Below are positions 1-44,857 of a stretch of DNA of 44,857 bases, in pieces. A program made the translations under genes and the position numbers. The DNA is from Escherichia phage phiA2-1. The stretch lies in the sequence record OR861626.1; one strand, written 5' to 3'. A model generated the notes under the pieces. That model did not search any database and was not told the origin of the DNA. It worked only from the letters and a program-made list of their open reading frames with translations. The number at the start of each line of letters is the position of its first letter. Within the stretch, counting starts at the first letter, position 1.

Positions 1-600
1 AAAGGCCTGGCTGAGTTGTGTGATGATAGCGAAGGATTCGGTGCTGCTAGATTGCGGCTTGCCCAGGTTGATAACAATAGCGGAGTTGGTCAGGCAATTG
101 GCATTGACGCGGAGTCTGAAGAGTATAGCGTTCTAAACTCTGATATTGGCGGGATTGATGCGTTCCTGGATAAGAAGTTTGACAGAATCGTTGCGCTGAG
201 CGGTATTCATGAAATCATCCTGAAGAACAAGAACGTTGGTGGAGTGTCATCAAGCCAGAGTACAGCGCTTGAGACATTCCATAAGCTAGTCGACCGCAAG
301 CGTAACGCTGAACTACTGCCGATTCTCGGGTTCCTGATTCCGTTCATTTCAGACGAGCAAGAATGGTCAGTAGAGTTTAACCCCCTCGCTCAGGAGTCGA
401 GCAAGGATAAAGCTGAGATTCTGGAGAAGAACGTAAACAGCATTGCAGCACTAATTGCAGCTGGAGCTATGGATACTAACGAAGCACGTGATACACTACG
501 CACTATCGCACCAGAGATTAAGATTAGTGAAGCTTCAATTGTAACTGAGCAGCCAGTTCAGGAAGAATCACCAAAGGAGGAGATTGTAATTGAAAGCTAA
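1..600 (+). CDS. Portal protein, C-terminal part (continues in-frame from 44192..44857 across the window junction)
   Basis: Reading frame is open from nt 1 with no upstream stop; last complete codon of the 3'-end ORF ends at 44857 and phase continues at nt 1; combined length ~420 aa; sits between terminase large subunit and head genes. Confidence 0.6.
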   Translation, partial: KGLAELCDDSEGFGAARLRLAQVDNNSGVGQAIGIDAESEEYSVLNSDIGGIDAFLDKKFDRIVALSGIHEIILKNKNVGGVSSSQSTALETFHKLVDRKRNAELLPILGFLIPFISDEQEWSVEFNPLAQESSKDKAEILEKNVNSIAALIAAGAMDTNEARDTLRTIAPEIKISEASIVTEQPVQEESPKEEIVIES

Positions 601-1702
601 AATGCGTTACGACAGCGCTAAAGTTAAAGCGCGATTTGACGAAAACGGCTTTCTGGTAGACACGCCAGTTGTTGCTCGTGTAGGCGTGCAATCATACTAC
701 CTGCCAGATGGCTCGGAACGACGCGAATTTAGGCCAGCATCAGAGGTCTTTAAAGCAGATTCACTTGCCAGTTATCAGGGCAAGCCGATTACATTGGGTC
801 ACGTGTTTGTTAACTCTGATAACGCTAAAGATGTGGTTATTGGAGCAGTTTCAGGCGCAGCATTGCGTCAGGATTCAAATGTTGTGGTTCCACTAACAGT
901 TTATGATAAGGAGTCAATCGAGAAAGCTAAATCTGGCCTTGCCGCCGAGTTATCTGTAGGTTACTCAACTGTTGATGTTGAATCTCCAGGCTGGGGTAGC
1001 AATGATACTGGAGAGTACAAGTTAGATGGAGAGTATGATTCTCAAAACGACATTCCGCCTGACTGGGTTCGTTTTGATGCACTGCAAACTAACATTATTG
1101 TTAATCACGTCGCAATGGTATACAAAGGTCGGGCAGGTGTTGCAAAATTGAATATGGACGCAGAACAGGAAAACCCGTATACTGACAGCGTTGATTCTAT
1201 TAAAGAGGATGTTAAAGAAATGGTTAAGATTAAACTGGATGGCGCACAGGAGTTCGAAATCGCTCCAGAAGTTGCCGCACACATTGAAGCTATTAAAAAG
1301 GATGCAGTTGACGCTAAAACCAAAGCTGACTGCATTGAAGCTGAGCGTGACGCACTTAAAGCTAAAGTTGACGCGATGCCTGCTGAAATTGAGAAAGCTG
1401 TCAAGGCTGCTAAAGCTGATTCCGAAGCACTTGCCGCACTGGTTACTGTAGCCGCTGAAGCTGGTGTTAAGACTGATGGTCTGGATACTAAGGGCATCAA
1501 AGTAGCATACGTTAAAGAAGTTTCTGGCCTTGATGTTTCCGAGAAGTCTGACGCATACATCGACGCAGCGTTCGACATTGCCAAAGATTCTGATAAAATG
1601 GCTGAAGTTCGCAAAGCAACCGCAGCTTCCGACAAATCTGACGCTACCGACGCACCTAATAAATTAGACCCGCGCGCTCGTCTGGCTAAAATTAAAAAGT
1701 AA
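590..1702 (+). CDS. Head morphogenesis protein (scaffold/prohead-protease-like; Ala/Lys-rich coiled-coil C-terminal half)
   Basis: 370-aa ORF directly after portal; AAGGAGG 9 nt upstream of TTG start; C-terminal region of low complexity typical of scaffolding proteins. Confidence 0.4.
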   Translation: MKAKMRYDSAKVKARFDENGFLVDTPVVARVGVQSYYLPDGSERREFRPASEVFKADSLASYQGKPITLGHVFVNSDNAKDVVIGAVSGAALRQDSNVVVPLTVYDKESIEKAKSGLAAELSVGYSTVDVESPGWGSNDTGEYKLDGEYDSQNDIPPDWVRFDALQTNIIVNHVAMVYKGRAGVAKLNMDAEQENPYTDSVDSIKEDVKEMVKIKLDGAQEFEIAPEVAAHIEAIKKDAVDAKTKADCIEAERDALKAKVDAMPAEIEKAVKAAKADSEALAALVTVAAEAGVKTDGLDTKGIKVAYVKEVSGLDVSEKSDAYIDAAFDIAKDSDKMAEVRKATAASDKSDATDAPNKLDPRARLAKIKK

Positions 1703-1713
1703 GGAGATAGACA

Positions 1714-2208
1714 ATGGCAATTCGTTCTGTAGCACTGGCAGGCATGGTAGCTGATACTTCCCTGTATAATATCGATGGCGCTTGCGTTGTTGGCGGCACG
1801 GATCCAATCAATGTTGGTGTAGCCGTTTCCGTAACCGAAGACCCTGCAATTGATGGTCACAAGGTTGTTAGCGCAGTAAATAAAGAAGGTAGCGCTTACG
1901 GTGTGGTCGTTCGCTCTCATTACGAGACTCCAGATGGCACCGCTAAAGCTAAGGAGGCTGTTAACGTAATGACAGCTGGTCGCATTTGGATGAAGGCAGC
2001 AGCAGCAATTACCGCCGCAAATCGCGCTGTTGGTAAACCAGTATCTGTTAATGCCGCAGGTTTGGTTGTTAATGAAGCATCCGCTCGTGCAGGAGCTTTC
2101 ACTACCGGATGGACTTTTGCTGGCGGCTACATCGCTAACACTGGTAGTGACCCGCAAAACCTTAGCGTAGATGGCGCTCTGGTTGAGGTTCAGGTCAAGC
2201 AGAAGTAA
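1714..2208 (+). CDS. Putative head structural/decoration protein
   Basis: 164-aa ORF with RBS (AAGGAG), between scaffold-like and capsid genes; Gly/Ala/Val-rich. Confidence 0.3.
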   Translation: MAIRSVALAGMVADTSLYNIDGACVVGGTDPINVGVAVSVTEDPAIDGHKVVSAVNKEGSAYGVVVRSHYETPDGTAKAKEAVNVMTAGRIWMKAAAAITAANRAVGKPVSVNAAGLVVNEASARAGAFTTGWTFAGGYIANTGSDPQNLSVDGALVEVQVKQK

Positions 2209-2227
2209 TAAATATCTCAGCATAAAT

Positions 2228-2252
2228 AAACCTCCTTCGGGAGGTTTTTTTT
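2228..2252 (+). terminator. Rho-independent terminator
   Basis: GC hairpin AAACCTCC-TTCG-GGAGGTTT followed by T8. Confidence 0.55.
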
Positions 2253-2308
2253 GTGATCAAATCACGCCTATGTTATATTTAAACCTCACTTAATAAAGGG
2301 TATTAATT

Positions 2309-2881
2309 ATGGCTTATACCGAAGTTAAGGCTATCAGTGCAGATAGCGAACGATTCAATACACTGCTTCAAGATGCCATCGATGCTGGTTTTCAGCCGGT
2401 AAGTAAAATCACGGTAAATGGCTCTCAGTCATATTCCGTCGTTGTCGCGAAAGGTGCCGACAGTTCGATCACAAATGCAAAGGTGATCACCTCCACCAAT
2501 ATGCGCAAGCTGTTCGAAGCTATTGAAGCTGCATCTGATGACGGCTTCACCATTGACACATCAAACCTGAGCCTTACTGCCGGTCAGTTCTTTGCTTATG
2601 CATATAAAGGCAGTGTTGGCGGTTCTGTTTCTGTGGCGTGGGGAGACGTAACTGGCAAGCCAACCACTTTTGCGCCAATTGTTGGCGCTGGCGCTACTGA
2701 CGCAATGCCAGGTAACAAGTTTGTTGCTGGCGCAGCAGTTGATAAAGTTGGCGACCAGACTGTGACTGGCGCTGATGCAGGAGAGGTGGCAGAAACAGCT
2801 ACAAAAGCTGTTAACGCGGTAGCTGCCAAGTTAAATGAACTTCTCGAACAGCTGCGAGTCACCAAGATCATTGCGGGCTAA
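2309..2881 (+). CDS. Hypothetical structural protein
   Basis: 190-aa ORF in head gene block. Confidence 0.3.
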   Translation: MAYTEVKAISADSERFNTLLQDAIDAGFQPVSKITVNGSQSYSVVVAKGADSSITNAKVITSTNMRKLFEAIEAASDDGFTIDTSNLSLTAGQFFAYAYKGSVGGSVSVAWGDVTGKPTTFAPIVGAGATDAMPGNKFVAGAAVDKVGDQTVTGADAGEVAETATKAVNAVAAKLNELLEQLRVTKIIAG

Positions 2882-2972
2882 CACCAGATGGCGGCCAACT
2901 TATCTGTTGATTTGTGGTCGCCCTGCTGTATAATTGATTCGTACATACCTAACTGAAAAGGAATAAACAAGA

Positions 2973-3914
2973 ATGGCCATTAAATTTGATGCAGAACAAG
3001 CAAAAATCACCGCTCACCTTGAGCAAATGGGTGTAGATAAAGCTGATGCTGCTGGTATCTGGACTGTCAAGCAGTTGACCGCCAACCTGGCGCGTGCGTA
3101 CGAAGCAGAGTATTCGGAAAACTCCGTAGTTAATATCTTCCCAGTAACTAACGAAATCCCGGCCCACGCAAAGTATTTTGAGTATCCTGAGTTTGACGGA
3201 ACCGCAATCGCACAGATTATCGCTGATTACTCTGATGACTTGCCGCTGGTTGATGCGTTCATGACTGAGAAACAAGGTAAAGTGTTCCGTTTTGGTAACG
3301 CATTCCTGATCTCCACTGATGAAATTAAAGCTGGTGCAGCAACTGGTCAGTCACTGTCATCTCGCAAACAGGCTCTGGCATTCGAAGCGCACGACAACCT
3401 GCTCGACAAACTGGTATGGTCTGGATCTGCACCGCACGGCATTCCTAGCGTATTCAATGCGCCGAACGTTAACCAGGTTGTTGCTGGTGTGTGGAACTCC
3501 GCGGCTGCTGCTATGACTGATATCACGGCACTTATCGATGCTATCGAAACAGCGACAAATGGCGCCCATACCGCGACTGATATCCTGCTGCCTGCTTCTG
3601 CTCGCCGCCTGATGCAAGAACTGGTTCCGAACACCTCTATCAGCTACGCGCAGTTGTTTGCAACCAATAACTCCGGCATTACTCTGCGCTATCTGCAGTT
3701 CCTGGATAACTACGATGGTGCTGGCGGTAAGGCTGCACTGGCATTTGAAAAGAATCCTCTCAACATGAGTATTGAGATTCCGGAAGCTACTAATGTGCTC
3801 CCTGGTCAGGCGAAAGATTTGCACTTCAAGTACCCAGTCACCTCAAAAGCGACAGGTTTGATTATCTATAGACCGCTAACTGTTTCCGTCCTTAAAGGTA
3901 TCACCTACGCCTAA
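2973..3914 (+). CDS. Major capsid protein (putative)
   Basis: 313-aa ORF in the expected position; preceded by a TATAAT -10-like element and followed by a strong terminator, consistent with a highly expressed late gene. Confidence 0.55.
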   Translation: MAIKFDAEQAKITAHLEQMGVDKADAAGIWTVKQLTANLARAYEAEYSENSVVNIFPVTNEIPAHAKYFEYPEFDGTAIAQIIADYSDDLPLVDAFMTEKQGKVFRFGNAFLISTDEIKAGAATGQSLSSRKQALAFEAHDNLLDKLVWSGSAPHGIPSVFNAPNVNQVVAGVWNSAAAAMTDITALIDAIETATNGAHTATDILLPASARRLMQELVPNTSISYAQLFATNNSGITLRYLQFLDNYDGAGGKAALAFEKNPLNMSIEIPEATNVLPGQAKDLHFKYPVTSKATGLIIYRPLTVSVLKGITYA

Positions 3915-3920
3915 TAAATT

Positions 3921-3943
3921 GCCCTCTACTGAGGGCTTTTTTT
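3921..3943 (+). terminator. Rho-independent terminator
   Basis: GCCCTC-TACT-GAGGGC hairpin plus T7. Confidence 0.55.
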
Positions 3944-4007
3944 CGCCTGTACCAAAATGATATGATGGGTTATAATCAACCATCAATTAATAAAAGGAGA
4001 GCAACAA

Positions 4008-4253
4008 ATGATTCGTTTAGAACACACTGGCGCTTGCATGATTACATTTCGCGGTGTGAATTATATGCCAGGTGAATTCATCGAGGTTGAGGAAATCAAC
4101 GCTGGACTTAAAAGCCTGATTGCAGAAGGCCGCTTGCAGATTGATGGTGACACCAAGGCAACTAAAGAAATTGTCGCAGATGTTAAATCAAAGTCTAAGC
4201 GCAAAGAACCTAAGACTATTGACGAAGCTCAGACTGGTCAGGAATATAAATAA
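4008..4253 (+). CDS. Hypothetical protein
   Basis: 81-aa ORF with AAGGAG RBS; preceded by TATAAT element. Confidence 0.35.
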   Translation: MIRLEHTGACMITFRGVNYMPGEFIEVEEINAGLKSLIAEGRLQIDGDTKATKEIVADVKSKSKRKEPKTIDEAQTGQEYK

Positions 4254-4260
4254 CCAAATG

Positions 4261-4283
4261 GGCGCTTCGGCGTCCGTTTTTTT
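4261..4283 (+). terminator. Rho-independent terminator
   Basis: GGCGC-TTCG-GCGTCC hairpin plus T7, followed by GGAGG RBS of the next gene. Confidence 0.5.
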
Positions 4284-4294
4284 ATGGAGGTTTT

Positions 4295-4693
4295 ATGAAC
4301 GAACAAGCATTAGCCTTTATGAGGTCACTTGTTCCTGCTCTGCGTAATGTTCCAGATGAAACGTTGGACGTATGGCTTGAACTGGCTAAGCTTTACATCT
4401 GCACAGGTAAGTTTGGTGACGACGCTTACAAGGCTCTGGCGCTATACACTTTGCACATTGCCTTTCTTGACGGCGCGCTTAAGCAGAATGAGTCGCTGGA
4501 TGATTACGGGAAGAAAGTGGCAAGTTACTCTCTGAGCGGTGAATTCTCTATTAGCTATGAATCTACATCTCAAACTCAATCATCGCTTACGGCTACCCCA
4601 TGGGGACGACTTTACTGGAATCTTCTGCGTAAGAAAGGTGGCGGCTTTGGGTTGATTACTTCCGCTTCTGGCGGTGGGTGCGGTTGCCGATGA
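4295..4693 (+). CDS. Head-tail connector protein (putative)
   Basis: 132-aa ORF between capsid and tail genes; stop overlaps next start (ATGA). Confidence 0.35.
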   Translation: MNEQALAFMRSLVPALRNVPDETLDVWLELAKLYICTGKFGDDAYKALALYTLHIAFLDGALKQNESLDDYGKKVASYSLSGEFSISYESTSQTQSSLTATPWGRLYWNLLRKKGGGFGLITSASGGGCGCR

Positions 4694-5061
4694 ACTACAA
4701 CGAAATCGAATCAATCACTCGCGCTGGCATTAACTTCTTTAGTGATGCAAATGGCGTTTACGAAATGAGCACTGGCGATGGATATGTTGAAATCGTTAAC
4801 GGCGTTGAAGTAGAGGTGCCAGCGCAAACATTTCAGCTTAATGGTTTGGTGCGAGAAATAAAGACGCGAGATATCGATGGTGAGTTTATCCAGTTTGGCG
4901 ATAAGCGCGGAATCTTCACGGCCCAGGCAGAAATCAAGCAGGGTTATCAGATTAAGGTTGATGGTGAGACTTTTGTTGTTGTTGATCCCCGCCCAGTTAA
5001 ACCGACTGGTACAGTTGTTGGGTATAGACCGATTCTTCGTAGGGTGGCTACTTATGGCTAG
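4690..5061 (+). CDS. Head-tail adaptor / head closure protein (putative)
   Basis: ORF in track from 4678; ATG at 4690 overlaps the upstream stop (ATGA). Confidence 0.3.
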   Translation: MNYNEIESITRAGINFFSDANGVYEMSTGDGYVEIVNGVEVEVPAQTFQLNGLVREIKTRDIDGEFIQFGDKRGIFTAQAEIKQGYQIKVDGETFVVVDPRPVKPTGTVVGYRPILRRVATYG

Positions 5062-5491
5062 AAATATTGGAAGCGTCGCTACGTTTGAGAAATCTATTGC
5101 TGACTGGATTAACAGAGCAGATAATGGATTTGAAATTGTAGTCGCCAGCACGGTTACCAAGACAGCCAACGCAATTGTGGACCTATCCCCGGTCGATACT
5201 GGTAGGTTCAAGGCTAACTGGCAAATCACCGCAAACTCACCAGCTCAGCAATCACTGAATGAGTACGATCAGACTGGTGGGCAGACAAAAACATATCTCG
5301 CCAGACAGGCTAGAGCGGTCGCTAACTCAAAAGCTACTAGTGTTATTTATATTACTAACCGACTTGATTACGCTTCCGACCTTGAGTATGGGGCTTCGAA
5401 TCAGGCTCCGGCTGGCGTACTTGGCGTGGTGCAAGCAAGGTTGGGTAGGTATTTCCAGGAAGCGGTAGAGGAGGCTCGTCGTGCAATATGA
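5054..5491 (+). CDS. Tail component (HK97 gp10-like, putative)
   Basis: Track ORF 4877..5491; likely start ATG 5054 (MARNIGSV...) overlapping upstream stop. Confidence 0.35.
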   Translation: MARNIGSVATFEKSIADWINRADNGFEIVVASTVTKTANAIVDLSPVDTGRFKANWQITANSPAQQSLNEYDQTGGQTKTYLARQARAVANSKATSVIYITNRLDYASDLEYGASNQAPAGVLGVVQARLGRYFQEAVEEARRAI

Positions 5492-5882
5492 ATTATCATT
5501 GGCAGCAAGGGCATTCGTCGACGATTTGTTGGTAAATGAATTTCCGGTCAGATATCCAGTTGCTTGGGAGAACGCTGCCTTTGCGCCTCCTGCGGACGGC
5601 TCAATCTGGCTTAAGTACGACTACACAGAAGTTGACACAGTAACATACGGGTTAAGCAGGAAGTGCAAATACTACGTTGGCATGGTGCAGATTTCAGTGT
5701 TCTTCAGTCCGGGGACTGGGATTGATAAGCCGAGACAAATAGCTAATCAATTGGCAGAATCTATCGTTGATGGTACAATGCTTGACAGCGGGACCATTTA
5801 TGAGTCTGGAGTTGTTAACCCGGTTATCAAATCCAAGTCTGGGTGGTTTATCCCGGTTCGTTTTTATGTTCGTCTAGACTAA
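5481..5882 (+). CDS. Tail completion/terminator protein (putative)
   Basis: 133-aa ORF, GTG start with GAGGAGG RBS, directly before major tail protein. Confidence 0.3.
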   Translation: MQYELSLAARAFVDDLLVNEFPVRYPVAWENAAFAPPADGSIWLKYDYTEVDTVTYGLSRKCKYYVGMVQISVFFSPGTGIDKPRQIANQLAESIVDGTMLDSGTIYESGVVNPVIKSKSGWFIPVRFYVRLD

Positions 5883-5897
5883 CAAAAGGAAAAATAA

Positions 5898-6554
5898 ATG
5901 GCCCATCTCAGCAATGGCACGCAGGTCTTCGTAGAAGGCTCTCGCGGAGCTGCAATCGACGTAACTGCAATTTCTAACGCAGTTACCCCTGTTTTAACTG
6001 TATCTGACGCGTCTGGTTTGGTCGTTGGTGATTACCTGCTTTTCACCTCTTCTGCTTCAACGCTTCTAGCTGACAAGCAAGTTCGAGTGACTGCAATCAC
6101 TGGTACGTCAGTAACTGTTGAAGGTATTGATACCTCCAGCACCACAAAGTTCCCGGCTGGCTTAACTGGTGAAGTTGTCAAGATCACCTCCTGGTTCGAA
6201 GTTCCGTGCGTTCAGGACGTATCTACTGACGGTGGCGAACAGCAATTCGTTAACTTCCAGTGCTTGTCCGATGACCGTGAACAGCAGATTCCGACCTATA
6301 AATCTGCGGTAACTAACACCTTCACCTTCGCTCACGAGTACACCAACCCTGTATATCCGGTTCTGCGTAACTACGATGAGTCTGGCCAGGTTGTTGCGAT
6401 TCGTCTGTTCGTACCTCGAGCTAGCGAAATGCGCTTGCAGTCCGGCACTATCTCTTTCAACGACACCCCTACCATTGGTGTTAACGAAATCGAAACGGTA
6501 TCCATCGCAGTATCAATTCGTGGTCGCCTGTCCTCTGTGGCAGCTGAAGTTTAA
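5898..6554 (+). CDS. Major tail protein
   Basis: 218-aa ORF upstream of the chaperone and tape-measure genes; AAGGAAA RBS; strong terminator downstream. Confidence 0.5.
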   Translation: MAHLSNGTQVFVEGSRGAAIDVTAISNAVTPVLTVSDASGLVVGDYLLFTSSASTLLADKQVRVTAITGTSVTVEGIDTSSTTKFPAGLTGEVVKITSWFEVPCVQDVSTDGGEQQFVNFQCLSDDREQQIPTYKSAVTNTFTFAHEYTNPVYPVLRNYDESGQVVAIRLFVPRASEMRLQSGTISFNDTPTIGVNEIETVSIAVSIRGRLSSVAAEV

Positions 6555-6559
6555 AACAC

Positions 6560-6582
6560 AAACCCTCTTCGGAGGGTTTTTT
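6560..6582 (+). terminator. Rho-independent terminator
   Basis: AAACCCTC-TTCG-GAGGGTTT hairpin plus T-run. Confidence 0.55.
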
Positions 6583-6587
6583 ATTGC

Positions 6588-6650
6588 ATAGCACTTTTTG
6601 CTAAAGCACTTATTCAGCTTTACTGTATAGTTATCTCATCGAAACGAAAT
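6588..6650 (+). promoter_or_regulatory. Conserved promoter-like cassette (ATAGCAC-N4-TTGCTA box, 22-nt spacer, TATAGT, CATCGAAACGAAA leader)
   Basis: ATAGCACTTTTTGCTAAAG at 6588; TATAGT 22 nt after TTGCTA; ATCGAAACGAA at 6638..6648; ATG at 6665. Confidence 0.5.
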
Positions 6651-6664
6651 GAGAGATTAAAGAA

Positions 6665-6913
6665 ATGAATAACGTTAAAAACATCATCAAACTTGCTGCA
6701 GTTCTTGTTGCTTTTTATGCAGTAGTTCAGATTGTTAACCCAACTGGTGAGGCTGATGCCAATAGCAAGGCAAACAAATATACCGTTGAGTTCGCTAAAG
6801 CTGAGCGAGCATGTCAGGAGCTTGTGGGTAGTAAAGTTGACCAAATCATGAAATATGGCAAAGAGGTCTGCAAGGACTCAGCTGCTAAGATTGCAAAAGA
6901 AAACACTAAGTAA
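6665..6913 (+). CDS. Small secreted protein (signal peptide, no lipobox)
   Basis: 82-aa ORF; N-terminal hydrophobic segment KLAAVLVAFYAVVQIV; own promoter-like cassette upstream. Confidence 0.45.
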   Translation: MNNVKNIIKLAAVLVAFYAVVQIVNPTGEADANSKANKYTVEFAKAERACQELVGSKVDQIMKYGKEVCKDSAAKIAKENTK

Positions 6914-6952
6914 TAGAATACATACTCACAAACAATAAGAGGATTAACTAAG

Positions 6953-7267
6953 ATGGCTAAGTTCAAACTTTCACTGGCAGCACTCCCTGACTTCAAGCTT
7001 CCGGTAAAATTCAAGCTGGCTAACGACCAGGATGTAGAGGTTATCTTTACAGTCAAGCATAAGAAAACATCTGAGCTTCAGGAGCTTTTGCAGAAAGAAG
7101 ACTTGAGTACTAAAGAATTGATTATGGCAATCGCCTCTGATTGGGATTTGGAAGAAGAATACAACGAGGATAACGTTAATGAGTTCTCCGACCTGTTCCC
7201 AGCGTCAACGGTTGCACTGACTACCGCTTACATGCAGGCACTGGCAGGCCAGCGGGTAAAAAACTAA
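6953..7267 (+). CDS. Tail assembly chaperone (lambda G-like)
   Basis: 104-aa acidic ORF immediately before tape measure; downstream ORF in the -1 frame. Confidence 0.5.
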   Translation: MAKFKLSLAALPDFKLPVKFKLANDQDVEVIFTVKHKKTSELQELLQKEDLSTKELIMAIASDWDLEEEYNEDNVNEFSDLFPASTVALTTAYMQALAGQRVKN

Positions 7268-7587
7268 AGAGGGCGGTGTATCTACAGTACCAGTCAGATC
7301 CAACTGATGCCGAACTGGAAGCTATTGGGATGCGCCGCTCTGATTACGAAGATGAAGAGCCTGAAGTTTTACACTTCGACGACAACATGATGAAGGCTTG
7401 GGACATTTATTGTTCAATGGCCACGCAATGGAGGGTTGGAGCTAACGGAGCTACAGGGTTAGATTACAACGTGCTAAATTTCCTCTTTAGAGTGTATAAT
7501 GTCTCAGAAGAAGAATTGGTGCTCAGTGATTTACGCATCCTTGAAGCTAAGGCTCTCGAGATGATGGATAATCTGAGAAAAAAATAA
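7258..7587 (+). CDS. Tail assembly chaperone frameshift extension (lambda GT-like; expressed by -1 frameshift from 6953)
   Basis: Slippery heptamer A_AAA_AAC at 7258..7264 just before the G stop; -1 frame is open through to 7587. Confidence 0.4.
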   Translation, partial: KKLKRAVYLQYQSDPTDAELEAIGMRRSDYEDEEPEVLHFDDNMMKAWDIYCSMATQWRVGANGATGLDYNVLNFLFRVYNVSEEELVLSDLRILEAKALEMMDNLRKK

Positions 7588-7608
7588 CCCGCTTCGGCGG
7601 GTTTTCTA
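7588..7608 (+). terminator. Terminator-like hairpin
   Basis: CCCGC-TTCG-GCGGG plus TTTTCTATT; followed by GGAGG RBS of tape measure gene. Confidence 0.4.
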
Positions 7609-7622
7609 TTATGGAGGCTTAG

Positions 7623-10598
7623 ATGGCAACAAATGAATTAGCCGGAATCACACTAGCCGTAGACGTCTCGCAGGTAGACAGAGGTACACAGTCCCTGCGG
7701 AAGTTCAGGCAGGCAAACCAGCAGGCCGCTTCCGGCATTAGTGAGTTCGTCAACGCCGAGCAGGTTGCAAAGAATCAAGCCAGAGACACAGCTCGCGCAC
7801 TGGCTGAACAGCAATCATCTTTGGCTAAATTGCAAACGGCTATTGACCCAACTGCGGCAAAGTTCCGTAAACTCCAGGAGGCTGCTGTAGGTCTTGATAA
7901 GGCTTTCGCGGCTGGAGTAGTTCCTGATGAGGAGTTTTTCCGCTTAGGTGAGGCGCTTGAAACGCAGAACGCAAAACTTGCTCGTTCACGTGCGGCACTA
8001 ACTGAAGAGGGTAGAGCGGCGGCGCAAGCTGCAAAGGATAAGGCAAAGGCAAAGGCTGAAGCGGATAGATTCATTGCATCACTTGAGCGTCAGGCTCAGG
8101 CGGCAACATTGACGCGAGAGGAGTACCTAAAGTTACAAGCGGCCCAGCTTGGCGTAAGTTCTCAGGCGGCGCCTATTATTGACAGAATCGCCGATGCATC
8201 ACGGAAGGCAAACACCCAGCTAATTGCTCAGAGCAAGGCCTTTCAACGCTCTGGCTTAAGCGCAGGTCAATACAAGGCTGCAATCTCTCAATTGCCAGCG
8301 CAGATTACAGATATTGGGACATCACTTGCTGGCGGCATTCCGATTTGGCTTATTGCAATTCAGCAAGGTGGACAAATTAAGGATGCATTTGGAGGTATTG
8401 GTAACACATTTAGTTTTGCGCTTGCTGCTTTAAACCCGTTCAACGTAGCAGTTGGGGTTCTCGGTGGCGCGCTTGTTGCTTTAGGCGTCGGTGCTGCGCA
8501 GGCTGAAAGTGAATTCAGGGCGTTAAACTCCGCCATTGCGTTCTCAAACAACTCCACAATCGCATCAATCTCGCAGGTTAGAGAGTTGGTTAGCTCTGTT
8601 TCTGATGCCACTGGTGCAACCAGAGGACTTGTGACTAGCATCGCAACAAGCCTTGTTGAGCAAGGAAACCTTACGCTAACGCAGATTGACAAGATTACTA
8701 AATCAACAGCCAGATGGGCTCAGTTGACAGGTAAGGATGCAAAGGAAATTACTGGTTACTATAACCAGATTGCGAGCGACCCAATTCAAGGACTTGCTGA
8801 TTTAGACAAGAGGTTTAACTTCCTTACACAGGGGCAGTTAACAACAATTGAAAGATTGAGAGAGACTAGGGGTGAGGTTGAAGCCGTAACTGCTGCTATT
8901 GATATATTTAGCAAATCACAAGAGGCAAACCTTAACGATATTGCAGCCCAGCTTACTCCTCTTGAATTGGCCTGGAATGACTTCAGGAAGTACATATCTG
9001 ATGTATGGGATGCAATTAGTCGCAGAACGGTTGGGGCGCTAAACCTGTTTGTTGACGTAATCGCCGGAACAATTGAGCAAATTAGGGTCTTCATCAACCA
9101 GGGTGATGTGCTGATTGGTGAATTCGTAATTAGCGCAACACAGGCACTGCAGAACATCCCCGGCCTTGATGGTGTTGGTGATGATGTTGTCAAGGGACAG
9201 CAGAAGATTATCGATGCCGCTAAGAAGCAAAACATTGAGCTAGAGAAGTCTATCAAGGAGCGCGATGCCAGAATCAGAGAAGGAGAACTTGGCTACGTTA
9301 CTCGCAGAGAAAATCAGAATACCAATGAGCAGTCAGGCACGGATGAGGAGTTTGCAAAAAGGAAGAAAGCGCTTCAGGATGAACTTGATGCGATCAAGAA
9401 GAGCAGGAAAGAAGAAAATGGTAGGGTTAAAGAGCAAAGAGACCTTACAATTGGTTACGAATCTGGCGTACTTGCACTACAGGCACAACTCAAGGTGCTT
9501 CAGGAAAACAGGGATATTGGCGCAGTAATAAGCAATGAGCGCAAGCAGTATCTTCAGGAGGTTGCAAAATTCCAGATTCTTGAGCAAAGGCAGCGTGATG
9601 GCTCAATAAAAAAAGAGCAAGCAAGACTTCTCATTGAAAAGGATAAAGTTCTTGAGTTGGCCAGGCAGAAGGCTGAGCTAGGTGATCAGATTGTTTTGCA
9701 AGAAAGAGCCAATAAGTTGGCTGAAGATAACCGCAAGAAGATTCTTCAGATTAACAATGAGGCAAGCAATATTGATTTGGGTACTGGATTATCATCTCGT
9801 GAACTGCAAAGAGCCAAAGAGATTCAGGCTCTTCAGTCCAATCAGGTCAATGCTGGTGGCTCTCTTGATGACGTTGATTTTCAGCAGCTACTGGAAGCAA
9901 GACGTAACTTTTATGCCCAGGAGGATGCGCTACGTGAAAACTGGCTCGCTGGTGTTAATCAATCCTTTGCCAATTGGGCTGAGAGCGCGACGGATGCATT
10001 CTCAATTGCTGGAAGTTTAACCACAACAGTCTTTGAAGGCATTACCGACCAGATTACAAACCTCGTAACAACTGGCGAAACAAACTTCAGAGAGTTTACT
10101 GTTAGCATCCTTAAACAGATTGCTAAGATTGCAACTCAGCTTCTTGTTGTAAAGGCCATCGAATCTAGCTTAAGTAGCTTCGGTGGTACTGGTGGCGCTA
10201 TTGGATCGATTGCATCTGGCTTGGGTTTTGCTGGTGGCGGCTACACCGGCAATGGCGGCAAGTACCAACCGGCAGGAACGGTACACCGTGGTGAATTTGT
10301 ATTCACAAAAGAAGCGACGAGCCGAATTGGTGTGAAAAACCTTTACGCGCTAATGAAAGGTTACGCAAACGGCTGCGCTGTAGGTGGTCCTTCAGGCTAT
10401 GCAAATGGGGGTTTGGTTTCTGGTGGAACAGATGTTAATGTTAGCGGAATAACTGTTAACGTTAATGGCGGTGTTGGTAGCGACCCAGAACAAGCCAAAG
10501 CATTGCAGAGTGGCGTTAAGGCAATCGTAGCGGAAGAGATTGCTCAGTCCTTCCAGCAAGGAGGAAAAGCGTATGCCTATCTGAGAGGTTTTAACTAA
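7623..10598 (+). CDS. Tail tape measure protein
   Basis: 991-aa ORF; long Ala/Gln/Lys-rich coiled-coil regions; follows the G/GT chaperone pair. Confidence 0.75.
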   Translation: MATNELAGITLAVDVSQVDRGTQSLRKFRQANQQAASGISEFVNAEQVAKNQARDTARALAEQQSSLAKLQTAIDPTAAKFRKLQEAAVGLDKAFAAGVVPDEEFFRLGEALETQNAKLARSRAALTEEGRAAAQAAKDKAKAKAEADRFIASLERQAQAATLTREEYLKLQAAQLGVSSQAAPIIDRIADASRKANTQLIAQSKAFQRSGLSAGQYKAAISQLPAQITDIGTSLAGGIPIWLIAIQQGGQIKDAFGGIGNTFSFALAALNPFNVAVGVLGGALVALGVGAAQAESEFRALNSAIAFSNNSTIASISQVRELVSSVSDATGATRGLVTSIATSLVEQGNLTLTQIDKITKSTARWAQLTGKDAKEITGYYNQIASDPIQGLADLDKRFNFLTQGQLTTIERLRETRGEVEAVTAAIDIFSKSQEANLNDIAAQLTPLELAWNDFRKYISDVWDAISRRTVGALNLFVDVIAGTIEQIRVFINQGDVLIGEFVISATQALQNIPGLDGVGDDVVKGQQKIIDAAKKQNIELEKSIKERDARIREGELGYVTRRENQNTNEQSGTDEEFAKRKKALQDELDAIKKSRKEENGRVKEQRDLTIGYESGVLALQAQLKVLQENRDIGAVISNERKQYLQEVAKFQILEQRQRDGSIKKEQARLLIEKDKVLELARQKAELGDQIVLQERANKLAEDNRKKILQINNEASNIDLGTGLSSRELQRAKEIQALQSNQVNAGGSLDDVDFQQLLEARRNFYAQEDALRENWLAGVNQSFANWAESATDAFSIAGSLTTTVFEGITDQITNLVTTGETNFREFTVSILKQIAKIATQLLVVKAIESSLSSFGGTGGAIGSIASGLGFAGGGYTGNGGKYQPAGTVHRGEFVFTKEATSRIGVKNLYALMKGYANGCAVGGPSGYANGGLVSGGTDVNVSGITVNVNGGVGSDPEQAKALQSGVKAIVAEEIAQSFQQGGKAYAYLRGFN

Positions 10599-10650
10599 TA
10601 GCACTAAATGGTAAAGCCAAAAGGATTTGGCTTGCTACAATTAGTGAAAA
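10598..10650 (+). promoter_or_regulatory. Promoter-like cassette variant (ATAGCACTAAATGGTAAAG, 22 nt, TACAAT)
   Basis: Box overlaps tape measure stop; TACAAT at 22-nt spacing; hairpin GCCAAA-AGGA-TTTGGC in the spacer. Confidence 0.4.
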
Positions 10651-10669
10651 TTAACATGAGGTTTAAAAG

Positions 10670-11140
10670 ATGAACTGGAATTATGTTTTTGAGTATAGAG
10701 AGGGTGTTCTTTATTGGAAGGTAAAACCAGCCATACAATACAATATTGGCGATGTTGCTGGTTTCTTTTGTGAAAAGAGAGGTTACATAATCGTTCAATA
10801 CAGGCGTGTAAAGGTAATGGCCCATAGGGTTGTATGGGAAATGTTTAATGGAAGAATAGCTGATGACATGGAAATTGATCACATTGACCACTCTAGAAAA
10901 AACAACAACATATCAAACCTAAGACTGGTAACGAAGAGTGATAACATGAAAAACAAAAGCATGTACTCATCAAATAAAACTGGCGTTGTCGGGGTTAGTT
11001 ACTGCAAAACAAAGAAAAAATTTATATCAAAGATAGGTAAGAGAATTCTATTAACAACAAGCAATTTTGAAGAGGCTGTAAAAGCGAGAAAAATCGCAGA
11101 GATAGCCCTTAATTATCACAAAAATCACGGGAGTAAATAA
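10670..11140 (+). CDS. HNH homing endonuclease (HNH plus AP2-like DNA-binding region)
   Basis: Motifs HRVVWE, IDHIDH, NLRLV...N..N; AT-rich gene inserted between tape measure and tail protein M. Confidence 0.7.
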   Translation: MNWNYVFEYREGVLYWKVKPAIQYNIGDVAGFFCEKRGYIIVQYRRVKVMAHRVVWEMFNGRIADDMEIDHIDHSRKNNNISNLRLVTKSDNMKNKSMYSSNKTGVVGVSYCKTKKKFISKIGKRILLTTSNFEEAVKARKIAEIALNYHKNHGSK

Positions 11141-11141
11141 T

Positions 11142-11492
11142 ATGGCTCTAGATACGTTTAATTTTTGTACTCAGGTTCAGAGTGGCGGCGGCTCATTTAC
11201 CAACGCAAGCAACGTGAGGAGTGTTTCATTCGGTAATGGCTACACCCAAATTGGAACCGGAGGCTACAGAACTAACAAGCGCACTTACAACATGACCTAC
11301 ACCAACACTAACTGGAAGGAAGTGTTAGACTTCTGTTTTGCGCACATCATTACACCTTTTGCGTGGACCACGCCACAAGGCGATACATCAATGTTTGTTA
11401 TTCAGCAGGATAGCATTAGCGTCACACCACTCAGTAAGGAAGTTCAGACTGTAAATATGCAATTCGTAGAAGTTTTTAGCTCAATGCGTTAA
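11142..11492 (+). CDS. Minor tail protein M (lambda gpM-like)
   Basis: 116-aa ORF; RSVSFGNGYTQ and WTTPQGD resemble lambda M; position before L. Confidence 0.6.
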   Translation: MALDTFNFCTQVQSGGGSFTNASNVRSVSFGNGYTQIGTGGYRTNKRTYNMTYTNTNWKEVLDFCFAHIITPFAWTTPQGDTSMFVIQQDSISVTPLSKEVQTVNMQFVEVFSSMR

Positions 11493-11497
11493 ACTAA

Positions 11498-11519
11498 GCC
11501 CCATTAGGGGCTTTTTTTA
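11498..11519 (+). terminator. Rho-independent terminator
   Basis: AGCCCC-ATTA-GGGGCT plus T7. Confidence 0.55.
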
Positions 11520-11531
11520 TTGGAGAAATAT

Positions 11532-12287
11532 ATGTTAAGTCCAAAGTTTGAAAATCAGTTGCAAAGCCTTTTCCCTGGAGAGATTGTGACTCTAATTCAG
11601 GTTGACGGCACGTCGTTTGGTTCTCGCGTTTACAATTTCCACAATGAGAACATTTCATACACACCTGAAGAAATCATGCTAGCCCAAATGAATGGCGAGC
11701 CACTACCAGAGAAAACCATCACCTTTCGTGGTGAAGAGTATGGCCCCAGACCTTTTGGTATCTCGGGCATCAATATGACCTCTGACGGCAAAGCCAACAA
11801 AGTGACGCTAACGGTGTCAAACGTAGACCAGCGCATTAGCGCATTGATTCGAACATACAACGGACTTGTTAAAGCTAAGGTTACCATCTGGATTACTACG
11901 CGAGATAACATCAATGAAGACGGAAGCATTGCTGATGGGGATTATCGCAGATTCGTTTACTTCATTGAGCGACCTAAGCAGGTTGATTACAAGACGGCAT
12001 CGTTTGAGCTAAGTAGCCCGATGGATATGGATGGTATTTACATTCCAGCAAGACTTGTTCAGTCTGTTTGCTACTGGGCTTCAAGGGGCTGGTATCGCAG
12101 CGGTAATGGTTGTGCTTATGCTGGTAATAGATACTTCAATAAGGATGATGAGCCAGTGTCAGACCCTTCATTGGATTTCTGCGCCGGAACGGTAAATAGC
12201 TGCAAGATTAGGTTTGGTGAGAATAATCAGTTGGATTTCGGTGGCTGCGCTGCAGCAAGTCTTCAGGCTAAAGCCAATCAATCATAA
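11532..12287 (+). CDS. Minor tail protein L (lambda gpL-like)
   Basis: Track ORF from 11520; ATG at 11532 after GGAG; ...TLTVSNV... motif resembling lambda L. Confidence 0.6.
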   Translation: MLSPKFENQLQSLFPGEIVTLIQVDGTSFGSRVYNFHNENISYTPEEIMLAQMNGEPLPEKTITFRGEEYGPRPFGISGINMTSDGKANKVTLTVSNVDQRISALIRTYNGLVKAKVTIWITTRDNINEDGSIADGDYRRFVYFIERPKQVDYKTASFELSSPMDMDGIYIPARLVQSVCYWASRGWYRSGNGCAYAGNRYFNKDDEPVSDPSLDFCAGTVNSCKIRFGENNQLDFGGCAAASLQAKANQS

Positions 12288-12311
12288 AAAAGGCCCCGAA
12301 AGGGGCCAAAA
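12286..12311. terminator. Bidirectional terminator between L (+) and rha-like gene (-)
   Basis: GGCCCC-GAAA-GGGGCC hairpin flanked by A-run and T/A-run. Confidence 0.5.
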
Positions 12312-12809
12312 TTACCATCCAAGAGTTAACTGTGCTTCCTTGTAAAGGTTCTCCATTTCTTCTTTCCGCTGCTTCTTGACCCTCTTCCACTCAGATAGTG
12401 TCTTTCCGCAACTGCTAGCAATCTCAACCTCTGACTTTAACGTTCCGATTAACTCATTGCATTTCTGCATTACTGATTTATTTTCTTCTTTATACTCCTC
12501 TTTAAGAATTCGCTCCATTTCGTTAAAAGCATTAATGTAAGCTTCCTTCCACTTTGCTGCCTCCTTTCCGGTAAAGCCCATTGCTAGGAATGAGAAACCA
12601 TCACGTGTAATGTCATAGCAATCTAACTTCTTGTTTTGCTTGGAAATATAAGATGAGGGCCGAAAATTAGGCTCTCTAAATTCTTCGCTACAATCAAGTC
12701 CTCGAATAGCATCAAGCACGTGCTTGTGCGACTTACCAAACTTTTCTGAAACATCCTTTGATGTGACTGTAATGCGACCATCTTTGCCTAAAGATACTAA
12801 ATCGTTCAT
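12312..12809 (-). CDS. Phage regulatory protein, Rha family (antirepressor-like)
   Basis: Track ORF 12312..12854; likely start ATG 12809 (MNDLVSL...); Rha-type motifs SEKFGKSHKHVLDAIRGL and FLAMGFTGKEAAKWKEAYINAF. Confidence 0.65.
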   Translation of the reverse strand: MNDLVSLGKDGRITVTSKDVSEKFGKSHKHVLDAIRGLDCSEEFREPNFRPSSYISKQNKKLDCYDITRDGFSFLAMGFTGKEAAKWKEAYINAFNEMERILKEEYKEENKSVMQKCNELIGTLKSEVEIASSCGKTLSEWKRVKKQRKEEMENLYKEAQLTLGW

Positions 12810-12853
12810 AATATACCTACCTGGTGAGTTGATTATTTGTTTATGGAGATTCA

Positions 12854-12882
12854 AATATAAAACTCCTAATAGGATTTGTCAA
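12854..12882 (-). promoter_or_regulatory. Sigma70-type promoter for the rha-like gene
   Basis: On minus strand: TTGACA, 17-nt spacer, TATATT, about 45 nt upstream of ATG 12809. Confidence 0.5.
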
Positions 12883-12905
12883 ATCTTAAAATCATAGAGG
12901 TGAAG

Positions 12906-13664
12906 ATGTTAACACCAAAAGTTAAACTGGAAATCTTCCAGCACGCAAAAGAAGTTTACCCGCACGAATGTTGCGGGGTTGTCACGCAGAAAGGTCGCGC
13001 GCAGAAATACCACAGAATCAAGAACGCCAGCAAAGACCCAGAGAATGAATTCATCCTTGATTCAAATGAGTATGCAGACGTTCTCTTTGAGTTGGCTCAC
13101 AACGAGTCAATTGTTTATGTAGTTCACTCTCATACAGGCGATGGAGCCACAACAAGACCAAGCCCAGCGGACATTTGCAGCTGCAATGAGTGCGAGATTC
13201 CTTACGTTATCGTCAGCATTCCGGAAGGAGACATGCGGATCCTTGAACCTTCAACCATGCCACTGATTGGTCGCCCATGGGGTCTTGGTAGCTTTGACTG
13301 CTGGGAGTTGGTAATGGCATTTCACAAGAAATACGGCGTCAAACTGAATGACTACCGCGTTAATTACCCGTGGTGGGAGAAGCGATACAATGAGAATATC
13401 TATGAAGACAACTGGATTAAGGAAGGATTTGAGCTAGTAAAAACTTCAGATATTCCTATTGGCTCAATGATTATGATGCAGGTTCAAAGTGAGGTGACAA
13501 ACCACGCCGGAATCTATATTGGCAACAACAGATTCATTCATCACCTTTATGGTAAAATGAGTTCAGTTGATATCTACTCCGATTACTGGCGAGAGCGCAC
13601 TGTGCGAATCGTTCGCCATAAGGATTTACCAGAGGATGTAATTTATGACCCAGAAACTGATTGA
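12906..13664 (+). CDS. Minor tail protein K (lambda gpK-like)
   Basis: Track ORF from 12876; ATG 12906 after GAGGTG; starts MLTPKVKLEIFQHA; HECCG and HSH motifs as in lambda K. Confidence 0.65.
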   Translation: MLTPKVKLEIFQHAKEVYPHECCGVVTQKGRAQKYHRIKNASKDPENEFILDSNEYADVLFELAHNESIVYVVHSHTGDGATTRPSPADICSCNECEIPYVIVSIPEGDMRILEPSTMPLIGRPWGLGSFDCWELVMAFHKKYGVKLNDYRVNYPWWEKRYNENIYEDNWIKEGFELVKTSDIPIGSMIMMQVQSEVTNHAGIYIGNNRFIHHLYGKMSSVDIYSDYWRERTVRIVRHKDLPEDVIYDPETD

Positions 13665-14217
13665 TATTAAGTTAGGCTTGTCTCTAGGCCGCAAGTTTGG
13701 AAAGATTCACCAGATGGCAGTGAATAGCGTGCCAGAGGCTATGCGAGCGCTTTGCTCTCAGATTCCTGCATTCAAGGAGTTCATGAGCAGCCACGTTGGG
13801 CAGAACACAAGATACGCAGTCTTTGTAGATGGTAAAAATGTGAACGAGCATCAAATCTCTGATTTTAGTGCCGTTCAGGAGATACGCATCTTGCCAATCC
13901 CGCAAGGCCGAAAGTCCGGCGGTTTGTTTCAGACAATTTTAGGTGCAGCGCTTATCACGGTTGGCATCTTCACTGGGCAGATTTATCTTGTTGGTGCTGG
14001 CGTATCTTTGGCAGCAGGTGGTATTTCCCAGCTACTCTCACCGCAGGCAACTGGATTAAAGACCCAGAACAACCAAACAAGCAACAGAGCATCTTACGCA
14101 TTTGGCTCGGCCGTGAACACTGTAGCTGCTGGTTATCCAGTTTGCCTTCCATACGGCTATCGAACTGTTGGCGGGTCTGTATTTAGTGCAGGCAGTTATA
14201 GTGAAGATATTTCTTGA
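13645..14217 (+). CDS. Tail assembly protein I (lambda gpI-like)
   Basis: 190-aa ORF overlapping K stop; Gly-rich hydrophobic C-terminal half; position between K and J. Confidence 0.5.
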   Translation: MTQKLIDIKLGLSLGRKFGKIHQMAVNSVPEAMRALCSQIPAFKEFMSSHVGQNTRYAVFVDGKNVNEHQISDFSAVQEIRILPIPQGRKSGGLFQTILGAALITVGIFTGQIYLVGAGVSLAAGGISQLLSPQATGLKTQNNQTSNRASYAFGSAVNTVAAGYPVCLPYGYRTVGGSVFSAGSYSEDIS

Positions 14218-14274
14218 TAATTAAATTATTCTGCATTACAGTCACCTTAAGATTTACTCTTTTGGTGACTTAAA

Positions 14275-14763
14275 ATGCAAAAATTCGAGAATTACCTTTA
14301 CGAGATTGATGGAAAGCTATACTGGAAGGAGGCGAGAAACAACTCGGCCAAAATAGAGTCAGAGGCTGGATTTATTCATCATTCTGGCTATAGGTATGTT
14401 AAATTGAATGACAAACAGACTTCATCTCACAGGATTCTTTGGTACTTAAGAAATGGATTCAAGATGCCACCTAAAGGCATGGAGATTGACCATATAAATG
14501 GAAACAGGCTTGACAACTCAGCTAGTAACTTACGGATTGTATCTTCATCGGTAAACTCAAAAAACAGGTCAAAAAGGTCAGATAACTCAAGCGGCGTTGC
14601 GGGAGTTGGATTTCATAAGTTAACTGGAACGTGGTGGGCTACGATATCAATAAACAAAAAGAGAAAGCACTTGGGGCTATTCGTTGATTGGTTTGAAGCA
14701 GTGTGCGCCAGAAAGAGCGCTGAGAACTTAAATGGTGAGTACACCTATAGACATGGTAAGTAA
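14275..14763 (+). CDS. HNH homing endonuclease (HNH plus AP2-like region)
   Basis: Motifs HRILWY, IDHINGN, NLRIV...N..N; inserted between I and J; inverted repeat AGTCACC/GGTGACT (14240..14270) just upstream of start. Confidence 0.7.
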   Translation: MQKFENYLYEIDGKLYWKEARNNSAKIESEAGFIHHSGYRYVKLNDKQTSSHRILWYLRNGFKMPPKGMEIDHINGNRLDNSASNLRIVSSSVNSKNRSKRSDNSSGVAGVGFHKLTGTWWATISINKKRKHLGLFVDWFEAVCARKSAENLNGEYTYRHGK

Positions 14764-14769
14764 AATCAG

Positions 14770-14792
14770 AACCCGCCTGGCGCGGGTTTTTT
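14770..14792 (+). terminator. Rho-independent terminator
   Basis: AACCCGC-CTGG-CGCGGGTT plus T-run. Confidence 0.55.
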
Positions 14793-14804
14793 ATTTACTG
14801 TAGA

Positions 14805-17800
14805 ATGGCACAAATGATCAAAACAAACATGAGGCTTTGTGATATGGCTGAAGAGATTAAGATTTATGGTGCCAAGGGTGGTAGCCAAAAGCAGCATCAA
14901 CCAGTGGAGCAGGAAGATAACCTAATTTCACTTAACAAGGTTAAGGTTCTTTTGGCGGTTGCTGACGGTGAGGTGGATCCTAACTTCTCATTGAAGGATT
15001 TATACCTTGCTGACGTTCCGGTACAAAATCAGGATGGTAGCTACAACTATGAAGGTGTTCGCGCTGAGTTCCGTGCTGGCACGCAGTATCAGGACTATAT
15101 CGCCGGGCTTGACGGTGCTAACTCAGAGATTCAGGCATCCAGAGAAATCAAGAACGATACCCCGTACATCATTGCAGTTAACAATACTCAGCTTTCAGCA
15201 ATTCGAGTTAAGCTATTCTGGCCTCGACTGGTTAAGCAAGAAAGCAATGGAGACCTGAACGGAACAACCTGCGAGTATGCAATTGACCTTTCTGTTAATG
15301 GTGGCGCTTACCAGGAATACACTCGCGGAGTTGCTAACGGAAAGACCACTACAGGTTACGACCGAAGCATTCGCGTAAACCTTCCGGCAGAATTTGATAG
15401 CGCGCTTGTTCGCATCCGTAAGATTACGCCGGATTCAACAAGTAGCACCCTGGTTAACGGTATGCAGATTACAACCTATCAGGAAGTAATTGACGCTAAA
15501 TTCCGCTATCCGCTTACGGCTCTGGTTTACGTTGAGTTTGGTTCTGACTTGTTCCCTAACGGCATCCCAACAATCTCAATCAAGAAGAGATGGAAGTTGA
15601 TTCAGGTTCCTACAAACTATAACCCTGAAACCAGAACTTATAGCGGCACATGGAATGGTCTATTCAAGATGGCATGGTCAAACAACCCAGCATGGGTTCT
15701 TTATGACCTAGTAACAAACCGCCGTTACGGACTTGACCAGCGAGAGCTGGGTGTAGAGATTGATAAGTGGGGCCTGTACGAAGCTGCACAATTCTGTGAC
15801 CAGATGGTTCCAGATGGCAAGGGTGGCTTAGAGCCGCGTTACCTTTGCGATATGGTTGTACAGAACAAGGTTGAGGCTTACACGCTAATTCGTGATATCT
15901 GTTCAATCTTTCGCGGCCTGACTTTCTATGACGGCGAAAAGATTGGCATCGTGGTTGATAAGCCTCGCAACCCATCTTACATCTTCACCAATGATAACGT
16001 TGTAAACGGATTGTTCAGTCGCACATTTGCCAGCGATAAAAGTCTTTACACCACGGCAAACGTTCAGTTTGATGATGTAGAGAACAACTATCAGCAGGAT
16101 GTTGAGCCAGTATTTGAGCTTGAGGCTACTCGCAGGTTCGGGTTTAATCCAGTCGACCTTACGGCAATTGGCTGCACTCGCAGAAGTGAAGCAAACAGAC
16201 GCGGCAGATGGCTCCTAAAAACCAACCTGAGAAGCGAAACTATCAGCTTCACTACCGGGTTGGAAGGCATGATTCCGATGATTGGCGAGGTTATTGCAGT
16301 TAATGATGCGGCATGGTCGAGCAACTATCAGTTGAACCTTTCCGGCCGCATTGAATCAGTGCAGGGGCTACAGGTTTTTACACCGTTTAAAGTTGACGCA
16401 GCGCCGGGTGACAGAATTCTTCTTAACAAGCCAGACGGAAGCCCGGAGGCAAGAACTATTGCCAGTGTTTCGGAAGACGGCAGAACAATCAACCTTAACA
16501 CTGCTTTCAGTTTTGTAGCTCAGCCAGACACTGTGTTCGCAATTGATAAGGATAACCTTGCGCTTCAGCAGTATGTTGTGACCGGGATTCAAAAGGCAGA
16601 TACTGACGGCTCTGATTCATTTCAGTACACGATTACTGCGGTGGAGTATGACCCTAACAAGTATGACGAGATTGACTACGGCGTTAATATTGTTGACCGT
16701 CCAACTTCAGTCGTAGAGCCTGATAGATTGTCGCCACCTGAGAATTTAACAGTGTCAAGCTACAGCAAGGTTGTTCAAGGATTATCAGTTGAGACGATGG
16801 TTATCGGGTGGGATAAAGCGCCATACGCTAAAACCTACAATGTTCAGTGGAGAAAAGAGAATGGCAACTGGATTAACGTACCAAGAACAGCTAGCACAGA
16901 GGTTGATATCGAAGGTATTTACGCAGGAATTTATGACGTTAGGGTTCGCAGCGTATCAGATACTGAAAACGTGTCTGCCTGGTCTGGTATTGTAACGGTA
17001 TCGCTAACTGGCAAGATTGGTCGCCCATCGGCACCTACGGTTATCACGGCGTCAACTGATGAAGTATTTGGTATCCGTGTTAAATGGGGATTCCCTGAAG
17101 GCTCTGGCGATACTGCTTACACTGAGCTTCAGCAGGTTCCAGATAATGGTGATGGTACTTACAATCCTGATAATGCAAGTTTGCTTACGTTACTTCCTTA
17201 TCCTGCCTACGAATACTGGCATACGCCAATTCAGCCAGGTAAGGTGATTTGGTATCGCGCAAGATTGATTGACAGAATCGGAAATACCTCTGATTGGTCT
17301 AATTTCGCAAGAGGCATGAGTACTGACGACGCAAACATTATCAATGATTTCATCAAGGTTGATATTGAAGGTTCAGAAGGATTCAAATACCTCGAGCAGA
17401 ATGCGATTCAAAAGAATCAGGACATTCAGAATCAAGCTGAGGCAATTATCGAGAACGCACTGGCTAATGATGGCGATGTTCGCAGAATGACAAAGGAGAA
17501 CGGCAAGCGTAAGGCTGAATATGTTCAGGCTGTGAATCTCATAGCCGATGAAACTCAGGCGCGCGTAGAGGCTCTAACGGCCCTTAAGGCGCAGATAGAT
17601 GATGAAGTTGTAGCATCGATTACAGAAGTTCAGACTGCATTAGCCACAGAGACAGAAGCAAGGACTACTGCAGACACGACTCTATCAGCAAGACTTGGTG
17701 AAAATGAGGCGGCTTTAAACCAGAAGCTGGACGCATTCTCTAATGCCACATCGACTGGTGTGCAGTACGGAATTAGTCTTGGCCTGAAATACAATGGACA

Positions 17801-18161
17801 GACTTATTCATCCGGTATGAGCATGGAGCTTGTCGGCACTGGTGACAATGTTCGTAGTCAATTCATTTTTGACGCAAACAGATTCGCTATCAGTAACGGC
17901 ATTGGTTACGGCTCCGGTCAGTGGCAACTCCCCTTCGTTGTCGAGAATGGAAACGTAATCATCAAGAGTGCAGTTATCGGCGATGGCTCAATCAGTAACG
18001 CGAAGATTGGTAACTTTATTCAGTCTAATGACTGGGGTACAAATTCAGGCTGGAGGCTAGATAAGGATGATGGATTGACGCTTAGGGGTTCCGATCGTGG
18101 CAAGATGAGAGTCCTGGACCGGAATGGAGTGGTTAGGGTAAAATTAGGATACTTGGGTTAA
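14805..18161 (+). CDS. Tail tip / host specificity protein (lambda J-like central tail fiber)
   Basis: 1118 aa; strong resemblance to lambda J, e.g. NYNPETRTYSGTWNG...AWVLYDL...RYG...DKWGLYEAAQFCDQMVPDGKGGLEPRY; ATG at 14844 is a plausible alternative start. Confidence 0.8.
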   Translation: MAQMIKTNMRLCDMAEEIKIYGAKGGSQKQHQPVEQEDNLISLNKVKVLLAVADGEVDPNFSLKDLYLADVPVQNQDGSYNYEGVRAEFRAGTQYQDYIAGLDGANSEIQASREIKNDTPYIIAVNNTQLSAIRVKLFWPRLVKQESNGDLNGTTCEYAIDLSVNGGAYQEYTRGVANGKTTTGYDRSIRVNLPAEFDSALVRIRKITPDSTSSTLVNGMQITTYQEVIDAKFRYPLTALVYVEFGSDLFPNGIPTISIKKRWKLIQVPTNYNPETRTYSGTWNGLFKMAWSNNPAWVLYDLVTNRRYGLDQRELGVEIDKWGLYEAAQFCDQMVPDGKGGLEPRYLCDMVVQNKVEAYTLIRDICSIFRGLTFYDGEKIGIVVDKPRNPSYIFTNDNVVNGLFSRTFASDKSLYTTANVQFDDVENNYQQDVEPVFELEATRRFGFNPVDLTAIGCTRRSEANRRGRWLLKTNLRSETISFTTGLEGMIPMIGEVIAVNDAAWSSNYQLNLSGRIESVQGLQVFTPFKVDAAPGDRILLNKPDGSPEARTIASVSEDGRTINLNTAFSFVAQPDTVFAIDKDNLALQQYVVTGIQKADTDGSDSFQYTITAVEYDPNKYDEIDYGVNIVDRPTSVVEPDRLSPPENLTVSSYSKVVQGLSVETMVIGWDKAPYAKTYNVQWRKENGNWINVPRTASTEVDIEGIYAGIYDVRVRSVSDTENVSAWSGIVTVSLTGKIGRPSAPTVITASTDEVFGIRVKWGFPEGSGDTAYTELQQVPDNGDGTYNPDNASLLTLLPYPAYEYWHTPIQPGKVIWYRARLIDRIGNTSDWSNFARGMSTDDANIINDFIKVDIEGSEGFKYLEQNAIQKNQDIQNQAEAIIENALANDGDVRRMTKENGKRKAEYVQAVNLIADETQARVEALTALKAQIDDEVVASITEVQTALATETEARTTADTTLSARLGENEAALNQKLDAFSNATSTGVQYGISLGLKYNGQTYSSGMSMELVGTGDNVRSQFIFDANRFAISNGIGYGSGQWQLPFVVENGNVIIKSAVIGDGSISNAKIGNFIQSNDWGTNSGWRLDKDDGLTLRGSDRGKMRVLDRNGVVRVKLGYLG

Positions 18162-18202
18162 TAAATTATTGGCGGGTAAATCCCGCCTAAGGTTTTATTT
18201 GT

Positions 18203-18574
18203 ATGGCTGGTTTGTATGGTTGGGAGATGTACGATTCTGCGGGGCGGCTTGTAGCTGACAATAGCAGCATAATGAGCAGGAGGCTATTCACTTATAGCGT
18301 GCCACTGATAAGGGCTTTATCTGCAAACATACCATGGGAAGTCTCATTTAATGTTAACTTCTCAAATGGAACGCCTTATGCGCATTGCAATACCAGAACA
18401 GGGGTGGTGGTCCCTGCATCTACTAACTGGTATCCAGTATCACCTGATATAATAATATCTGGAAATGCAGTTACACTCAGGTATACAAACAGGCATGTTT
18501 CCTATCCGGACGATCTTGGGTACATACTTGCAGTTGGTGGTGTTGATGTTCACTTAGGAGTTTATAATAAATGA
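18203..18574 (+). CDS. Hypothetical protein (tail-associated by position)
   Basis: 123-aa ORF downstream of J; stop overlaps next start. Confidence 0.3.
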   Translation: MAGLYGWEMYDSAGRLVADNSSIMSRRLFTYSVPLIRALSANIPWEVSFNVNFSNGTPYAHCNTRTGVVVPASTNWYPVSPDIIISGNAVTLRYTNRHVSYPDDLGYILAVGGVDVHLGVYNK

Positions 18575-19368
18575 GTGATTATGGTGTTGAACTAATAAAT
18601 GACTATGGTTTAAAGGTTGCTGACGCAGAGGATGTAAATTACGTACTAAGAAGTTCTGGTACATTTAATGATTCAAATTTCTACTCATATGCAAACTCCA
18701 CATCTGCAATTAGCCTCATGACCACAGGAATGAATTCGCCTCTTCTATTTCTAAAGATGAACGAAAGTAGGTCAAGGATAAGCCAGAAGCCTGGAGTTAA
18801 CAAAATATCACCTGATTTTGTTAACCCAAATACCACAATAACAAAGACAAGCATAGACCTATTCAAGTGGTGGAACATACCGCTAGGAACTGTAGAGTAT
18901 TACATATTTGACAAGTGGATCCCGCCAGAAAGAAGTGATTATGGAATGCAGATATTTAATGAATCTGGTTCTATAATCTTTGATTCTGGCTGGTACTTCC
19001 TCAAACTTAGGGATGTGCTATGGCTTGATCCAAGTTATCCAAACCATTCAGATCAGGAAGGTGGTAGTAACTGGACTAACGTCGGGAATATTGTCAACTC
19101 CGCGAACGTATCAAACTCAGCATTATCAATGCCTGTTGGTAGGGGGTGGGTTGAAACATCATTGCAGGGTGGGTACTACTATAATGAATGCTGTCACCTT
19201 GACTCATCCGGTAATCTATTTATATCCATAATACCTACAGGTATATACCTTGATGTTTCACCAACTGGCGGCTGGGTTGGCAATATGAGGACGCAAGTTA
19301 TGGTTTGCGACACCTCGAGGCTGCCTCTTAATTACAATCCAGTTGAGATAAGAAAGGAAAACAAATAA
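18571..19368 (+). CDS. Hypothetical protein, Asn/Ser/Gly/Trp/Tyr-rich (tail-associated by position)
   Basis: 265-aa ORF, last gene of the plus-strand late block. Confidence 0.3.
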   Translation: MSDYGVELINDYGLKVADAEDVNYVLRSSGTFNDSNFYSYANSTSAISLMTTGMNSPLLFLKMNESRSRISQKPGVNKISPDFVNPNTTITKTSIDLFKWWNIPLGTVEYYIFDKWIPPERSDYGMQIFNESGSIIFDSGWYFLKLRDVLWLDPSYPNHSDQEGGSNWTNVGNIVNSANVSNSALSMPVGRGWVETSLQGGYYYNECCHLDSSGNLFISIIPTGIYLDVSPTGGWVGNMRTQVMVCDTSRLPLNYNPVEIRKENK

Positions 19369-19390
19369 AAATAAGGCCCTTAATGGGCCT
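19362..19390. terminator. Bidirectional terminator-like hairpin
   Basis: AAGGCCC-TTAAT-GGGCCTT between convergent genes. Confidence 0.4.
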
Positions 19391-19565
19391 TCTTGTTAAA
19401 ACAATATCCAGCTGGTAAAACCGAATAAAGATTTTGATTTACCTCTCCATTGCTGTATTCACAACCTCTAATTGTAACTGAGTAGTCACTGATAAGAACT
19501 ATAGTTCTTTCACCGCCTGAACAACCAGCTAAAATCATTGCAGTGATAACGATTAATTTTTTCAT
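19380..19565 (-). CDS. Small outer-membrane lipoprotein, Cor-like superinfection-exclusion candidate
   Basis: 61 aa; lipoprotein signal MKKLIVITAMILAGC (lipobox LAGC); last gene of a minus-strand operon. Confidence 0.45.
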   Translation of the reverse strand: MKKLIVITAMILAGCSGGERTIVLISDYSVTIRGCEYSNGEVNQNLYSVLPAGYCFNKKAH

Positions 19566-19566
19566 C

Positions 19567-19671
19567 TTAGAACCCTTTAAAGTTGCTAGCCAGCATCAGA
19601 AGCCATACGAAGAAACCAGTAGCTGCTACACCGAAGATTGCAGAGATTACGTTAGTAGTTAAGTTAGTCAT
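19567..19671 (-). CDS. Small hydrophobic membrane peptide (34 aa), not in ORF track
   Basis: Hand translation MTNLTTNVISAIFGVAATGFFVWLLMLASNFKGF; AAGGAA RBS; stop 1 nt before the lipoprotein ATG. Confidence 0.3.
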   Translation of the reverse strand: MTNLTTNVISAIFGVAATGFFVWLLMLASNFKGF

Positions 19672-19689
19672 TTTGTATTCCTTAGTAAG

Positions 19690-19755
19690 TGTGTTTCGTT
19701 TCGATGGAAAGATAATACCGCATCCTTGCGATAAGTGTTTAGCAATTAGTGCTAT
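19690..19755 (-). promoter_or_regulatory. Promoter-like cassette (minus orientation)
   Basis: Minus strand reads AATAGCACTAATTGCTAAA, 22 nt, TATTAT, then CATCGAAACGAAACACAC leader before the small peptide gene. Confidence 0.5.
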
Positions 19756-20024
19756 TAGTGAATATCCTCACAGCCAGGAATGGACTTAACATTGTAATGC
19801 CGATAAGCGAATATCAAGTTAAGAGCCTGCTCGACCGTGCATTTAAGGGCGCCAGAGATAATAAATGAAGACTCAGTGATGTGATTTATTAACTCATTTC
19901 TGACAGGGTCGTCATCTGCTAGTAACTCTGCGCGCTTAACAAAAAGAGCGTTGTTTACCAGGATTGTCACAACCTTTTCATTGAGCTCTTTCTTCGCTTT
20001 TGCAATCTCTTTCTCGTAGTTCAT
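19755..20024 (-). CDS. Hypothetical protein
   Basis: 89-aa ORF; stop codon lies inside the downstream cassette box. Confidence 0.35.
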   Translation of the reverse strand: MNYEKEIAKAKKELNEKVVTILVNNALFVKRAELLADDDPVRNELINHITESSFIISGALKCTVEQALNLIFAYRHYNVKSIPGCEDIH

Positions 20025-20166
20025 CTTATACCGCCTTGTTTTCGATTTGCATTACGCTATTAACTGACATCATAACATTCCGATTCTGCTGCTGAGTAGT
20101 GGTTACTACATGCTGCATTTTATTGCAGTCACTTTAAATGACCACATCTTATTGTGGTCATTAGTG

Positions 20167-20832
20167 CTACTTATCTTTAAGTAGCAACTTGATATCAATT
20201 CCTAGATTATTCTCAATCAATCCAGTCAGTGCACCTACCTTTTCCTTAAGTGCGAAGCACTGTGTTTCATACTTGAATCTCAACTCCATCTCATCAGAGC
20301 GACTTGACCAGCACTGCCGAGCCTCGCACGCTAGCTCATCAATCTTCTTGTCAAGTTCCTTATCTGACAGGGTGATTTCAGTAATTCGCTGCTCAGCTAC
20401 GATTCTCTGGATCAAGTGAGCATTCTGCGCTTGCAGGTATCCATTCTTCATTCTTTCCTCTTTAAGTTCATCAATGCTTACCATCTGACTGATTACTTCC
20501 GCTTGCTTGTTGATGGTGCTTTGCATTTCTTTAAGCTTAGCAAGCACTGCGCGACGAACGAACTTTGATTCTCTCATCCCAATCAAAAGCATCTGTTCCA
20601 TATTGAGCACTGGTGAGTTGATTGACTTTCTATAACCTCCTCTACCCTCACTCTTGATTACGAAACTTTCGTAGTCAAACTCAAACCCTTCAAGCTCATC
20701 CTCTATTCTCTCAACAAAGTCATTGTGTCGAACATTGGACTCCCCAGCGATCAACCTCGCTGGGTTGATAACTTCATTTAAAAACTGATAACTATTCATT
20801 TTTACGTCTTCATTAAGTAATGCTAAGTTCAT
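20167..20832 (-). CDS. Rha-family-like regulatory protein with coiled-coil C-terminal half (putative)
   Basis: Track ORF to 20856; likely start ATG 20832; SNVRHNDFVERIEDEL and MLLIGMRESKFVRRAVLAKL resemble Rha motifs. Confidence 0.4.
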   Translation of the reverse strand: MNLALLNEDVKMNSYQFLNEVINPARLIAGESNVRHNDFVERIEDELEGFEFDYESFVIKSEGRGGYRKSINSPVLNMEQMLLIGMRESKFVRRAVLAKLKEMQSTINKQAEVISQMVSIDELKEERMKNGYLQAQNAHLIQRIVAEQRITEITLSDKELDKKIDELACEARQCWSSRSDEMELRFKYETQCFALKEKVGALTGLIENNLGIDIKLLLKDK

Positions 20833-20856
20833 TTTCGTCTCTCTTTTGTTTTTCAT

Positions 20857-21467
20857 TCCTAAGATTTGAGGAGTTAACTAAGTTCTTTTCCTCAATTTGA
20901 GGAGGAGTTGACAGCACCATTGCCGCCACGCGCCTAAATATACCTAAAGATAGCCAGTTGTCTTTAGCAAATCGTGCTATTTATCGACAATTTCACCATA
21001 AATCACAGTTACACGTAACCGATGTAACTCGATGTATACAATCTCATCCGCGGGAAATGATATACGCGCTGTTACGCCAATTTACGCATTGGTTACATTA
21101 AAATATCTATATATATCAACCTTTTACTCTTATTATTATTATTATATATATTACTGTGTATATCATGTAACTACTTCTATAGAGTGTTCCGGTTATAATT
21201 TTAATATCATGTGGATTTATACAGTATTGCGCGGCAGCTATACCAATGCACCCTCAGCGAGAAACGGCATACACGATATACACGATGTTTACATTGAGCT
21301 ATGGCTGGCTTGAGATGCCAAAAAGCGTAACTAGTGCCAATGCCTACACGAAATTACAAAGATTCACGCGTAAACTTAAATCAACGATTTGCAAAACCAA
21401 TTGGACTGGTTACGGTGCTGAATATATAGTTACCTCATCGAAAGCAATCAACCAGAGAGATATATAA
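20857..21467. promoter_or_regulatory. Large AT-rich divergent control region with (TTA)n and (TA)n tracts
   Basis: 611 nt without a credible ORF; (TTA)5 near 21127..21145; TATATATAT; palindrome CCTCAAATTGAGG; separates minus-strand block from plus-strand early block. Confidence 0.4.
20920..20981 (-). promoter_or_regulatory. Promoter-like cassette (minus orientation) for the 20832 gene
   Basis: Minus strand AATAGCACGATTTGCTAAAG, 22 nt, TATATT. Confidence 0.45.
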
Positions 21468-21662
21468 ATGACCTACTACATTATCAAAGAGAAAAACAAT
21501 GCACTGTTCGGCGACTGCTACTTTGGCGGCCAGGCTGGATACACCACAGATAAGAGTGAGGCCGACAGGTTCGAGACAAAGGAAGAGGCCAAAGGACTGC
21601 TGACAGGATACTTCACTGAAGAAGATTTGAAGGCAATCAAGATTGTTAAAATTAAGGTTTGA
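21468..21662 (+). CDS. Hypothetical protein (first gene of plus-strand early block)
   Basis: 64-aa ORF after GAGAGA RBS-like sequence. Confidence 0.35.
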   Translation: MTYYIIKEKNNALFGDCYFGGQAGYTTDKSEADRFETKEEAKGLLTGYFTEEDLKAIKIVKIKV

Positions 21663-21665
21663 GCC

Positions 21666-22637
21666 ATGACATTTAAAGTTTACACGAACGACGAACTAAC
21701 CAACGAGGCTTATCACGAAGAGCAAGACCATATCTCTGGCTCATCACTGGCTGAGATTCTCGCAACCTCACCAGCTAAATGGAAATTCAAGCAGCGCAAT
21801 AACTCCAGCGCAGCACTTAAGTTTGGCACTCTGAGTCATACGATGATGCTAGAGCGCGAGGTTTTCGATTCAACCTACATGCGAGCCACTGACTTTGACG
21901 AAGTTGAAGGATTGATCACAAGCCAAACAGCTTTATCAGCAGCACTTAAGAAAGTTGGTGTTTCTGGTACGTCAGGAGAGGGCTATAACGAGCTCGTGGA
22001 GATGATGTATAAGTCTGGCGAGGATTGGCCTGTTAAATGGCTAATTGAGCAGCAGGAGAGCGCTGAGGCATTGATTAGTGGCAAGGAGTTGGTTACTGCG
22101 AAAGATTACGACAAGGTAATCTCAATGCGCGAGGTTCTGACCAATATTCCAGCTTACGATTCGGTCATTAATTCACCAACAGCACAGAAAGAGTTATCCA
22201 TCTTTGGTGAGATTTTAGGTTGTGGCGTAAAGGTTAGGCTTGATCACGTTGATGTTGTTGATGGCGTTGTCTACATTACTGACTATAAAACGACGGCAGA
22301 CGCAAGCCCTCGATGGTTTGGTAAGTCGGCTTATGACCATGGATACCTTTGCAAGATGGCACTTCAACGCGATTTGTTTGTGAATGCATTCAGCGAGAAG
22401 CGCAAGGTTGTGGTTCGCCTCCTGGCGCAGGAGAAAACTGAGCCTTACTTACCTATGTGCTACACGCTTACAGATGAGCAGCTTCGCATTGGGCGCATTC
22501 AGTATCTTGAAGCACTGGCTACATACAAACAGTGCAAGGAACTTGATGTGTGGCCTGGTTACAGTAATGGGATTACAGAGCAAGATTTAATGATTCCTGA
22601 GTGGGTAAGTAAAAAGTATCAAGAATTGCTGAAATAG
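21666..22637 (+). CDS. PD-(D/E)XK-family exonuclease (recombination exonuclease, putative)
   Basis: RLDHVDVVDGVVYITDYKT contains a D...D/E-x-K nuclease signature; adjacent to Erf-family gene. Confidence 0.55.
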   Translation: MTFKVYTNDELTNEAYHEEQDHISGSSLAEILATSPAKWKFKQRNNSSAALKFGTLSHTMMLEREVFDSTYMRATDFDEVEGLITSQTALSAALKKVGVSGTSGEGYNELVEMMYKSGEDWPVKWLIEQQESAEALISGKELVTAKDYDKVISMREVLTNIPAYDSVINSPTAQKELSIFGEILGCGVKVRLDHVDVVDGVVYITDYKTTADASPRWFGKSAYDHGYLCKMALQRDLFVNAFSEKRKVVVRLLAQEKTEPYLPMCYTLTDEQLRIGRIQYLEALATYKQCKELDVWPGYSNGITEQDLMIPEWVSKKYQELLK

Positions 22638-22700
22638 CACTAATTGCTAAAGAAAAAGTTAACTGGTGGGGTATCATTACCTCACCAAAACGAAAGAGAG
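22634..22700 (+). promoter_or_regulatory. Promoter-like cassette
   Basis: ATAGCACTAATTGCTAAAG, 22 nt, TATCAT, then CCAAAACGAAAGAGAG leader; box overlaps upstream stop TAG. Confidence 0.5.
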
Positions 22701-22707
22701 ATAGGTA

Positions 22708-23358
22708 ATGAAGACTTCAGAGCAAAACAAGCAAGTATTGAAGGCGTTATTTGAGGCTAAATCAAAGTTTGCCAAGGCTGAAAAATCAAAGCAGAACTCG
22801 CACCTAAAGAACAAGTACGCCACTTTAGATGATGTTTTAGCGGCGGTTGAGCCGGGCCTGGCGGATAGCGGATTGGTAATGTTTCAGTCAATGGTTGATG
22901 ATGATGTTAGCTCTCGTATTAAGGTTGAGACTACCGTATACCATGCCGAGTCTGGAGAATGGGTTAGCTTCCTGACAATCGTCCCAATCAGCAAGCAAGA
23001 TGCTCAAGGTTATGGCTCATCACTCACATACGCTCGCCGTTACGCAATTACAGCGGCATTAGGATTAAGCCAAGCAGATGATGATGGTCAGCTGGCAGTT
23101 AAAGGAATTAACTCATTTAAGAAGGATTTGGCTAAGTGCAATACGCTTGATGACCTTCGTGATGTTTACAAAGAAGCGAAACAGTCACTTGATTCAGCAG
23201 GCTGGCTAGTGCTCGAGCCTCACATCATCGAGAGGAAAGCTGAGATTCAGGCTAATGCAACTAACGGTTTTAATCCTGCAAAACCTAAGCAAGTTGCACA
23301 AAAGAATGTTCAAGAAGAAAAAGTTGAAGTACAATCTCAAGAAATCGATACATTCTAA
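22708..23358 (+). CDS. erf: Erf-family single-strand annealing protein
   Basis: 216 aa; GSSLTYARRYAITAALG resembles the Erf signature; sits between exonuclease and SSB. Confidence 0.7.
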   Translation: MKTSEQNKQVLKALFEAKSKFAKAEKSKQNSHLKNKYATLDDVLAAVEPGLADSGLVMFQSMVDDDVSSRIKVETTVYHAESGEWVSFLTIVPISKQDAQGYGSSLTYARRYAITAALGLSQADDDGQLAVKGINSFKKDLAKCNTLDDLRDVYKEAKQSLDSAGWLVLEPHIIERKAEIQANATNGFNPAKPKQVAQKNVQEEKVEVQSQEIDTF

Positions 23359-23398
23359 TTTAACGGGGCTGCGGCCCCAACATTAAGAGAGAAAGAAA

Positions 23399-23830
23399 AT
23401 GAGTCACGTAATCACTGGTGTTATCCGTCGCGCTCCGTTCACTAAAGAAGGTCAGAATGCCAATGGCACCTGGAAGATGTACGCAGTTGATTTAAACGAG
23501 CGATACAAGGATAAAGATGGACAGGCGCATTATAGCAACTATCGCGCCGTGTTCTTCGCCAAAGAATCAATGCTTGCTTGGTACGATGAGGCTTTCCAGG
23601 AGGGGAAGGTTGTTAGCGTAAGTTGTGAAACATTGGCTGTAGACGTTCGTGATAAAGATGGTAAAACTTATGTAACAATCAACATGAACAACCCGCGACT
23701 TGAGTTTAGTCAGCGTGGTGAAGGTGTCCAGCAACAACAGCAACAGCAAAAACCACAACAGCAACAGCAACAACAGCAGCAGCGTCAACCTCAACAGCAG
23801 AAGAACTTCGAGGATGATATCCCCTTCTGA
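23399..23830 (+). CDS. ssb: Single-stranded DNA-binding protein with Gln-rich linker
   Basis: 143 aa; OB-fold-like N-terminus; poly-Q linker; acidic C-terminal tail ending DDIPF. Confidence 0.75.
   Translation: MSHVITGVIRRAPFTKEGQNANGTWKMYAVDLNERYKDKDGQAHYSNYRAVFFAKESMLAWYDEAFQEGKVVSVSCETLAVDVRDKDGKTYVTINMNNPRLEFSQRGEGVQQQQQQQKPQQQQQQQQQRQPQQQKNFEDDIPF
23720..23800 (+). repeat. (CAR)n trinucleotide repeat encoding the poly-Q linker of SSB
   Basis: CAGCAACAACAGCAACAGCAA...CAACAGCAGCAGCGTCAACCTCAACAGCAG. Confidence 0.6.
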
Positions 23831-23839
23831 TAAAAGACA

Positions 23840-23864
23840 AAGCCCCTTTCGGGGGCTTTTTTAT
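23840..23864. terminator. Bidirectional terminator between ssb (+) and tail fiber gene (-)
   Basis: AAGCCCC-TTTC-GGGGGCTT plus T-run. Confidence 0.55.
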
Positions 23865-24949
23865 GGCATATTTACTCGAATTGAAACGAAAGAGTCAGAA
23901 GGAATATCTATAGGATCGCCGTTACTAAAACCTTCAACTTTATTTCTTGCAAAGGACGGGGATGAATCGTGAGTTCGATGGTAAGTTTTTACTACTATTG
24001 ATCCATTAGACTCAACCTCATAATCTAGCCATATTCTTGGCTGCTTGTTTGCATCTAAAGGTATCTCAAAGCCACCATTAACACCACCCCAGGAGGCATC
24101 CGAATTTAGACCAAGCACACCTGATACCCTATAAACACCAGTGGAAACTCTCTCCACTGTAGCTCCCTTTGATTGCTCGTTTGTTTCAAAACCACCATCA
24201 CTGAAGACTTTAATTATAGGAGAAGCCTTTTTAAGGAAACCGTTAGAGTCTACGGTTACGTTTTGTGAGTGGTAAAGTTCCATGAACCCAAGGCCGTTAT
24301 TATAAGTTGAGTTAGCTATATAGCATCTCCTTTCCGCATAAGAAACGGCAAGCTGAGCCCACTCTCTAGCAGTTGGTCCAGGCATATCCATAAATACAAC
24401 ATAATCTAGGTAGTATAAGTTGGTTGGACTAATAGGTTCATATCCATACGTCCAGGTTGTTTTGGGCTTGTCGGTTCGCATTATCCTTGATCCAAAAACT
24501 AGTTGAACTTGCCCAGGTTCATAGCCATGATCAATGACAGCAGAAGTTCCAAGCCCGAGGTTGTTACGCGCTTCAGGTGCTGTACTAGCTCCTGTTCCTC
24601 CGTTCTCTAATTTTACATTCCCATCATCACCACCGCTCACATAATTATTTGACTGATAAAATCTAAGCGTCTCGGCTACGTCCTGTGCCAAACCCTGAAC
24701 TGTAATACCATCATGAAGAAGAATGGCGTAACCAGTTCCAGCAGCAACGGTTTCAGAATTAGGGTTGTAAACATTAATCTGCGTGTCGCTGATGATTTCA
24801 GAGATAGTGTAAATCTTCACTGGTTCAGTCTTGAAAACAATAGTGGCGCCAACACGAATCAGCGTAAGCGGAGCCATCCAGGTAGTCCCAACACCAGTTA
24901 CAGTGCCGTTAGCTGCCAGGCTGGCTGTTCCAGCGTCATAAATTGCCAT
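23861..24949 (-). CDS. Tail fiber protein (putative receptor-binding fiber)
   Basis: Track ORF to 24979; likely start ATG 24949 after GGAG (MAIYDAGTASLAANGTVTG...); GGTGASTAPEARNNLGLG fiber-type motif. Confidence 0.5.
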   Translation of the reverse strand: MAIYDAGTASLAANGTVTGVGTTWMAPLTLIRVGATIVFKTEPVKIYTISEIISDTQINVYNPNSETVAAGTGYAILLHDGITVQGLAQDVAETLRFYQSNNYVSGGDDGNVKLENGGTGASTAPEARNNLGLGTSAVIDHGYEPGQVQLVFGSRIMRTDKPKTTWTYGYEPISPTNLYYLDYVVFMDMPGPTAREWAQLAVSYAERRCYIANSTYNNGLGFMELYHSQNVTVDSNGFLKKASPIIKVFSDGGFETNEQSKGATVERVSTGVYRVSGVLGLNSDASWGGVNGGFEIPLDANKQPRIWLDYEVESNGSIVVKTYHRTHDSSPSFARNKVEGFSNGDPIDIPSDSFVSIRVNMP

Positions 24950-25012
24950 TGTAAGGTCTCCATTTGTAAAATAGCACAATTTGCTAAAACTAATTCTACC
25001 ATCTTTAATGCA

Positions 25013-25036
25013 ATAAAAAACCTCCCGAAGGAGGTT
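25013..25036 (-). terminator. Rho-independent terminator (minus strand) after the primase-like gene
   Basis: ACCTCC-CGAA-GGAGGT hairpin with A-run on plus strand (U-run on minus). Confidence 0.45.
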
Positions 25037-25958
25037 AGTTTATTAAGTCGTTGGCTTTGTACACTTTCTTGCGTATGCCTGTTTTAAATGACTTACCGTC
25101 ATTGGGAATCACCACATCAACATTGCGATCGTCAGCAACAGCAAGGATATCGATATCATAATCATGGCAAGCAATTCTGAACTTCCTTGACTTGTCGCGG
25201 TGTATAACCATCTCCATATTGTAACAGGAGAAAGCAACAAACACCTCGCGACCCCCAGTAGCAAGGTGAACACGTACGCCATCAATATAATTGTCAACAA
25301 CATAAGTATAACTATTGTCCTGCCTAGAACCAATGACAGCAACAGAATCACGAGTATAATCACCAGCAAGGAACTTAACATTTGAATCCTCATCAATAAA
25401 CATTACGTTACAGAACTCATCACCAAGCCCATCCTCATAAACCATGGAGCAAGGCACGGCATGAATCATTGAACCATCTTTAGCTATACCAACATCAAAA
25501 CCAGATTCAGAGTATATACCCTCATATGTCGTGAGTGGACTTGAGTCAACTCGCTGAGTTCTCCCCATGACCTCCAAAACTTTTTCATGGTCTACTTGAG
25601 CGCCCATCTTATAACGATGAGTTCTGGATGCTTGCTTGTTTGCTTTAACTATAACCTCAATTGGTGTTAAGTTCAGCCAGTCACCAAGCAAATTTACTGA
25701 ATCGGCGAAGGACGATCCAGTGCACTTCATGACCCATCCTATACCGGAGTCACTTCCGCATTTCGAACAAACTGCCGCGCCATTTCCTTTTTCACTGCCT
25801 ATTTCGTCGGTAAATCTGAATCTGTCAGTGCCAAAGCAGTATGGGCATGGTCCGTGCTTCTTACTTAGGTGTCTATCATTCCAACCAAGTTCCTTTGCAT
25901 AAAATGATTTCCACAATCCGGCCATCTTAGGTATAACTTCATTCTTATCGTAATTCAT
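25035..25958 (-). CDS. DNA primase-like protein (zinc-ribbon plus TOPRIM-like region)
   Basis: CPYC...CSKCG zinc-binding motif; acidic AVADDRNVD segment; located in replication block. Confidence 0.45.
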   Translation of the reverse strand: MNYDKNEVIPKMAGLWKSFYAKELGWNDRHLSKKHGPCPYCFGTDRFRFTDEIGSEKGNGAAVCSKCGSDSGIGWVMKCTGSSFADSVNLLGDWLNLTPIEVIVKANKQASRTHRYKMGAQVDHEKVLEVMGRTQRVDSSPLTTYEGIYSESGFDVGIAKDGSMIHAVPCSMVYEDGLGDEFCNVMFIDEDSNVKFLAGDYTRDSVAVIGSRQDNSYTYVVDNYIDGVRVHLATGGREVFVAFSCYNMEMVIHRDKSRKFRIACHDYDIDILAVADDRNVDVVIPNDGKSFKTGIRKKVYKANDLIN

Positions 25959-26434
25959 TTGCTTAACCCGTGATTTTCGTGAAAGTTGTATTTTCTCTCT
26001 GCTTCAATTCTTACTTTATACGCCTGCTCTGGAGTATCGAAGTTCCCAAGGTGTAGCTGCTTGCCGTCAACCTTGATGTGAGCCTTAAATTTTCCGTGAT
26101 TTAGCTTTACCACTCCACAATAACCAGTTGTTGATAAAACGCTAAGATTGCAATTTCTTGAGTTACCTTGATTTGTTGTTACTCTTAGGTTTTCTATTCT
26201 GTTATCTAATTTGTTATGGTTTATATGATCAATGTAGTCGCCATTTTGAAGTTCTCCATTAAACATCTCCCACACAACTCTATGTACATAAGTCCTAAGG
26301 CCATTAACAGACACTTTGTAATAGCCAGATGTAGATAGTGAGTTGCACTCATCGCCAACCTTAACACGTCTTGCAGTGCTAATCTTCCAATGCAATTTGC
26401 CATCTACATAGTAAAAATAATCATGCCAGTTCAT
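25955..26434 (-). CDS. HNH homing endonuclease (HNH plus AP2-like region)
   Basis: Motifs HRVVWEMFNG, IDHINHN, NLRVT; third paralog of the same family. Confidence 0.7.
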   Translation of the reverse strand: MNWHDYFYYVDGKLHWKISTARRVKVGDECNSLSTSGYYKVSVNGLRTYVHRVVWEMFNGELQNGDYIDHINHNKLDNRIENLRVTTNQGNSRNCNLSVLSTTGYCGVVKLNHGKFKAHIKVDGKQLHLGNFDTPEQAYKVRIEAERKYNFHENHGLSK

Positions 26435-26449
26435 TTTCTTCTCTCCAAT

Positions 26450-26480
26450 AAAAAAAGGATGTACCGATTATGGCACATCC
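26450..26480 (-). terminator. Rho-independent terminator (minus strand)
   Basis: GGATGTGCC-ATAATC-GGTACATCC hairpin followed by U7 on the minus strand. Confidence 0.45.
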
Positions 26481-26486
26481 AATTAT

Positions 26487-26960
26487 TTAATCTTTAGCTT
26501 TTCGTGCTGCCTCGTTAGCAATCTTATTCTTGCGCCATGGTCGACATGATGGCTTAGTTGCTAGTTCGGCTTCGGTAACTACGCGAAGCATATGGCGTTT
26601 CTTGCATCGAAGTGTTAGCGGCTTTCCATTCCCGTCGAATTGCAAGTCAGGTCGGCAGAATGTAGCTCGAAAACCTTCCTTATTTCGCTTGTACGCATTG
26701 TGAGCTTTCTGCGCACCTCGAGCTGAAATCATGCCGCGATCAAACCACTGCTCTACAGTCTGGTGAGATACATTTAACTGTTTTGCGATGTTCGCCTTTG
26801 TGCCGTAGAAATCAAGAACCATCTCCAGACGTGCCCTGAGGCCAGCCCTCACCTCATCCTTTAATACGTAGTAACCTGAAGGTCGTTTGCGCTGCTTCTT
26901 GTCTTGTGTGCGTACCGTTCCGTTATTACCGTTAATTGTTCTCTTGTCAATTTCACACAT
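26487..26960 (-). CDS. Putative HTH DNA-binding protein
   Basis: 157 aa, basic; HTH-like segment TKANIAKQLNVSHQTVEQWFDRG. Confidence 0.4.
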   Translation of the reverse strand: MCEIDKRTINGNNGTVRTQDKKQRKRPSGYYVLKDEVRAGLRARLEMVLDFYGTKANIAKQLNVSHQTVEQWFDRGMISARGAQKAHNAYKRNKEGFRATFCRPDLQFDGNGKPLTLRCKKRHMLRVVTEAELATKPSCRPWRKNKIANEAARKAKD

Positions 26961-26972
26961 CTCATTACCTCA

Positions 26973-27040
26973 ATAGCACTTTTTGTTAAACAATAGGTTC
27001 GATAATTGTTATTATACAGCAATGCAACGAACTAACAAAC
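26973..27040 (+). promoter_or_regulatory. Promoter-like cassette
   Basis: ATAGCACTTTTTGTTAAA, ~21-22 nt, TATTAT/ATTATA, upstream of helicase ATG 27057. Confidence 0.45.
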
Positions 27041-27056
27041 TGTCAGGATATTTAAA

Positions 27057-29051
27057 ATGCATCCAGTAGAGCGCTTAGTAGCCAACTTTGATCAAGAGAA
27101 GATTAAGCAGATTCAGAAGGATTATCAGTTTGGAAATATTACGCCGTATCCATTCCAGTGCGTGACATTCGACCAAATAGGTAAGCACATTGCTAAGTAC
27201 GAAGCGCCATTCATAGCAGACCTTTCTGTATCTGCTGGTAAGACAATCATTCTTGCCATGATTGGGAAACGCATGGAGCAGCTTGGCCTTCCTTATATGG
27301 TGCTATCTCGCCAGTCTGAGATTATCAGCCAGAACGCTGAAGAGCTTCGTAACTTCGGCATCCGTAATAGCGTATATTGCGCTGGCCTTAACGTTAAATC
27401 AGTTTACTACCCAACTATAGTGGCTAGTGAGGGAACGGCTGCCAACGGCTTGTTTAAGGGCCTTGGTGACTACGTTCCTGCTGTTATCGCGATAGATGAG
27501 GCGCACATGGTGGACCACATGGATATCGTAGAAGCTGAAGAGAACGAGGAAACATTCGAGCAGATGAGCACAAAGAAAGGTGAGATGGTTTTCAAGGATG
27601 GAGTGAATACCGGATTGCTTGGCACTGGTCGTGCGAAGTACACGCTAATCATTACCGAGATGAAGCGACGCTGCAAAGAGAAGTATGGTCGCGAGCTACG
27701 TATTTTCGGTTTGACTGGTAGCCCGTACCGTAACAACGACCACATTGTAGTTAGTAACCCAAATGTTCGTGGATTCTGGCGTAAGACGGTAATGCAGGTT
27801 CCAACCAGTTACCTTGTTGAATTTGGCTTCGTGGTTCCTACTGTTTACGGCGAGGTTGGCGATTTGGGTTATGACCTTAGTGAGTTCGCGCCTGATGGAA
27901 GTGATGGCGTTAAGGATTTCAGCAAAAAAGAAATGGACGCAATGGCTGAAAAGATTCATGAAAACCAGACCATGACGCAGAAAATTATGAAGTTCGTTAT
28001 CAAGCTACTTGAAACGCGTAACGCCGCATTGGTAACTTGCGCTAGCAAAATGCACTGTAGCGAAGCGGCAGCCGCGCTACCTGATGGCTATCCTTACGCG
28101 ATAATCACTGATTCTACTGGTGAGAAGAAAAGAAGGGAGATTCTCGATGAATGCAATAAAGGAAAGTACAAGATCATATTCCAGATTGGGTGCTTAACAA
28201 CAGGCGTGAACCAACCTTTGTGGGATACTAGTGTGATTCTTCGCAAGATTGGTAGCCTTACACTCATGATTCAGTTACTTGGTAGGGGGATGCGTAAGCT
28301 TAAAAAATGTCACGTTGAAGCTGGATTCCAGAAGGATGACCATGTGGTTCTTGACTTCGCTGGCGCTCTTGATGATATGGCTGAGATTTACTTTGACCCG
28401 ATTATTGAAGAGATTCAGAATGAGAAATTCAAATCATCACGCAATGGTGGAGATGAAGTAAGGATGTGTCCTCAATGTGGTTATGAGAATTCACCGTTCG
28501 CTCGACGTTGCAACAATAAGATAGATGGAGTTAGGTGTGATCACTTCTTTACTTTTGCATTATGTGAAGATATAAAGGATACGCAGACTGGAGTTATTAC
28601 CAAGAAGGGTTGTGGTGCTCGTAACGATATAGCAGCTAAGTGCTGTCGAGAATGCGGCGAGCAAATGAAGGACCCGAATGCCAACCTAACCGGTAAGATG
28701 TACCGCCGCGGAGATTACCTTCGTGTTTACGGATTTGAACTTGGACTTAGCAAGAACCAGTCAGGAATCGTAGTTAAGTACGATATCATGGCTCACACCG
28801 GTGAGCGCTTTAATGCATGGGAATTCTTCAATCCAGAGTCTGAACATAGGGTTTGCAGTGTTCTATGGAAGAACTTTTGCCTTGCTCATATAGAGAGTCG
28901 CGCTGAGGCCACAAGAATTGGCATACTTCGCAATGCGAGAATGATTATGACGAATGCCAGCAAGTTTCGAGCGCCAGTACAAGTTACACACAGAAAAAAC
29001 GGCAAGGGTAAAGATGTTATAGCTCATAAAATATTTGGAGAATTGCAATGA
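27057..29051 (+). CDS. ATP-dependent DNA helicase (SF2, DEAH-type) with C-terminal zinc-ribbon motifs
   Basis: Walker A SAGKT, motif II AIDEAHM, QLLGRGMR; C-terminal CPQCG and CCRECG. Confidence 0.7.
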   Translation: MHPVERLVANFDQEKIKQIQKDYQFGNITPYPFQCVTFDQIGKHIAKYEAPFIADLSVSAGKTIILAMIGKRMEQLGLPYMVLSRQSEIISQNAEELRNFGIRNSVYCAGLNVKSVYYPTIVASEGTAANGLFKGLGDYVPAVIAIDEAHMVDHMDIVEAEENEETFEQMSTKKGEMVFKDGVNTGLLGTGRAKYTLIITEMKRRCKEKYGRELRIFGLTGSPYRNNDHIVVSNPNVRGFWRKTVMQVPTSYLVEFGFVVPTVYGEVGDLGYDLSEFAPDGSDGVKDFSKKEMDAMAEKIHENQTMTQKIMKFVIKLLETRNAALVTCASKMHCSEAAAALPDGYPYAIITDSTGEKKRREILDECNKGKYKIIFQIGCLTTGVNQPLWDTSVILRKIGSLTLMIQLLGRGMRKLKKCHVEAGFQKDDHVVLDFAGALDDMAEIYFDPIIEEIQNEKFKSSRNGGDEVRMCPQCGYENSPFARRCNNKIDGVRCDHFFTFALCEDIKDTQTGVITKKGCGARNDIAAKCCRECGEQMKDPNANLTGKMYRRGDYLRVYGFELGLSKNQSGIVVKYDIMAHTGERFNAWEFFNPESEHRVCSVLWKNFCLAHIESRAEATRIGILRNARMIMTNASKFRAPVQVTHRKNGKGKDVIAHKIFGELQ

Positions 29052-29467
29052 AAATTACAGATAAGGTTGATTACCTTGAGTTCTACGGAGGCGCAGTTGA
29101 GTCATGCCCAAAGGAAGACGACGAACAAATCTTTTGCTCTGACTGGGTTAAGTATAACTATCCGCAAGTTGTTTACTGGCACACAGTTAATGAATCAATG
29201 AAGAGTATTGGTCAGGCAAGGAAAGACCAGGCTAAAGGACTCCTTAAAGGAGTATCAGACTGCTTATTCTTAATACCTGAGTCATTGCGAGGTAGTTATC
29301 CATTTGGAGCCATAGAATTGAAGAGGGCAGGTAAAACACAAGCTAGTCCGGTAAGTGACGAGCAGAAGTCATTCCTAAAAAGTGTAAGAGAATCAGGAGG
29401 TTTCGCCGCTGTAGCCTATGGCAGGGAGGGTTTTCTTGCTGCATTCGAAGAGATGATCAGGAAATAG
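29048..29467 (+). CDS. VRR-NUC-like nuclease (PD-(D/E)XK fold, putative)
   Basis: 139 aa; GVSDCLFLIPE...GAIELKR segment; overlaps helicase stop. Confidence 0.5.
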   Translation: MKITDKVDYLEFYGGAVESCPKEDDEQIFCSDWVKYNYPQVVYWHTVNESMKSIGQARKDQAKGLLKGVSDCLFLIPESLRGSYPFGAIELKRAGKTQASPVSDEQKSFLKSVRESGGFAAVAYGREGFLAAFEEMIRK

Positions 29468-29529
29468 CACGAATCGCTAAAGACGAATCGGTGAGTTGGT
29501 GTATTATCAACTCATCGAAACGAAACACA
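29464..29529 (+). promoter_or_regulatory. Promoter-like cassette
   Basis: ATAGCACGAATCGCTAAAG, 22 nt, TATTAT, ATCGAAACGAAACACAC leader identical to the 19690 copy. Confidence 0.5.
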
Positions 29530-29545
29530 CAAAGAGAGAAACAAA

Positions 29546-29740
29546 ATGGATACTATCTATACTGGAAAAATGTACGAATCACGCAAAACTGGTTACGAGT
29601 ACGAATTAGTTATCACCCAGGAAGGATACGTACTTGATGACAATGATGGTTACGCATTCGAAGTTAGCCCGACTTACAAAGACGATTTAGAAACGGTTAA
29701 AAACCAATTTGGCGAAAAATTTGATGAGGTATCAGAATAA
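29546..29740 (+). CDS. Hypothetical acidic protein
   Basis: 64-aa ORF with GAGAGA RBS-like leader. Confidence 0.35.
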   Translation: MDTIYTGKMYESRKTGYEYELVITQEGYVLDDNDGYAFEVSPTYKDDLETVKNQFGEKFDEVSE

Positions 29741-29961
29741 TGGCAATTTTAACTTTTGACAAGCAGTGGGAGCTATTTAAAGCGATTGCGGCCCAGGAGC
29801 TACACAATGCTGGATATAAAGGTGATGTTTGGGATATGGCTCTATGCCTTGACTACAGCTTTGAGGAAGATTATTTGCGAACTGATATCGAGACGTGGCG
29901 CGAACGCATGGTTGCAGACATTAACGAGATGAAAAAAGATTGCCCGGATGATTTCGAATGA
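29740..29961 (+). CDS. Hypothetical acidic protein
   Basis: 73-aa ORF; start overlaps upstream stop. Confidence 0.35.
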   Translation: MAILTFDKQWELFKAIAAQELHNAGYKGDVWDMALCLDYSFEEDYLRTDIETWRERMVADINEMKKDCPDDFE

Positions 29962-30149
29962 TTGGAATCTGCGTGAAAACAAATGGAAGGTTTACACTTC
30001 TTGAGGATTACGAAGTTAACTTTAATTCAGGTGGCGAAATAATAGTAAAAGGAGACGATGAATTACATTGGTTCCTTAGTTATCAAGGTGATGGCTACTA
30101 CGTGTGTATAGATTGTCACGGAAAAGAGGTAAGTTTCTTGGTTGAATAG
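29958..30149 (+). CDS. Hypothetical small protein (member of a three-copy paralog family)
   Basis: 63 aa; shares C-V...G.G.Y...DG.Y pattern with ORFs at 32292 and 32492. Confidence 0.4.
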   Translation: MIGICVKTNGRFTLLEDYEVNFNSGGEIIVKGDDELHWFLSYQGDGYYVCIDCHGKEVSFLVE

Positions 30150-30210
30150 CACTTTTTGTTAAAAAATAAATCCATGGATGGATTATATTAAAAACATCAA
30201 CAACGCAGAG
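30146..30210 (+). promoter_or_regulatory. Promoter-like cassette
   Basis: ATAGCACTTTTTGTTAAAA, 22 nt, TATATT; box overlaps upstream stop TAG. Confidence 0.45.
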
Positions 30211-30219
30211 GATTAAGAG

Positions 30220-30345
30220 ATGAGAATCGTAGATAAAGAGATGTTCGAGATTGCTCAAATTTATGCGAAGCAAGCAGTTAGAGATAATGACAATTATTGC
30301 TGGATGCTGGCAAAAGAGTATATAAAAATGGCATACGGCTTATGA
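30220..30345 (+). CDS. Small ORF (41 aa), not in ORF track
   Basis: GAGGA RBS 8 nt upstream of ATG; stop overlaps next start (ATGA). Confidence 0.3.
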   Translation: MRIVDKEMFEIAQIYAKQAVRDNDNYCWMLAKEYIKMAYGL

Positions 30346-30584
30346 TAGTTGAAACTGGAAGGGACGCAGTATGGGCGCACTGTGCAGAGGCTGGCATTCA
30401 GGATGACATAAAGATGATATCTAAGTACTTCGACATAAAAGATATCAGCGTCATTTTCAACGGTAAGTTTACATACATGGATGAAAGACCTCGCAAGTAT
30501 GTCAGGGTTAAGCCTGGTGTCACGATAAACACGAATGAGTTCCTGAAAGAGCAGGGATTCAAATTTAAGATAACAAAGGGTTAG
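30342..30584 (+). CDS. Hypothetical protein
   Basis: Track ORF from 30297 (TTG); ATG at 30342 coupled to upstream small ORF. Confidence 0.35.
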   Translation: MIVETGRDAVWAHCAEAGIQDDIKMISKYFDIKDISVIFNGKFTYMDERPRKYVRVKPGVTINTNEFLKEQGFKFKITKG

Positions 30585-30586
30585 CT

Positions 30587-30838
30587 ATGTTTGGATTAGA
30601 TTTTCAGCCTGAACACTATGATTTAGTTCATGGTAGTAGTGGCGACAAGTTTAGAGTGATACCTATTTCTGACTGGTTTCCACCTGACTATGTGGATGTT
30701 AATGCGAAGACAAAGGATGGTAAATGGGTACAGATTTACTATTCTCCAGCGTGCGGAAATTTGTGCATGACTGACCTTGACCAGAAATTAGCAATTAGTG
30801 CGGATTTAATCGACTTCTGGTTGAAAGAAGTTGTATGA
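30587..30838 (+). CDS. Hypothetical protein
   Basis: 83-aa ORF. Confidence 0.35.
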   Translation: MFGLDFQPEHYDLVHGSSGDKFRVIPISDWFPPDYVDVNAKTKDGKWVQIYYSPACGNLCMTDLDQKLAISADLIDFWLKEVV

Positions 30839-30919
30839 AGTACGCCACCCTAGTAGCATTAGTACCACTGTTTAGCTTTACTATCTTATATTTTATCGTG
30901 ATGAACTAAGGACTTGAAA

Positions 30920-32056
30920 ATGGCAGTAGCAAAAATTAGCAACGAGCAGTTGACAGAAGAATTGAGAAATGGCCTAACAAACAAGGCGATTGCGGAGAAG
31001 TATGGCATGAACATTCGCAATGTTGAGCTTCGTCGCAGCAAGTTGGCCAAGAGTGGACTATTCGGGCACGGAAATGAAGGTATCAAGAAGCTAGTGCCTG
31101 ATGGCTATATGGTAAAAGGCACTTCGACAATGATTGATGCGGAAGGGAGAGAGAAGCTGCGCTGGGTTAAGACTTCCATTGATTCAGAAAAACAAGAAGA
31201 GATGCTTCAGCAGATTGTTCAGGCCCTTACTGATGAGGTTCCTCGCGAGGCTCCGAAGCCGCTCAGTGAATCAAGCTATGAGGACACTTTAAGTCTCTAC
31301 CCTGTATTTGATATGCACATTGGCGCGATGGCTCACCATGCGGAGTGCGGAGAAAACTACAGCACAGAAATTGCTGAGCGAGTACTTAACCAGTACTTTG
31401 ATTATGCGGTCGCAAAAGCTCCAAATTCATCGAAGGCCGTGTTACTAATTGGGGGTGACTTCTTGCATTCAGATAGTCTGGAGGCTGTGACACCAACAAG
31501 CAGGCACTCATTAGACCAAGATAGTCGATATCATAAGTTAGTCTATGTTGCTGTGCGATCAACTCGCAGAGCTATCAGCAGGATGCTTGATAAGCACAAG
31601 GAGATTGAGGTGCAAATCATCCCAGGCAACCACGATTTAAGTGGTATGATTTGGCTTCGAGCCGCTATGGCCGCTTTTTACATGGATGAGCCGCGCGTAA
31701 ATGTTGATGCTTCACCAGCAGCGCTTCACGTTACACATTTTGGCAAGACGCTTTTGGGTTATTGTCATGGTCATGAGTTGCGTAAGCCTGACACTCGTCT
31801 TTCAACACTTGCGCGAGACCACCGCAAAGCATTTGGTAGTGCTGAGTATGTTTATACACACAGCGGCCATTACCACCATCAGACAGTTACTGAGGGTAAT
31901 TTAGGTATTGATGAGTCGCACGGACAGTTGGGTTGTAAGGATGCGTACAGCGCAAACGGAGGGTATCGTTCTTATCGTCAGGCTTCAGTAATCATCTATA
32001 GCCCAGAGTATGGTGAAGTTGGTCGATTCACTTGCCGTCCTGAAATGTTTAAGTAA
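30920..32056 (+). CDS. Metallophosphoesterase-domain protein with N-terminal HTH-like region
   Basis: Track ORF from 30914; ATG 30920 after AAGGA; GDFLH, GNHD, GHELR, GHYHH motifs; N-terminal LTNKAIAEKYGMNIRNVELRR. Confidence 0.55.
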   Translation: MAVAKISNEQLTEELRNGLTNKAIAEKYGMNIRNVELRRSKLAKSGLFGHGNEGIKKLVPDGYMVKGTSTMIDAEGREKLRWVKTSIDSEKQEEMLQQIVQALTDEVPREAPKPLSESSYEDTLSLYPVFDMHIGAMAHHAECGENYSTEIAERVLNQYFDYAVAKAPNSSKAVLLIGGDFLHSDSLEAVTPTSRHSLDQDSRYHKLVYVAVRSTRRAISRMLDKHKEIEVQIIPGNHDLSGMIWLRAAMAAFYMDEPRVNVDASPAALHVTHFGKTLLGYCHGHELRKPDTRLSTLARDHRKAFGSAEYVYTHSGHYHHQTVTEGNLGIDESHGQLGCKDAYSANGGYRSYRQASVIIYSPEYGEVGRFTCRPEMFK

Positions 32057-32116
32057 TAGCACTTTTTGTCAAAACATAGCGACTAAAAGTCGCTATTATT
32101 GTTTTATCGAAACGAG
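32056..32116 (+). promoter_or_regulatory. Promoter-like cassette containing a perfect 9-bp-arm palindrome in the spacer
   Basis: ATAGCACTTTTTGTCAAAA, 22 nt (includes ATAGCGACT-AAA-AGTCGCTAT), TATTAT, ATCGAAACGAG leader. Confidence 0.5.
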
Positions 32117-32134
32117 ATGAGAGAGGAAAACAAA

Positions 32135-32275
32135 ATGATTCTAATTGGTATACTGACCGCTTTTTTCTATTATGCTACAGGTCTAACCTTTTTGATGTCC
32201 TTAGGTGCAGCCATAGGTACTTACTTCGTATCTGCTTTACTTGCCTTAATCGTGGGGGCACTGCGCAATCGCTAA
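32135..32275 (+). CDS. Small hydrophobic membrane peptide (46 aa), not in ORF track
   Basis: Hand translation MILIGILTAFFYYATGLTFLMSLGAAIGTYFVSALLALIVGALRNR; GAGAGAGG RBS-like leader. Confidence 0.3.
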   Translation: MILIGILTAFFYYATGLTFLMSLGAAIGTYFVSALLALIVGALRNR

Positions 32276-32291
32276 AATGAGAGAGAAAAAA

Positions 32292-32474
32292 ATGAACAAC
32301 GTTAAACTTAAGTGTGTATCAAACTCATCTAAGTCACTTGATTTTATCACTGGTGACACCTATGAGGCTCAGAATCGTGGCGATGGATTGTACAACGTGA
32401 CCACATCAAAAGGTTGGTGCTTGATTTGCCCACTTGACGGTTATTTCGTTAAGTTTGCTGAAGTTTCAGAATAA
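32292..32474 (+). CDS. Hypothetical small protein (paralog family)
   Basis: Track ORF from 32277; ATG 32292 has the better RBS; similar to 29958 and 32492 ORFs. Confidence 0.4.
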   Translation: MNNVKLKCVSNSSKSLDFITGDTYEAQNRGDGLYNVTTSKGWCLICPLDGYFVKFAEVSE

Positions 32475-32491
32475 ACAATAGAGAACTCAAA

Positions 32492-32665
32492 ATGACTAAA
32501 TTATACTGCGTTAAAAACAACTCAAAAACCCTTCCGTTTACCGAAAACCAGCCATATAGCGGAGAGGCTCTTGGCAGTGGTTACTACAAGATTTACGGCG
32601 ATGACATGACGCACATCCTTGCGCCTATTGATGGCTCTTTAGTGGAATTTATTATCGCAGATTAA
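32492..32665 (+). CDS. Hypothetical small protein (paralog family), not in ORF track
   Basis: Hand translation MTKLYCVKNNSKTLPFTENQPYSGEALGSGYYKIYGDDMTHILAPIDGSLVEFIIAD. Confidence 0.35.
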   Translation: MTKLYCVKNNSKTLPFTENQPYSGEALGSGYYKIYGDDMTHILAPIDGSLVEFIIAD

Positions 32666-32689
32666 CACATTAAAAACATATATTTGCAA

Positions 32690-32717
32690 GTGGGGGGCCT
32701 TTTGGCTCCCCTTTTTG
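32690..32717 (+). terminator. Rho-independent terminator
   Basis: GGGGGGCC-TTTT-GGCTCCCC plus T5. Confidence 0.5.
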
Positions 32718-32720
32718 TGC

Positions 32721-32749
32721 TTACAATCCACACCGGCCTAATGTATTAT
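32721..32749 (+). promoter_or_regulatory. Sigma70-type promoter upstream of lysis genes
   Basis: TTACAA, 17 nt, TATTAT. Confidence 0.4.
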
Positions 32750-32792
32750 ATTTACACTATCTATTGACAAATTAGGATTTTAAGGTGATCAC

Positions 32793-33008
32793 ATGAGGGA
32801 AGTACTTAACGCTGCTACGGCATCAACTGGCGGGGCAGCTGTAACTGGCGCCGCAACTGGTCAAATGACCATCGCAATAATCAGTATTATAGCTCTTGTC
32901 GTTTTTGGGTTATGGGGCGCTTACTGGAAGTTTAAGGATAGCCAGGCAATTAGACGGGCGCTTGAATCAGGAGACCTAAAGAAGGCAATAAAGATAAGGA
33001 GTAAGTAA
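32793..33008 (+). CDS. Holin (pinholin-like)
   Basis: 71 aa; Gly/Ala-rich weak TM segment then strong TM (MTIAIISIIALVVFGLWGAYW); charged C-terminus; directly before endolysin. Confidence 0.6.
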   Translation: MREVLNAATASTGGAAVTGAATGQMTIAIISIIALVVFGLWGAYWKFKDSQAIRRALESGDLKKAIKIRSK

Positions 33009-33493
33009 TGAAGCAGAAGCTTGTGATTAGTGCAGCGACGGCAGCGGCAATATACATCGCAGCGCCGATTATTGAGCTTGTTGAAGGTGTTGAGTACAGG
33101 CCTTATAAGGATATAGCAGGGGTGTGGACAATTTGCAGTGGGATAACTGGCCCAGACGTTATTATCGGAAAGACATACACAAAATCAGAGTGTAGGAGAT
33201 TGTTAGAAAAGCACATTCAGATTCACGGAAAGTATGTGCAGGATGCAGTTACCTATCCAATAGCACCAGAAACAATGGCGGCTTTAATCAGCTTTAGCTA
33301 CAACGTTGGCGGTTCCGCGATGAGGAAGTCAACGGCTGTCAGGTTGATTAACCAGGGTAAGATTGAGGAAGGATGCAAGGCTCTCGGGATGTGGAATAAA
33401 GCTATGGTTAATGGCAAGCTGAAGGTTATCAAGGGCCTAGCAAACAGGCGTAACGAGGAAATCAAATTATGCTTAAGCGGGGTGGGTAAATGA
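33008..33493 (+). CDS. SAR endolysin (T4-lysozyme-like muramidase)
   Basis: N-terminal Ala/Ile-rich SAR-like segment; catalytic-type spacing E-x8-D-x5-T (ELVEGVEYRPYKDIAGVWT). Confidence 0.7.
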   Translation: MKQKLVISAATAAAIYIAAPIIELVEGVEYRPYKDIAGVWTICSGITGPDVIIGKTYTKSECRRLLEKHIQIHGKYVQDAVTYPIAPETMAALISFSYNVGGSAMRKSTAVRLINQGKIEEGCKALGMWNKAMVNGKLKVIKGLANRRNEEIKLCLSGVGK

Positions 33494-33876
33494 GGGCTGT
33501 GGTAATTGCTGCGGTAATTCTGCTTTCCGGCTGTTCGGCAACATCTGCACTGACCGGGTTAATTGGCAGCAAACCGGAGATAAGTGCTCAGGCAGGTGCG
33601 GAGAATAACAAGGTTGGCGTTGGCCTGACTAACAAGGTTGATTCAAGTTCCAGCGCAAAGGCTGAAGTGAAGAACTCAAAGGTTGACACCCTTGATAGCT
33701 CGAGCGGAAAGAAGACTGCTGACAACTCAATCAAAGCGTCAACAATCACGGCAGAGAAGATTGAAATCACCAATAATGATTCGTCTGCCATACCGTGGAT
33801 TGGAAGCGGAATCATGTTGTGCATCATCATCATTCTGCTTTTAGTTATATTCAGGAAAAACAAAAAAGCCCCGTAA
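33490..33876 (+). CDS. Unimolecular spanin (lipoprotein signal plus C-terminal TMD)
   Basis: Lipobox LLSGC at N-terminus; C-terminal TM IMLCIIIILLLVIF; last gene of lysis cassette. Confidence 0.6.
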   Translation: MRAVVIAAVILLSGCSATSALTGLIGSKPEISAQAGAENNKVGVGLTNKVDSSSSAKAEVKNSKVDTLDSSSGKKTADNSIKASTITAEKIEITNNDSSAIPWIGSGIMLCIIIILLLVIFRKNKKAP

Positions 33877-33890
33877 TGGGGCTATTTTTA
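33860..33890. terminator. Bidirectional terminator
   Basis: AGCCCC-GTAA-TGGGGCT flanked by A-run and T-run. Confidence 0.5.
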
Positions 33891-34223
33891 TGCAAACAAT
33901 TCTTCGTCACTCATGGTTGTTATGTTCATCATCTCATTTATATAATCACTAGACTTACCATCAAGACTCATGAGCTCAAACTGGAATGGTCTCTTGCTTG
34001 GACCTTTTGACCAGTAAACACCATTAACTCCATCAAGGTATCCAGCCGTTAGCATTCTCGCCATAAACTCCTTCGAGCAACTTGAGGCAAAGTATCTTTC
34101 ATTAACTCCTGCTGCCTTAGCCATCCTTGCACAATCCTTGTGCTTGTAGATGAATCTTGCGAGGTGCTGGCGGTTGAAGTTTTTGTATCCTTCGCAGAAC
34201 TTGTACACGTCGAGTAGAAACAT
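33888..34223 (-). CDS. Hypothetical protein
   Basis: 111-aa ORF. Confidence 0.35.
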   Translation of the reverse strand: MFLLDVYKFCEGYKNFNRQHLARFIYKHKDCARMAKAAGVNERYFASSCSKEFMARMLTAGYLDGVNGVYWSKGPSKRPFQFELMSLDGKSSDYINEMMNITTMSDEELFA

Positions 34224-34226
34224 CTA

Positions 34227-35810
34227 TCACCCCAACAGTCGTGGATTAATGTAAATCTTATCGCCAATCAGGCACGTATAGTTTTTCTCATCAAGCATCG
34301 GAACCAAGTGGTCTTTTATGCGAGTCATGACTCCAGCCTGAGCTTCGAAAGGCTTAACCTTGCGCGCTGCTTCATATAATGAGCGAATACCAACAACGCC
34401 CTTCCCATTCTTGCCCTGCTTAATCAGGATATCAACCAGCTTGTTCATCTCCGCATTGTCACCAGCATGACCAGCAGCACTAGCAGATGACAAATACGTC
34501 TTGCTTAGTTCGTGGAAAATCATAACCGCTTCCTGCATTGTCTCAAGTTCAATCTCTCTGGACTTCTGAGGACTCGACCCGGCTGGCGCGAACCAGTTGC
34601 GAATAACATGCAGAACAGAAGCGATACGAATTGCTTGCTTATCAAACTTACCTAGCGCACCACGTAACATTGTGTGGGAATACTTACCGCCATCACCAAG
34701 ATGCGGCTCCATCTCCTGACGAGCGCGGTTGAGGTAACGCATGGATGACGCACTTACAGTCAGTTTCACTTCAACTTCATTCATAATCTCATGAACGAGC
34801 CGGAAGTAATCAGCCTTCAACCCACCATCAATAGCCTCATAGGTTGAATCTCCATTCTCATCAACAAACACACGGTCGCCAAGGAATGACTTTTCACGCA
34901 CCAGAAGAAAACGTTCAGATACACCAATACCACGCGCACCAGCATTCATAATAGCATTGATTGTTTCATCCTGAGCAATTACAGAAATACATCCCATAGC
35001 CACAAAACTCATGTTGTTTTCTGCGTTAGCGCGCGCAATAGATACGTTACCAGCATCCCACGCCTTAAGCACTAGCTCGCTGTTCGTTTTCTTTGAGCCA
35101 TCTCCGTATGTCATGCCAAGCAGTGAGTTTACGCTTGTTGCCTCATCCGAGATTACAGCAAAGTTTCCCTGTCGGTTGTTTATTCGCGCAAGACCTTCCG
35201 GCGTAGTATCGGAGACCGGGAATACTATATCGCATAGCTTCTCGAGCTTTTCCTCTAAATCCTCCTTCTCTTCAAATAGTGATGCCATCTCAGAAGGTGA
35301 CTTCTCCTGCTTCATCTCTTTTGATAGAGCGGATAGCTTAGCCATAATCTTTTTGCGGTCACGCTTGCGCACTTCATTCAACCGCTCAGTCTCAGCGATC
35401 ATTGGCGCAATAGATAGTGAGTTGATGGCAGATTTACCAGTTGAGGGAGGCTGGCTTGTTACAACGTACAAAGATGTTGGCTGCTGAGTTCCATGATATT
35501 CAACCGTAAAGCGCCCAAGCATTGCAGCAGACACGCAACCCAGAAAGTGCATGTAAGCTGAAGACTCTGGAAACTGAACTGAACGAGCAATATTGGCAGA
35601 TAGCTTACCAACGATATCAATGTCATTACCTAATGATATGACAGGATACTTGTCATTACCTGCATCAATCTCGACAGGTGTTTTCCAGAATGATTGTGAT
35701 TGTCGATAACCATTTGCATTAATGGCCACGCGCAGGGGTGGGAGGTTGTCATTGGCGGCAATTGCCATAACCTGTTCAACAGATAGTTTATCTTCGTTGA
35801 AATCAAACAT
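34227..35810 (-). CDS. P-loop NTPase, putative replicative helicase
   Basis: 527 aa; Walker A-like SQPPSTGKSA; N- and C-termini repeated in the truncated paralog at 38698. Confidence 0.45.
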   Translation of the reverse strand: MFDFNEDKLSVEQVMAIAANDNLPPLRVAINANGYRQSQSFWKTPVEIDAGNDKYPVISLGNDIDIVGKLSANIARSVQFPESSAYMHFLGCVSAAMLGRFTVEYHGTQQPTSLYVVTSQPPSTGKSAINSLSIAPMIAETERLNEVRKRDRKKIMAKLSALSKEMKQEKSPSEMASLFEEKEDLEEKLEKLCDIVFPVSDTTPEGLARINNRQGNFAVISDEATSVNSLLGMTYGDGSKKTNSELVLKAWDAGNVSIARANAENNMSFVAMGCISVIAQDETINAIMNAGARGIGVSERFLLVREKSFLGDRVFVDENGDSTYEAIDGGLKADYFRLVHEIMNEVEVKLTVSASSMRYLNRARQEMEPHLGDGGKYSHTMLRGALGKFDKQAIRIASVLHVIRNWFAPAGSSPQKSREIELETMQEAVMIFHELSKTYLSSASAAGHAGDNAEMNKLVDILIKQGKNGKGVVGIRSLYEAARKVKPFEAQAGVMTRIKDHLVPMLDEKNYTCLIGDKIYINPRLLG

Positions 35811-35829
35811 TACTTCTCTCCGTGTTGTT

Positions 35830-35889
35830 TCTGAGCGGCCATTATATCAACAGCCGCTTATTATGCATTATCAATTCGTGCTAATTATC
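35830..35889 (-). promoter_or_regulatory. Degenerate promoter-like cassette (minus orientation)
   Basis: Minus strand AATTAGCACGAATTGATA, 22 nt, TATAAT, upstream of ATG 35810. Confidence 0.3.
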
Positions 35890-36237
35890 GGTATTGAGCT
35901 TCAAATCTGTAGTCGCCGCAGATTGTAATAAAACCTACCTCCTCATCTCTTAAAAGCTGCCAGGCATTGCCTTCCTTGTCGTAAATATATCCAGCTCGCT
36001 GACCAAGGCCAGCATGGATGTCAACTTGATACCGCTTTCCTTCAGTGAAGTATTTGCGAATAGATGATCGATGGTTAACCTTTGTACAGTAAAGCGTTTT
36101 AGTCTTAATGTATTTGCCGCGCTCTTCAAGATTAATCCACTTGTCATCTTTTTTGATTTGTTCGATACCATCTTTAACGCGAGCTTTAAACAGTTGATTG
36201 TCTTTACTAATCCAGTTTTTTGTAATCGTAGTGGTCA
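35885..36237 (-). CDS. Hypothetical protein
   Basis: Track ORF to 36262 (GTG); ATG at 36237 overlaps stop of upstream small ORF (TAATG). Confidence 0.35.
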
Positions 36238-36399
36238 TTACTTTACTCTCTTTGTTGTCCACATAAATTTGTTTGGTACTGATTTTCGCACGATACGCAC
36301 AACAATCTTATCAGTCTTCTGAACTAATCCGTAAATCTTTCCATCTAGTGAAGCTCTGAAAACAGCCTCTTCCATCGCGTCATAAAAGTTGTCGAACAT
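36238..36399 (-). CDS. Small ORF (53 aa), not in ORF track
   Basis: Hand translation MFDNFYDAMEEAVFRASLDGKIYGLVQKTDKIVVRIVRKSVPNKFMWTTKRVK; follows cassette at 36413..36475. Confidence 0.3.
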   Translation of the reverse strand: MFDNFYDAMEEAVFRASLDGKIYGLVQKTDKIVVRIVRKSVPNKFMWTTKRVK

Positions 36400-36412
36400 G
36401 CTTACTTACTCT

Positions 36413-36475
36413 ATTTCGTTTCGATGAAGTAACTATACAACAAAAGCCCCGAATGGCTTTAGCAATTAGTGCTAT
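36413..36475 (-). promoter_or_regulatory. Promoter-like cassette (minus orientation)
   Basis: Minus strand AATAGCACTAATTGCTAAAG, 22 nt, TATAGT, CATCGAAACGAA leader. Confidence 0.5.
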
Positions 36476-36620
36476 TTCTCGCCTTCTCAATCGCCTTCAG
36501 CATAACCTCGTGAGACTCAAGCAGATCCTCGTTGAACCAGTCTCCGCAAGGCCAACCATTTCCGCTGTATGCGGCCACAACACTTAAGTCGTAGTAGTTA
36601 ATATCAGATGGTAATAGCAT
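36471..36620 (-). CDS. Small ORF (49 aa), not in ORF track
   Basis: Hand translation; stop TAA lies within the cassette box. Confidence 0.25.
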
Positions 36621-36622
36621 TA

Positions 36623-36823
36623 TTAAATCACCTTAAAAGTTGCAATACCGTGGATGATGACGTAATCAAGGCATTTAAGCGCCTGAAACGTATCGTGATG
36701 CTTGTGTGGGCGGTCTCCTGTAACAAGGCACATGTCATCTTTGAAATCGGTAGCATTGTATTCAGACCCCTTATTGAATGCGTCTTTAAAGTCTTTAATG
36801 ATGTTAGTGCAAAGAAGTTTCAT
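36623..36823 (-). CDS. Hypothetical protein
   Basis: 66-aa ORF. Confidence 0.3.
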   Translation of the reverse strand: MKLLCTNIIKDFKDAFNKGSEYNATDFKDDMCLVTGDRPHKHHDTFQALKCLDYVIIHGIATFKVI

Positions 36824-36824
36824 G

Positions 36825-37043
36825 TTAATCCTCTAAAATTTCAAAAATCAATCGACCTTTAATCGCAGCAATAACAAGGCCATTTTCGATGTAGCAGAAA
36901 ATTGGTCTGAAGTTATCGCCAAACACGTAACCATGAACTTCATCATAACTGTAATGCTTCCCACTGCTAAATTCCCAGGTTCCATCATTAAGATTATTTA
37001 AGCACTTAACTTTCATTTCTTCATTCCTTACCAGGGTAAACAT
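36825..37043 (-). CDS. Hypothetical protein
   Basis: 72-aa ORF. Confidence 0.3.
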   Translation of the reverse strand: MFTLVRNEEMKVKCLNNLNDGTWEFSSGKHYSYDEVHGYVFGDNFRPIFCYIENGLVIAAIKGRLIFEILED

Positions 37044-37249
37044 TCATAGCAACCAAGGCCATCACAACATAGATAATCATCATCTGACTGGAATTGCTTA
37101 GCCAGGTCAATATCGATGCGTCCGCGCAAAACCATATCAGTGTAATCATGGTTAAGTCCAATCAGCGAACATTCCTGCTTTAGTTGCTCAAGTGCTTCAC
37201 CTTTAAGTTTCATATTAGCTCCAGGAGTTGATGTAAATTGAGTTGTCAT
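37028..37249 (-). CDS. Hypothetical protein
   Basis: 73-aa ORF. Confidence 0.3.
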   Translation of the reverse strand: MTTQFTSTPGANMKLKGEALEQLKQECSLIGLNHDYTDMVLRGRIDIDLAKQFQSDDDYLCCDGLGCYECLPW

Positions 37250-37439
37250 TTAACAGGATAATCATCTCAGCGCGATTAAGGCTGCGAACGATTGAGCCCG
37301 TGTGAGTGCCAATAACGTATCGGTAGAACTCACGGCGCGTGATGGTGATTTGACTTACTCCAGCCGAACGGCCCAGCTTGATAACTGCGTGACCCCTGGC
37401 TTCGATATGCATCATTACGTTCTGGGCTTTGATTGACAT
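37215..37439 (-). CDS. Hypothetical protein
   Basis: 74-aa ORF, first gene downstream of minus-strand cassette at 37450..37521. Confidence 0.3.
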   Translation of the reverse strand: MSIKAQNVMMHIEARGHAVIKLGRSAGVSQITITRREFYRYVIGTHTGSIVRSLNRAEMIILLNDNSIYINSWS

Positions 37440-37449
37440 TTTTACTTCC

Positions 37450-37521
37450 TCTTATGTACTTCGTTTCGATGAGATGATTATGGTCTCCTTGCCAATGAAT
37501 GTCTTTAGCAAAAAGTGCTAT
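37450..37521 (-). promoter_or_regulatory. Promoter-like cassette (minus orientation)
   Basis: Minus strand AATAGCACTTTTTGCTAAAG, ~24 nt, CATAAT, CATCGAAACGAAG leader. Confidence 0.45.
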
Positions 37522-38149
37522 TCGTTGGATTTATTGATTGTTGAAGCTACTGCAATGATTCACATCATTATTGCACGTATAGCAATATTGCATTTAATGC
37601 AATGATGTTTTTGATTGTTGCAGAATTTGCAATGATTGATGTGGGATTGAATGAATAGAGGATGGACTACCATACAAGTTGATTTTGATTCTGGCTGAGC
37701 CACTTTTCTGTATACGCGTAACGCCTGTATACTCACTGTAGTCACAAAAGTAAGTGACCACTAACATACGTTTTTTACGCAGCATATACACTTGACATAC
37801 ACTATAAGTATATAATATATATATACTTCTTCTTTATTATTATTATTATTATTATATGTATACCGTGTATACCGCTCATTGATGGAATAGTTGATATGTT
37901 CCTCTGTTATATTCTGACACACGTCAGAATTGGATGACACTTGTCAGAATAAAAAGGCGCATATATAGGAAATCAGCTCAAAAAACCGTATACAGAGGAT
38001 ACTGCAAGGTTACAACCAGTGCTGGCGCGGCTTTGAGTGCCGAAGGGCGTAACTATGATGAAATATACTAAAATATACATTGACAGACACGTAAATCACT
38101 GGCACTATAGCAATCACTGAAACGCAGTACACAACAACGAGGTATTGAG
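37522..38149. promoter_or_regulatory. Large divergent control region with direct repeats, inverted repeats and a (TTA)7 tract
   Basis: TGCAATGAT x3 (about 37550, 37597, 37627); TGTATAC x4; GTCACAAAAGTAAGTGAC; TTGACA and TATAAT; (TTA)7 at about 37834..37856; GTCAGAAT x2. Confidence 0.45.
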
Positions 38150-38698
38150 ATGCAGAAAGTAACGCTTGGTGAAGTTATTCGTGAGATGGTACGAAAGGCG
38201 ATGGAATCGGAAAGTGGTGAGTTTAAGGTTCCAGTCAGCCAGATATTCAAAATGATTCGCGGAAGGTCGTACCCGGAAATGGAGTATGACACTGAGACGG
38301 ATGAGATATTGAATTTGGCAGACCGGTCATTACCTGAGCTTAAGAACTCATACATCTACAACACCGTGTCACGAATGACAGACTTACGAGACGCAAACAA
38401 GAGGGCGCGATATAAATTTATCTGGATTGATGACGAAGGAGAGCAGACAAACGCAAGGCAATTTGATGGTGATGGTGCTGATAAGTACTTGGTTATATAC
38501 ATTGAGAACGGTGCGCACTGGACTGGCAATCGGGAGAAGAAGAAACAAGAAGCTCAGAAAGAGGCGACCACCATTGAAAGGTTCAAGGCCAGAATCCTGA
38601 AACTCATGCCATCAGTGACTGAATTTGAAGGCGATGAGATTTCCGGTGCTATCAAGGCAATCAAAATGTACCAGGAAATGATTAAGGAGACAAAATAA
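38150..38698 (+). CDS. Hypothetical protein (first gene after control region)
   Basis: 182-aa ORF. Confidence 0.4.
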   Translation: MQKVTLGEVIREMVRKAMESESGEFKVPVSQIFKMIRGRSYPEMEYDTETDEILNLADRSLPELKNSYIYNTVSRMTDLRDANKRARYKFIWIDDEGEQTNARQFDGDGADKYLVIYIENGAHWTGNREKKKQEAQKEATTIERFKARILKLMPSVTEFEGDEISGAIKAIKMYQEMIKETK

Positions 38699-39120
38699 TG
38701 TTTAACTTTAGCGATAACAAGCTCACCACTGAAGAAATTATTAAAATCGCTGAGAGTGATGGGCTTCCAGTTATCAGCGTGGCAATCGAAGCGAATGGAT
38801 ACAAGCACTCTCAATACTTATGGGGTCACATTGGTGTATATGATGTTTTCAAGGGTAGCGACCTTGCGATTATTATTAAGAATCTCGAAAAGTTCAGCAA
38901 AAGCGGAAGCTATGTGGTTACTGTGAAGACACTGCACGAAAGCGTATTCGCCATGCGAGAAATCGGGCCACATGAAAGGCTTCATGATGAACTTATTCCG
39001 CAACTTGAGGTGATGAACATTGCTTTCCTTATCGGCAATAATATTTACATTAATCCTGCTCTTGCAGATTCAAGCTGGAATCCTAATTTTAAAGCCCGAG
39101 AAGATGAGCACCCTAGTTGA
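38698..39120 (+). CDS. Truncated paralog of the 34227..35810 helicase (N- and C-terminal segments only, no ATPase core)
   Basis: MFNFSDNKLTTEEIIKIAESDGLP...AIEANGYKHSQ aligns with MFDFNEDKLSVEQVMAIAANDNLP...AINANGYRQSQ; C-terminal LIGNNIYINPAL aligns with LIGDKIYINPRL. Confidence 0.45.
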   Translation: MFNFSDNKLTTEEIIKIAESDGLPVISVAIEANGYKHSQYLWGHIGVYDVFKGSDLAIIIKNLEKFSKSGSYVVTVKTLHESVFAMREIGPHERLHDELIPQLEVMNIAFLIGNNIYINPALADSSWNPNFKAREDEHPS

Positions 39121-39205
39121 CTACCATACCACCTACGGCACAATGAGGGAGAGGTTGAGGCTGCAATAGAGTTCTATTGGAAAGCTAAATTACTCCTGAA
39201 CGGAA

Positions 39206-39260
39206 AATGGCACGAATTGTCAAACCTTCCTCAAGGCCATTTGATATAGTGGCCTTATTG
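39206..39260 (+). promoter_or_regulatory. Promoter-like cassette variant
   Basis: AATGGCACGAATTGTCAAAC, 22 nt, TATAGT; inverted repeat AAGGCCA/TGGCCTT spans the -10. Confidence 0.45.
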
Positions 39261-39282
39261 AAGCAAAGTTAGAGAGGATAGA

Positions 39283-39513
39283 ATGGAGAGGAATAAATAT
39301 GAAAGAGAAATTATTGGGCTTAATGGCGAGCGTGCTATTATTGATGTGTATCGCACGCTATCAGCATTCGACGTTACAGACCCAGCGTGCCAACATGCTA
39401 TCAAAAAGCTATTGTGTATGGGGCTGCGAGGCCACAAAGACATTATAACAGACCTTGATGACGCAATAGACTCACTAAACAAGATGAAAACTTACCTGGA
39501 GCAAACGAAATGA
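39283..39513 (+). CDS. Hypothetical protein
   Basis: 76-aa ORF. Confidence 0.35.
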   Translation: MERNKYEREIIGLNGERAIIDVYRTLSAFDVTDPACQHAIKKLLCMGLRGHKDIITDLDDAIDSLNKMKTYLEQTK

Positions 39514-39743
39514 TTACAATTAACCTGTCAGACAAGCAAGCCACAATTCTTAAGCAGCTAATCTCAAGTCAGCCAATGCAGTGCTCGGCGGTCGAGTTCT
39601 CAGAGATGGTCAAAGAGGTTTGTACTCAAATCAACAATCAGCAGTTCGATGTGTCAGACTTCGAGTCATCACGCCAGTACGAATCTCTAAGCATTAAGAA
39701 TGCTGGATACCTCGATAACTGGGATAAGGCGACTAAGAAATGA
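39510..39743 (+). CDS. Hypothetical protein
   Basis: 77-aa ORF overlapping neighbours. Confidence 0.35.
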   Translation: MITINLSDKQATILKQLISSQPMQCSAVEFSEMVKEVCTQINNQQFDVSDFESSRQYESLSIKNAGYLDNWDKATKK

Positions 39744-39928
39744 AAGATATTAAAACTACAGATAGAAGCGATGACGCCATGACGTTCCAGGTGAGCAGCC
39801 AGACAGCAAAAGAGCACATGAACAAACTGGAGTCATTTGGGATTGACGTTTCTGGATTTGGTGTTAATTGCACAAGTGCAGCTAATACAACCAAGAGTTG
39901 GAGATTTGATAAGGAGTTCAATAAATGA
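39740..39928 (+). CDS. Hypothetical protein
   Basis: 62-aa ORF. Confidence 0.35.
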   Translation: MKDIKTTDRSDDAMTFQVSSQTAKEHMNKLESFGIDVSGFGVNCTSAANTTKSWRFDKEFNK

Positions 39929-40074
39929 TTTACATCCACACGTACTACACTGGCAAATTCAACAGCGTTAAGCACGTTTCGGTGCATCAGAAGAAGAGCG
40001 ACGCAATTAAGCAATATGAGGTTCTTGGCGGTGTAGTTATTGAGGTAATGAAAGCCAGATTGATCCTGAGCTAA
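39925..40074 (+). CDS. Small ORF (49 aa), not in ORF track
   Basis: AAGGAG RBS; ATG overlaps upstream stop (ATGA). Confidence 0.3.
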   Translation: MIYIHTYYTGKFNSVKHVSVHQKKSDAIKQYEVLGGVVIEVMKARLILS

Positions 40075-40075
40075 A

Positions 40076-40140
40076 AATAGCACGAATTGCTAAACAATCG
40101 CCGGAGCAATCCGGCATAATTACCACTTCGAAACGACAGG
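40076..40140 (+). promoter_or_regulatory. Promoter-like cassette
   Basis: ATAGCACGAATTGCTAAAC, 22 nt (contains CCGGAGCAATCCGG), CATAAT, CTTCGAAACGACA leader. Confidence 0.45.
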
Positions 40141-40158
40141 AGGAGGGGAGGAGGGGAA

Positions 40159-40338
40159 ATGAGATTTCAACAATCAGAACCAAAACTACAAGCTAACCAC
40201 TTCGATGGTTACGCAACATTCATCATTGCCCAGGTATGCGGGATGAGTGACGAGCCACAGGTTCACACTGTTCACTTAACCGAAGAGCAAGCTCGAGAGA
40301 TGGCATACGAAATTCTTGAGCAATTGAATAAGATTTAA
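40159..40338 (+). CDS. Small ORF (59 aa), not in ORF track
   Basis: Preceded by purine-rich GGAGGAGGGGAGGAGGGG RBS region. Confidence 0.35.
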   Translation: MRFQQSEPKLQANHFDGYATFIIAQVCGMSDEPQVHTVHLTEEQAREMAYEILEQLNKI

Positions 40339-40835
40339 CGCTTCTAGAACGAATTCTAACGAACAATAATTTAAGTAAGGTGATTCATCATGGAAGCACA
40401 AGAAAGCCCTGTAGAGTGGTGCAGGAGAATGCAGGACGAAGCAAAGACTGGTGAAGAGGCGATGGCCTACTACGAGCTGGCTAAAATGTGGATGGAGCGG
40501 GGGAAGAAACAATGAGCTTAACTGAATACGTTATCGCATGTGAACGACTGGTCTTTGATATGAAGACTTTCCACTTGTTCATCATTAATGATTTAATTAA
40601 GCCTTATAAGCAGGGTGTGAAACCTGAGGAATTTATCAAGAACTTCTATAGCACTAAAAGCTAAATACAGCCGCCACGGATGGCATACAATAACCCAATC
40701 AACACAACGAGAGATTGAGATATGACAAGTTATGGTTCTTACACACTTGGTGAGCTATATGACGCTTATTACTCATGGGGTTCAGCATCAGAATGCGATG
40801 CAGACACAAAGTCAGTAATAATTGAGGATTGAGAA

Positions 40836-41072
40836 ATGTTCGGACTAAATGAAGCGATGTTCAATGCGGTAAAGCGTCAGGCAGATAGACTTAACGACGA
40901 GTACGGGAAGCTAGGCACAAAAAAGAAGGATGATAAGGTTGTGGCTGCACTGATTACTCAGGTTTGGGGACCGGTATCAACACTAATTGCTCGAGACAAA
41001 TTTATTTGGATTGCTGGTTATCGAAAAGGTCGCGTTGGTCATGACGAGAATGGGAATAGTCTTTATGAGTAA
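40836..41072 (+). CDS. Hypothetical protein
   Basis: 78-aa ORF. Confidence 0.3.
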   Translation: MFGLNEAMFNAVKRQADRLNDEYGKLGTKKKDDKVVAALITQVWGPVSTLIARDKFIWIAGYRKGRVGHDENGNSLYE

Positions 41073-41655
41073 ATTAGATGACGCTTTAGCATGGTTCGCT
41101 TACGGGTTGATTGTTGGTGGGGGGATAACTTTAATATGCCTGGTGGTGGTGCTATGAGTGAGTTAACAATCTGGTTTATCGCAGGGCTGGTTACTTGGGC
41201 TTACTTCCTGGTGGCAGCATGAGAGCGTTGAGAAAGATTTTTTACGGCTGCAAAAAGCATCACTACGTTTACTTTCGTGATATTGAATGGTTCGAGGAGG
41301 CTAATTGAAAGTATGGTTTTAAAACAAAGTTAATATGCAAGAAATGCCGGCACATTGAGAGCAGCAGGGTTGGCGTGATGATTTGCCGCAGCACACTTGA
41401 CGACATTGCGTATGGAAAGCTCAAACATCCACCAGTTAAGCCTTAACTGTTAAAAAGAGCTTGCATCACTGACTGGAAACTTCTAATATTAACCACGTAG
41501 ACAAACGAGGCCACCATGTGGCAACGGCGCACGGAGCGCAACTACTAAGTCCGTTGCTCATTAAGTAGCGTATGCGGCATTAAGACCTAGCGCAAATAGG
41601 CATATTAACCGGCTGTATCAGGCAACCCCGGAGCCGTAACCGGGACTCATTCAAG

Positions 41656-41733
41656 GCTCTGCTAGCTCAATTGGATAGAAGCAACGACCTTCTAAGTCGT
41701 AGGTTACTGGTTCGAATCCAGTGCGGAGCGCCA
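41656..41733 (+). tRNA. tRNA-Arg (anticodon UCU), CCA encoded
   Basis: Hand-folded cloverleaf: acceptor GCTCTGC/GCGGAGC (one G-U), D-arm with GG, anticodon stem ACGAC/GTCGT with loop CTTCTAA, T-arm ACTGG-TTCGAAT-CCAGT, 3' GCCA. Confidence 0.7.
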
Positions 41734-41748
41734 ATAAAGGAGTTCATT

Positions 41749-41931
41749 ATGTGGGATGTGAAGTTGTCCATTCGCTTAATGGGCCGCAGTTGCAAGAGTT
41801 GCACTCAAGATTACATCGCGTCAGTTGCCGCAATCAGCGCTGAGGATGCGGTAGCGAAAGTAAAAGAGATGTCGGGCGCTGACCCTGGCACTCACAAATT
41901 CCTGGTAGCTTACGTTCGTGAGCGAAAGTAA
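41749..41931 (+). CDS. Hypothetical protein
   Basis: Track ORF from 41671 overlaps the tRNA; ATG 41749 with AAAGGAG RBS is the credible start. Confidence 0.4.
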   Translation: MWDVKLSIRLMGRSCKSCTQDYIASVAAISAEDAVAKVKEMSGADPGTHKFLVAYVRERK

Positions 41932-41975
41932 AAAGTGTTATACCCTCGTTAAGTTTCGTTTCTCTCGTTGTTTTT

Positions 41976-42000
41976 AGCCCTCGCTTGAGGGCTTTTTTTC
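41976..42000 (+). terminator. Rho-independent terminator
   Basis: AGCCCTC-GCTT-GAGGGCT plus T7. Confidence 0.55.
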
Positions 42001-42010
42001 GTCTGTAATA

Positions 42011-42019
42011 TGGTATAAT
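42011..42019 (+). promoter_or_regulatory. Extended -10 promoter element (TGGTATAAT) upstream of the terminase genes
   Basis: TGnTATAAT match; similar terminator/TATAAT/AAGGAG arrangement to that upstream of 4008. Confidence 0.35.
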
Positions 42020-42043
42020 CTGGCATCAACAAAGGAGGATTAA

Positions 42044-42550
42044 ATGAGCAAAGCAGCATTAAAGATGGGTGAGGGAAACTTCAAGGCGCTTTACAACAAG
42101 AAGTATGGCGATATTGCTATGGTTGCAATCAACCGCAAGTACACGCCAGAAGAGGTGTTTAATTTTGCCGTTAGATACTTCTCCTGGGCTGAGGGTGAGG
42201 CAATTAAAGCTATCGAGACAGCGGCTTTCCAGGGTGTGGTTAGTGAAAGCCTGGTGCACAAGCCTCGGGTATTCACCTTAACTGGCCTGGCACTCTTCAT
42301 GGGTGTTAATATCAATAGGTTCGCTCGCTGGCGCGGTGAGGCTGGGTACTCTGACGTGATGGAGTTTATTGATAACGTAATCTATGAGCAGAAATATCAG
42401 CTTGGCGTTGCAGGTATTATCAACTCCACCATCGTTGGTAAAGAGCTTGGCATTGATAAGCCGCAGGAGATTACCATTAGCAACAACTCCACAGCTAACG
42501 ACGTTGATAGCATGAAGGAAGCGCTGGAATCTGTGATAAGTAAGTTATAA
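42044..42550 (+). CDS. Terminase small subunit (putative)
   Basis: 168-aa ORF immediately upstream of terminase large subunit; AAGGAGG RBS; HTH-like FTLTGLALFMGVNINRFARWR. Confidence 0.55.
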   Translation: MSKAALKMGEGNFKALYNKKYGDIAMVAINRKYTPEEVFNFAVRYFSWAEGEAIKAIETAAFQGVVSESLVHKPRVFTLTGLALFMGVNINRFARWRGEAGYSDVMEFIDNVIYEQKYQLGVAGIINSTIVGKELGIDKPQEITISNNSTANDVDSMKEALESVISKL

Positions 42551-42568
42551 CAACAAGAGGGCATAACA

Positions 42569-44143
42569 ATGAGTGACGTTTTGGTCTGGGAGGAACTATC
42601 CCAATCAGAGAAGCAAGCCGTCAAGCTTCTGTCTACGCATAACTTCGAGACTTTCCTTCGGGTATGGTTTAGCCTTACCCAGGGCCAGAAGTACATAATG
42701 AACTGGCATCATAGATACCTGTGCAGAATAGTTGACGAAATTATAAGCGGTGAGAGAAAGGATACAATCATTAACGTATCGCCTGGAGCTGGTAAAACCG
42801 AGATTACATCCATCCACTTTCCAGTTTACAGTTATCTAAAACTACCAAAAGTGCGAAACCTTAGCCTGTCATTCTCTGACAGCCTGGTTAAGCGAAACTC
42901 AAAGCGAGTTCGTGACCTAATTAAGTGCCAGGAGTTTCAGGAGCTATTCCCAAGCAAGTTTGGCACTTGTAAGGATGACGAAATTCAGGTTCTTGATGAG
43001 TCAGGCAAAGTGCGGTTTGAGTCGATATCAAAGGCTATTGGTGGCCAAATAACTGGGTCACGCGGCGGCTACATTACCGACACTTACAGTGGCTGTCTAA
43101 TGCTGGATGACGTTGATAAAGTCGATGATATGCTCAGTAAGGTTCGCCGCGAGTCGGTTCATATGCTTCTGAAGAACACCATTCGCTCTCGTAGGGCCAG
43201 CTCGGTCAAGGGGAGGGCCACGCCAATTATTTCCATACAGCAGCGATTGCATGTTAACGACTCAAGTTGGTTCATGGCTGAATCTGGCGGCATGGGGATA
43301 GATTTCGATGTGGTGAAGATTCCAGCAATCGTAACCGAGGATTACATCGACACACTTCCTGACTGGTTAAGGCCACACTTCGAGGCTGACGTTCTATCTA
43401 GCGAGTACATCGAGCGGGATGGGGTTAAATACTACAGCTACTACCCACAGAAGGAATCAATTCACGATTTAATGGCAATGCAAGACGCCGACCCATACAC
43501 GTTCGCAAGTCAATATATGCAAAGCCCCATAGCTCTCGGCGGCAACATGGTGGATACGGATTGGTTTATTCGTTACGGTGGGGATTTGCGAGCGCCATTG
43601 AAGTATGATTACCGATTCATTACTGCGGATACCGCACTTACCACGAAGTCATACAGTGACTTTAGCGTATTCCAGTTATGGGGAGTAAAAGATAGGAAGC
43701 TATACCTTCTTGATATGGTTAGGGGTAAGTATGAAGCACCCGAGCTTGAGGCGACGCTATTGGATTTTGAAGCAAAAGCAAGAGCCACAAGTCGCGAGGA
43801 GGGAATACTCCGTAAGGTAATTATCGAGAAGAAGGCATCTGGTATTGGCCTAATTCAGTCCGCTGGTAGAGTTATGCGCACACCTATTGAGCCATTCATA
43901 CCAGATACAGATAAGGTTACCAGAGTGCTGTCGGCAATACCTCAGATTAAGGCTGGCAATGTAATGATTCCAGAATCAGCACCGTGGATGAGTGCATTCA
44001 TCTCTGAGTTTTCAGCATTTACAGCAGACATGAGCCACCGCCACGACGACATTGTGGATACAACAACAATGGCAATCAACTGCGAACTAAACCTTGCAGA
44101 TGACCCTAAATCTCGAATGTTACGCCTCGCGGGAATTAAATAA
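42569..44143 (+). CDS. Terminase large subunit
   Basis: 524 aa; Walker A-like VSPGAGKTE; C-terminal nuclease-like acidic residues; followed by portal. Confidence 0.75.
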   Translation: MSDVLVWEELSQSEKQAVKLLSTHNFETFLRVWFSLTQGQKYIMNWHHRYLCRIVDEIISGERKDTIINVSPGAGKTEITSIHFPVYSYLKLPKVRNLSLSFSDSLVKRNSKRVRDLIKCQEFQELFPSKFGTCKDDEIQVLDESGKVRFESISKAIGGQITGSRGGYITDTYSGCLMLDDVDKVDDMLSKVRRESVHMLLKNTIRSRRASSVKGRATPIISIQQRLHVNDSSWFMAESGGMGIDFDVVKIPAIVTEDYIDTLPDWLRPHFEADVLSSEYIERDGVKYYSYYPQKESIHDLMAMQDADPYTFASQYMQSPIALGGNMVDTDWFIRYGGDLRAPLKYDYRFITADTALTTKSYSDFSVFQLWGVKDRKLYLLDMVRGKYEAPELEATLLDFEAKARATSREEGILRKVIIEKKASGIGLIQSAGRVMRTPIEPFIPDTDKVTRVLSAIPQIKAGNVMIPESAPWMSAFISEFSAFTADMSHRHDDIVDTTTMAINCELNLADDPKSRMLRLAGIK

Positions 44144-44149
44144 GCGTGA

Positions 44150-44180
44150 TAAACTAGCCTCGTGTATGGGGCTTTTTTAT
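44150..44180 (+). terminator. Weak terminator-like hairpin plus T-run before portal
   Basis: AGCCTCGTGTATGGGGCTTTTTTATTGGAG, resembling the cassette upstream of gene L (11498..11531). Confidence 0.3.
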
Positions 44181-44191
44181 TGGAGAAAAAC

Positions 44192-44857
44192 ATGGTCAAG
44201 ACAGACAGCTACGCCAACATCTTTCTCGGCGGTAGTGATGGTAGTGAGATTTACGGGAGTTTACAGAATCAGGCACCTACAATTCTGGCCTCGCTTTATG
44301 CGGATAATGCGCTGGTTCGTAGAATTATCGACACAATCCCGGAGACGGCATTAGCGGCAGGATTCCACATTGACGGCATTGATGACGAGCCTGAATTCTG
44401 GTCTCGCTGGGACTACCTCGAACTAACAAAACACATCAATGAAGCATGGTCGTGGGCTAGATTATTCGGCGGTTCTGCTATTGTTGCTATCGTTAAGGAC
44501 AATAGAGCACTGACAAGTCCGGTCAGAGAAGGTGCAGGACTTGAAACCGTTCGCGTTTACGACCGCACACAGGTGAAAGTGCAAGCTCGCGAGGAGAATC
44601 CACGTAACACACGTTTTGGTAAGCCTCTAACCTATCGCATCACCACAAACGAAAGCGATATGTTCTACGATGTGCATTACAGCCGCATTCACATCATCGA
44701 TGGCGAGCGAATCCCTAACGTAATGCGTCGGCAAAACGATGGATGGGGCCTTAGCGTTCTCTCCAGTGATATTCTTGACTCAATTAGGGATTACACCAAC
44801 TGTGAGCGACTTGCCACTCAGTTACTGAAGCGTAAGCAACAGGCGGTATGGAAAGCT
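44192..44857 (+). CDS. Portal protein, N-terminal part (runs off window end; continues at 1..600)
   Basis: ATG 44192 after TTGGAG; no stop before the window end; phase continuous with nt 1. Confidence 0.6.
   Translation, partial: MVKTDSYANIFLGGSDGSEIYGSLQNQAPTILASLYADNALVRRIIDTIPETALAAGFHIDGIDDEPEFWSRWDYLELTKHINEAWSWARLFGGSAIVAIVKDNRALTSPVREGAGLETVRVYDRTQVKVQAREENPRNTRFGKPLTYRITTNESDMFYDVHYSRIHIIDGERIPNVMRRQNDGWGLSVLSSDILDSIRDYTNCERLATQLLKRKQQAVWKA

Follow-up and report, generated by a model that had tools for sequence, protein, structure and literature searches.

The window analyzed here is a stretch of 44,857 nt from Escherichia phage phiA2-1 (sequence record OR861626.1), and all coordinates refer to it. 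It carries an intact tRNA-Arg(UCU) gene, real and ordinary, followed by a short run of genes and signals:

41656–41733, plus strand: tRNA-Arg(UCU) gene with encoded CCA (ARAGORN, Rfam and annotated relatives)
41736–41931, plus strand: Shine-Dalgarno sequence AAAGGAG and a 60-aa ORF (41749–41931, phrog_2919)
41976–41993, plus strand: intrinsic terminator ending the cassette, followed by a U-tract
42009–42017, plus strand: extended -10 promoter TGGTATAAT for terS (42044), right after the terminator

A first-pass annotation made from the sequence alone had proposed the tRNA gene and its encoded CCA, and the coordinates were borne out exactly. ARAGORN called a tRNA-Arg with anticodon tct at 41656–41733 on the plus strand, the Rfam tRNA model RF00005 also called the locus with 58.2 bits (gathering threshold 29), and the CCA can be read at 41731–41733. 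The refuting outcome named in the first-pass annotation, a locus missed by tRNA predictors, therefore did not occur. The gene is 78–88% identical to a tRNA-Arg gene present in 5424 of 5426 E. coli genomes, presumably argU, with which it shares the UCU anticodon and the encoded CCA, but the acceptor and T arms differ. At the same site, related phages have an Arg(CCU) gene or a different Arg(UCU) body. The rationale that the tRNA reads the rare AGA codon also stands, with AGA and AGG accounting for 224 of the 523 Arg codons (~43%; AGA 12.7 and AGG 8.7 per 1000 codons) in a crude set of 38 ORFs. The phage tRNA would supply the decoding of AGA, a codon that the genome uses heavily. This tRNA-Arg(UCU) was previously known, as it is annotated in related Rtp-like E. 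coli phages including SU57, JeanPiccard, AugustePiccard and MSK (PMC8421802).

The ORF that follows is classed as unknown in PHROG; it had no Pfam match, has close homologues only, and shows a generic beta-beta-alpha-beta fold. The whole arrangement is a recurring cassette composed of a leader, one or more tRNAs in some cases, small ORFs among which phrog_2919 is always found, and a strong terminator, located just before the separate terS promoter. The terminator followed by TGnTAnAAT was seen in all sampled lineages, and phrog_2919, the conserved protein cargo, has homologues 3' of the leader in T1-type, Tlsvirus, Webervirus, Hanrivervirus and metagenomic lineages.

A predicted promoter and leader RNA upstream of the tRNA gene

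The leader element lies upstream of the tRNA gene and in the same orientation, and it directly follows a conserved promoter of the sigma-70 type. The predicted promoter comprises:

41450–41489, plus strand: sigma-70-type promoter of the leader unit (sequence and comparison of lineages)
41450–41459, plus strand: A-rich stretch
41461–41466, plus strand: -35 element TTGCAT
41469–41476, plus strand: CTGACTGG, within the 17-nt spacer
41484–41489, plus strand: -10 element TAATAT

A strict promoter scan missed this promoter because its -35 element matches at only 3/6 positions. A TTGAC(N)-17-TAnnnT promoter is nevertheless found at the same distance 5' of the RNA in every lineage, with scan matches in T1 and in one IMG/VR locus (L060). 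The spacer motif CTGAYYGG is also conserved across lineages and is present in 25 copies genome-wide where 4.3 are expected, suggesting that some DNA-binding activity recognizes it. Transcription would start at about 41495–41497. Host RNA polymerase starting near 41496 would produce the leader, tRNA and ORF as a single transcript, and RNase P cleavage at the tRNA 5' end would then free a leader of ~160 nt whose 5' end carries a triphosphate and whose 3' end is protected by a hairpin. The predicted parts of this leader are:

41497–41509, plus strand: conserved single-stranded 5' tail, GUAGACAAACGAG
41510–41522, plus strand: hairpin H1, GCCAC-CAU-GUGGC (compensatory changes)
41523–41526, plus strand: junction AACG (invariant)
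41527–41539, plus strand: hairpin H2, GCGC-ACGGA-GCGC (covariation)
41549–41578, plus strand: P3 helix, GUCCGUUGCU / AGCG..GCGGC, with conserved loop CAUUAAGU (RNAalifold)
41586–41600, plus strand: hairpin Hx, CCUA-GCGCAAA-UAGG (comparison with relatives)
41612–41626, plus strand: hairpin H3, GCUGU-AUCAG-GCAAC (covariation)
41627–41644, plus strand: hairpin H4, CCCGG-AGCCGUAA-CCGGG, loop motif ..CCGUAA (covariation)
41645–41655, plus strand: linker ACUCAUUCAAG, here the tRNA 5' leader (leader comparison)

The first-pass annotation had described this region as highly structured, which thermodynamic folding does not support. The upstream stretch has a minimum free energy of -52.2 kcal/mol, dinucleotide shuffles give -52.7 ± 4.3, and 108 of the 200 shuffled sequences are no less stable. 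The z score is 0.12 on the plus strand and 0.81 on the minus strand. The structure of the leader is visible through comparison with relatives only. Of three perfect hairpins proposed earlier, two are real by this measure: GCCAC-CAT-GTGGC (H1), located at 41510–41522, shows compensatory changes in relatives, and the stem of CCCGG-AGCCGTAA-CCGGG (H4), located at 41627–41644, covaries. The third, CAACGG...CCGTTG, is present in the sequence but was rejected as a helix, as the relatives vary on one side only; its CCGUU covaries instead with GCGG(C), the 3' half pairing downstream as P3.

The claim that the region holds no credible ORF was upheld, with only ORFs of at most 32 aa overlapping the upstream stretch. 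One 10-codon ORF starts from an AUG at 41516, which most relatives lack, their H1 loop being CAA instead, and the indels among the relatives' leaders are not multiples of three. A leader peptide or leader-peptide attenuator was rejected on these grounds, the AUG being unconserved and the frames different among relatives.

Covariation and conservation of the leader in Drexlerviridae

Conservation was assessed with a covariance model (R1) built from 21 sequences, none of them from Braunvirinae. R1 matched the window at 41497–41545 on the plus strand with 33.6 bits (E = 8.8e-10), including the 5' tail, and the next best match over 44.9 kb on both strands reached 8.3 bits; the element occurs once per genome. 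All the features by which R1 defines the element are present in the window: the tail GUNNACANA[AC]GAG, H1, AACG and H2, right after a sigma-70-type promoter. As MAFFT mis-registered the 5' modules of Braunvirinae, a model-based alignment was used, and the H4 stem, which was mis-gapped, was counted by script.

The covariation is strong. In H1 and H2 together, 91.9% of the cells are paired compared with 62.7% in shuffles and 20–51% with slid partners. Double-change cells number 60 versus 21 and, on 59 distinct rows, 151 versus 54. All five H1 pairs (5/5) changed on both sides across lineages, with double changes in 6 of the 16 class A sequences, while H2 is paired in 99% and shows both-side changes in 4/5 pairs. 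The 13-nt tail has the family consensus G-U-N-N-A-C-A-N-A-[AC]-G-A-G, and columns G1, T2, A5, C6, A9, G11, A12 and G13 are invariant in alignment A5. In the class A helices, G.U pairs outnumber A.C 38 to 1, which places the RNA on the plus strand.

The middle of the leader, here P3 and Hx, is lineage-specific. P3 is specific to Braunvirinae, and RNAalifold on the 16 class A sequences revealed a GC to AU double change in TR2 and ES and further U.G / U-A / C-G variation. Around Hx, whole hairpins are gained or lost, with insertions in Rtp, AugustePiccard, JeanPiccard and OzMSK, and in Rogue1 the GCGCAAA loop sits on a different stem, CACC/GGUG. At 41613/41625, H3 of the window shows a C.A mismatch in place of the C-G pair of relatives, and GCUG/CAGC of H3 is replaced by GUCG/CGAC in 7/16 class A sequences; in other lineages the hairpin at the equivalent position abuts H4 directly. 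The H4 stem occurs in 14 distinct variants, with 69 of 70 cells paired compared with 50.2 ± 2.4 in shuffles. The H3-H4 module at the 3' end (41612–41644), with the CCGUAA loop end, is common to T1, LL5, Nouzillyvirus and Rogunavirinae.

A TerS tblastn search gave 980 related GenBank records. Of 74 informative IMG/VR terS loci, 72 carry an R1 match, T1 (L075) among them, on the plus strand and in a constant position upstream of terS. Matches were also obtained in phages from GenBank that belong to Braunvirinae, Rogunavirinae, Nouzillyvirus, Tempevirinae, Tunavirinae and Webervirus. An exact-pattern scan of IMG/VR with AACGGCGCACGGAGCGC gave few true matches and three by chance. These comparisons show the ~160 nt 5' of the tRNA (41497–41655) to be a copy of a structured RNA element conserved throughout Drexlerviridae. 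Outside the family, we found no BLAST match to the leader. A search of 5426 E. coli genomes gave no match to it either, and on this ground a host origin or mimicry was rejected. The covariance-model search suggested in the first-pass annotation gave no match in 41440–41655 at E ≤ 10 with Rfam 15 (4227 models), nor any at E ≤ 5 at the leader positions of 11 other lineages. Our search of the literature on small RNAs, leaders and transcriptomes of Drexlerviridae, T1 and Rtp found nothing on the leader element, and the MSK genome paper reported “no sRNA.” The leader RNA is a previously undescribed element.

The tRNA as an inserted cargo

The leader does not depend on the tRNA. The promoter and RNA occur with no tRNA at the site in T1 and the other T1-type phages, Tlsvirus, Hanrivervirus, Webervirus, Nouzillyvirus PH1062 and P817, LL5, egaa, K7 and one IMG/VR locus (L033). 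Lineages with 44–56% TerS identity have the element without a tRNA. The cargo that follows the leader varies between Arg-UCU, Arg-CCU, Trp+Arg, Arg+Val, or small ORFs only. In the tRNA-less lineages H4 lies ~10 nt before the Shine-Dalgarno site of the first ORF, whereas in this phage the tRNA stands between H4 and that site. That tRNA-less relatives keep the element right before the ribosome-binding site of a small ORF indicates that the tRNA is an inserted cargo. The linker ACUCAUUCAAG is the remnant of a conserved pre-Shine-Dalgarno sequence, which reads AACCAUUCAGGAG in tRNA-less relatives. Earlier proposals that the upstream stretch is a processed leader or a small RNA were each half right: it would make up the 5' portion of the tRNA precursor, yet it does not exist to serve the tRNA, and the same promoter and RNA are found where the tRNA is missing. 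Overall, a conserved functional leader RNA carrying the tRNA as cargo is very probable.

Proposed function of the leader

The explanation that we favor overall, though by little more than an even judgment, is a tRNA gene and a conserved leader heading the cassette, with the leader acting in cis by binding a factor. That the leader is a cis-acting regulatory RNA with a specifically cis-regulatory mechanism is proposed only tentatively. Such a leader would bind a factor and thereby control cassette output, with its invariant unpaired nucleotides as the contacts, namely the tail, AACG, the H2 loop of the RCG type and the H4 loop with CCGUAA. The Webervirus version has neither H2 nor the CCGUAA loop, so the modules are not all needed. 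In the Hanrivervirus type, the H4 homologue is a long GC stem followed by U5-U8, an intrinsic terminator with the Shine-Dalgarno site and ORF directly after it, and in such lineages control would act on termination. In the other lineages control would act on the ribosome-binding site 3' of H4.

In the window, H4 is followed by ACUCAUUCAAG and has no U-tract, and no terminator was called there. An intrinsic-terminator attenuator, with a GC-rich hairpin and U-tract between promoter and first gene, is thus absent from the window and occurs only in Hanrivervirus-type relatives. That the terminator character of H4 is lineage-specific counts against the favored explanation. We also asked whether the 5' tail pairs with the ribosome-binding region at the first ORF, and rejected this because the duplex energies in 22 lineages matched those of shuffled tails, none reaching p < 0.05. 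As the tRNA separates the leader from the ORF in this phage, a purely translational role of H4 as operator would be lost here; the leader has nonetheless been kept and even enlarged, so a co-transcriptional or trans-acting role fits at least as well.

One could imagine that the leader is itself the product, a stable trans-acting small RNA that regulates by base pairing or serves as a sponge or decoy for proteins, although we consider this unlikely. The 3' end would be made by RNase P in phages with a tRNA or by the intrinsic terminator in the Hanrivervirus type, and the 5' tail or the loops would act on host or phage targets. Two independent routes to a discrete 3' end, the tRNA beside H4 and the terminator with U5-U8, would agree with this, as would the retention of the enlarged class A leader cut off from the ORF. 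Seed-first sRNAs have a single-stranded 5' tail followed by hairpins, the order found in the leader. A perfect 14-nt complement to the 5' arm and loop of H4, a candidate target, is located at 17908–17921 in a 1119-aa ORF; ~0.05 chance 14-mer matches are expected. The elements of T1, Tlsvirus and Webervirus, however, run into a Shine-Dalgarno site and ORF with no 3'-end signal, the tail differs at several positions between lineages that share the E. coli host, and no host homologue or target was found in the 5426 E. coli genomes.

A put- or nut-like element for processive antitermination or anti-pausing is improbable. Here the nascent H1-H2 would bind RNA polymerase, directly or via a phage or Nus factor, and allow read-through of the leader terminator, of Rho sites in the long untranslated leader-tRNA stretch, or of the cassette terminator. 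The module always begins at the predicted +1 with H1 fixed 13 nt from the start, some lineages have a terminator directly downstream, a tRNA insertion would leave the function intact, and the first ~50 nt hold two stem-loops, a general layout that resembles HK022 putL (PMC9378689). Against this, no sequence similarity to anything beyond Drexlerviridae was found, and the element is single per genome where put has L and R copies. Moreover, the late genes need no read-through, since terS is served by an extended -10 promoter of its own, which is conserved and follows the cassette terminator. The boxA-like UGCUCAUUAAG is found in Braunvirinae only (9/12 matches, p ~0.05 per sequence), and boxA (GCUCUUUAACAA-like)/Nus antitermination was rejected, other lineages being at the chance level of at most 7–8/12.

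A small-molecule riboswitch, with an aptamer made of the tail, AACG and the H2 and H4 loops and an expression platform formed by the terminator or the adjacent Shine-Dalgarno site, is very improbable. Invariant unpaired nucleotides between covarying stems of variable length would suit an aptamer, and terminator and Shine-Dalgarno-adjacent versions both occur, as in known riboswitch classes. The CG-containing loops might also kiss like the ACGR loops of guanidine-II, since in most lineages the RCG of the H2 loop is complementary to the CGU of the H4 loop. A full ACGG:CCGU kissing interaction was rejected, as a contact of 4–5 bp can form in the window and in Hanrivervirus but fails in T1 and in two IMG/VR loci (L068 and L071); what remains is an invariant 3-nt RCG:CGU complementarity, and the contact has no covariation support because both sides are invariant. 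On the other side, the predicted fold has neither a multi-stem junction nor a closing helix, the supposed partners have entire hairpins inserted between them, both loops are absent in Webervirus, and the downstream genes give no clue to a ligand. Guanidine-II (mini-ykkC) itself, a class with two hairpins capped by ACGR tetraloops, was rejected, as the loops here are 5–10 nt (ACGGA and AGCCGUAA) and there was no Rfam match, and in 12 leaders all the other Rfam riboswitch models failed with it.

It is highly improbable that the element works as DNA, that is, as a pac site, replication origin or inverted-repeat operator. Its location 0.4–0.9 kb upstream of terS in headful-packaging phages and the over-represented spacer motif would fit, but the stems keep pairing while their sequence changes, the opposite of what a protein operator would do, the G.U excess means that pairing works on one strand only, and the element is always ~7 nt after the -10 hexamer and co-oriented with the tRNA and ORFs. 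The last alternative, a degraded second tRNA as the first-pass annotation had suggested or an inert tRNA 5' leader conserved through close kinship, is almost certainly wrong: the element adjoins a tRNA and some relatives have extra tRNA-like genes at the locus, but it has no tRNA-like score (no second ARAGORN call, and no RF00005 or tRNA-clan match in 41250–42050 at E ≤ 10 besides the known gene), its helices form no cloverleaf, it is present in the divergent tRNA-less lineages, and the compensatory changes argue for selection on structure.

Significance and comparison with known systems

T1-like phages have long served as models and turn up very often among therapeutic and environmental isolates, yet to our knowledge little about their gene regulation has been described. 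A covariation-supported RNA after a conserved promoter in essentially every member gives a handle on the control of the cassette beside the packaging genes, and the leader RNA explains the unannotated gap of 150–350 nt upstream of the tRNA in every deposited genome. The tRNA genes behave as interchangeable cargo at one precise site, between H4 and the ribosome-binding site, which bears on how phages acquire and express tRNAs. The covariance model could help in annotating these genomes, and the element itself is a candidate Rfam family. A more far-reaching proposal, which we regard as doubtful, would make the leader a phage regulatory RNA of a new class: in every T1-like phage, this promoter-proximal module would reprogram the host's RNA polymerase or take hold of a protein of host or phage origin. 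It would also have been, repeatedly, the site at which captured tRNA genes (Arg-UCU, Arg-CCU, Trp, Val, Ile-like) landed and from which they are expressed, its 3' end being made by a terminator in some lineages and by RNase P in others.

The put RNA of phage HK022 binds the zinc-binding domain of the RNA polymerase beta' subunit and suppresses terminators without protein factors. putL is ~70 nt long, with two stem-loops just downstream of PL (PMC9378689). Like these cis-acting antiterminators (putL/putR), the Drexlerviridae leader is phage-encoded, would start at or just after a sigma-70 promoter start, has two stem-loops in its first ~50–70 nt and needs no ORF (PMC9378689), and a put-like role would tolerate cargo inserted downstream. 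However, no sequence or model similarity was detected, BLAST giving no match outside Drexlerviridae, and the leader is single-copy. Unlike put, it has the further 3' hairpins H3 and H4, the latter with its own conserved loop, and it heads a short cassette with a terminator before a separately promoted late operon.

In lambda, the PR'-tR' leader gives the “6S” transcript, and in Stx phages the tRNA genes ileZ-argN-argO lie downstream of PR'. The likeness consists of a constitutive-looking promoter, a short untranslated leader that is terminator-ended in some lineages, and rare-codon tRNAs (Arg AGA/AGG, Ile-AUA-like) in the leader before the late or packaging genes. In contrast to lambda, no Q-like gene or qut-type pause element was identified here, the leader is defined by conserved RNA helices and not by DNA sites, and the late operon is self-promoted. 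The stable RNAs C and D of T4 (species 1 and 2) are encoded in the T4 tRNA gene cluster. They too are small structured RNAs co-transcribed with phage tRNAs and released by tRNA processing, as would be the case here, although they belong to a different phage family and have a different sequence. Unlike them, the Drexlerviridae RNA also occurs without a tRNA and always has a promoter-adjacent 5' end.

A leader RNA upstream of tRNA-Arg(UCU)

The window comes from a T1-like phage that infects E. coli and belongs to the Rtp group (Drexlerviridae, Braunvirinae), and the closest record to the region is phage DTL (89.8% identity). ARAGORN called one tRNA in the entire window, a tRNA-Arg with anticodon tct at 41656-41733 (+), which scored 58.2 bits against the Rfam tRNA model (threshold 29) and has its 3' CCA encoded in the DNA, as the first-pass annotation had described. 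The gene is annotated in SU57, JeanPiccard, AugustePiccard, OzMSK and other relatives, and the MSK genome paper (PMC8421802) also refers to it; it is therefore real but not new. AGA and AGG (12.7 and 8.7 per 1000 codons) account for 224 of the 523 Arg codons in a crude set of 38 ORF calls. Since usage in E. coli is several-fold lower, a decoding role is plausible. The phage gene is 78-88% identical to a host tRNA-Arg gene that 5424 of the 5426 complete E. coli genomes carry.

The stretch upstream of the tRNA had been called highly structured. Folded as a single sequence, 41440-41655 did not bear this out (-52.2 kcal/mol vs -52.7 +/- 4.3 for dinucleotide shuffles, z = 0.12; reverse strand, z = 0.81). 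It was correctly said to hold no credible ORF, as no overlapping ORF exceeded 32 aa. The suggestion of a degraded second tRNA is excluded by the single ARAGORN call and by the Rfam 15 models, which gave zero matches upstream even at E <= 10.

Pairing is maintained among the Braunvirinae

The gap upstream of the tRNA position (150-350 nt) is unannotated in every relative. When ten phages, then sixteen Braunvirinae phages, were aligned, the promoter was conserved in both alignments, and the RNA-like core after it kept its pairing despite two-sided changes in the stems. The locus is laid out as follows.

Features of the leader locus in the window
41450-41489 (+), promoter: A-rich stretch 5', -35 TTGCAT (41461-66), 17-nt spacer, -10 TAATAT (41484-89), from the alignment
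about 41495-41497 (+), predicted transcription start
41497-41509 (+), 5' tail GUAGACAAACGAG
41510-41522 (+), hairpin H1
41523-41526 (+), AACG
41527-41539 (+), hairpin H2 (GCGC-ACGGA-GCGC)
41549-41578 (+), P3, from RNAalifold
41586-41600 (+), hairpin Hx (CCUA-GCGCAAA-UAGG)
41612-41626 (+), hairpin H3, with a C.A mismatch unique to phiA2-1
41627-41644 (+), hairpin H4 (CCCGG-AGCCGUAA-CCGGG)
41645-41655 (+), linker ACUCAUUCAAG
41656-41733 (+), tRNA-Arg(UCU)
41736-41931 (+), Shine-Dalgarno site and 60-aa ORF (phrog_2919; ORF 41749-41931)
41976-41993 (+), intrinsic terminator
42009-42017 (+), extended -10 promoter TGGTATAAT
from 42044 (+), terS

Three hairpins had been proposed from the sequence. 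The first, GCCAC-CAT-GTGGC, is H1, whose stem changes on both sides with pairing kept: GCCAC/GUGGC in the window, CCAUC/GAUGG in SU57 and DTL, CUAGC/GCUAG in TR2. The second, CCCGG-AGCCGUAA-CCGGG, is H4, with CCCGG/CCGGG in the window and GCUGG/CCAGC in TR2, ES, IME542 and SCS31. The third, CAACGG/CCGTTG, was rejected, having only one-sided changes among the Braunvirinae; its place is taken by P3, in which CCGU pairs with GCGG, or CCAU with AUGG in TR2 and ES. The H3 stem is GCUG/CAGC or GUCG/CGAC, and whole mid-element hairpins are gained or lost among relatives. JulesPiccard and A110b carry a tandem H3-H4 duplication just 5' of the tRNA, with an altered H4 loop, AAUCAUAA, in the second copy. 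In the helices of class A, the Braunvirinae version of the leader, G.U occupies 38 cells vs 1 for A.C; the pairing thus functions on the + strand only, pointing to an RNA co-oriented with the tRNA.

A leader peptide was also considered. The CAU of the H1 loop creates the AUG of a 10-codon ORF (41516-41548, MWQRRTERNY then stop) with GAGG just before it, and in SU57-type phages an AUG in the same frame lies 3 nt downstream. Most relatives lack any such AUG, and the candidate failed.

Formal tests of the RNA family

A5, an alignment of 21 leader 5' modules with Braunvirinae excluded and H1 and H2 imposed as structure, had 91.9% of cells paired, compared with 62.7% when the 3' partners were shuffled (a control that ignores phylogeny) and 20-51% when they were slid by 1-3 columns (which preserves relatedness). 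Two-sided changes numbered 60 cells vs 21 in the shuffles. R1, a covariance model made from A5, served as an independent test. With both strands searched and filters off, it gave a single match in the window, at 41497-41545 (+), with 33.6 bits (E = 8.8e-10, a rough value from a quickly calibrated model; runner-up 8.3 bits). Over 100 loci R1 produced 90 matches, all on the + strand and at the leader position 5' of terS barring three weak extras (L091, L056, L043); with filters off, two further class A loci were recovered, plus one other weakly.

The 5' module was found in 72 of the 74 IMG/VR loci with sufficient upstream sequence. The other two, L062 and L063, diverge in the 5' part, but their H3-H4, phrog_2919 ORF and Shine-Dalgarno site are typical. 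In the model-fitted alignment (59 distinct rows), which leans towards R1, 91.5% of cells were paired and double changes numbered 151 cells vs 54 in shuffles. A scripted count over 14 distinct H4 stems found 69/70 cells paired vs 50.2 +/- 2.4 in shuffles.

Distribution beyond the tRNA

Diverged leaders were found by BLAST walking and locus inspection. Those of Rogunavirinae (Rogue1, Jk06, AHS24, phiKP26, phiEB49, Sd1, Opt-79) precede tRNA-Arg(CCU), Trp+Arg or Arg+Val, and versions also occur in Nouzillyvirus and ETEP102. The leader has no tRNA in Nouzillyvirus PH1062 and P817; in these two phages a homologue of the window's phrog_2919 ORF comes straight after H4, beginning with its Shine-Dalgarno site and start codon. 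TerS sampling recovered the promoter and 5' motif, with the tRNA absent, from Webervirus K7, Tlsvirus LL5, Tunavirus phi2013 and Hanrivervirus egaa, and from metagenomic contigs with TerS identity of only 44%. Scanning IMG/VR with a TerS profile gave 80 loci, phage T1 among them and many closely related to each other, and a regular expression located the motif in 57 of these (50 distinct sequences). Taken together, these loci show the leader to be independent of the tRNA.

In phages lacking the tRNA, H4 is followed by AACCAUUCAGGAG or variants of it, and this sequence can still be made out in the window linker ACUCAUUCAAG; insertion of the tRNA thus seems to have taken place between H4 and the ribosome-binding site. 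At this one site, relatives (TR2, ES, Rogue1, Sd1, phiEB49, IME542, SCS31) carry Arg(CCU), Trp+Arg(CCU), Arg(CCU)+Val, or a different-bodied Arg(UCU) after an extra hairpin, and such variety points to repeated tRNA replacement at a single insertion point. A tRNA-like gene of ~102 nt directly follows tRNA-Arg in the loci of CEB_EC3a (L017, ~4746-4847), PCEc3 (L001, 1812-1913) and ESCO41 (L040, ~1165-1265). It has acceptor and T arms, CCA, a long extra arm and anticodon loop CUUAUAC, whose UAU would decode Ile AUA; one GenBank record lists it as tRNA-Ile, ARAGORN did not call it and the window lacks it.

A self-contained cassette

In all sampled lineages terS is preceded, at a distance of about 90-110 nt, by a strong intrinsic terminator, and directly after this terminator, about 30 nt 5' of terS, all sampled Drexlerviridae have an extended -10 promoter, TGnTAnAAT (together 41976-42017 in the window, 1689-1730 in the T1 locus L075, ~1690-1760 in other loci). 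This promoter probably serves the late or packaging operon. Since the terminator is followed by this separate promoter, the leader heads a self-contained cassette of leader, optional tRNAs and small ORFs always including phrog_2919, separate from the late operon. The Hanrivervirus-type hairpin with the conserved CCGUAAGAC, a long GC stem then U5-U8, is itself an intrinsic terminator, with the ribosome-binding site of the first ORF immediately 3' of it; no U-tract follows H4 in the window, T1 or LL5.

The spacer of the leader promoter holds CTGAYYGG (41469-41476), conserved there across Drexlerviridae lineages. The window has 25 copies (13 +, 12 -), mostly within coding regions, vs an expectation of 4.3 (sd 2.2; no more than 14 in any of 100 shuffles). 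A DNA-binding site and a Chi-like signal are possibilities.

Possible modes of action

Comparison of the loci shows an RNA structure that is conserved and strand-specific and whose spacing from a likewise conserved promoter is fixed; unpaired nucleotides in the tail, AACG, the RCG-type H2 loop and CCGUAA of H4 are invariant, and the cargo downstream varies. We infer that host RNAP would start transcription at about 41496, that leader, tRNA and ORF would share one transcript, and that RNase P would free the leader. A bound factor might then set cassette output through the leader acting in cis, by termination in lineages whose H4 is a terminator, and elsewhere at the adjacent ribosome-binding site. 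This cis-acting, factor-binding leader is our preferred reading, adopted only tentatively because in phiA2-1 the leader, although parted from the ORF by the tRNA, has been retained and is enlarged. Such retention fits about equally a released small RNA, which we consider unlikely, and a put-like co-transcriptional element, which seems distinctly improbable. A riboswitch is very doubtful, given the lack of junction architecture and of any Rfam match, and a DNA element, contradicted by the G.U asymmetry and the sequence variation of the stems, is scarcely credible.

Several other specific proposals for the leader failed, namely a boxA, pairing of the 5' tail with the ribosome-binding site, and an extended kissing contact between H2 and H4. 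At 17908-17921 (+), within a 1119-aa ORF (14805-18161), GGTTACGGCTCCGG is a perfect 14-nt complement of the 5' arm and loop of H4 (CCGGAGCCGUAACC, 41628-41641); chance alone would give about 0.05 such matches, and the 14-mer is common in IMG/VR. The H2 loop of L040-L042 and L021 (Nouzillyvirus/ETEP102 loci) is UUCGUAA, the same sequence as in the anticodon loop of tRNA-Thr(CGU) of E. coli, and the H4 loops (UUCCGUAA, CCGUAA), noted at L087, are similar to it. The likeness may be coincidence or anticodon-loop mimicry.

Comparison with known systems

No Rfam 15 family and no E. coli sequence matched the leader, and our literature search found no paper mentioning it; the MSK genome paper reported "no sRNA" (PMC8421802). 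We rate it as a promoter-proximal, structured phage leader RNA beside an already known tRNA. Its nearest functional analogues include the lambda PR' leader with the Stx phage tRNA genes and the stable RNAs of the T4 tRNA cluster. The HK022 put RNA is among them as well (PMC9378689). The leader is a member of none of these, and a new regulatory class is a real possibility.

What the first reader, a model, noticed from the sequence alone, without database searches (positions are those of the whole stretch)
44192..44857. Portal ORF is split by the window ends and is in phase across the junction
The portal ORF starting at 44192 has no stop before the window end. The last complete codon ends at 44857 and the frame is open from nt 1 to the stop at 598..600, giving a ~420-aa portal. 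The window therefore appears to be a complete genome opened at an arbitrary point, consistent with circular permutation and headful packaging.
Basis: seen in the sequence. Interest (0 to 1): 0.35.

Follow-up and report, generated by a model that had tools for sequence, protein, structure and literature searches.

The report
Portal gene split by arbitrary linearisation
The window is a complete, circularly closed assembly of a T1-like E. coli phage that happens to have been cut open inside its portal gene, which is an ordinary bookkeeping artefact and not a biological feature.

Summary
An ORF starting at ATG 44192 runs 222 codons to the last base of the window. Frame 1 then continues from nt 1 to TAA 598-600. 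The joined product is 421 aa.

The join is real DNA. The joined 1266-nt gene is identical (0 differences) to an uninterrupted gene in an independent SRA assembly. That contig aligns at 99.9% in one block straight across the junction. The protein matches the portal family in one piece and aligns to the solved phage T1 portal with no gap at residue 222|223.

The window is collinear with T1 around the whole circle, so it is a complete Drexlerviridae (Braunvirinae, Rtp-like) genome.

The headful interpretation is supported, but by other evidence. TerL and TerS are 57% and 52% identical to T1's, TerS is P22 gp3-like, and relatives are shown experimentally to use pac-initiated headful packaging. In-phase closure alone would not distinguish headful from cos or terminal-repeat genomes.

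Refinement: permutation in this family is limited. The likely packaging start maps to about 37.58-37.69 kb, roughly 7.2 kb upstream of the window end.

Verdict: ordinary, already known, low interest.

The parts
44192..44857 (+). 5' part of the portal gene (codons 1-222)
   Evidence: This stretch translates as an open frame. It is identical to L006 7624-8289. T1 portal residues 3-222 map here.
1..600 (+). 3' part of the portal gene (codons 223-421 and the TAA stop at 598-600)
   Evidence: This stretch translates as an open frame ending in TAA. T1 portal residues 224-402 map to nt 1-537. The protein alignment shows no gap at 222|223.
44156..44181 (+). Terminator-like hairpin and T-run between the terL stop and the portal start
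   Evidence: The consensus scan finds it. T1 has an annotated terminator in the same position, at 10545-10573.
42569..44143 (+). Terminase large subunit (TerL)
   Evidence: It hits Pfam Terminase_6C and PHROG 38 at 1.1e-108. It is 57% identical over full length to T1 TerL.
42044..42550 (+). Terminase small subunit (TerS), P22 gp3 type
   Evidence: It hits Pfam GP3_package PF16677 and PHROG 606. It is 52% identical to T1 TerS. It matches PDB 3p9a, P22 gp3, at E = 3.1e-15.
590..1702 (+). Prohead protease (DUF2213); its TTG start overlaps the portal stop by 11 nt
   Evidence: It hits Pfam DUF2213 and PHROG 530 at 1.2e-111. An independent gene call in L006 at 8879-9991 gives the same start. It is 55% identical to the T1 protease.
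37500..37720 (+). Predicted pac / first-cut zone, with packaging inferred to run rightward. It lies in the 710-nt intergenic region 37440-38149 between divergent gene blocks.
   Evidence: Four start points map here. Rtp record nt 1 maps to 37581, T1 nt 1 to about 37588, the MSK PhageTerm start (36,862) to 37670, and SU57 nt 1 to about 37688. The motif GATTGTTGC-N6-TGCAATGATTG sits at 37613-37638 and at T1 27-52, and each part occurs once in each genome. Direct repeats are spaced 77 nt apart, and TGCAATGAT occurs three times. Function is inferred, not shown.

Best explanation
The window is the unit-length genome (44,857 bp) of a virulent T1-like siphophage of E. coli (Drexlerviridae, Braunvirinae, close to Rtpvirus). 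It was assembled into a closed circle and then written out linearly from a point that happens to lie between codons 222 and 223 of the portal gene. Nothing biological happens at that point. In the real DNA the portal gene is continuous and encodes a 421-aa homologue of T1 gp52, which forms the dodecameric portal.

The assembly closes into a circle because virion DNA of this family is terminally redundant. A P22-gp3-type small terminase recognises a pac region on a replication concatemer. The large terminase makes the first cut there and then fills several heads in succession, each with slightly more than one genome length. Virion molecules therefore have redundant ends and a limited circular permutation, and reads from them tile a circle.

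By homology, the first cut in this phage lies near nt 37,580-37,690 and packaging runs rightward toward terS, terL and the portal. The window ends sit about 7.2 kb downstream of it.

Shown here:
- exact circular closure;
- portal identity;
- terminase homology;
- homology of the pac zone to the start points used for four related phages.

Inferred:
- that this particular phage packages by pac-initiated headful;
- the cut position;
- the packaging direction.
For: Closure:
- The joined gene is identical to L006, and the junction 60-mer is exact in four independent assemblies.
- L006 gives a single 13.6-kb HSP at 99.9% across the junction.
- Single-piece megablast alignments cross the junction in many phage records.

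Portal:
- Family and structure matches.
- 882 phage records match the joined protein in one place at 80% coverage or more.
- The alignment has no gap at the junction, and the flanking motif QQAVWK(A/V)K.LA..CDD is conserved even in T1.

Completeness:
- T1 proteins map collinearly round the circle.

Packaging:
- Terminase homology.
- Literature on T1 and TLS (PMC11447400), KanT1 (PMC13164509), SU57 (PMC7718038), MSK and Rtp (PMC8421802), and 7WV, where two contigs opened in different places allowed closure (PMC13035648).

Pac zone:
- Mapping of four record or read-based start points, and shared motifs.

Arbitrary opening:
- No terminal repeat and nothing repeated at the break.
- Scattered opening points in sister records.
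Against: No sequencing reads or virion DNA are available for this genome. Terminal redundancy, permutation and the cut position are therefore not observed directly.

PhageTerm results in relatives are not uniform. MSK gave a forward start, while KanT1 and 7WV gave no assignable terminus.

I take the T1 record start to be the pac-proximal end. That rests on its repeat_region annotation and on statements in secondary papers, not on the primary mapping paper, which I could not read.
Confidence: 0.93

Rival explanations
1. The genome is complete and the opening is arbitrary, but the phage has fixed ends (cos overhangs or short exact direct terminal repeats collapsed by the assembler) and does not package by headful.
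For: A circular assembly is produced equally by cos, direct-terminal-repeat and headful genomes, so the in-phase closure does not discriminate. PhageTerm failed to assign a mechanism in some relatives.
Against: TerL and TerS are full-length orthologues of T1's, at 57% and 52% identity. TerS is of the P22 gp3 family. Restriction evidence for a submolar pac fragment and for permutation exists for TLS and SU57 and is cited for T1. MSK, an Rtp-like phage, gave a forward-only start typical of pac packaging.
Confidence: 0.04
2. The break point is not arbitrary. It reflects a physical feature of the packaged DNA, for example the right-hand edge of the terminally redundant region of the first headful, where a coverage step made the assembler or depositor open the contig.
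For: If head capacity equals the 50.9-51.6 kb of TLS and T1, the first headful starting at about 37.6 kb would end at 43.6-44.5 kb. That is 0.4-1.2 kb short of the window end. SU57's authors did choose their start at a coverage step.
Against: The calculation is post hoc and depends on an assumed capacity. It still misses the end by hundreds of bases, and headful cuts are imprecise. Sister records are opened at scattered positions. An independent near-identical contig runs straight through the point.
Confidence: 0.03
3. The two ends do not belong together. The window is a fragment or chimera, and the shared phase is chance (1 in 3).
For: None beyond the prior probability that two unrelated ORFs share a phase.
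Against: The joined gene is identical and contiguous in L006, and the junction 60-mer is present in four assemblies. The halves align to consecutive residues of T1 gp52, 3-222 and 224-402. One Pfam domain spans the join.
Confidence: 0.003

Closest known systems
Phage T1 portal protein gp52 (ST52; PDB 9L01, cryo-EM of the T1 connector, PMC11945409); Pfam PF06381 Phage_portal_3 / DUF1073
   Same: The proteins are about the same length (421 vs 427 aa) and 54% identical. The alignment covers residues 2-410 at E = 4e-145. The gene sits in the same position, after terL and a terminator and before the prohead protease.
   Different: The C-terminal ~25 residues diverge. Here the portal is followed directly by the protease. 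T1, IME253 and Veterinaerplatzvirus have an extra head-morphogenesis gene in between.
Rtp-like coliphages (Drexlerviridae, Braunvirinae: Rtp, IME253, MSK, SU57, vB_EcoS_FP, Veterinaerplatzvirus 12210I group)
   Same: Portals are 90-94% identical. Nt 1-22,000 are 94.9% identical to IME253 over 94% of their length. tRNA-Arg(tct) lies upstream of terS.
   Different: Overall similarity to IME253 is only about 75% by my own VIRIDIC-like calculation. The second half of the genome is mosaic, with a best match of 83% identity over 66%. No identical record exists in the August 2025 phage collection.
pac-initiated processive headful packaging of T1 (Ramsay and Ritchie 1983, as cited in PMC11447400) and P22
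   Same: TerS is of the P22-gp3 type and TerL is T1-type. The region homologous to the T1 and Rtp record starts and to the MSK read-derived start is conserved.
   Different: Packaging has not been demonstrated for this phage. The genome is about 4 kb shorter than T1's. If head capacity is conserved, the terminal redundancy would be larger, at about 13-15% against T1's 5.7% (inference).

Membership tests
Portal protein, PF06381 (Phage_portal_3 / DUF1073), T1 gp52-like | Near-full-length match to the family profile above the curated threshold | tested here: met
   The score is 223.9 bits against a cut-off of 33.8. Residues 33-370 match profile positions 4-355 of 357 as a single stretch across the junction. 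PHROG 146 gives 6.7e-126.
Portal protein, PF06381 (Phage_portal_3 / DUF1073), T1 gp52-like | Homology to a protein shown by structure to be the portal of a virion | tested here: met
   9L01, the T1 connector with portal gp52 as a dodecamer (PMC11945409), gives E = 4e-145. 9jlf/9kmh give E = 9.5e-148.
Portal protein, PF06381 (Phage_portal_3 / DUF1073), T1 gp52-like | Position in the head module: terS, terL, portal, protease, major capsid protein | tested here: met
   The order is confirmed. The same order is seen in the independent contigs L006-L009.
Portal protein, PF06381 (Phage_portal_3 / DUF1073), T1 gp52-like | Forms a dodecameric ring at one capsid vertex | not testable with these tools
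   This needs virion structure or biochemistry. It is inferred from 54% identity to T1 gp52.
pac-type headful packaging (T1 / P22 type) | Small terminase of the P22 gp3 family and large terminase orthologous to a phage with demonstrated headful packaging | tested here: met
   TerS hits PF16677 and PDB 3p9a. TerS is 52% and TerL 57% identical to T1's.
pac-type headful packaging (T1 / P22 type) | The assembly closes into a circle with no fixed ends or terminal repeat in the sequence | tested here: met
   Searches show this. It is necessary but not sufficient, because cos and terminal-repeat genomes can also assemble as circles.
pac-type headful packaging (T1 / P22 type) | A pac region where the first cut is made | tested here: inconclusive
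   A conserved, repeat-bearing zone at 37,500-37,720 is homologous to the start points of T1, Rtp, SU57 and MSK. Cleavage there was not observed for this phage.
pac-type headful packaging (T1 / P22 type) | Terminally redundant, partially permuted virion DNA (submolar pac fragment, coverage step) | not testable with these tools
   This needs reads from virions or restriction analysis. It has been shown for relatives.
Drexlerviridae / Braunvirinae (T1-like, Rtp-like) | Genome-wide collinearity and shared core proteins with T1, and nucleotide similarity to classified members | tested here: met
   35 of 53 T1 proteins tested map to the window, and the 32 that are not HNH homing endonucleases lie in T1 order round the circle. 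Similarity to Rtpvirus IME253 is about 75%. The best DNA hits are all Braunvirinae.
Fixed-end genomes (cos, or direct terminal repeats as in T7 or T5) | Terminal repeat present at the ends of the sequence, or a terminase related to cos or terminal-repeat phages | tested here: not met
   There is no terminal direct repeat of 5-400 nt. The terminase subunits are of the T1 and P22 types.

The most novel reading that the evidence does not exclude
The most novel reading the evidence leaves open lies outside the finding's coordinates. The repeat-bearing stretch at window 37,529-37,640 may be the actual small-terminase recognition (pac) site shared by T1-like phages.

- It contains 30-nt direct repeats spaced 77 nt apart, and TGCAATGAT occurs three times.
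- The motif GATTGTTGC-N6-TGCAATGATTG is shared with T1 nt 27-52.
- It sits 4.4 kb upstream of terS, not inside it as in P22.

The papers I read either left the pac sequence unidentified (SU57) or assigned it only by weak resemblance to P22 (TLS).
Probability: 0.35. Interest if true: 0.3.

Novelty: already known. Interest (0 to 1): 0.05.

Why it matters
The practical value is small. The result tells an annotator to treat the window as circular. The two half-ORFs should be joined into one 421-aa portal gene and not called as two truncated genes. Ideally the sequence should be re-opened at a conventional point, either the terS start or the T1/Rtp-equivalent position near nt 37,581.

The result also shows that the window is a complete genome, so gene-content statements about it are safe. 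It does not reveal any new biology. Split genes at the ends of phage records are routine for terminally redundant, headful-packaging phages.

Tried and rejected
1. I first guessed from memory that the relatives were Dhillonvirus. The record taxonomy showed Drexlerviridae/Braunvirinae instead. The literature search built on that guess was useful only for the T1-like papers it happened to return.
2. An exact search of IMG/VR for a 48-mer spanning the junction found nothing. Exact-protein lookup of TerL then found the independent contigs.
3. TerL against PDB sequences gave no meaningful hit, so no structure-based classification of TerL was possible.
4. I tested whether the first ORF right of the intergenic region (38150-38698, DUF7174) is the homologue of T1 ST77. 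It shows no similarity (E = 0.21). The pac-zone mapping therefore rests on DNA motifs and on closer relatives.
5. I could not retrieve the primary Rtp genome paper or the T1 genome paper (one search was rejected because one search term was too short, and one search returned only citing papers). Statements about them come from secondary citations.
6. I looked for a repeat or other feature at the break point that could explain the opening. None was found.
7. I asked whether the break coincides with a predicted headful end. It is close but not coincident, and the test was post hoc, so I do not rely on it.

Full report
**1. The observation**

- An ATG at 44192 has GGAG 8 nt upstream. It lies 49 nt after the stop of the preceding gene.
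- This ATG opens a frame of 222 sense codons whose last codon ends on the last base, 44857.
- Frame 1 from nt 1 continues for 199 sense codons to TAA at 598-600.
- The other frames close within 3-44 codons at the start of the window and 7-9 codons at its end. Both halves are therefore real coding sequence.
- The joined product is 421 aa.

**2. Is the join real?**

Sharing a phase is a 1-in-3 event for unrelated ORFs, so I tested the join in four independent ways.

- **Family match.** The joined protein gives one uninterrupted match to Pfam Phage_portal_3: 223.9 bits against a cut-off of 33.8, residues 33-370, profile positions 4-355 of 357. It also matches PHROG 146 (portal, E = 6.7e-126, residues 1-413).
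- **Alignment with relatives.** I aligned it with four portals from related phages, including T1 at 54% identity. There is no gap at 222|223, and the flanking residues (RKQQAVWK-A|K-GLAE-CDD) are conserved. T1 portal residues 3-222 map to 44192-44854 and residues 224-402 map to 1-537, so not one codon is missing or duplicated.
- **Related genomes.** A 3-kb query made of the last 1500 and first 1500 bases matches related phage genomes in single pieces that cross the junction. The joined protein matches 882 phage records in one place at 80% coverage or more.
- **Independent assemblies of the same phage.** This is the decisive test. An exact-sequence lookup of the neighbouring TerL found seven contigs from public sequencing runs, and four places were returned. 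In all four, TerL is followed by an uninterrupted 421-aa portal gene. In L006, the joined 1266-nt gene is identical to the window's (0 differences). The 60-mer spanning the junction is present exactly in all four. L006 aligns as one 13,575-nt block at 99.897% to window 36572..44857 followed by 1..5286.

The ends of the window are therefore adjacent in real DNA.

**3. What the genome is**

The nearest records are T1-like coliphages of the Drexlerviridae, subfamily Braunvirinae: IME253 (Rtpvirus), vB_EcoS_FP, the Veterinaerplatzvirus 12210I group, JeanPiccard, TR1-3 and MSK.

Of 53 T1 proteins tested, 35 map onto the window, and the 32 that are not HNH homing endonucleases lie in T1 order all the way round the circle. 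The order is terS, terL, portal, protease, cement protein, major capsid protein, neck and tail proteins, tape measure, tail tip (J), recE/erf, side fibre, primase, helicase, exonuclease, lysis cassette, and second helicase (DNA level).

At 44,857 bp the window is within the 43.4-47.9 kb range of its relatives. Together with the exact closure, this makes it a complete unit-length genome.

The portal itself is a close homologue of T1 gp52, which has been seen as a dodecamer in the cryo-EM structure of the T1 connector (PDB 9L01; PMC11945409).

**4. Is the opening point arbitrary?**

- There is no terminal repeat at the ends.
- No k-mer of 13 nt or more from the junction recurs elsewhere in the genome.
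- Forty-three records of the sister genus, nearly all of one length (44,219 bp), carry the same region at scattered coordinates on both strands. Deposited sequences of this clade are routinely opened wherever the assembler left them.
- One paper on a T1-like phage states that two contigs "opened in a different place" were what allowed closure (PMC13035648).

**5. Packaging mechanism**

The in-phase closure shows only that the assembly is circular. Cos and terminal-repeat genomes also assemble as circles. The evidence for headful packaging is separate.

- TerL is 57% identical over its whole length to T1 TerL. TerS is 52% identical to T1 TerS.
- TerS belongs to the P22 gp3 family (Pfam PF16677; PDB 3p9a, E = 3.1e-15).
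- T1 is the classical example of pac-initiated, processive headful packaging. TLS shows a submolar pac fragment and three or four partly permuted variants (PMC11447400).
- SU57, a member of the Braunvirinae, gives restriction patterns of a permuted genome (PMC7718038).
- MSK, an Rtp-like phage, gave a PhageTerm forward-strand start at position 36,862 of its record (PMC8421802).
- For KanT1, the authors state that T1-like phages lack fixed ends (PMC13164509).

The refinement is that permutation in this family is limited to a short series of headfuls starting at a pac site.

**6. Where the physical start probably is**

I mapped the start points used for related phages onto the window.

| Start point | Position in the window |
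|---|---|
| Rtp record nt 1 (Rtp 1-139 aligns to 37581-37719 at 83%) | 37,581 |
| T1 reference record nt 1 (left edge of its annotated 2.8-kb repeat region) | about 37,588 |
| MSK PhageTerm start (…GGATGGACTA\|CCATACAAGTTGATTTTGATTCT) | 37,670 |
| SU57 record nt 1 (chosen by its authors from PhageTerm and a coverage step) | about 37,688 |

- T1 and the window share the motif GATTGTTGC-N6-TGCAATGATTG, at T1 27-52 and window 37613-37638. Each part occurs once in each genome.
- The zone lies in a 710-nt intergenic region (37440-38149) between divergent gene blocks, as in T1.
- It carries direct repeats spaced 77 nt apart, and TGCAATGAT occurs three times.

I therefore predict that packaging begins near 37.58-37.69 kb and runs rightward. 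That places the window ends 7.17-7.28 kb downstream of the first cut. This is inference from homology. No cleavage was observed for this phage.

**7. A weak coincidence, considered and not relied on**

If head capacity equals that of TLS or T1 (50.9-51.6 kb), terminal redundancy here would be about 6.0-6.8 kb. The first headful would then end at 43.6-44.5 kb, which is 0.4-1.2 kb before the window end. The calculation is post hoc, depends on an assumed capacity, and still misses the end. An independent contig also runs straight through the point. I give this reading about 3%.

**8. Comparison with what is known, and novelty**

Everything here matches known biology of T1-like phages and known behaviour of assemblers. 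The portal is a member of PF06381 and of the T1 gp52 group, and every testable defining feature was met. The packaging class is assigned by homology; its defining physical features could not be tested here.

The phage itself has no identical record in the August 2025 phage collection. It is about 75% similar overall to IME253 by my own VIRIDIC-like calculation, so it may be an undescribed species. That is incidental to the finding.

**9. Verdict**

| Item | Result |
|---|---|
| Observation | confirmed |
| Interpretation | supported, with the two refinements above |
| Novelty | already known |
| Interest | 0.05 |

The useful consequence is for annotation. The genome should be treated as circular, the two halves should be joined into one portal gene, and the sequence should be re-opened at a conventional position.

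Noticed in passing
window 37440-38149: This 710-nt intergenic region lies between divergent gene blocks. It holds the predicted pac zone (37,500-37,720). Features include 30-nt direct repeats spaced 77 nt apart, three copies of TGCAATGAT, and a motif shared with the first 52 nt of the T1 record. The start points of T1, Rtp, SU57 and MSK all map here.
   Followed up: yes
window 37800-37860: An AT-rich low-complexity stretch with (TA)n and (TTA)6 runs sits just right of the predicted pac zone. A similar (TTA)n run is present at the equivalent place in SU57.
   Followed up: no
window 21047-21169: This stretch of about 120 nt is 83-86% identical to the sequence that directly follows the start of the Rtp (170-292) and SU57 (111-187) records. 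In this window it lies about 16 kb away from the pac-equivalent zone, in another intergenic region upstream of ORF 21032-21313. It may be a shared regulatory element that has moved or been duplicated among relatives.
   Followed up: no
window 41656-41733: A tRNA-Arg (anticodon TCT) lies about 310 nt upstream of terS. The same tRNA is annotated at the same place in Veterinaerplatzvirus records.
   Followed up: partly
window 10670-11140 (+), 14275-14763 (+), 25955-26434 (-): Three paralogous HNH homing-endonuclease ORFs are inserted in the tail and replication modules. They are 38-43% identical to T1's HNH genes. IME253 has 'homing endonuclease' genes at the two tail-module positions. Several relatives carry an HNH gene between terS and terL, but this window does not.
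   Followed up: partly
window 590-600: The portal gene is followed directly by the prohead protease, whose TTG start at 590 overlaps the portal stop. T1 (ST51), IME253 and Veterinaerplatzvirus have an extra head-morphogenesis gene of about 730-760 nt between the two. This window, vB_EcoS_FP and JeanPiccard lack it.
   Followed up: partly
window 1-22000 versus 22001-44857: The genome is strongly mosaic. The structural half is 94.9% identical to IME253 over 94% of its length. The best match for the other half is 83% identity over 66%. Whole-genome similarity to IME253 is about 75%. This is probably an undescribed species relative to the August 2025 phage collection.
   Followed up: partly
window (whole), compared with T1: T1's dam methyltransferase, the cor/ST31/ST32 superinfection-exclusion cassette and polynucleotide kinase gave no tblastn hit in the window.
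   Followed up: no
phage collection records MG065663.1 and MG065638.1: Records named 'Campylobacter phage' A134 and A15a carry T1-like portal genes that are 58% and 38% identical to this one. In A15a the match covers only the first 102 residues and ends 2 bases before the end of its 22,680-bp record. The host labels look doubtful for T1-like coliphage sequences.
   Followed up: no
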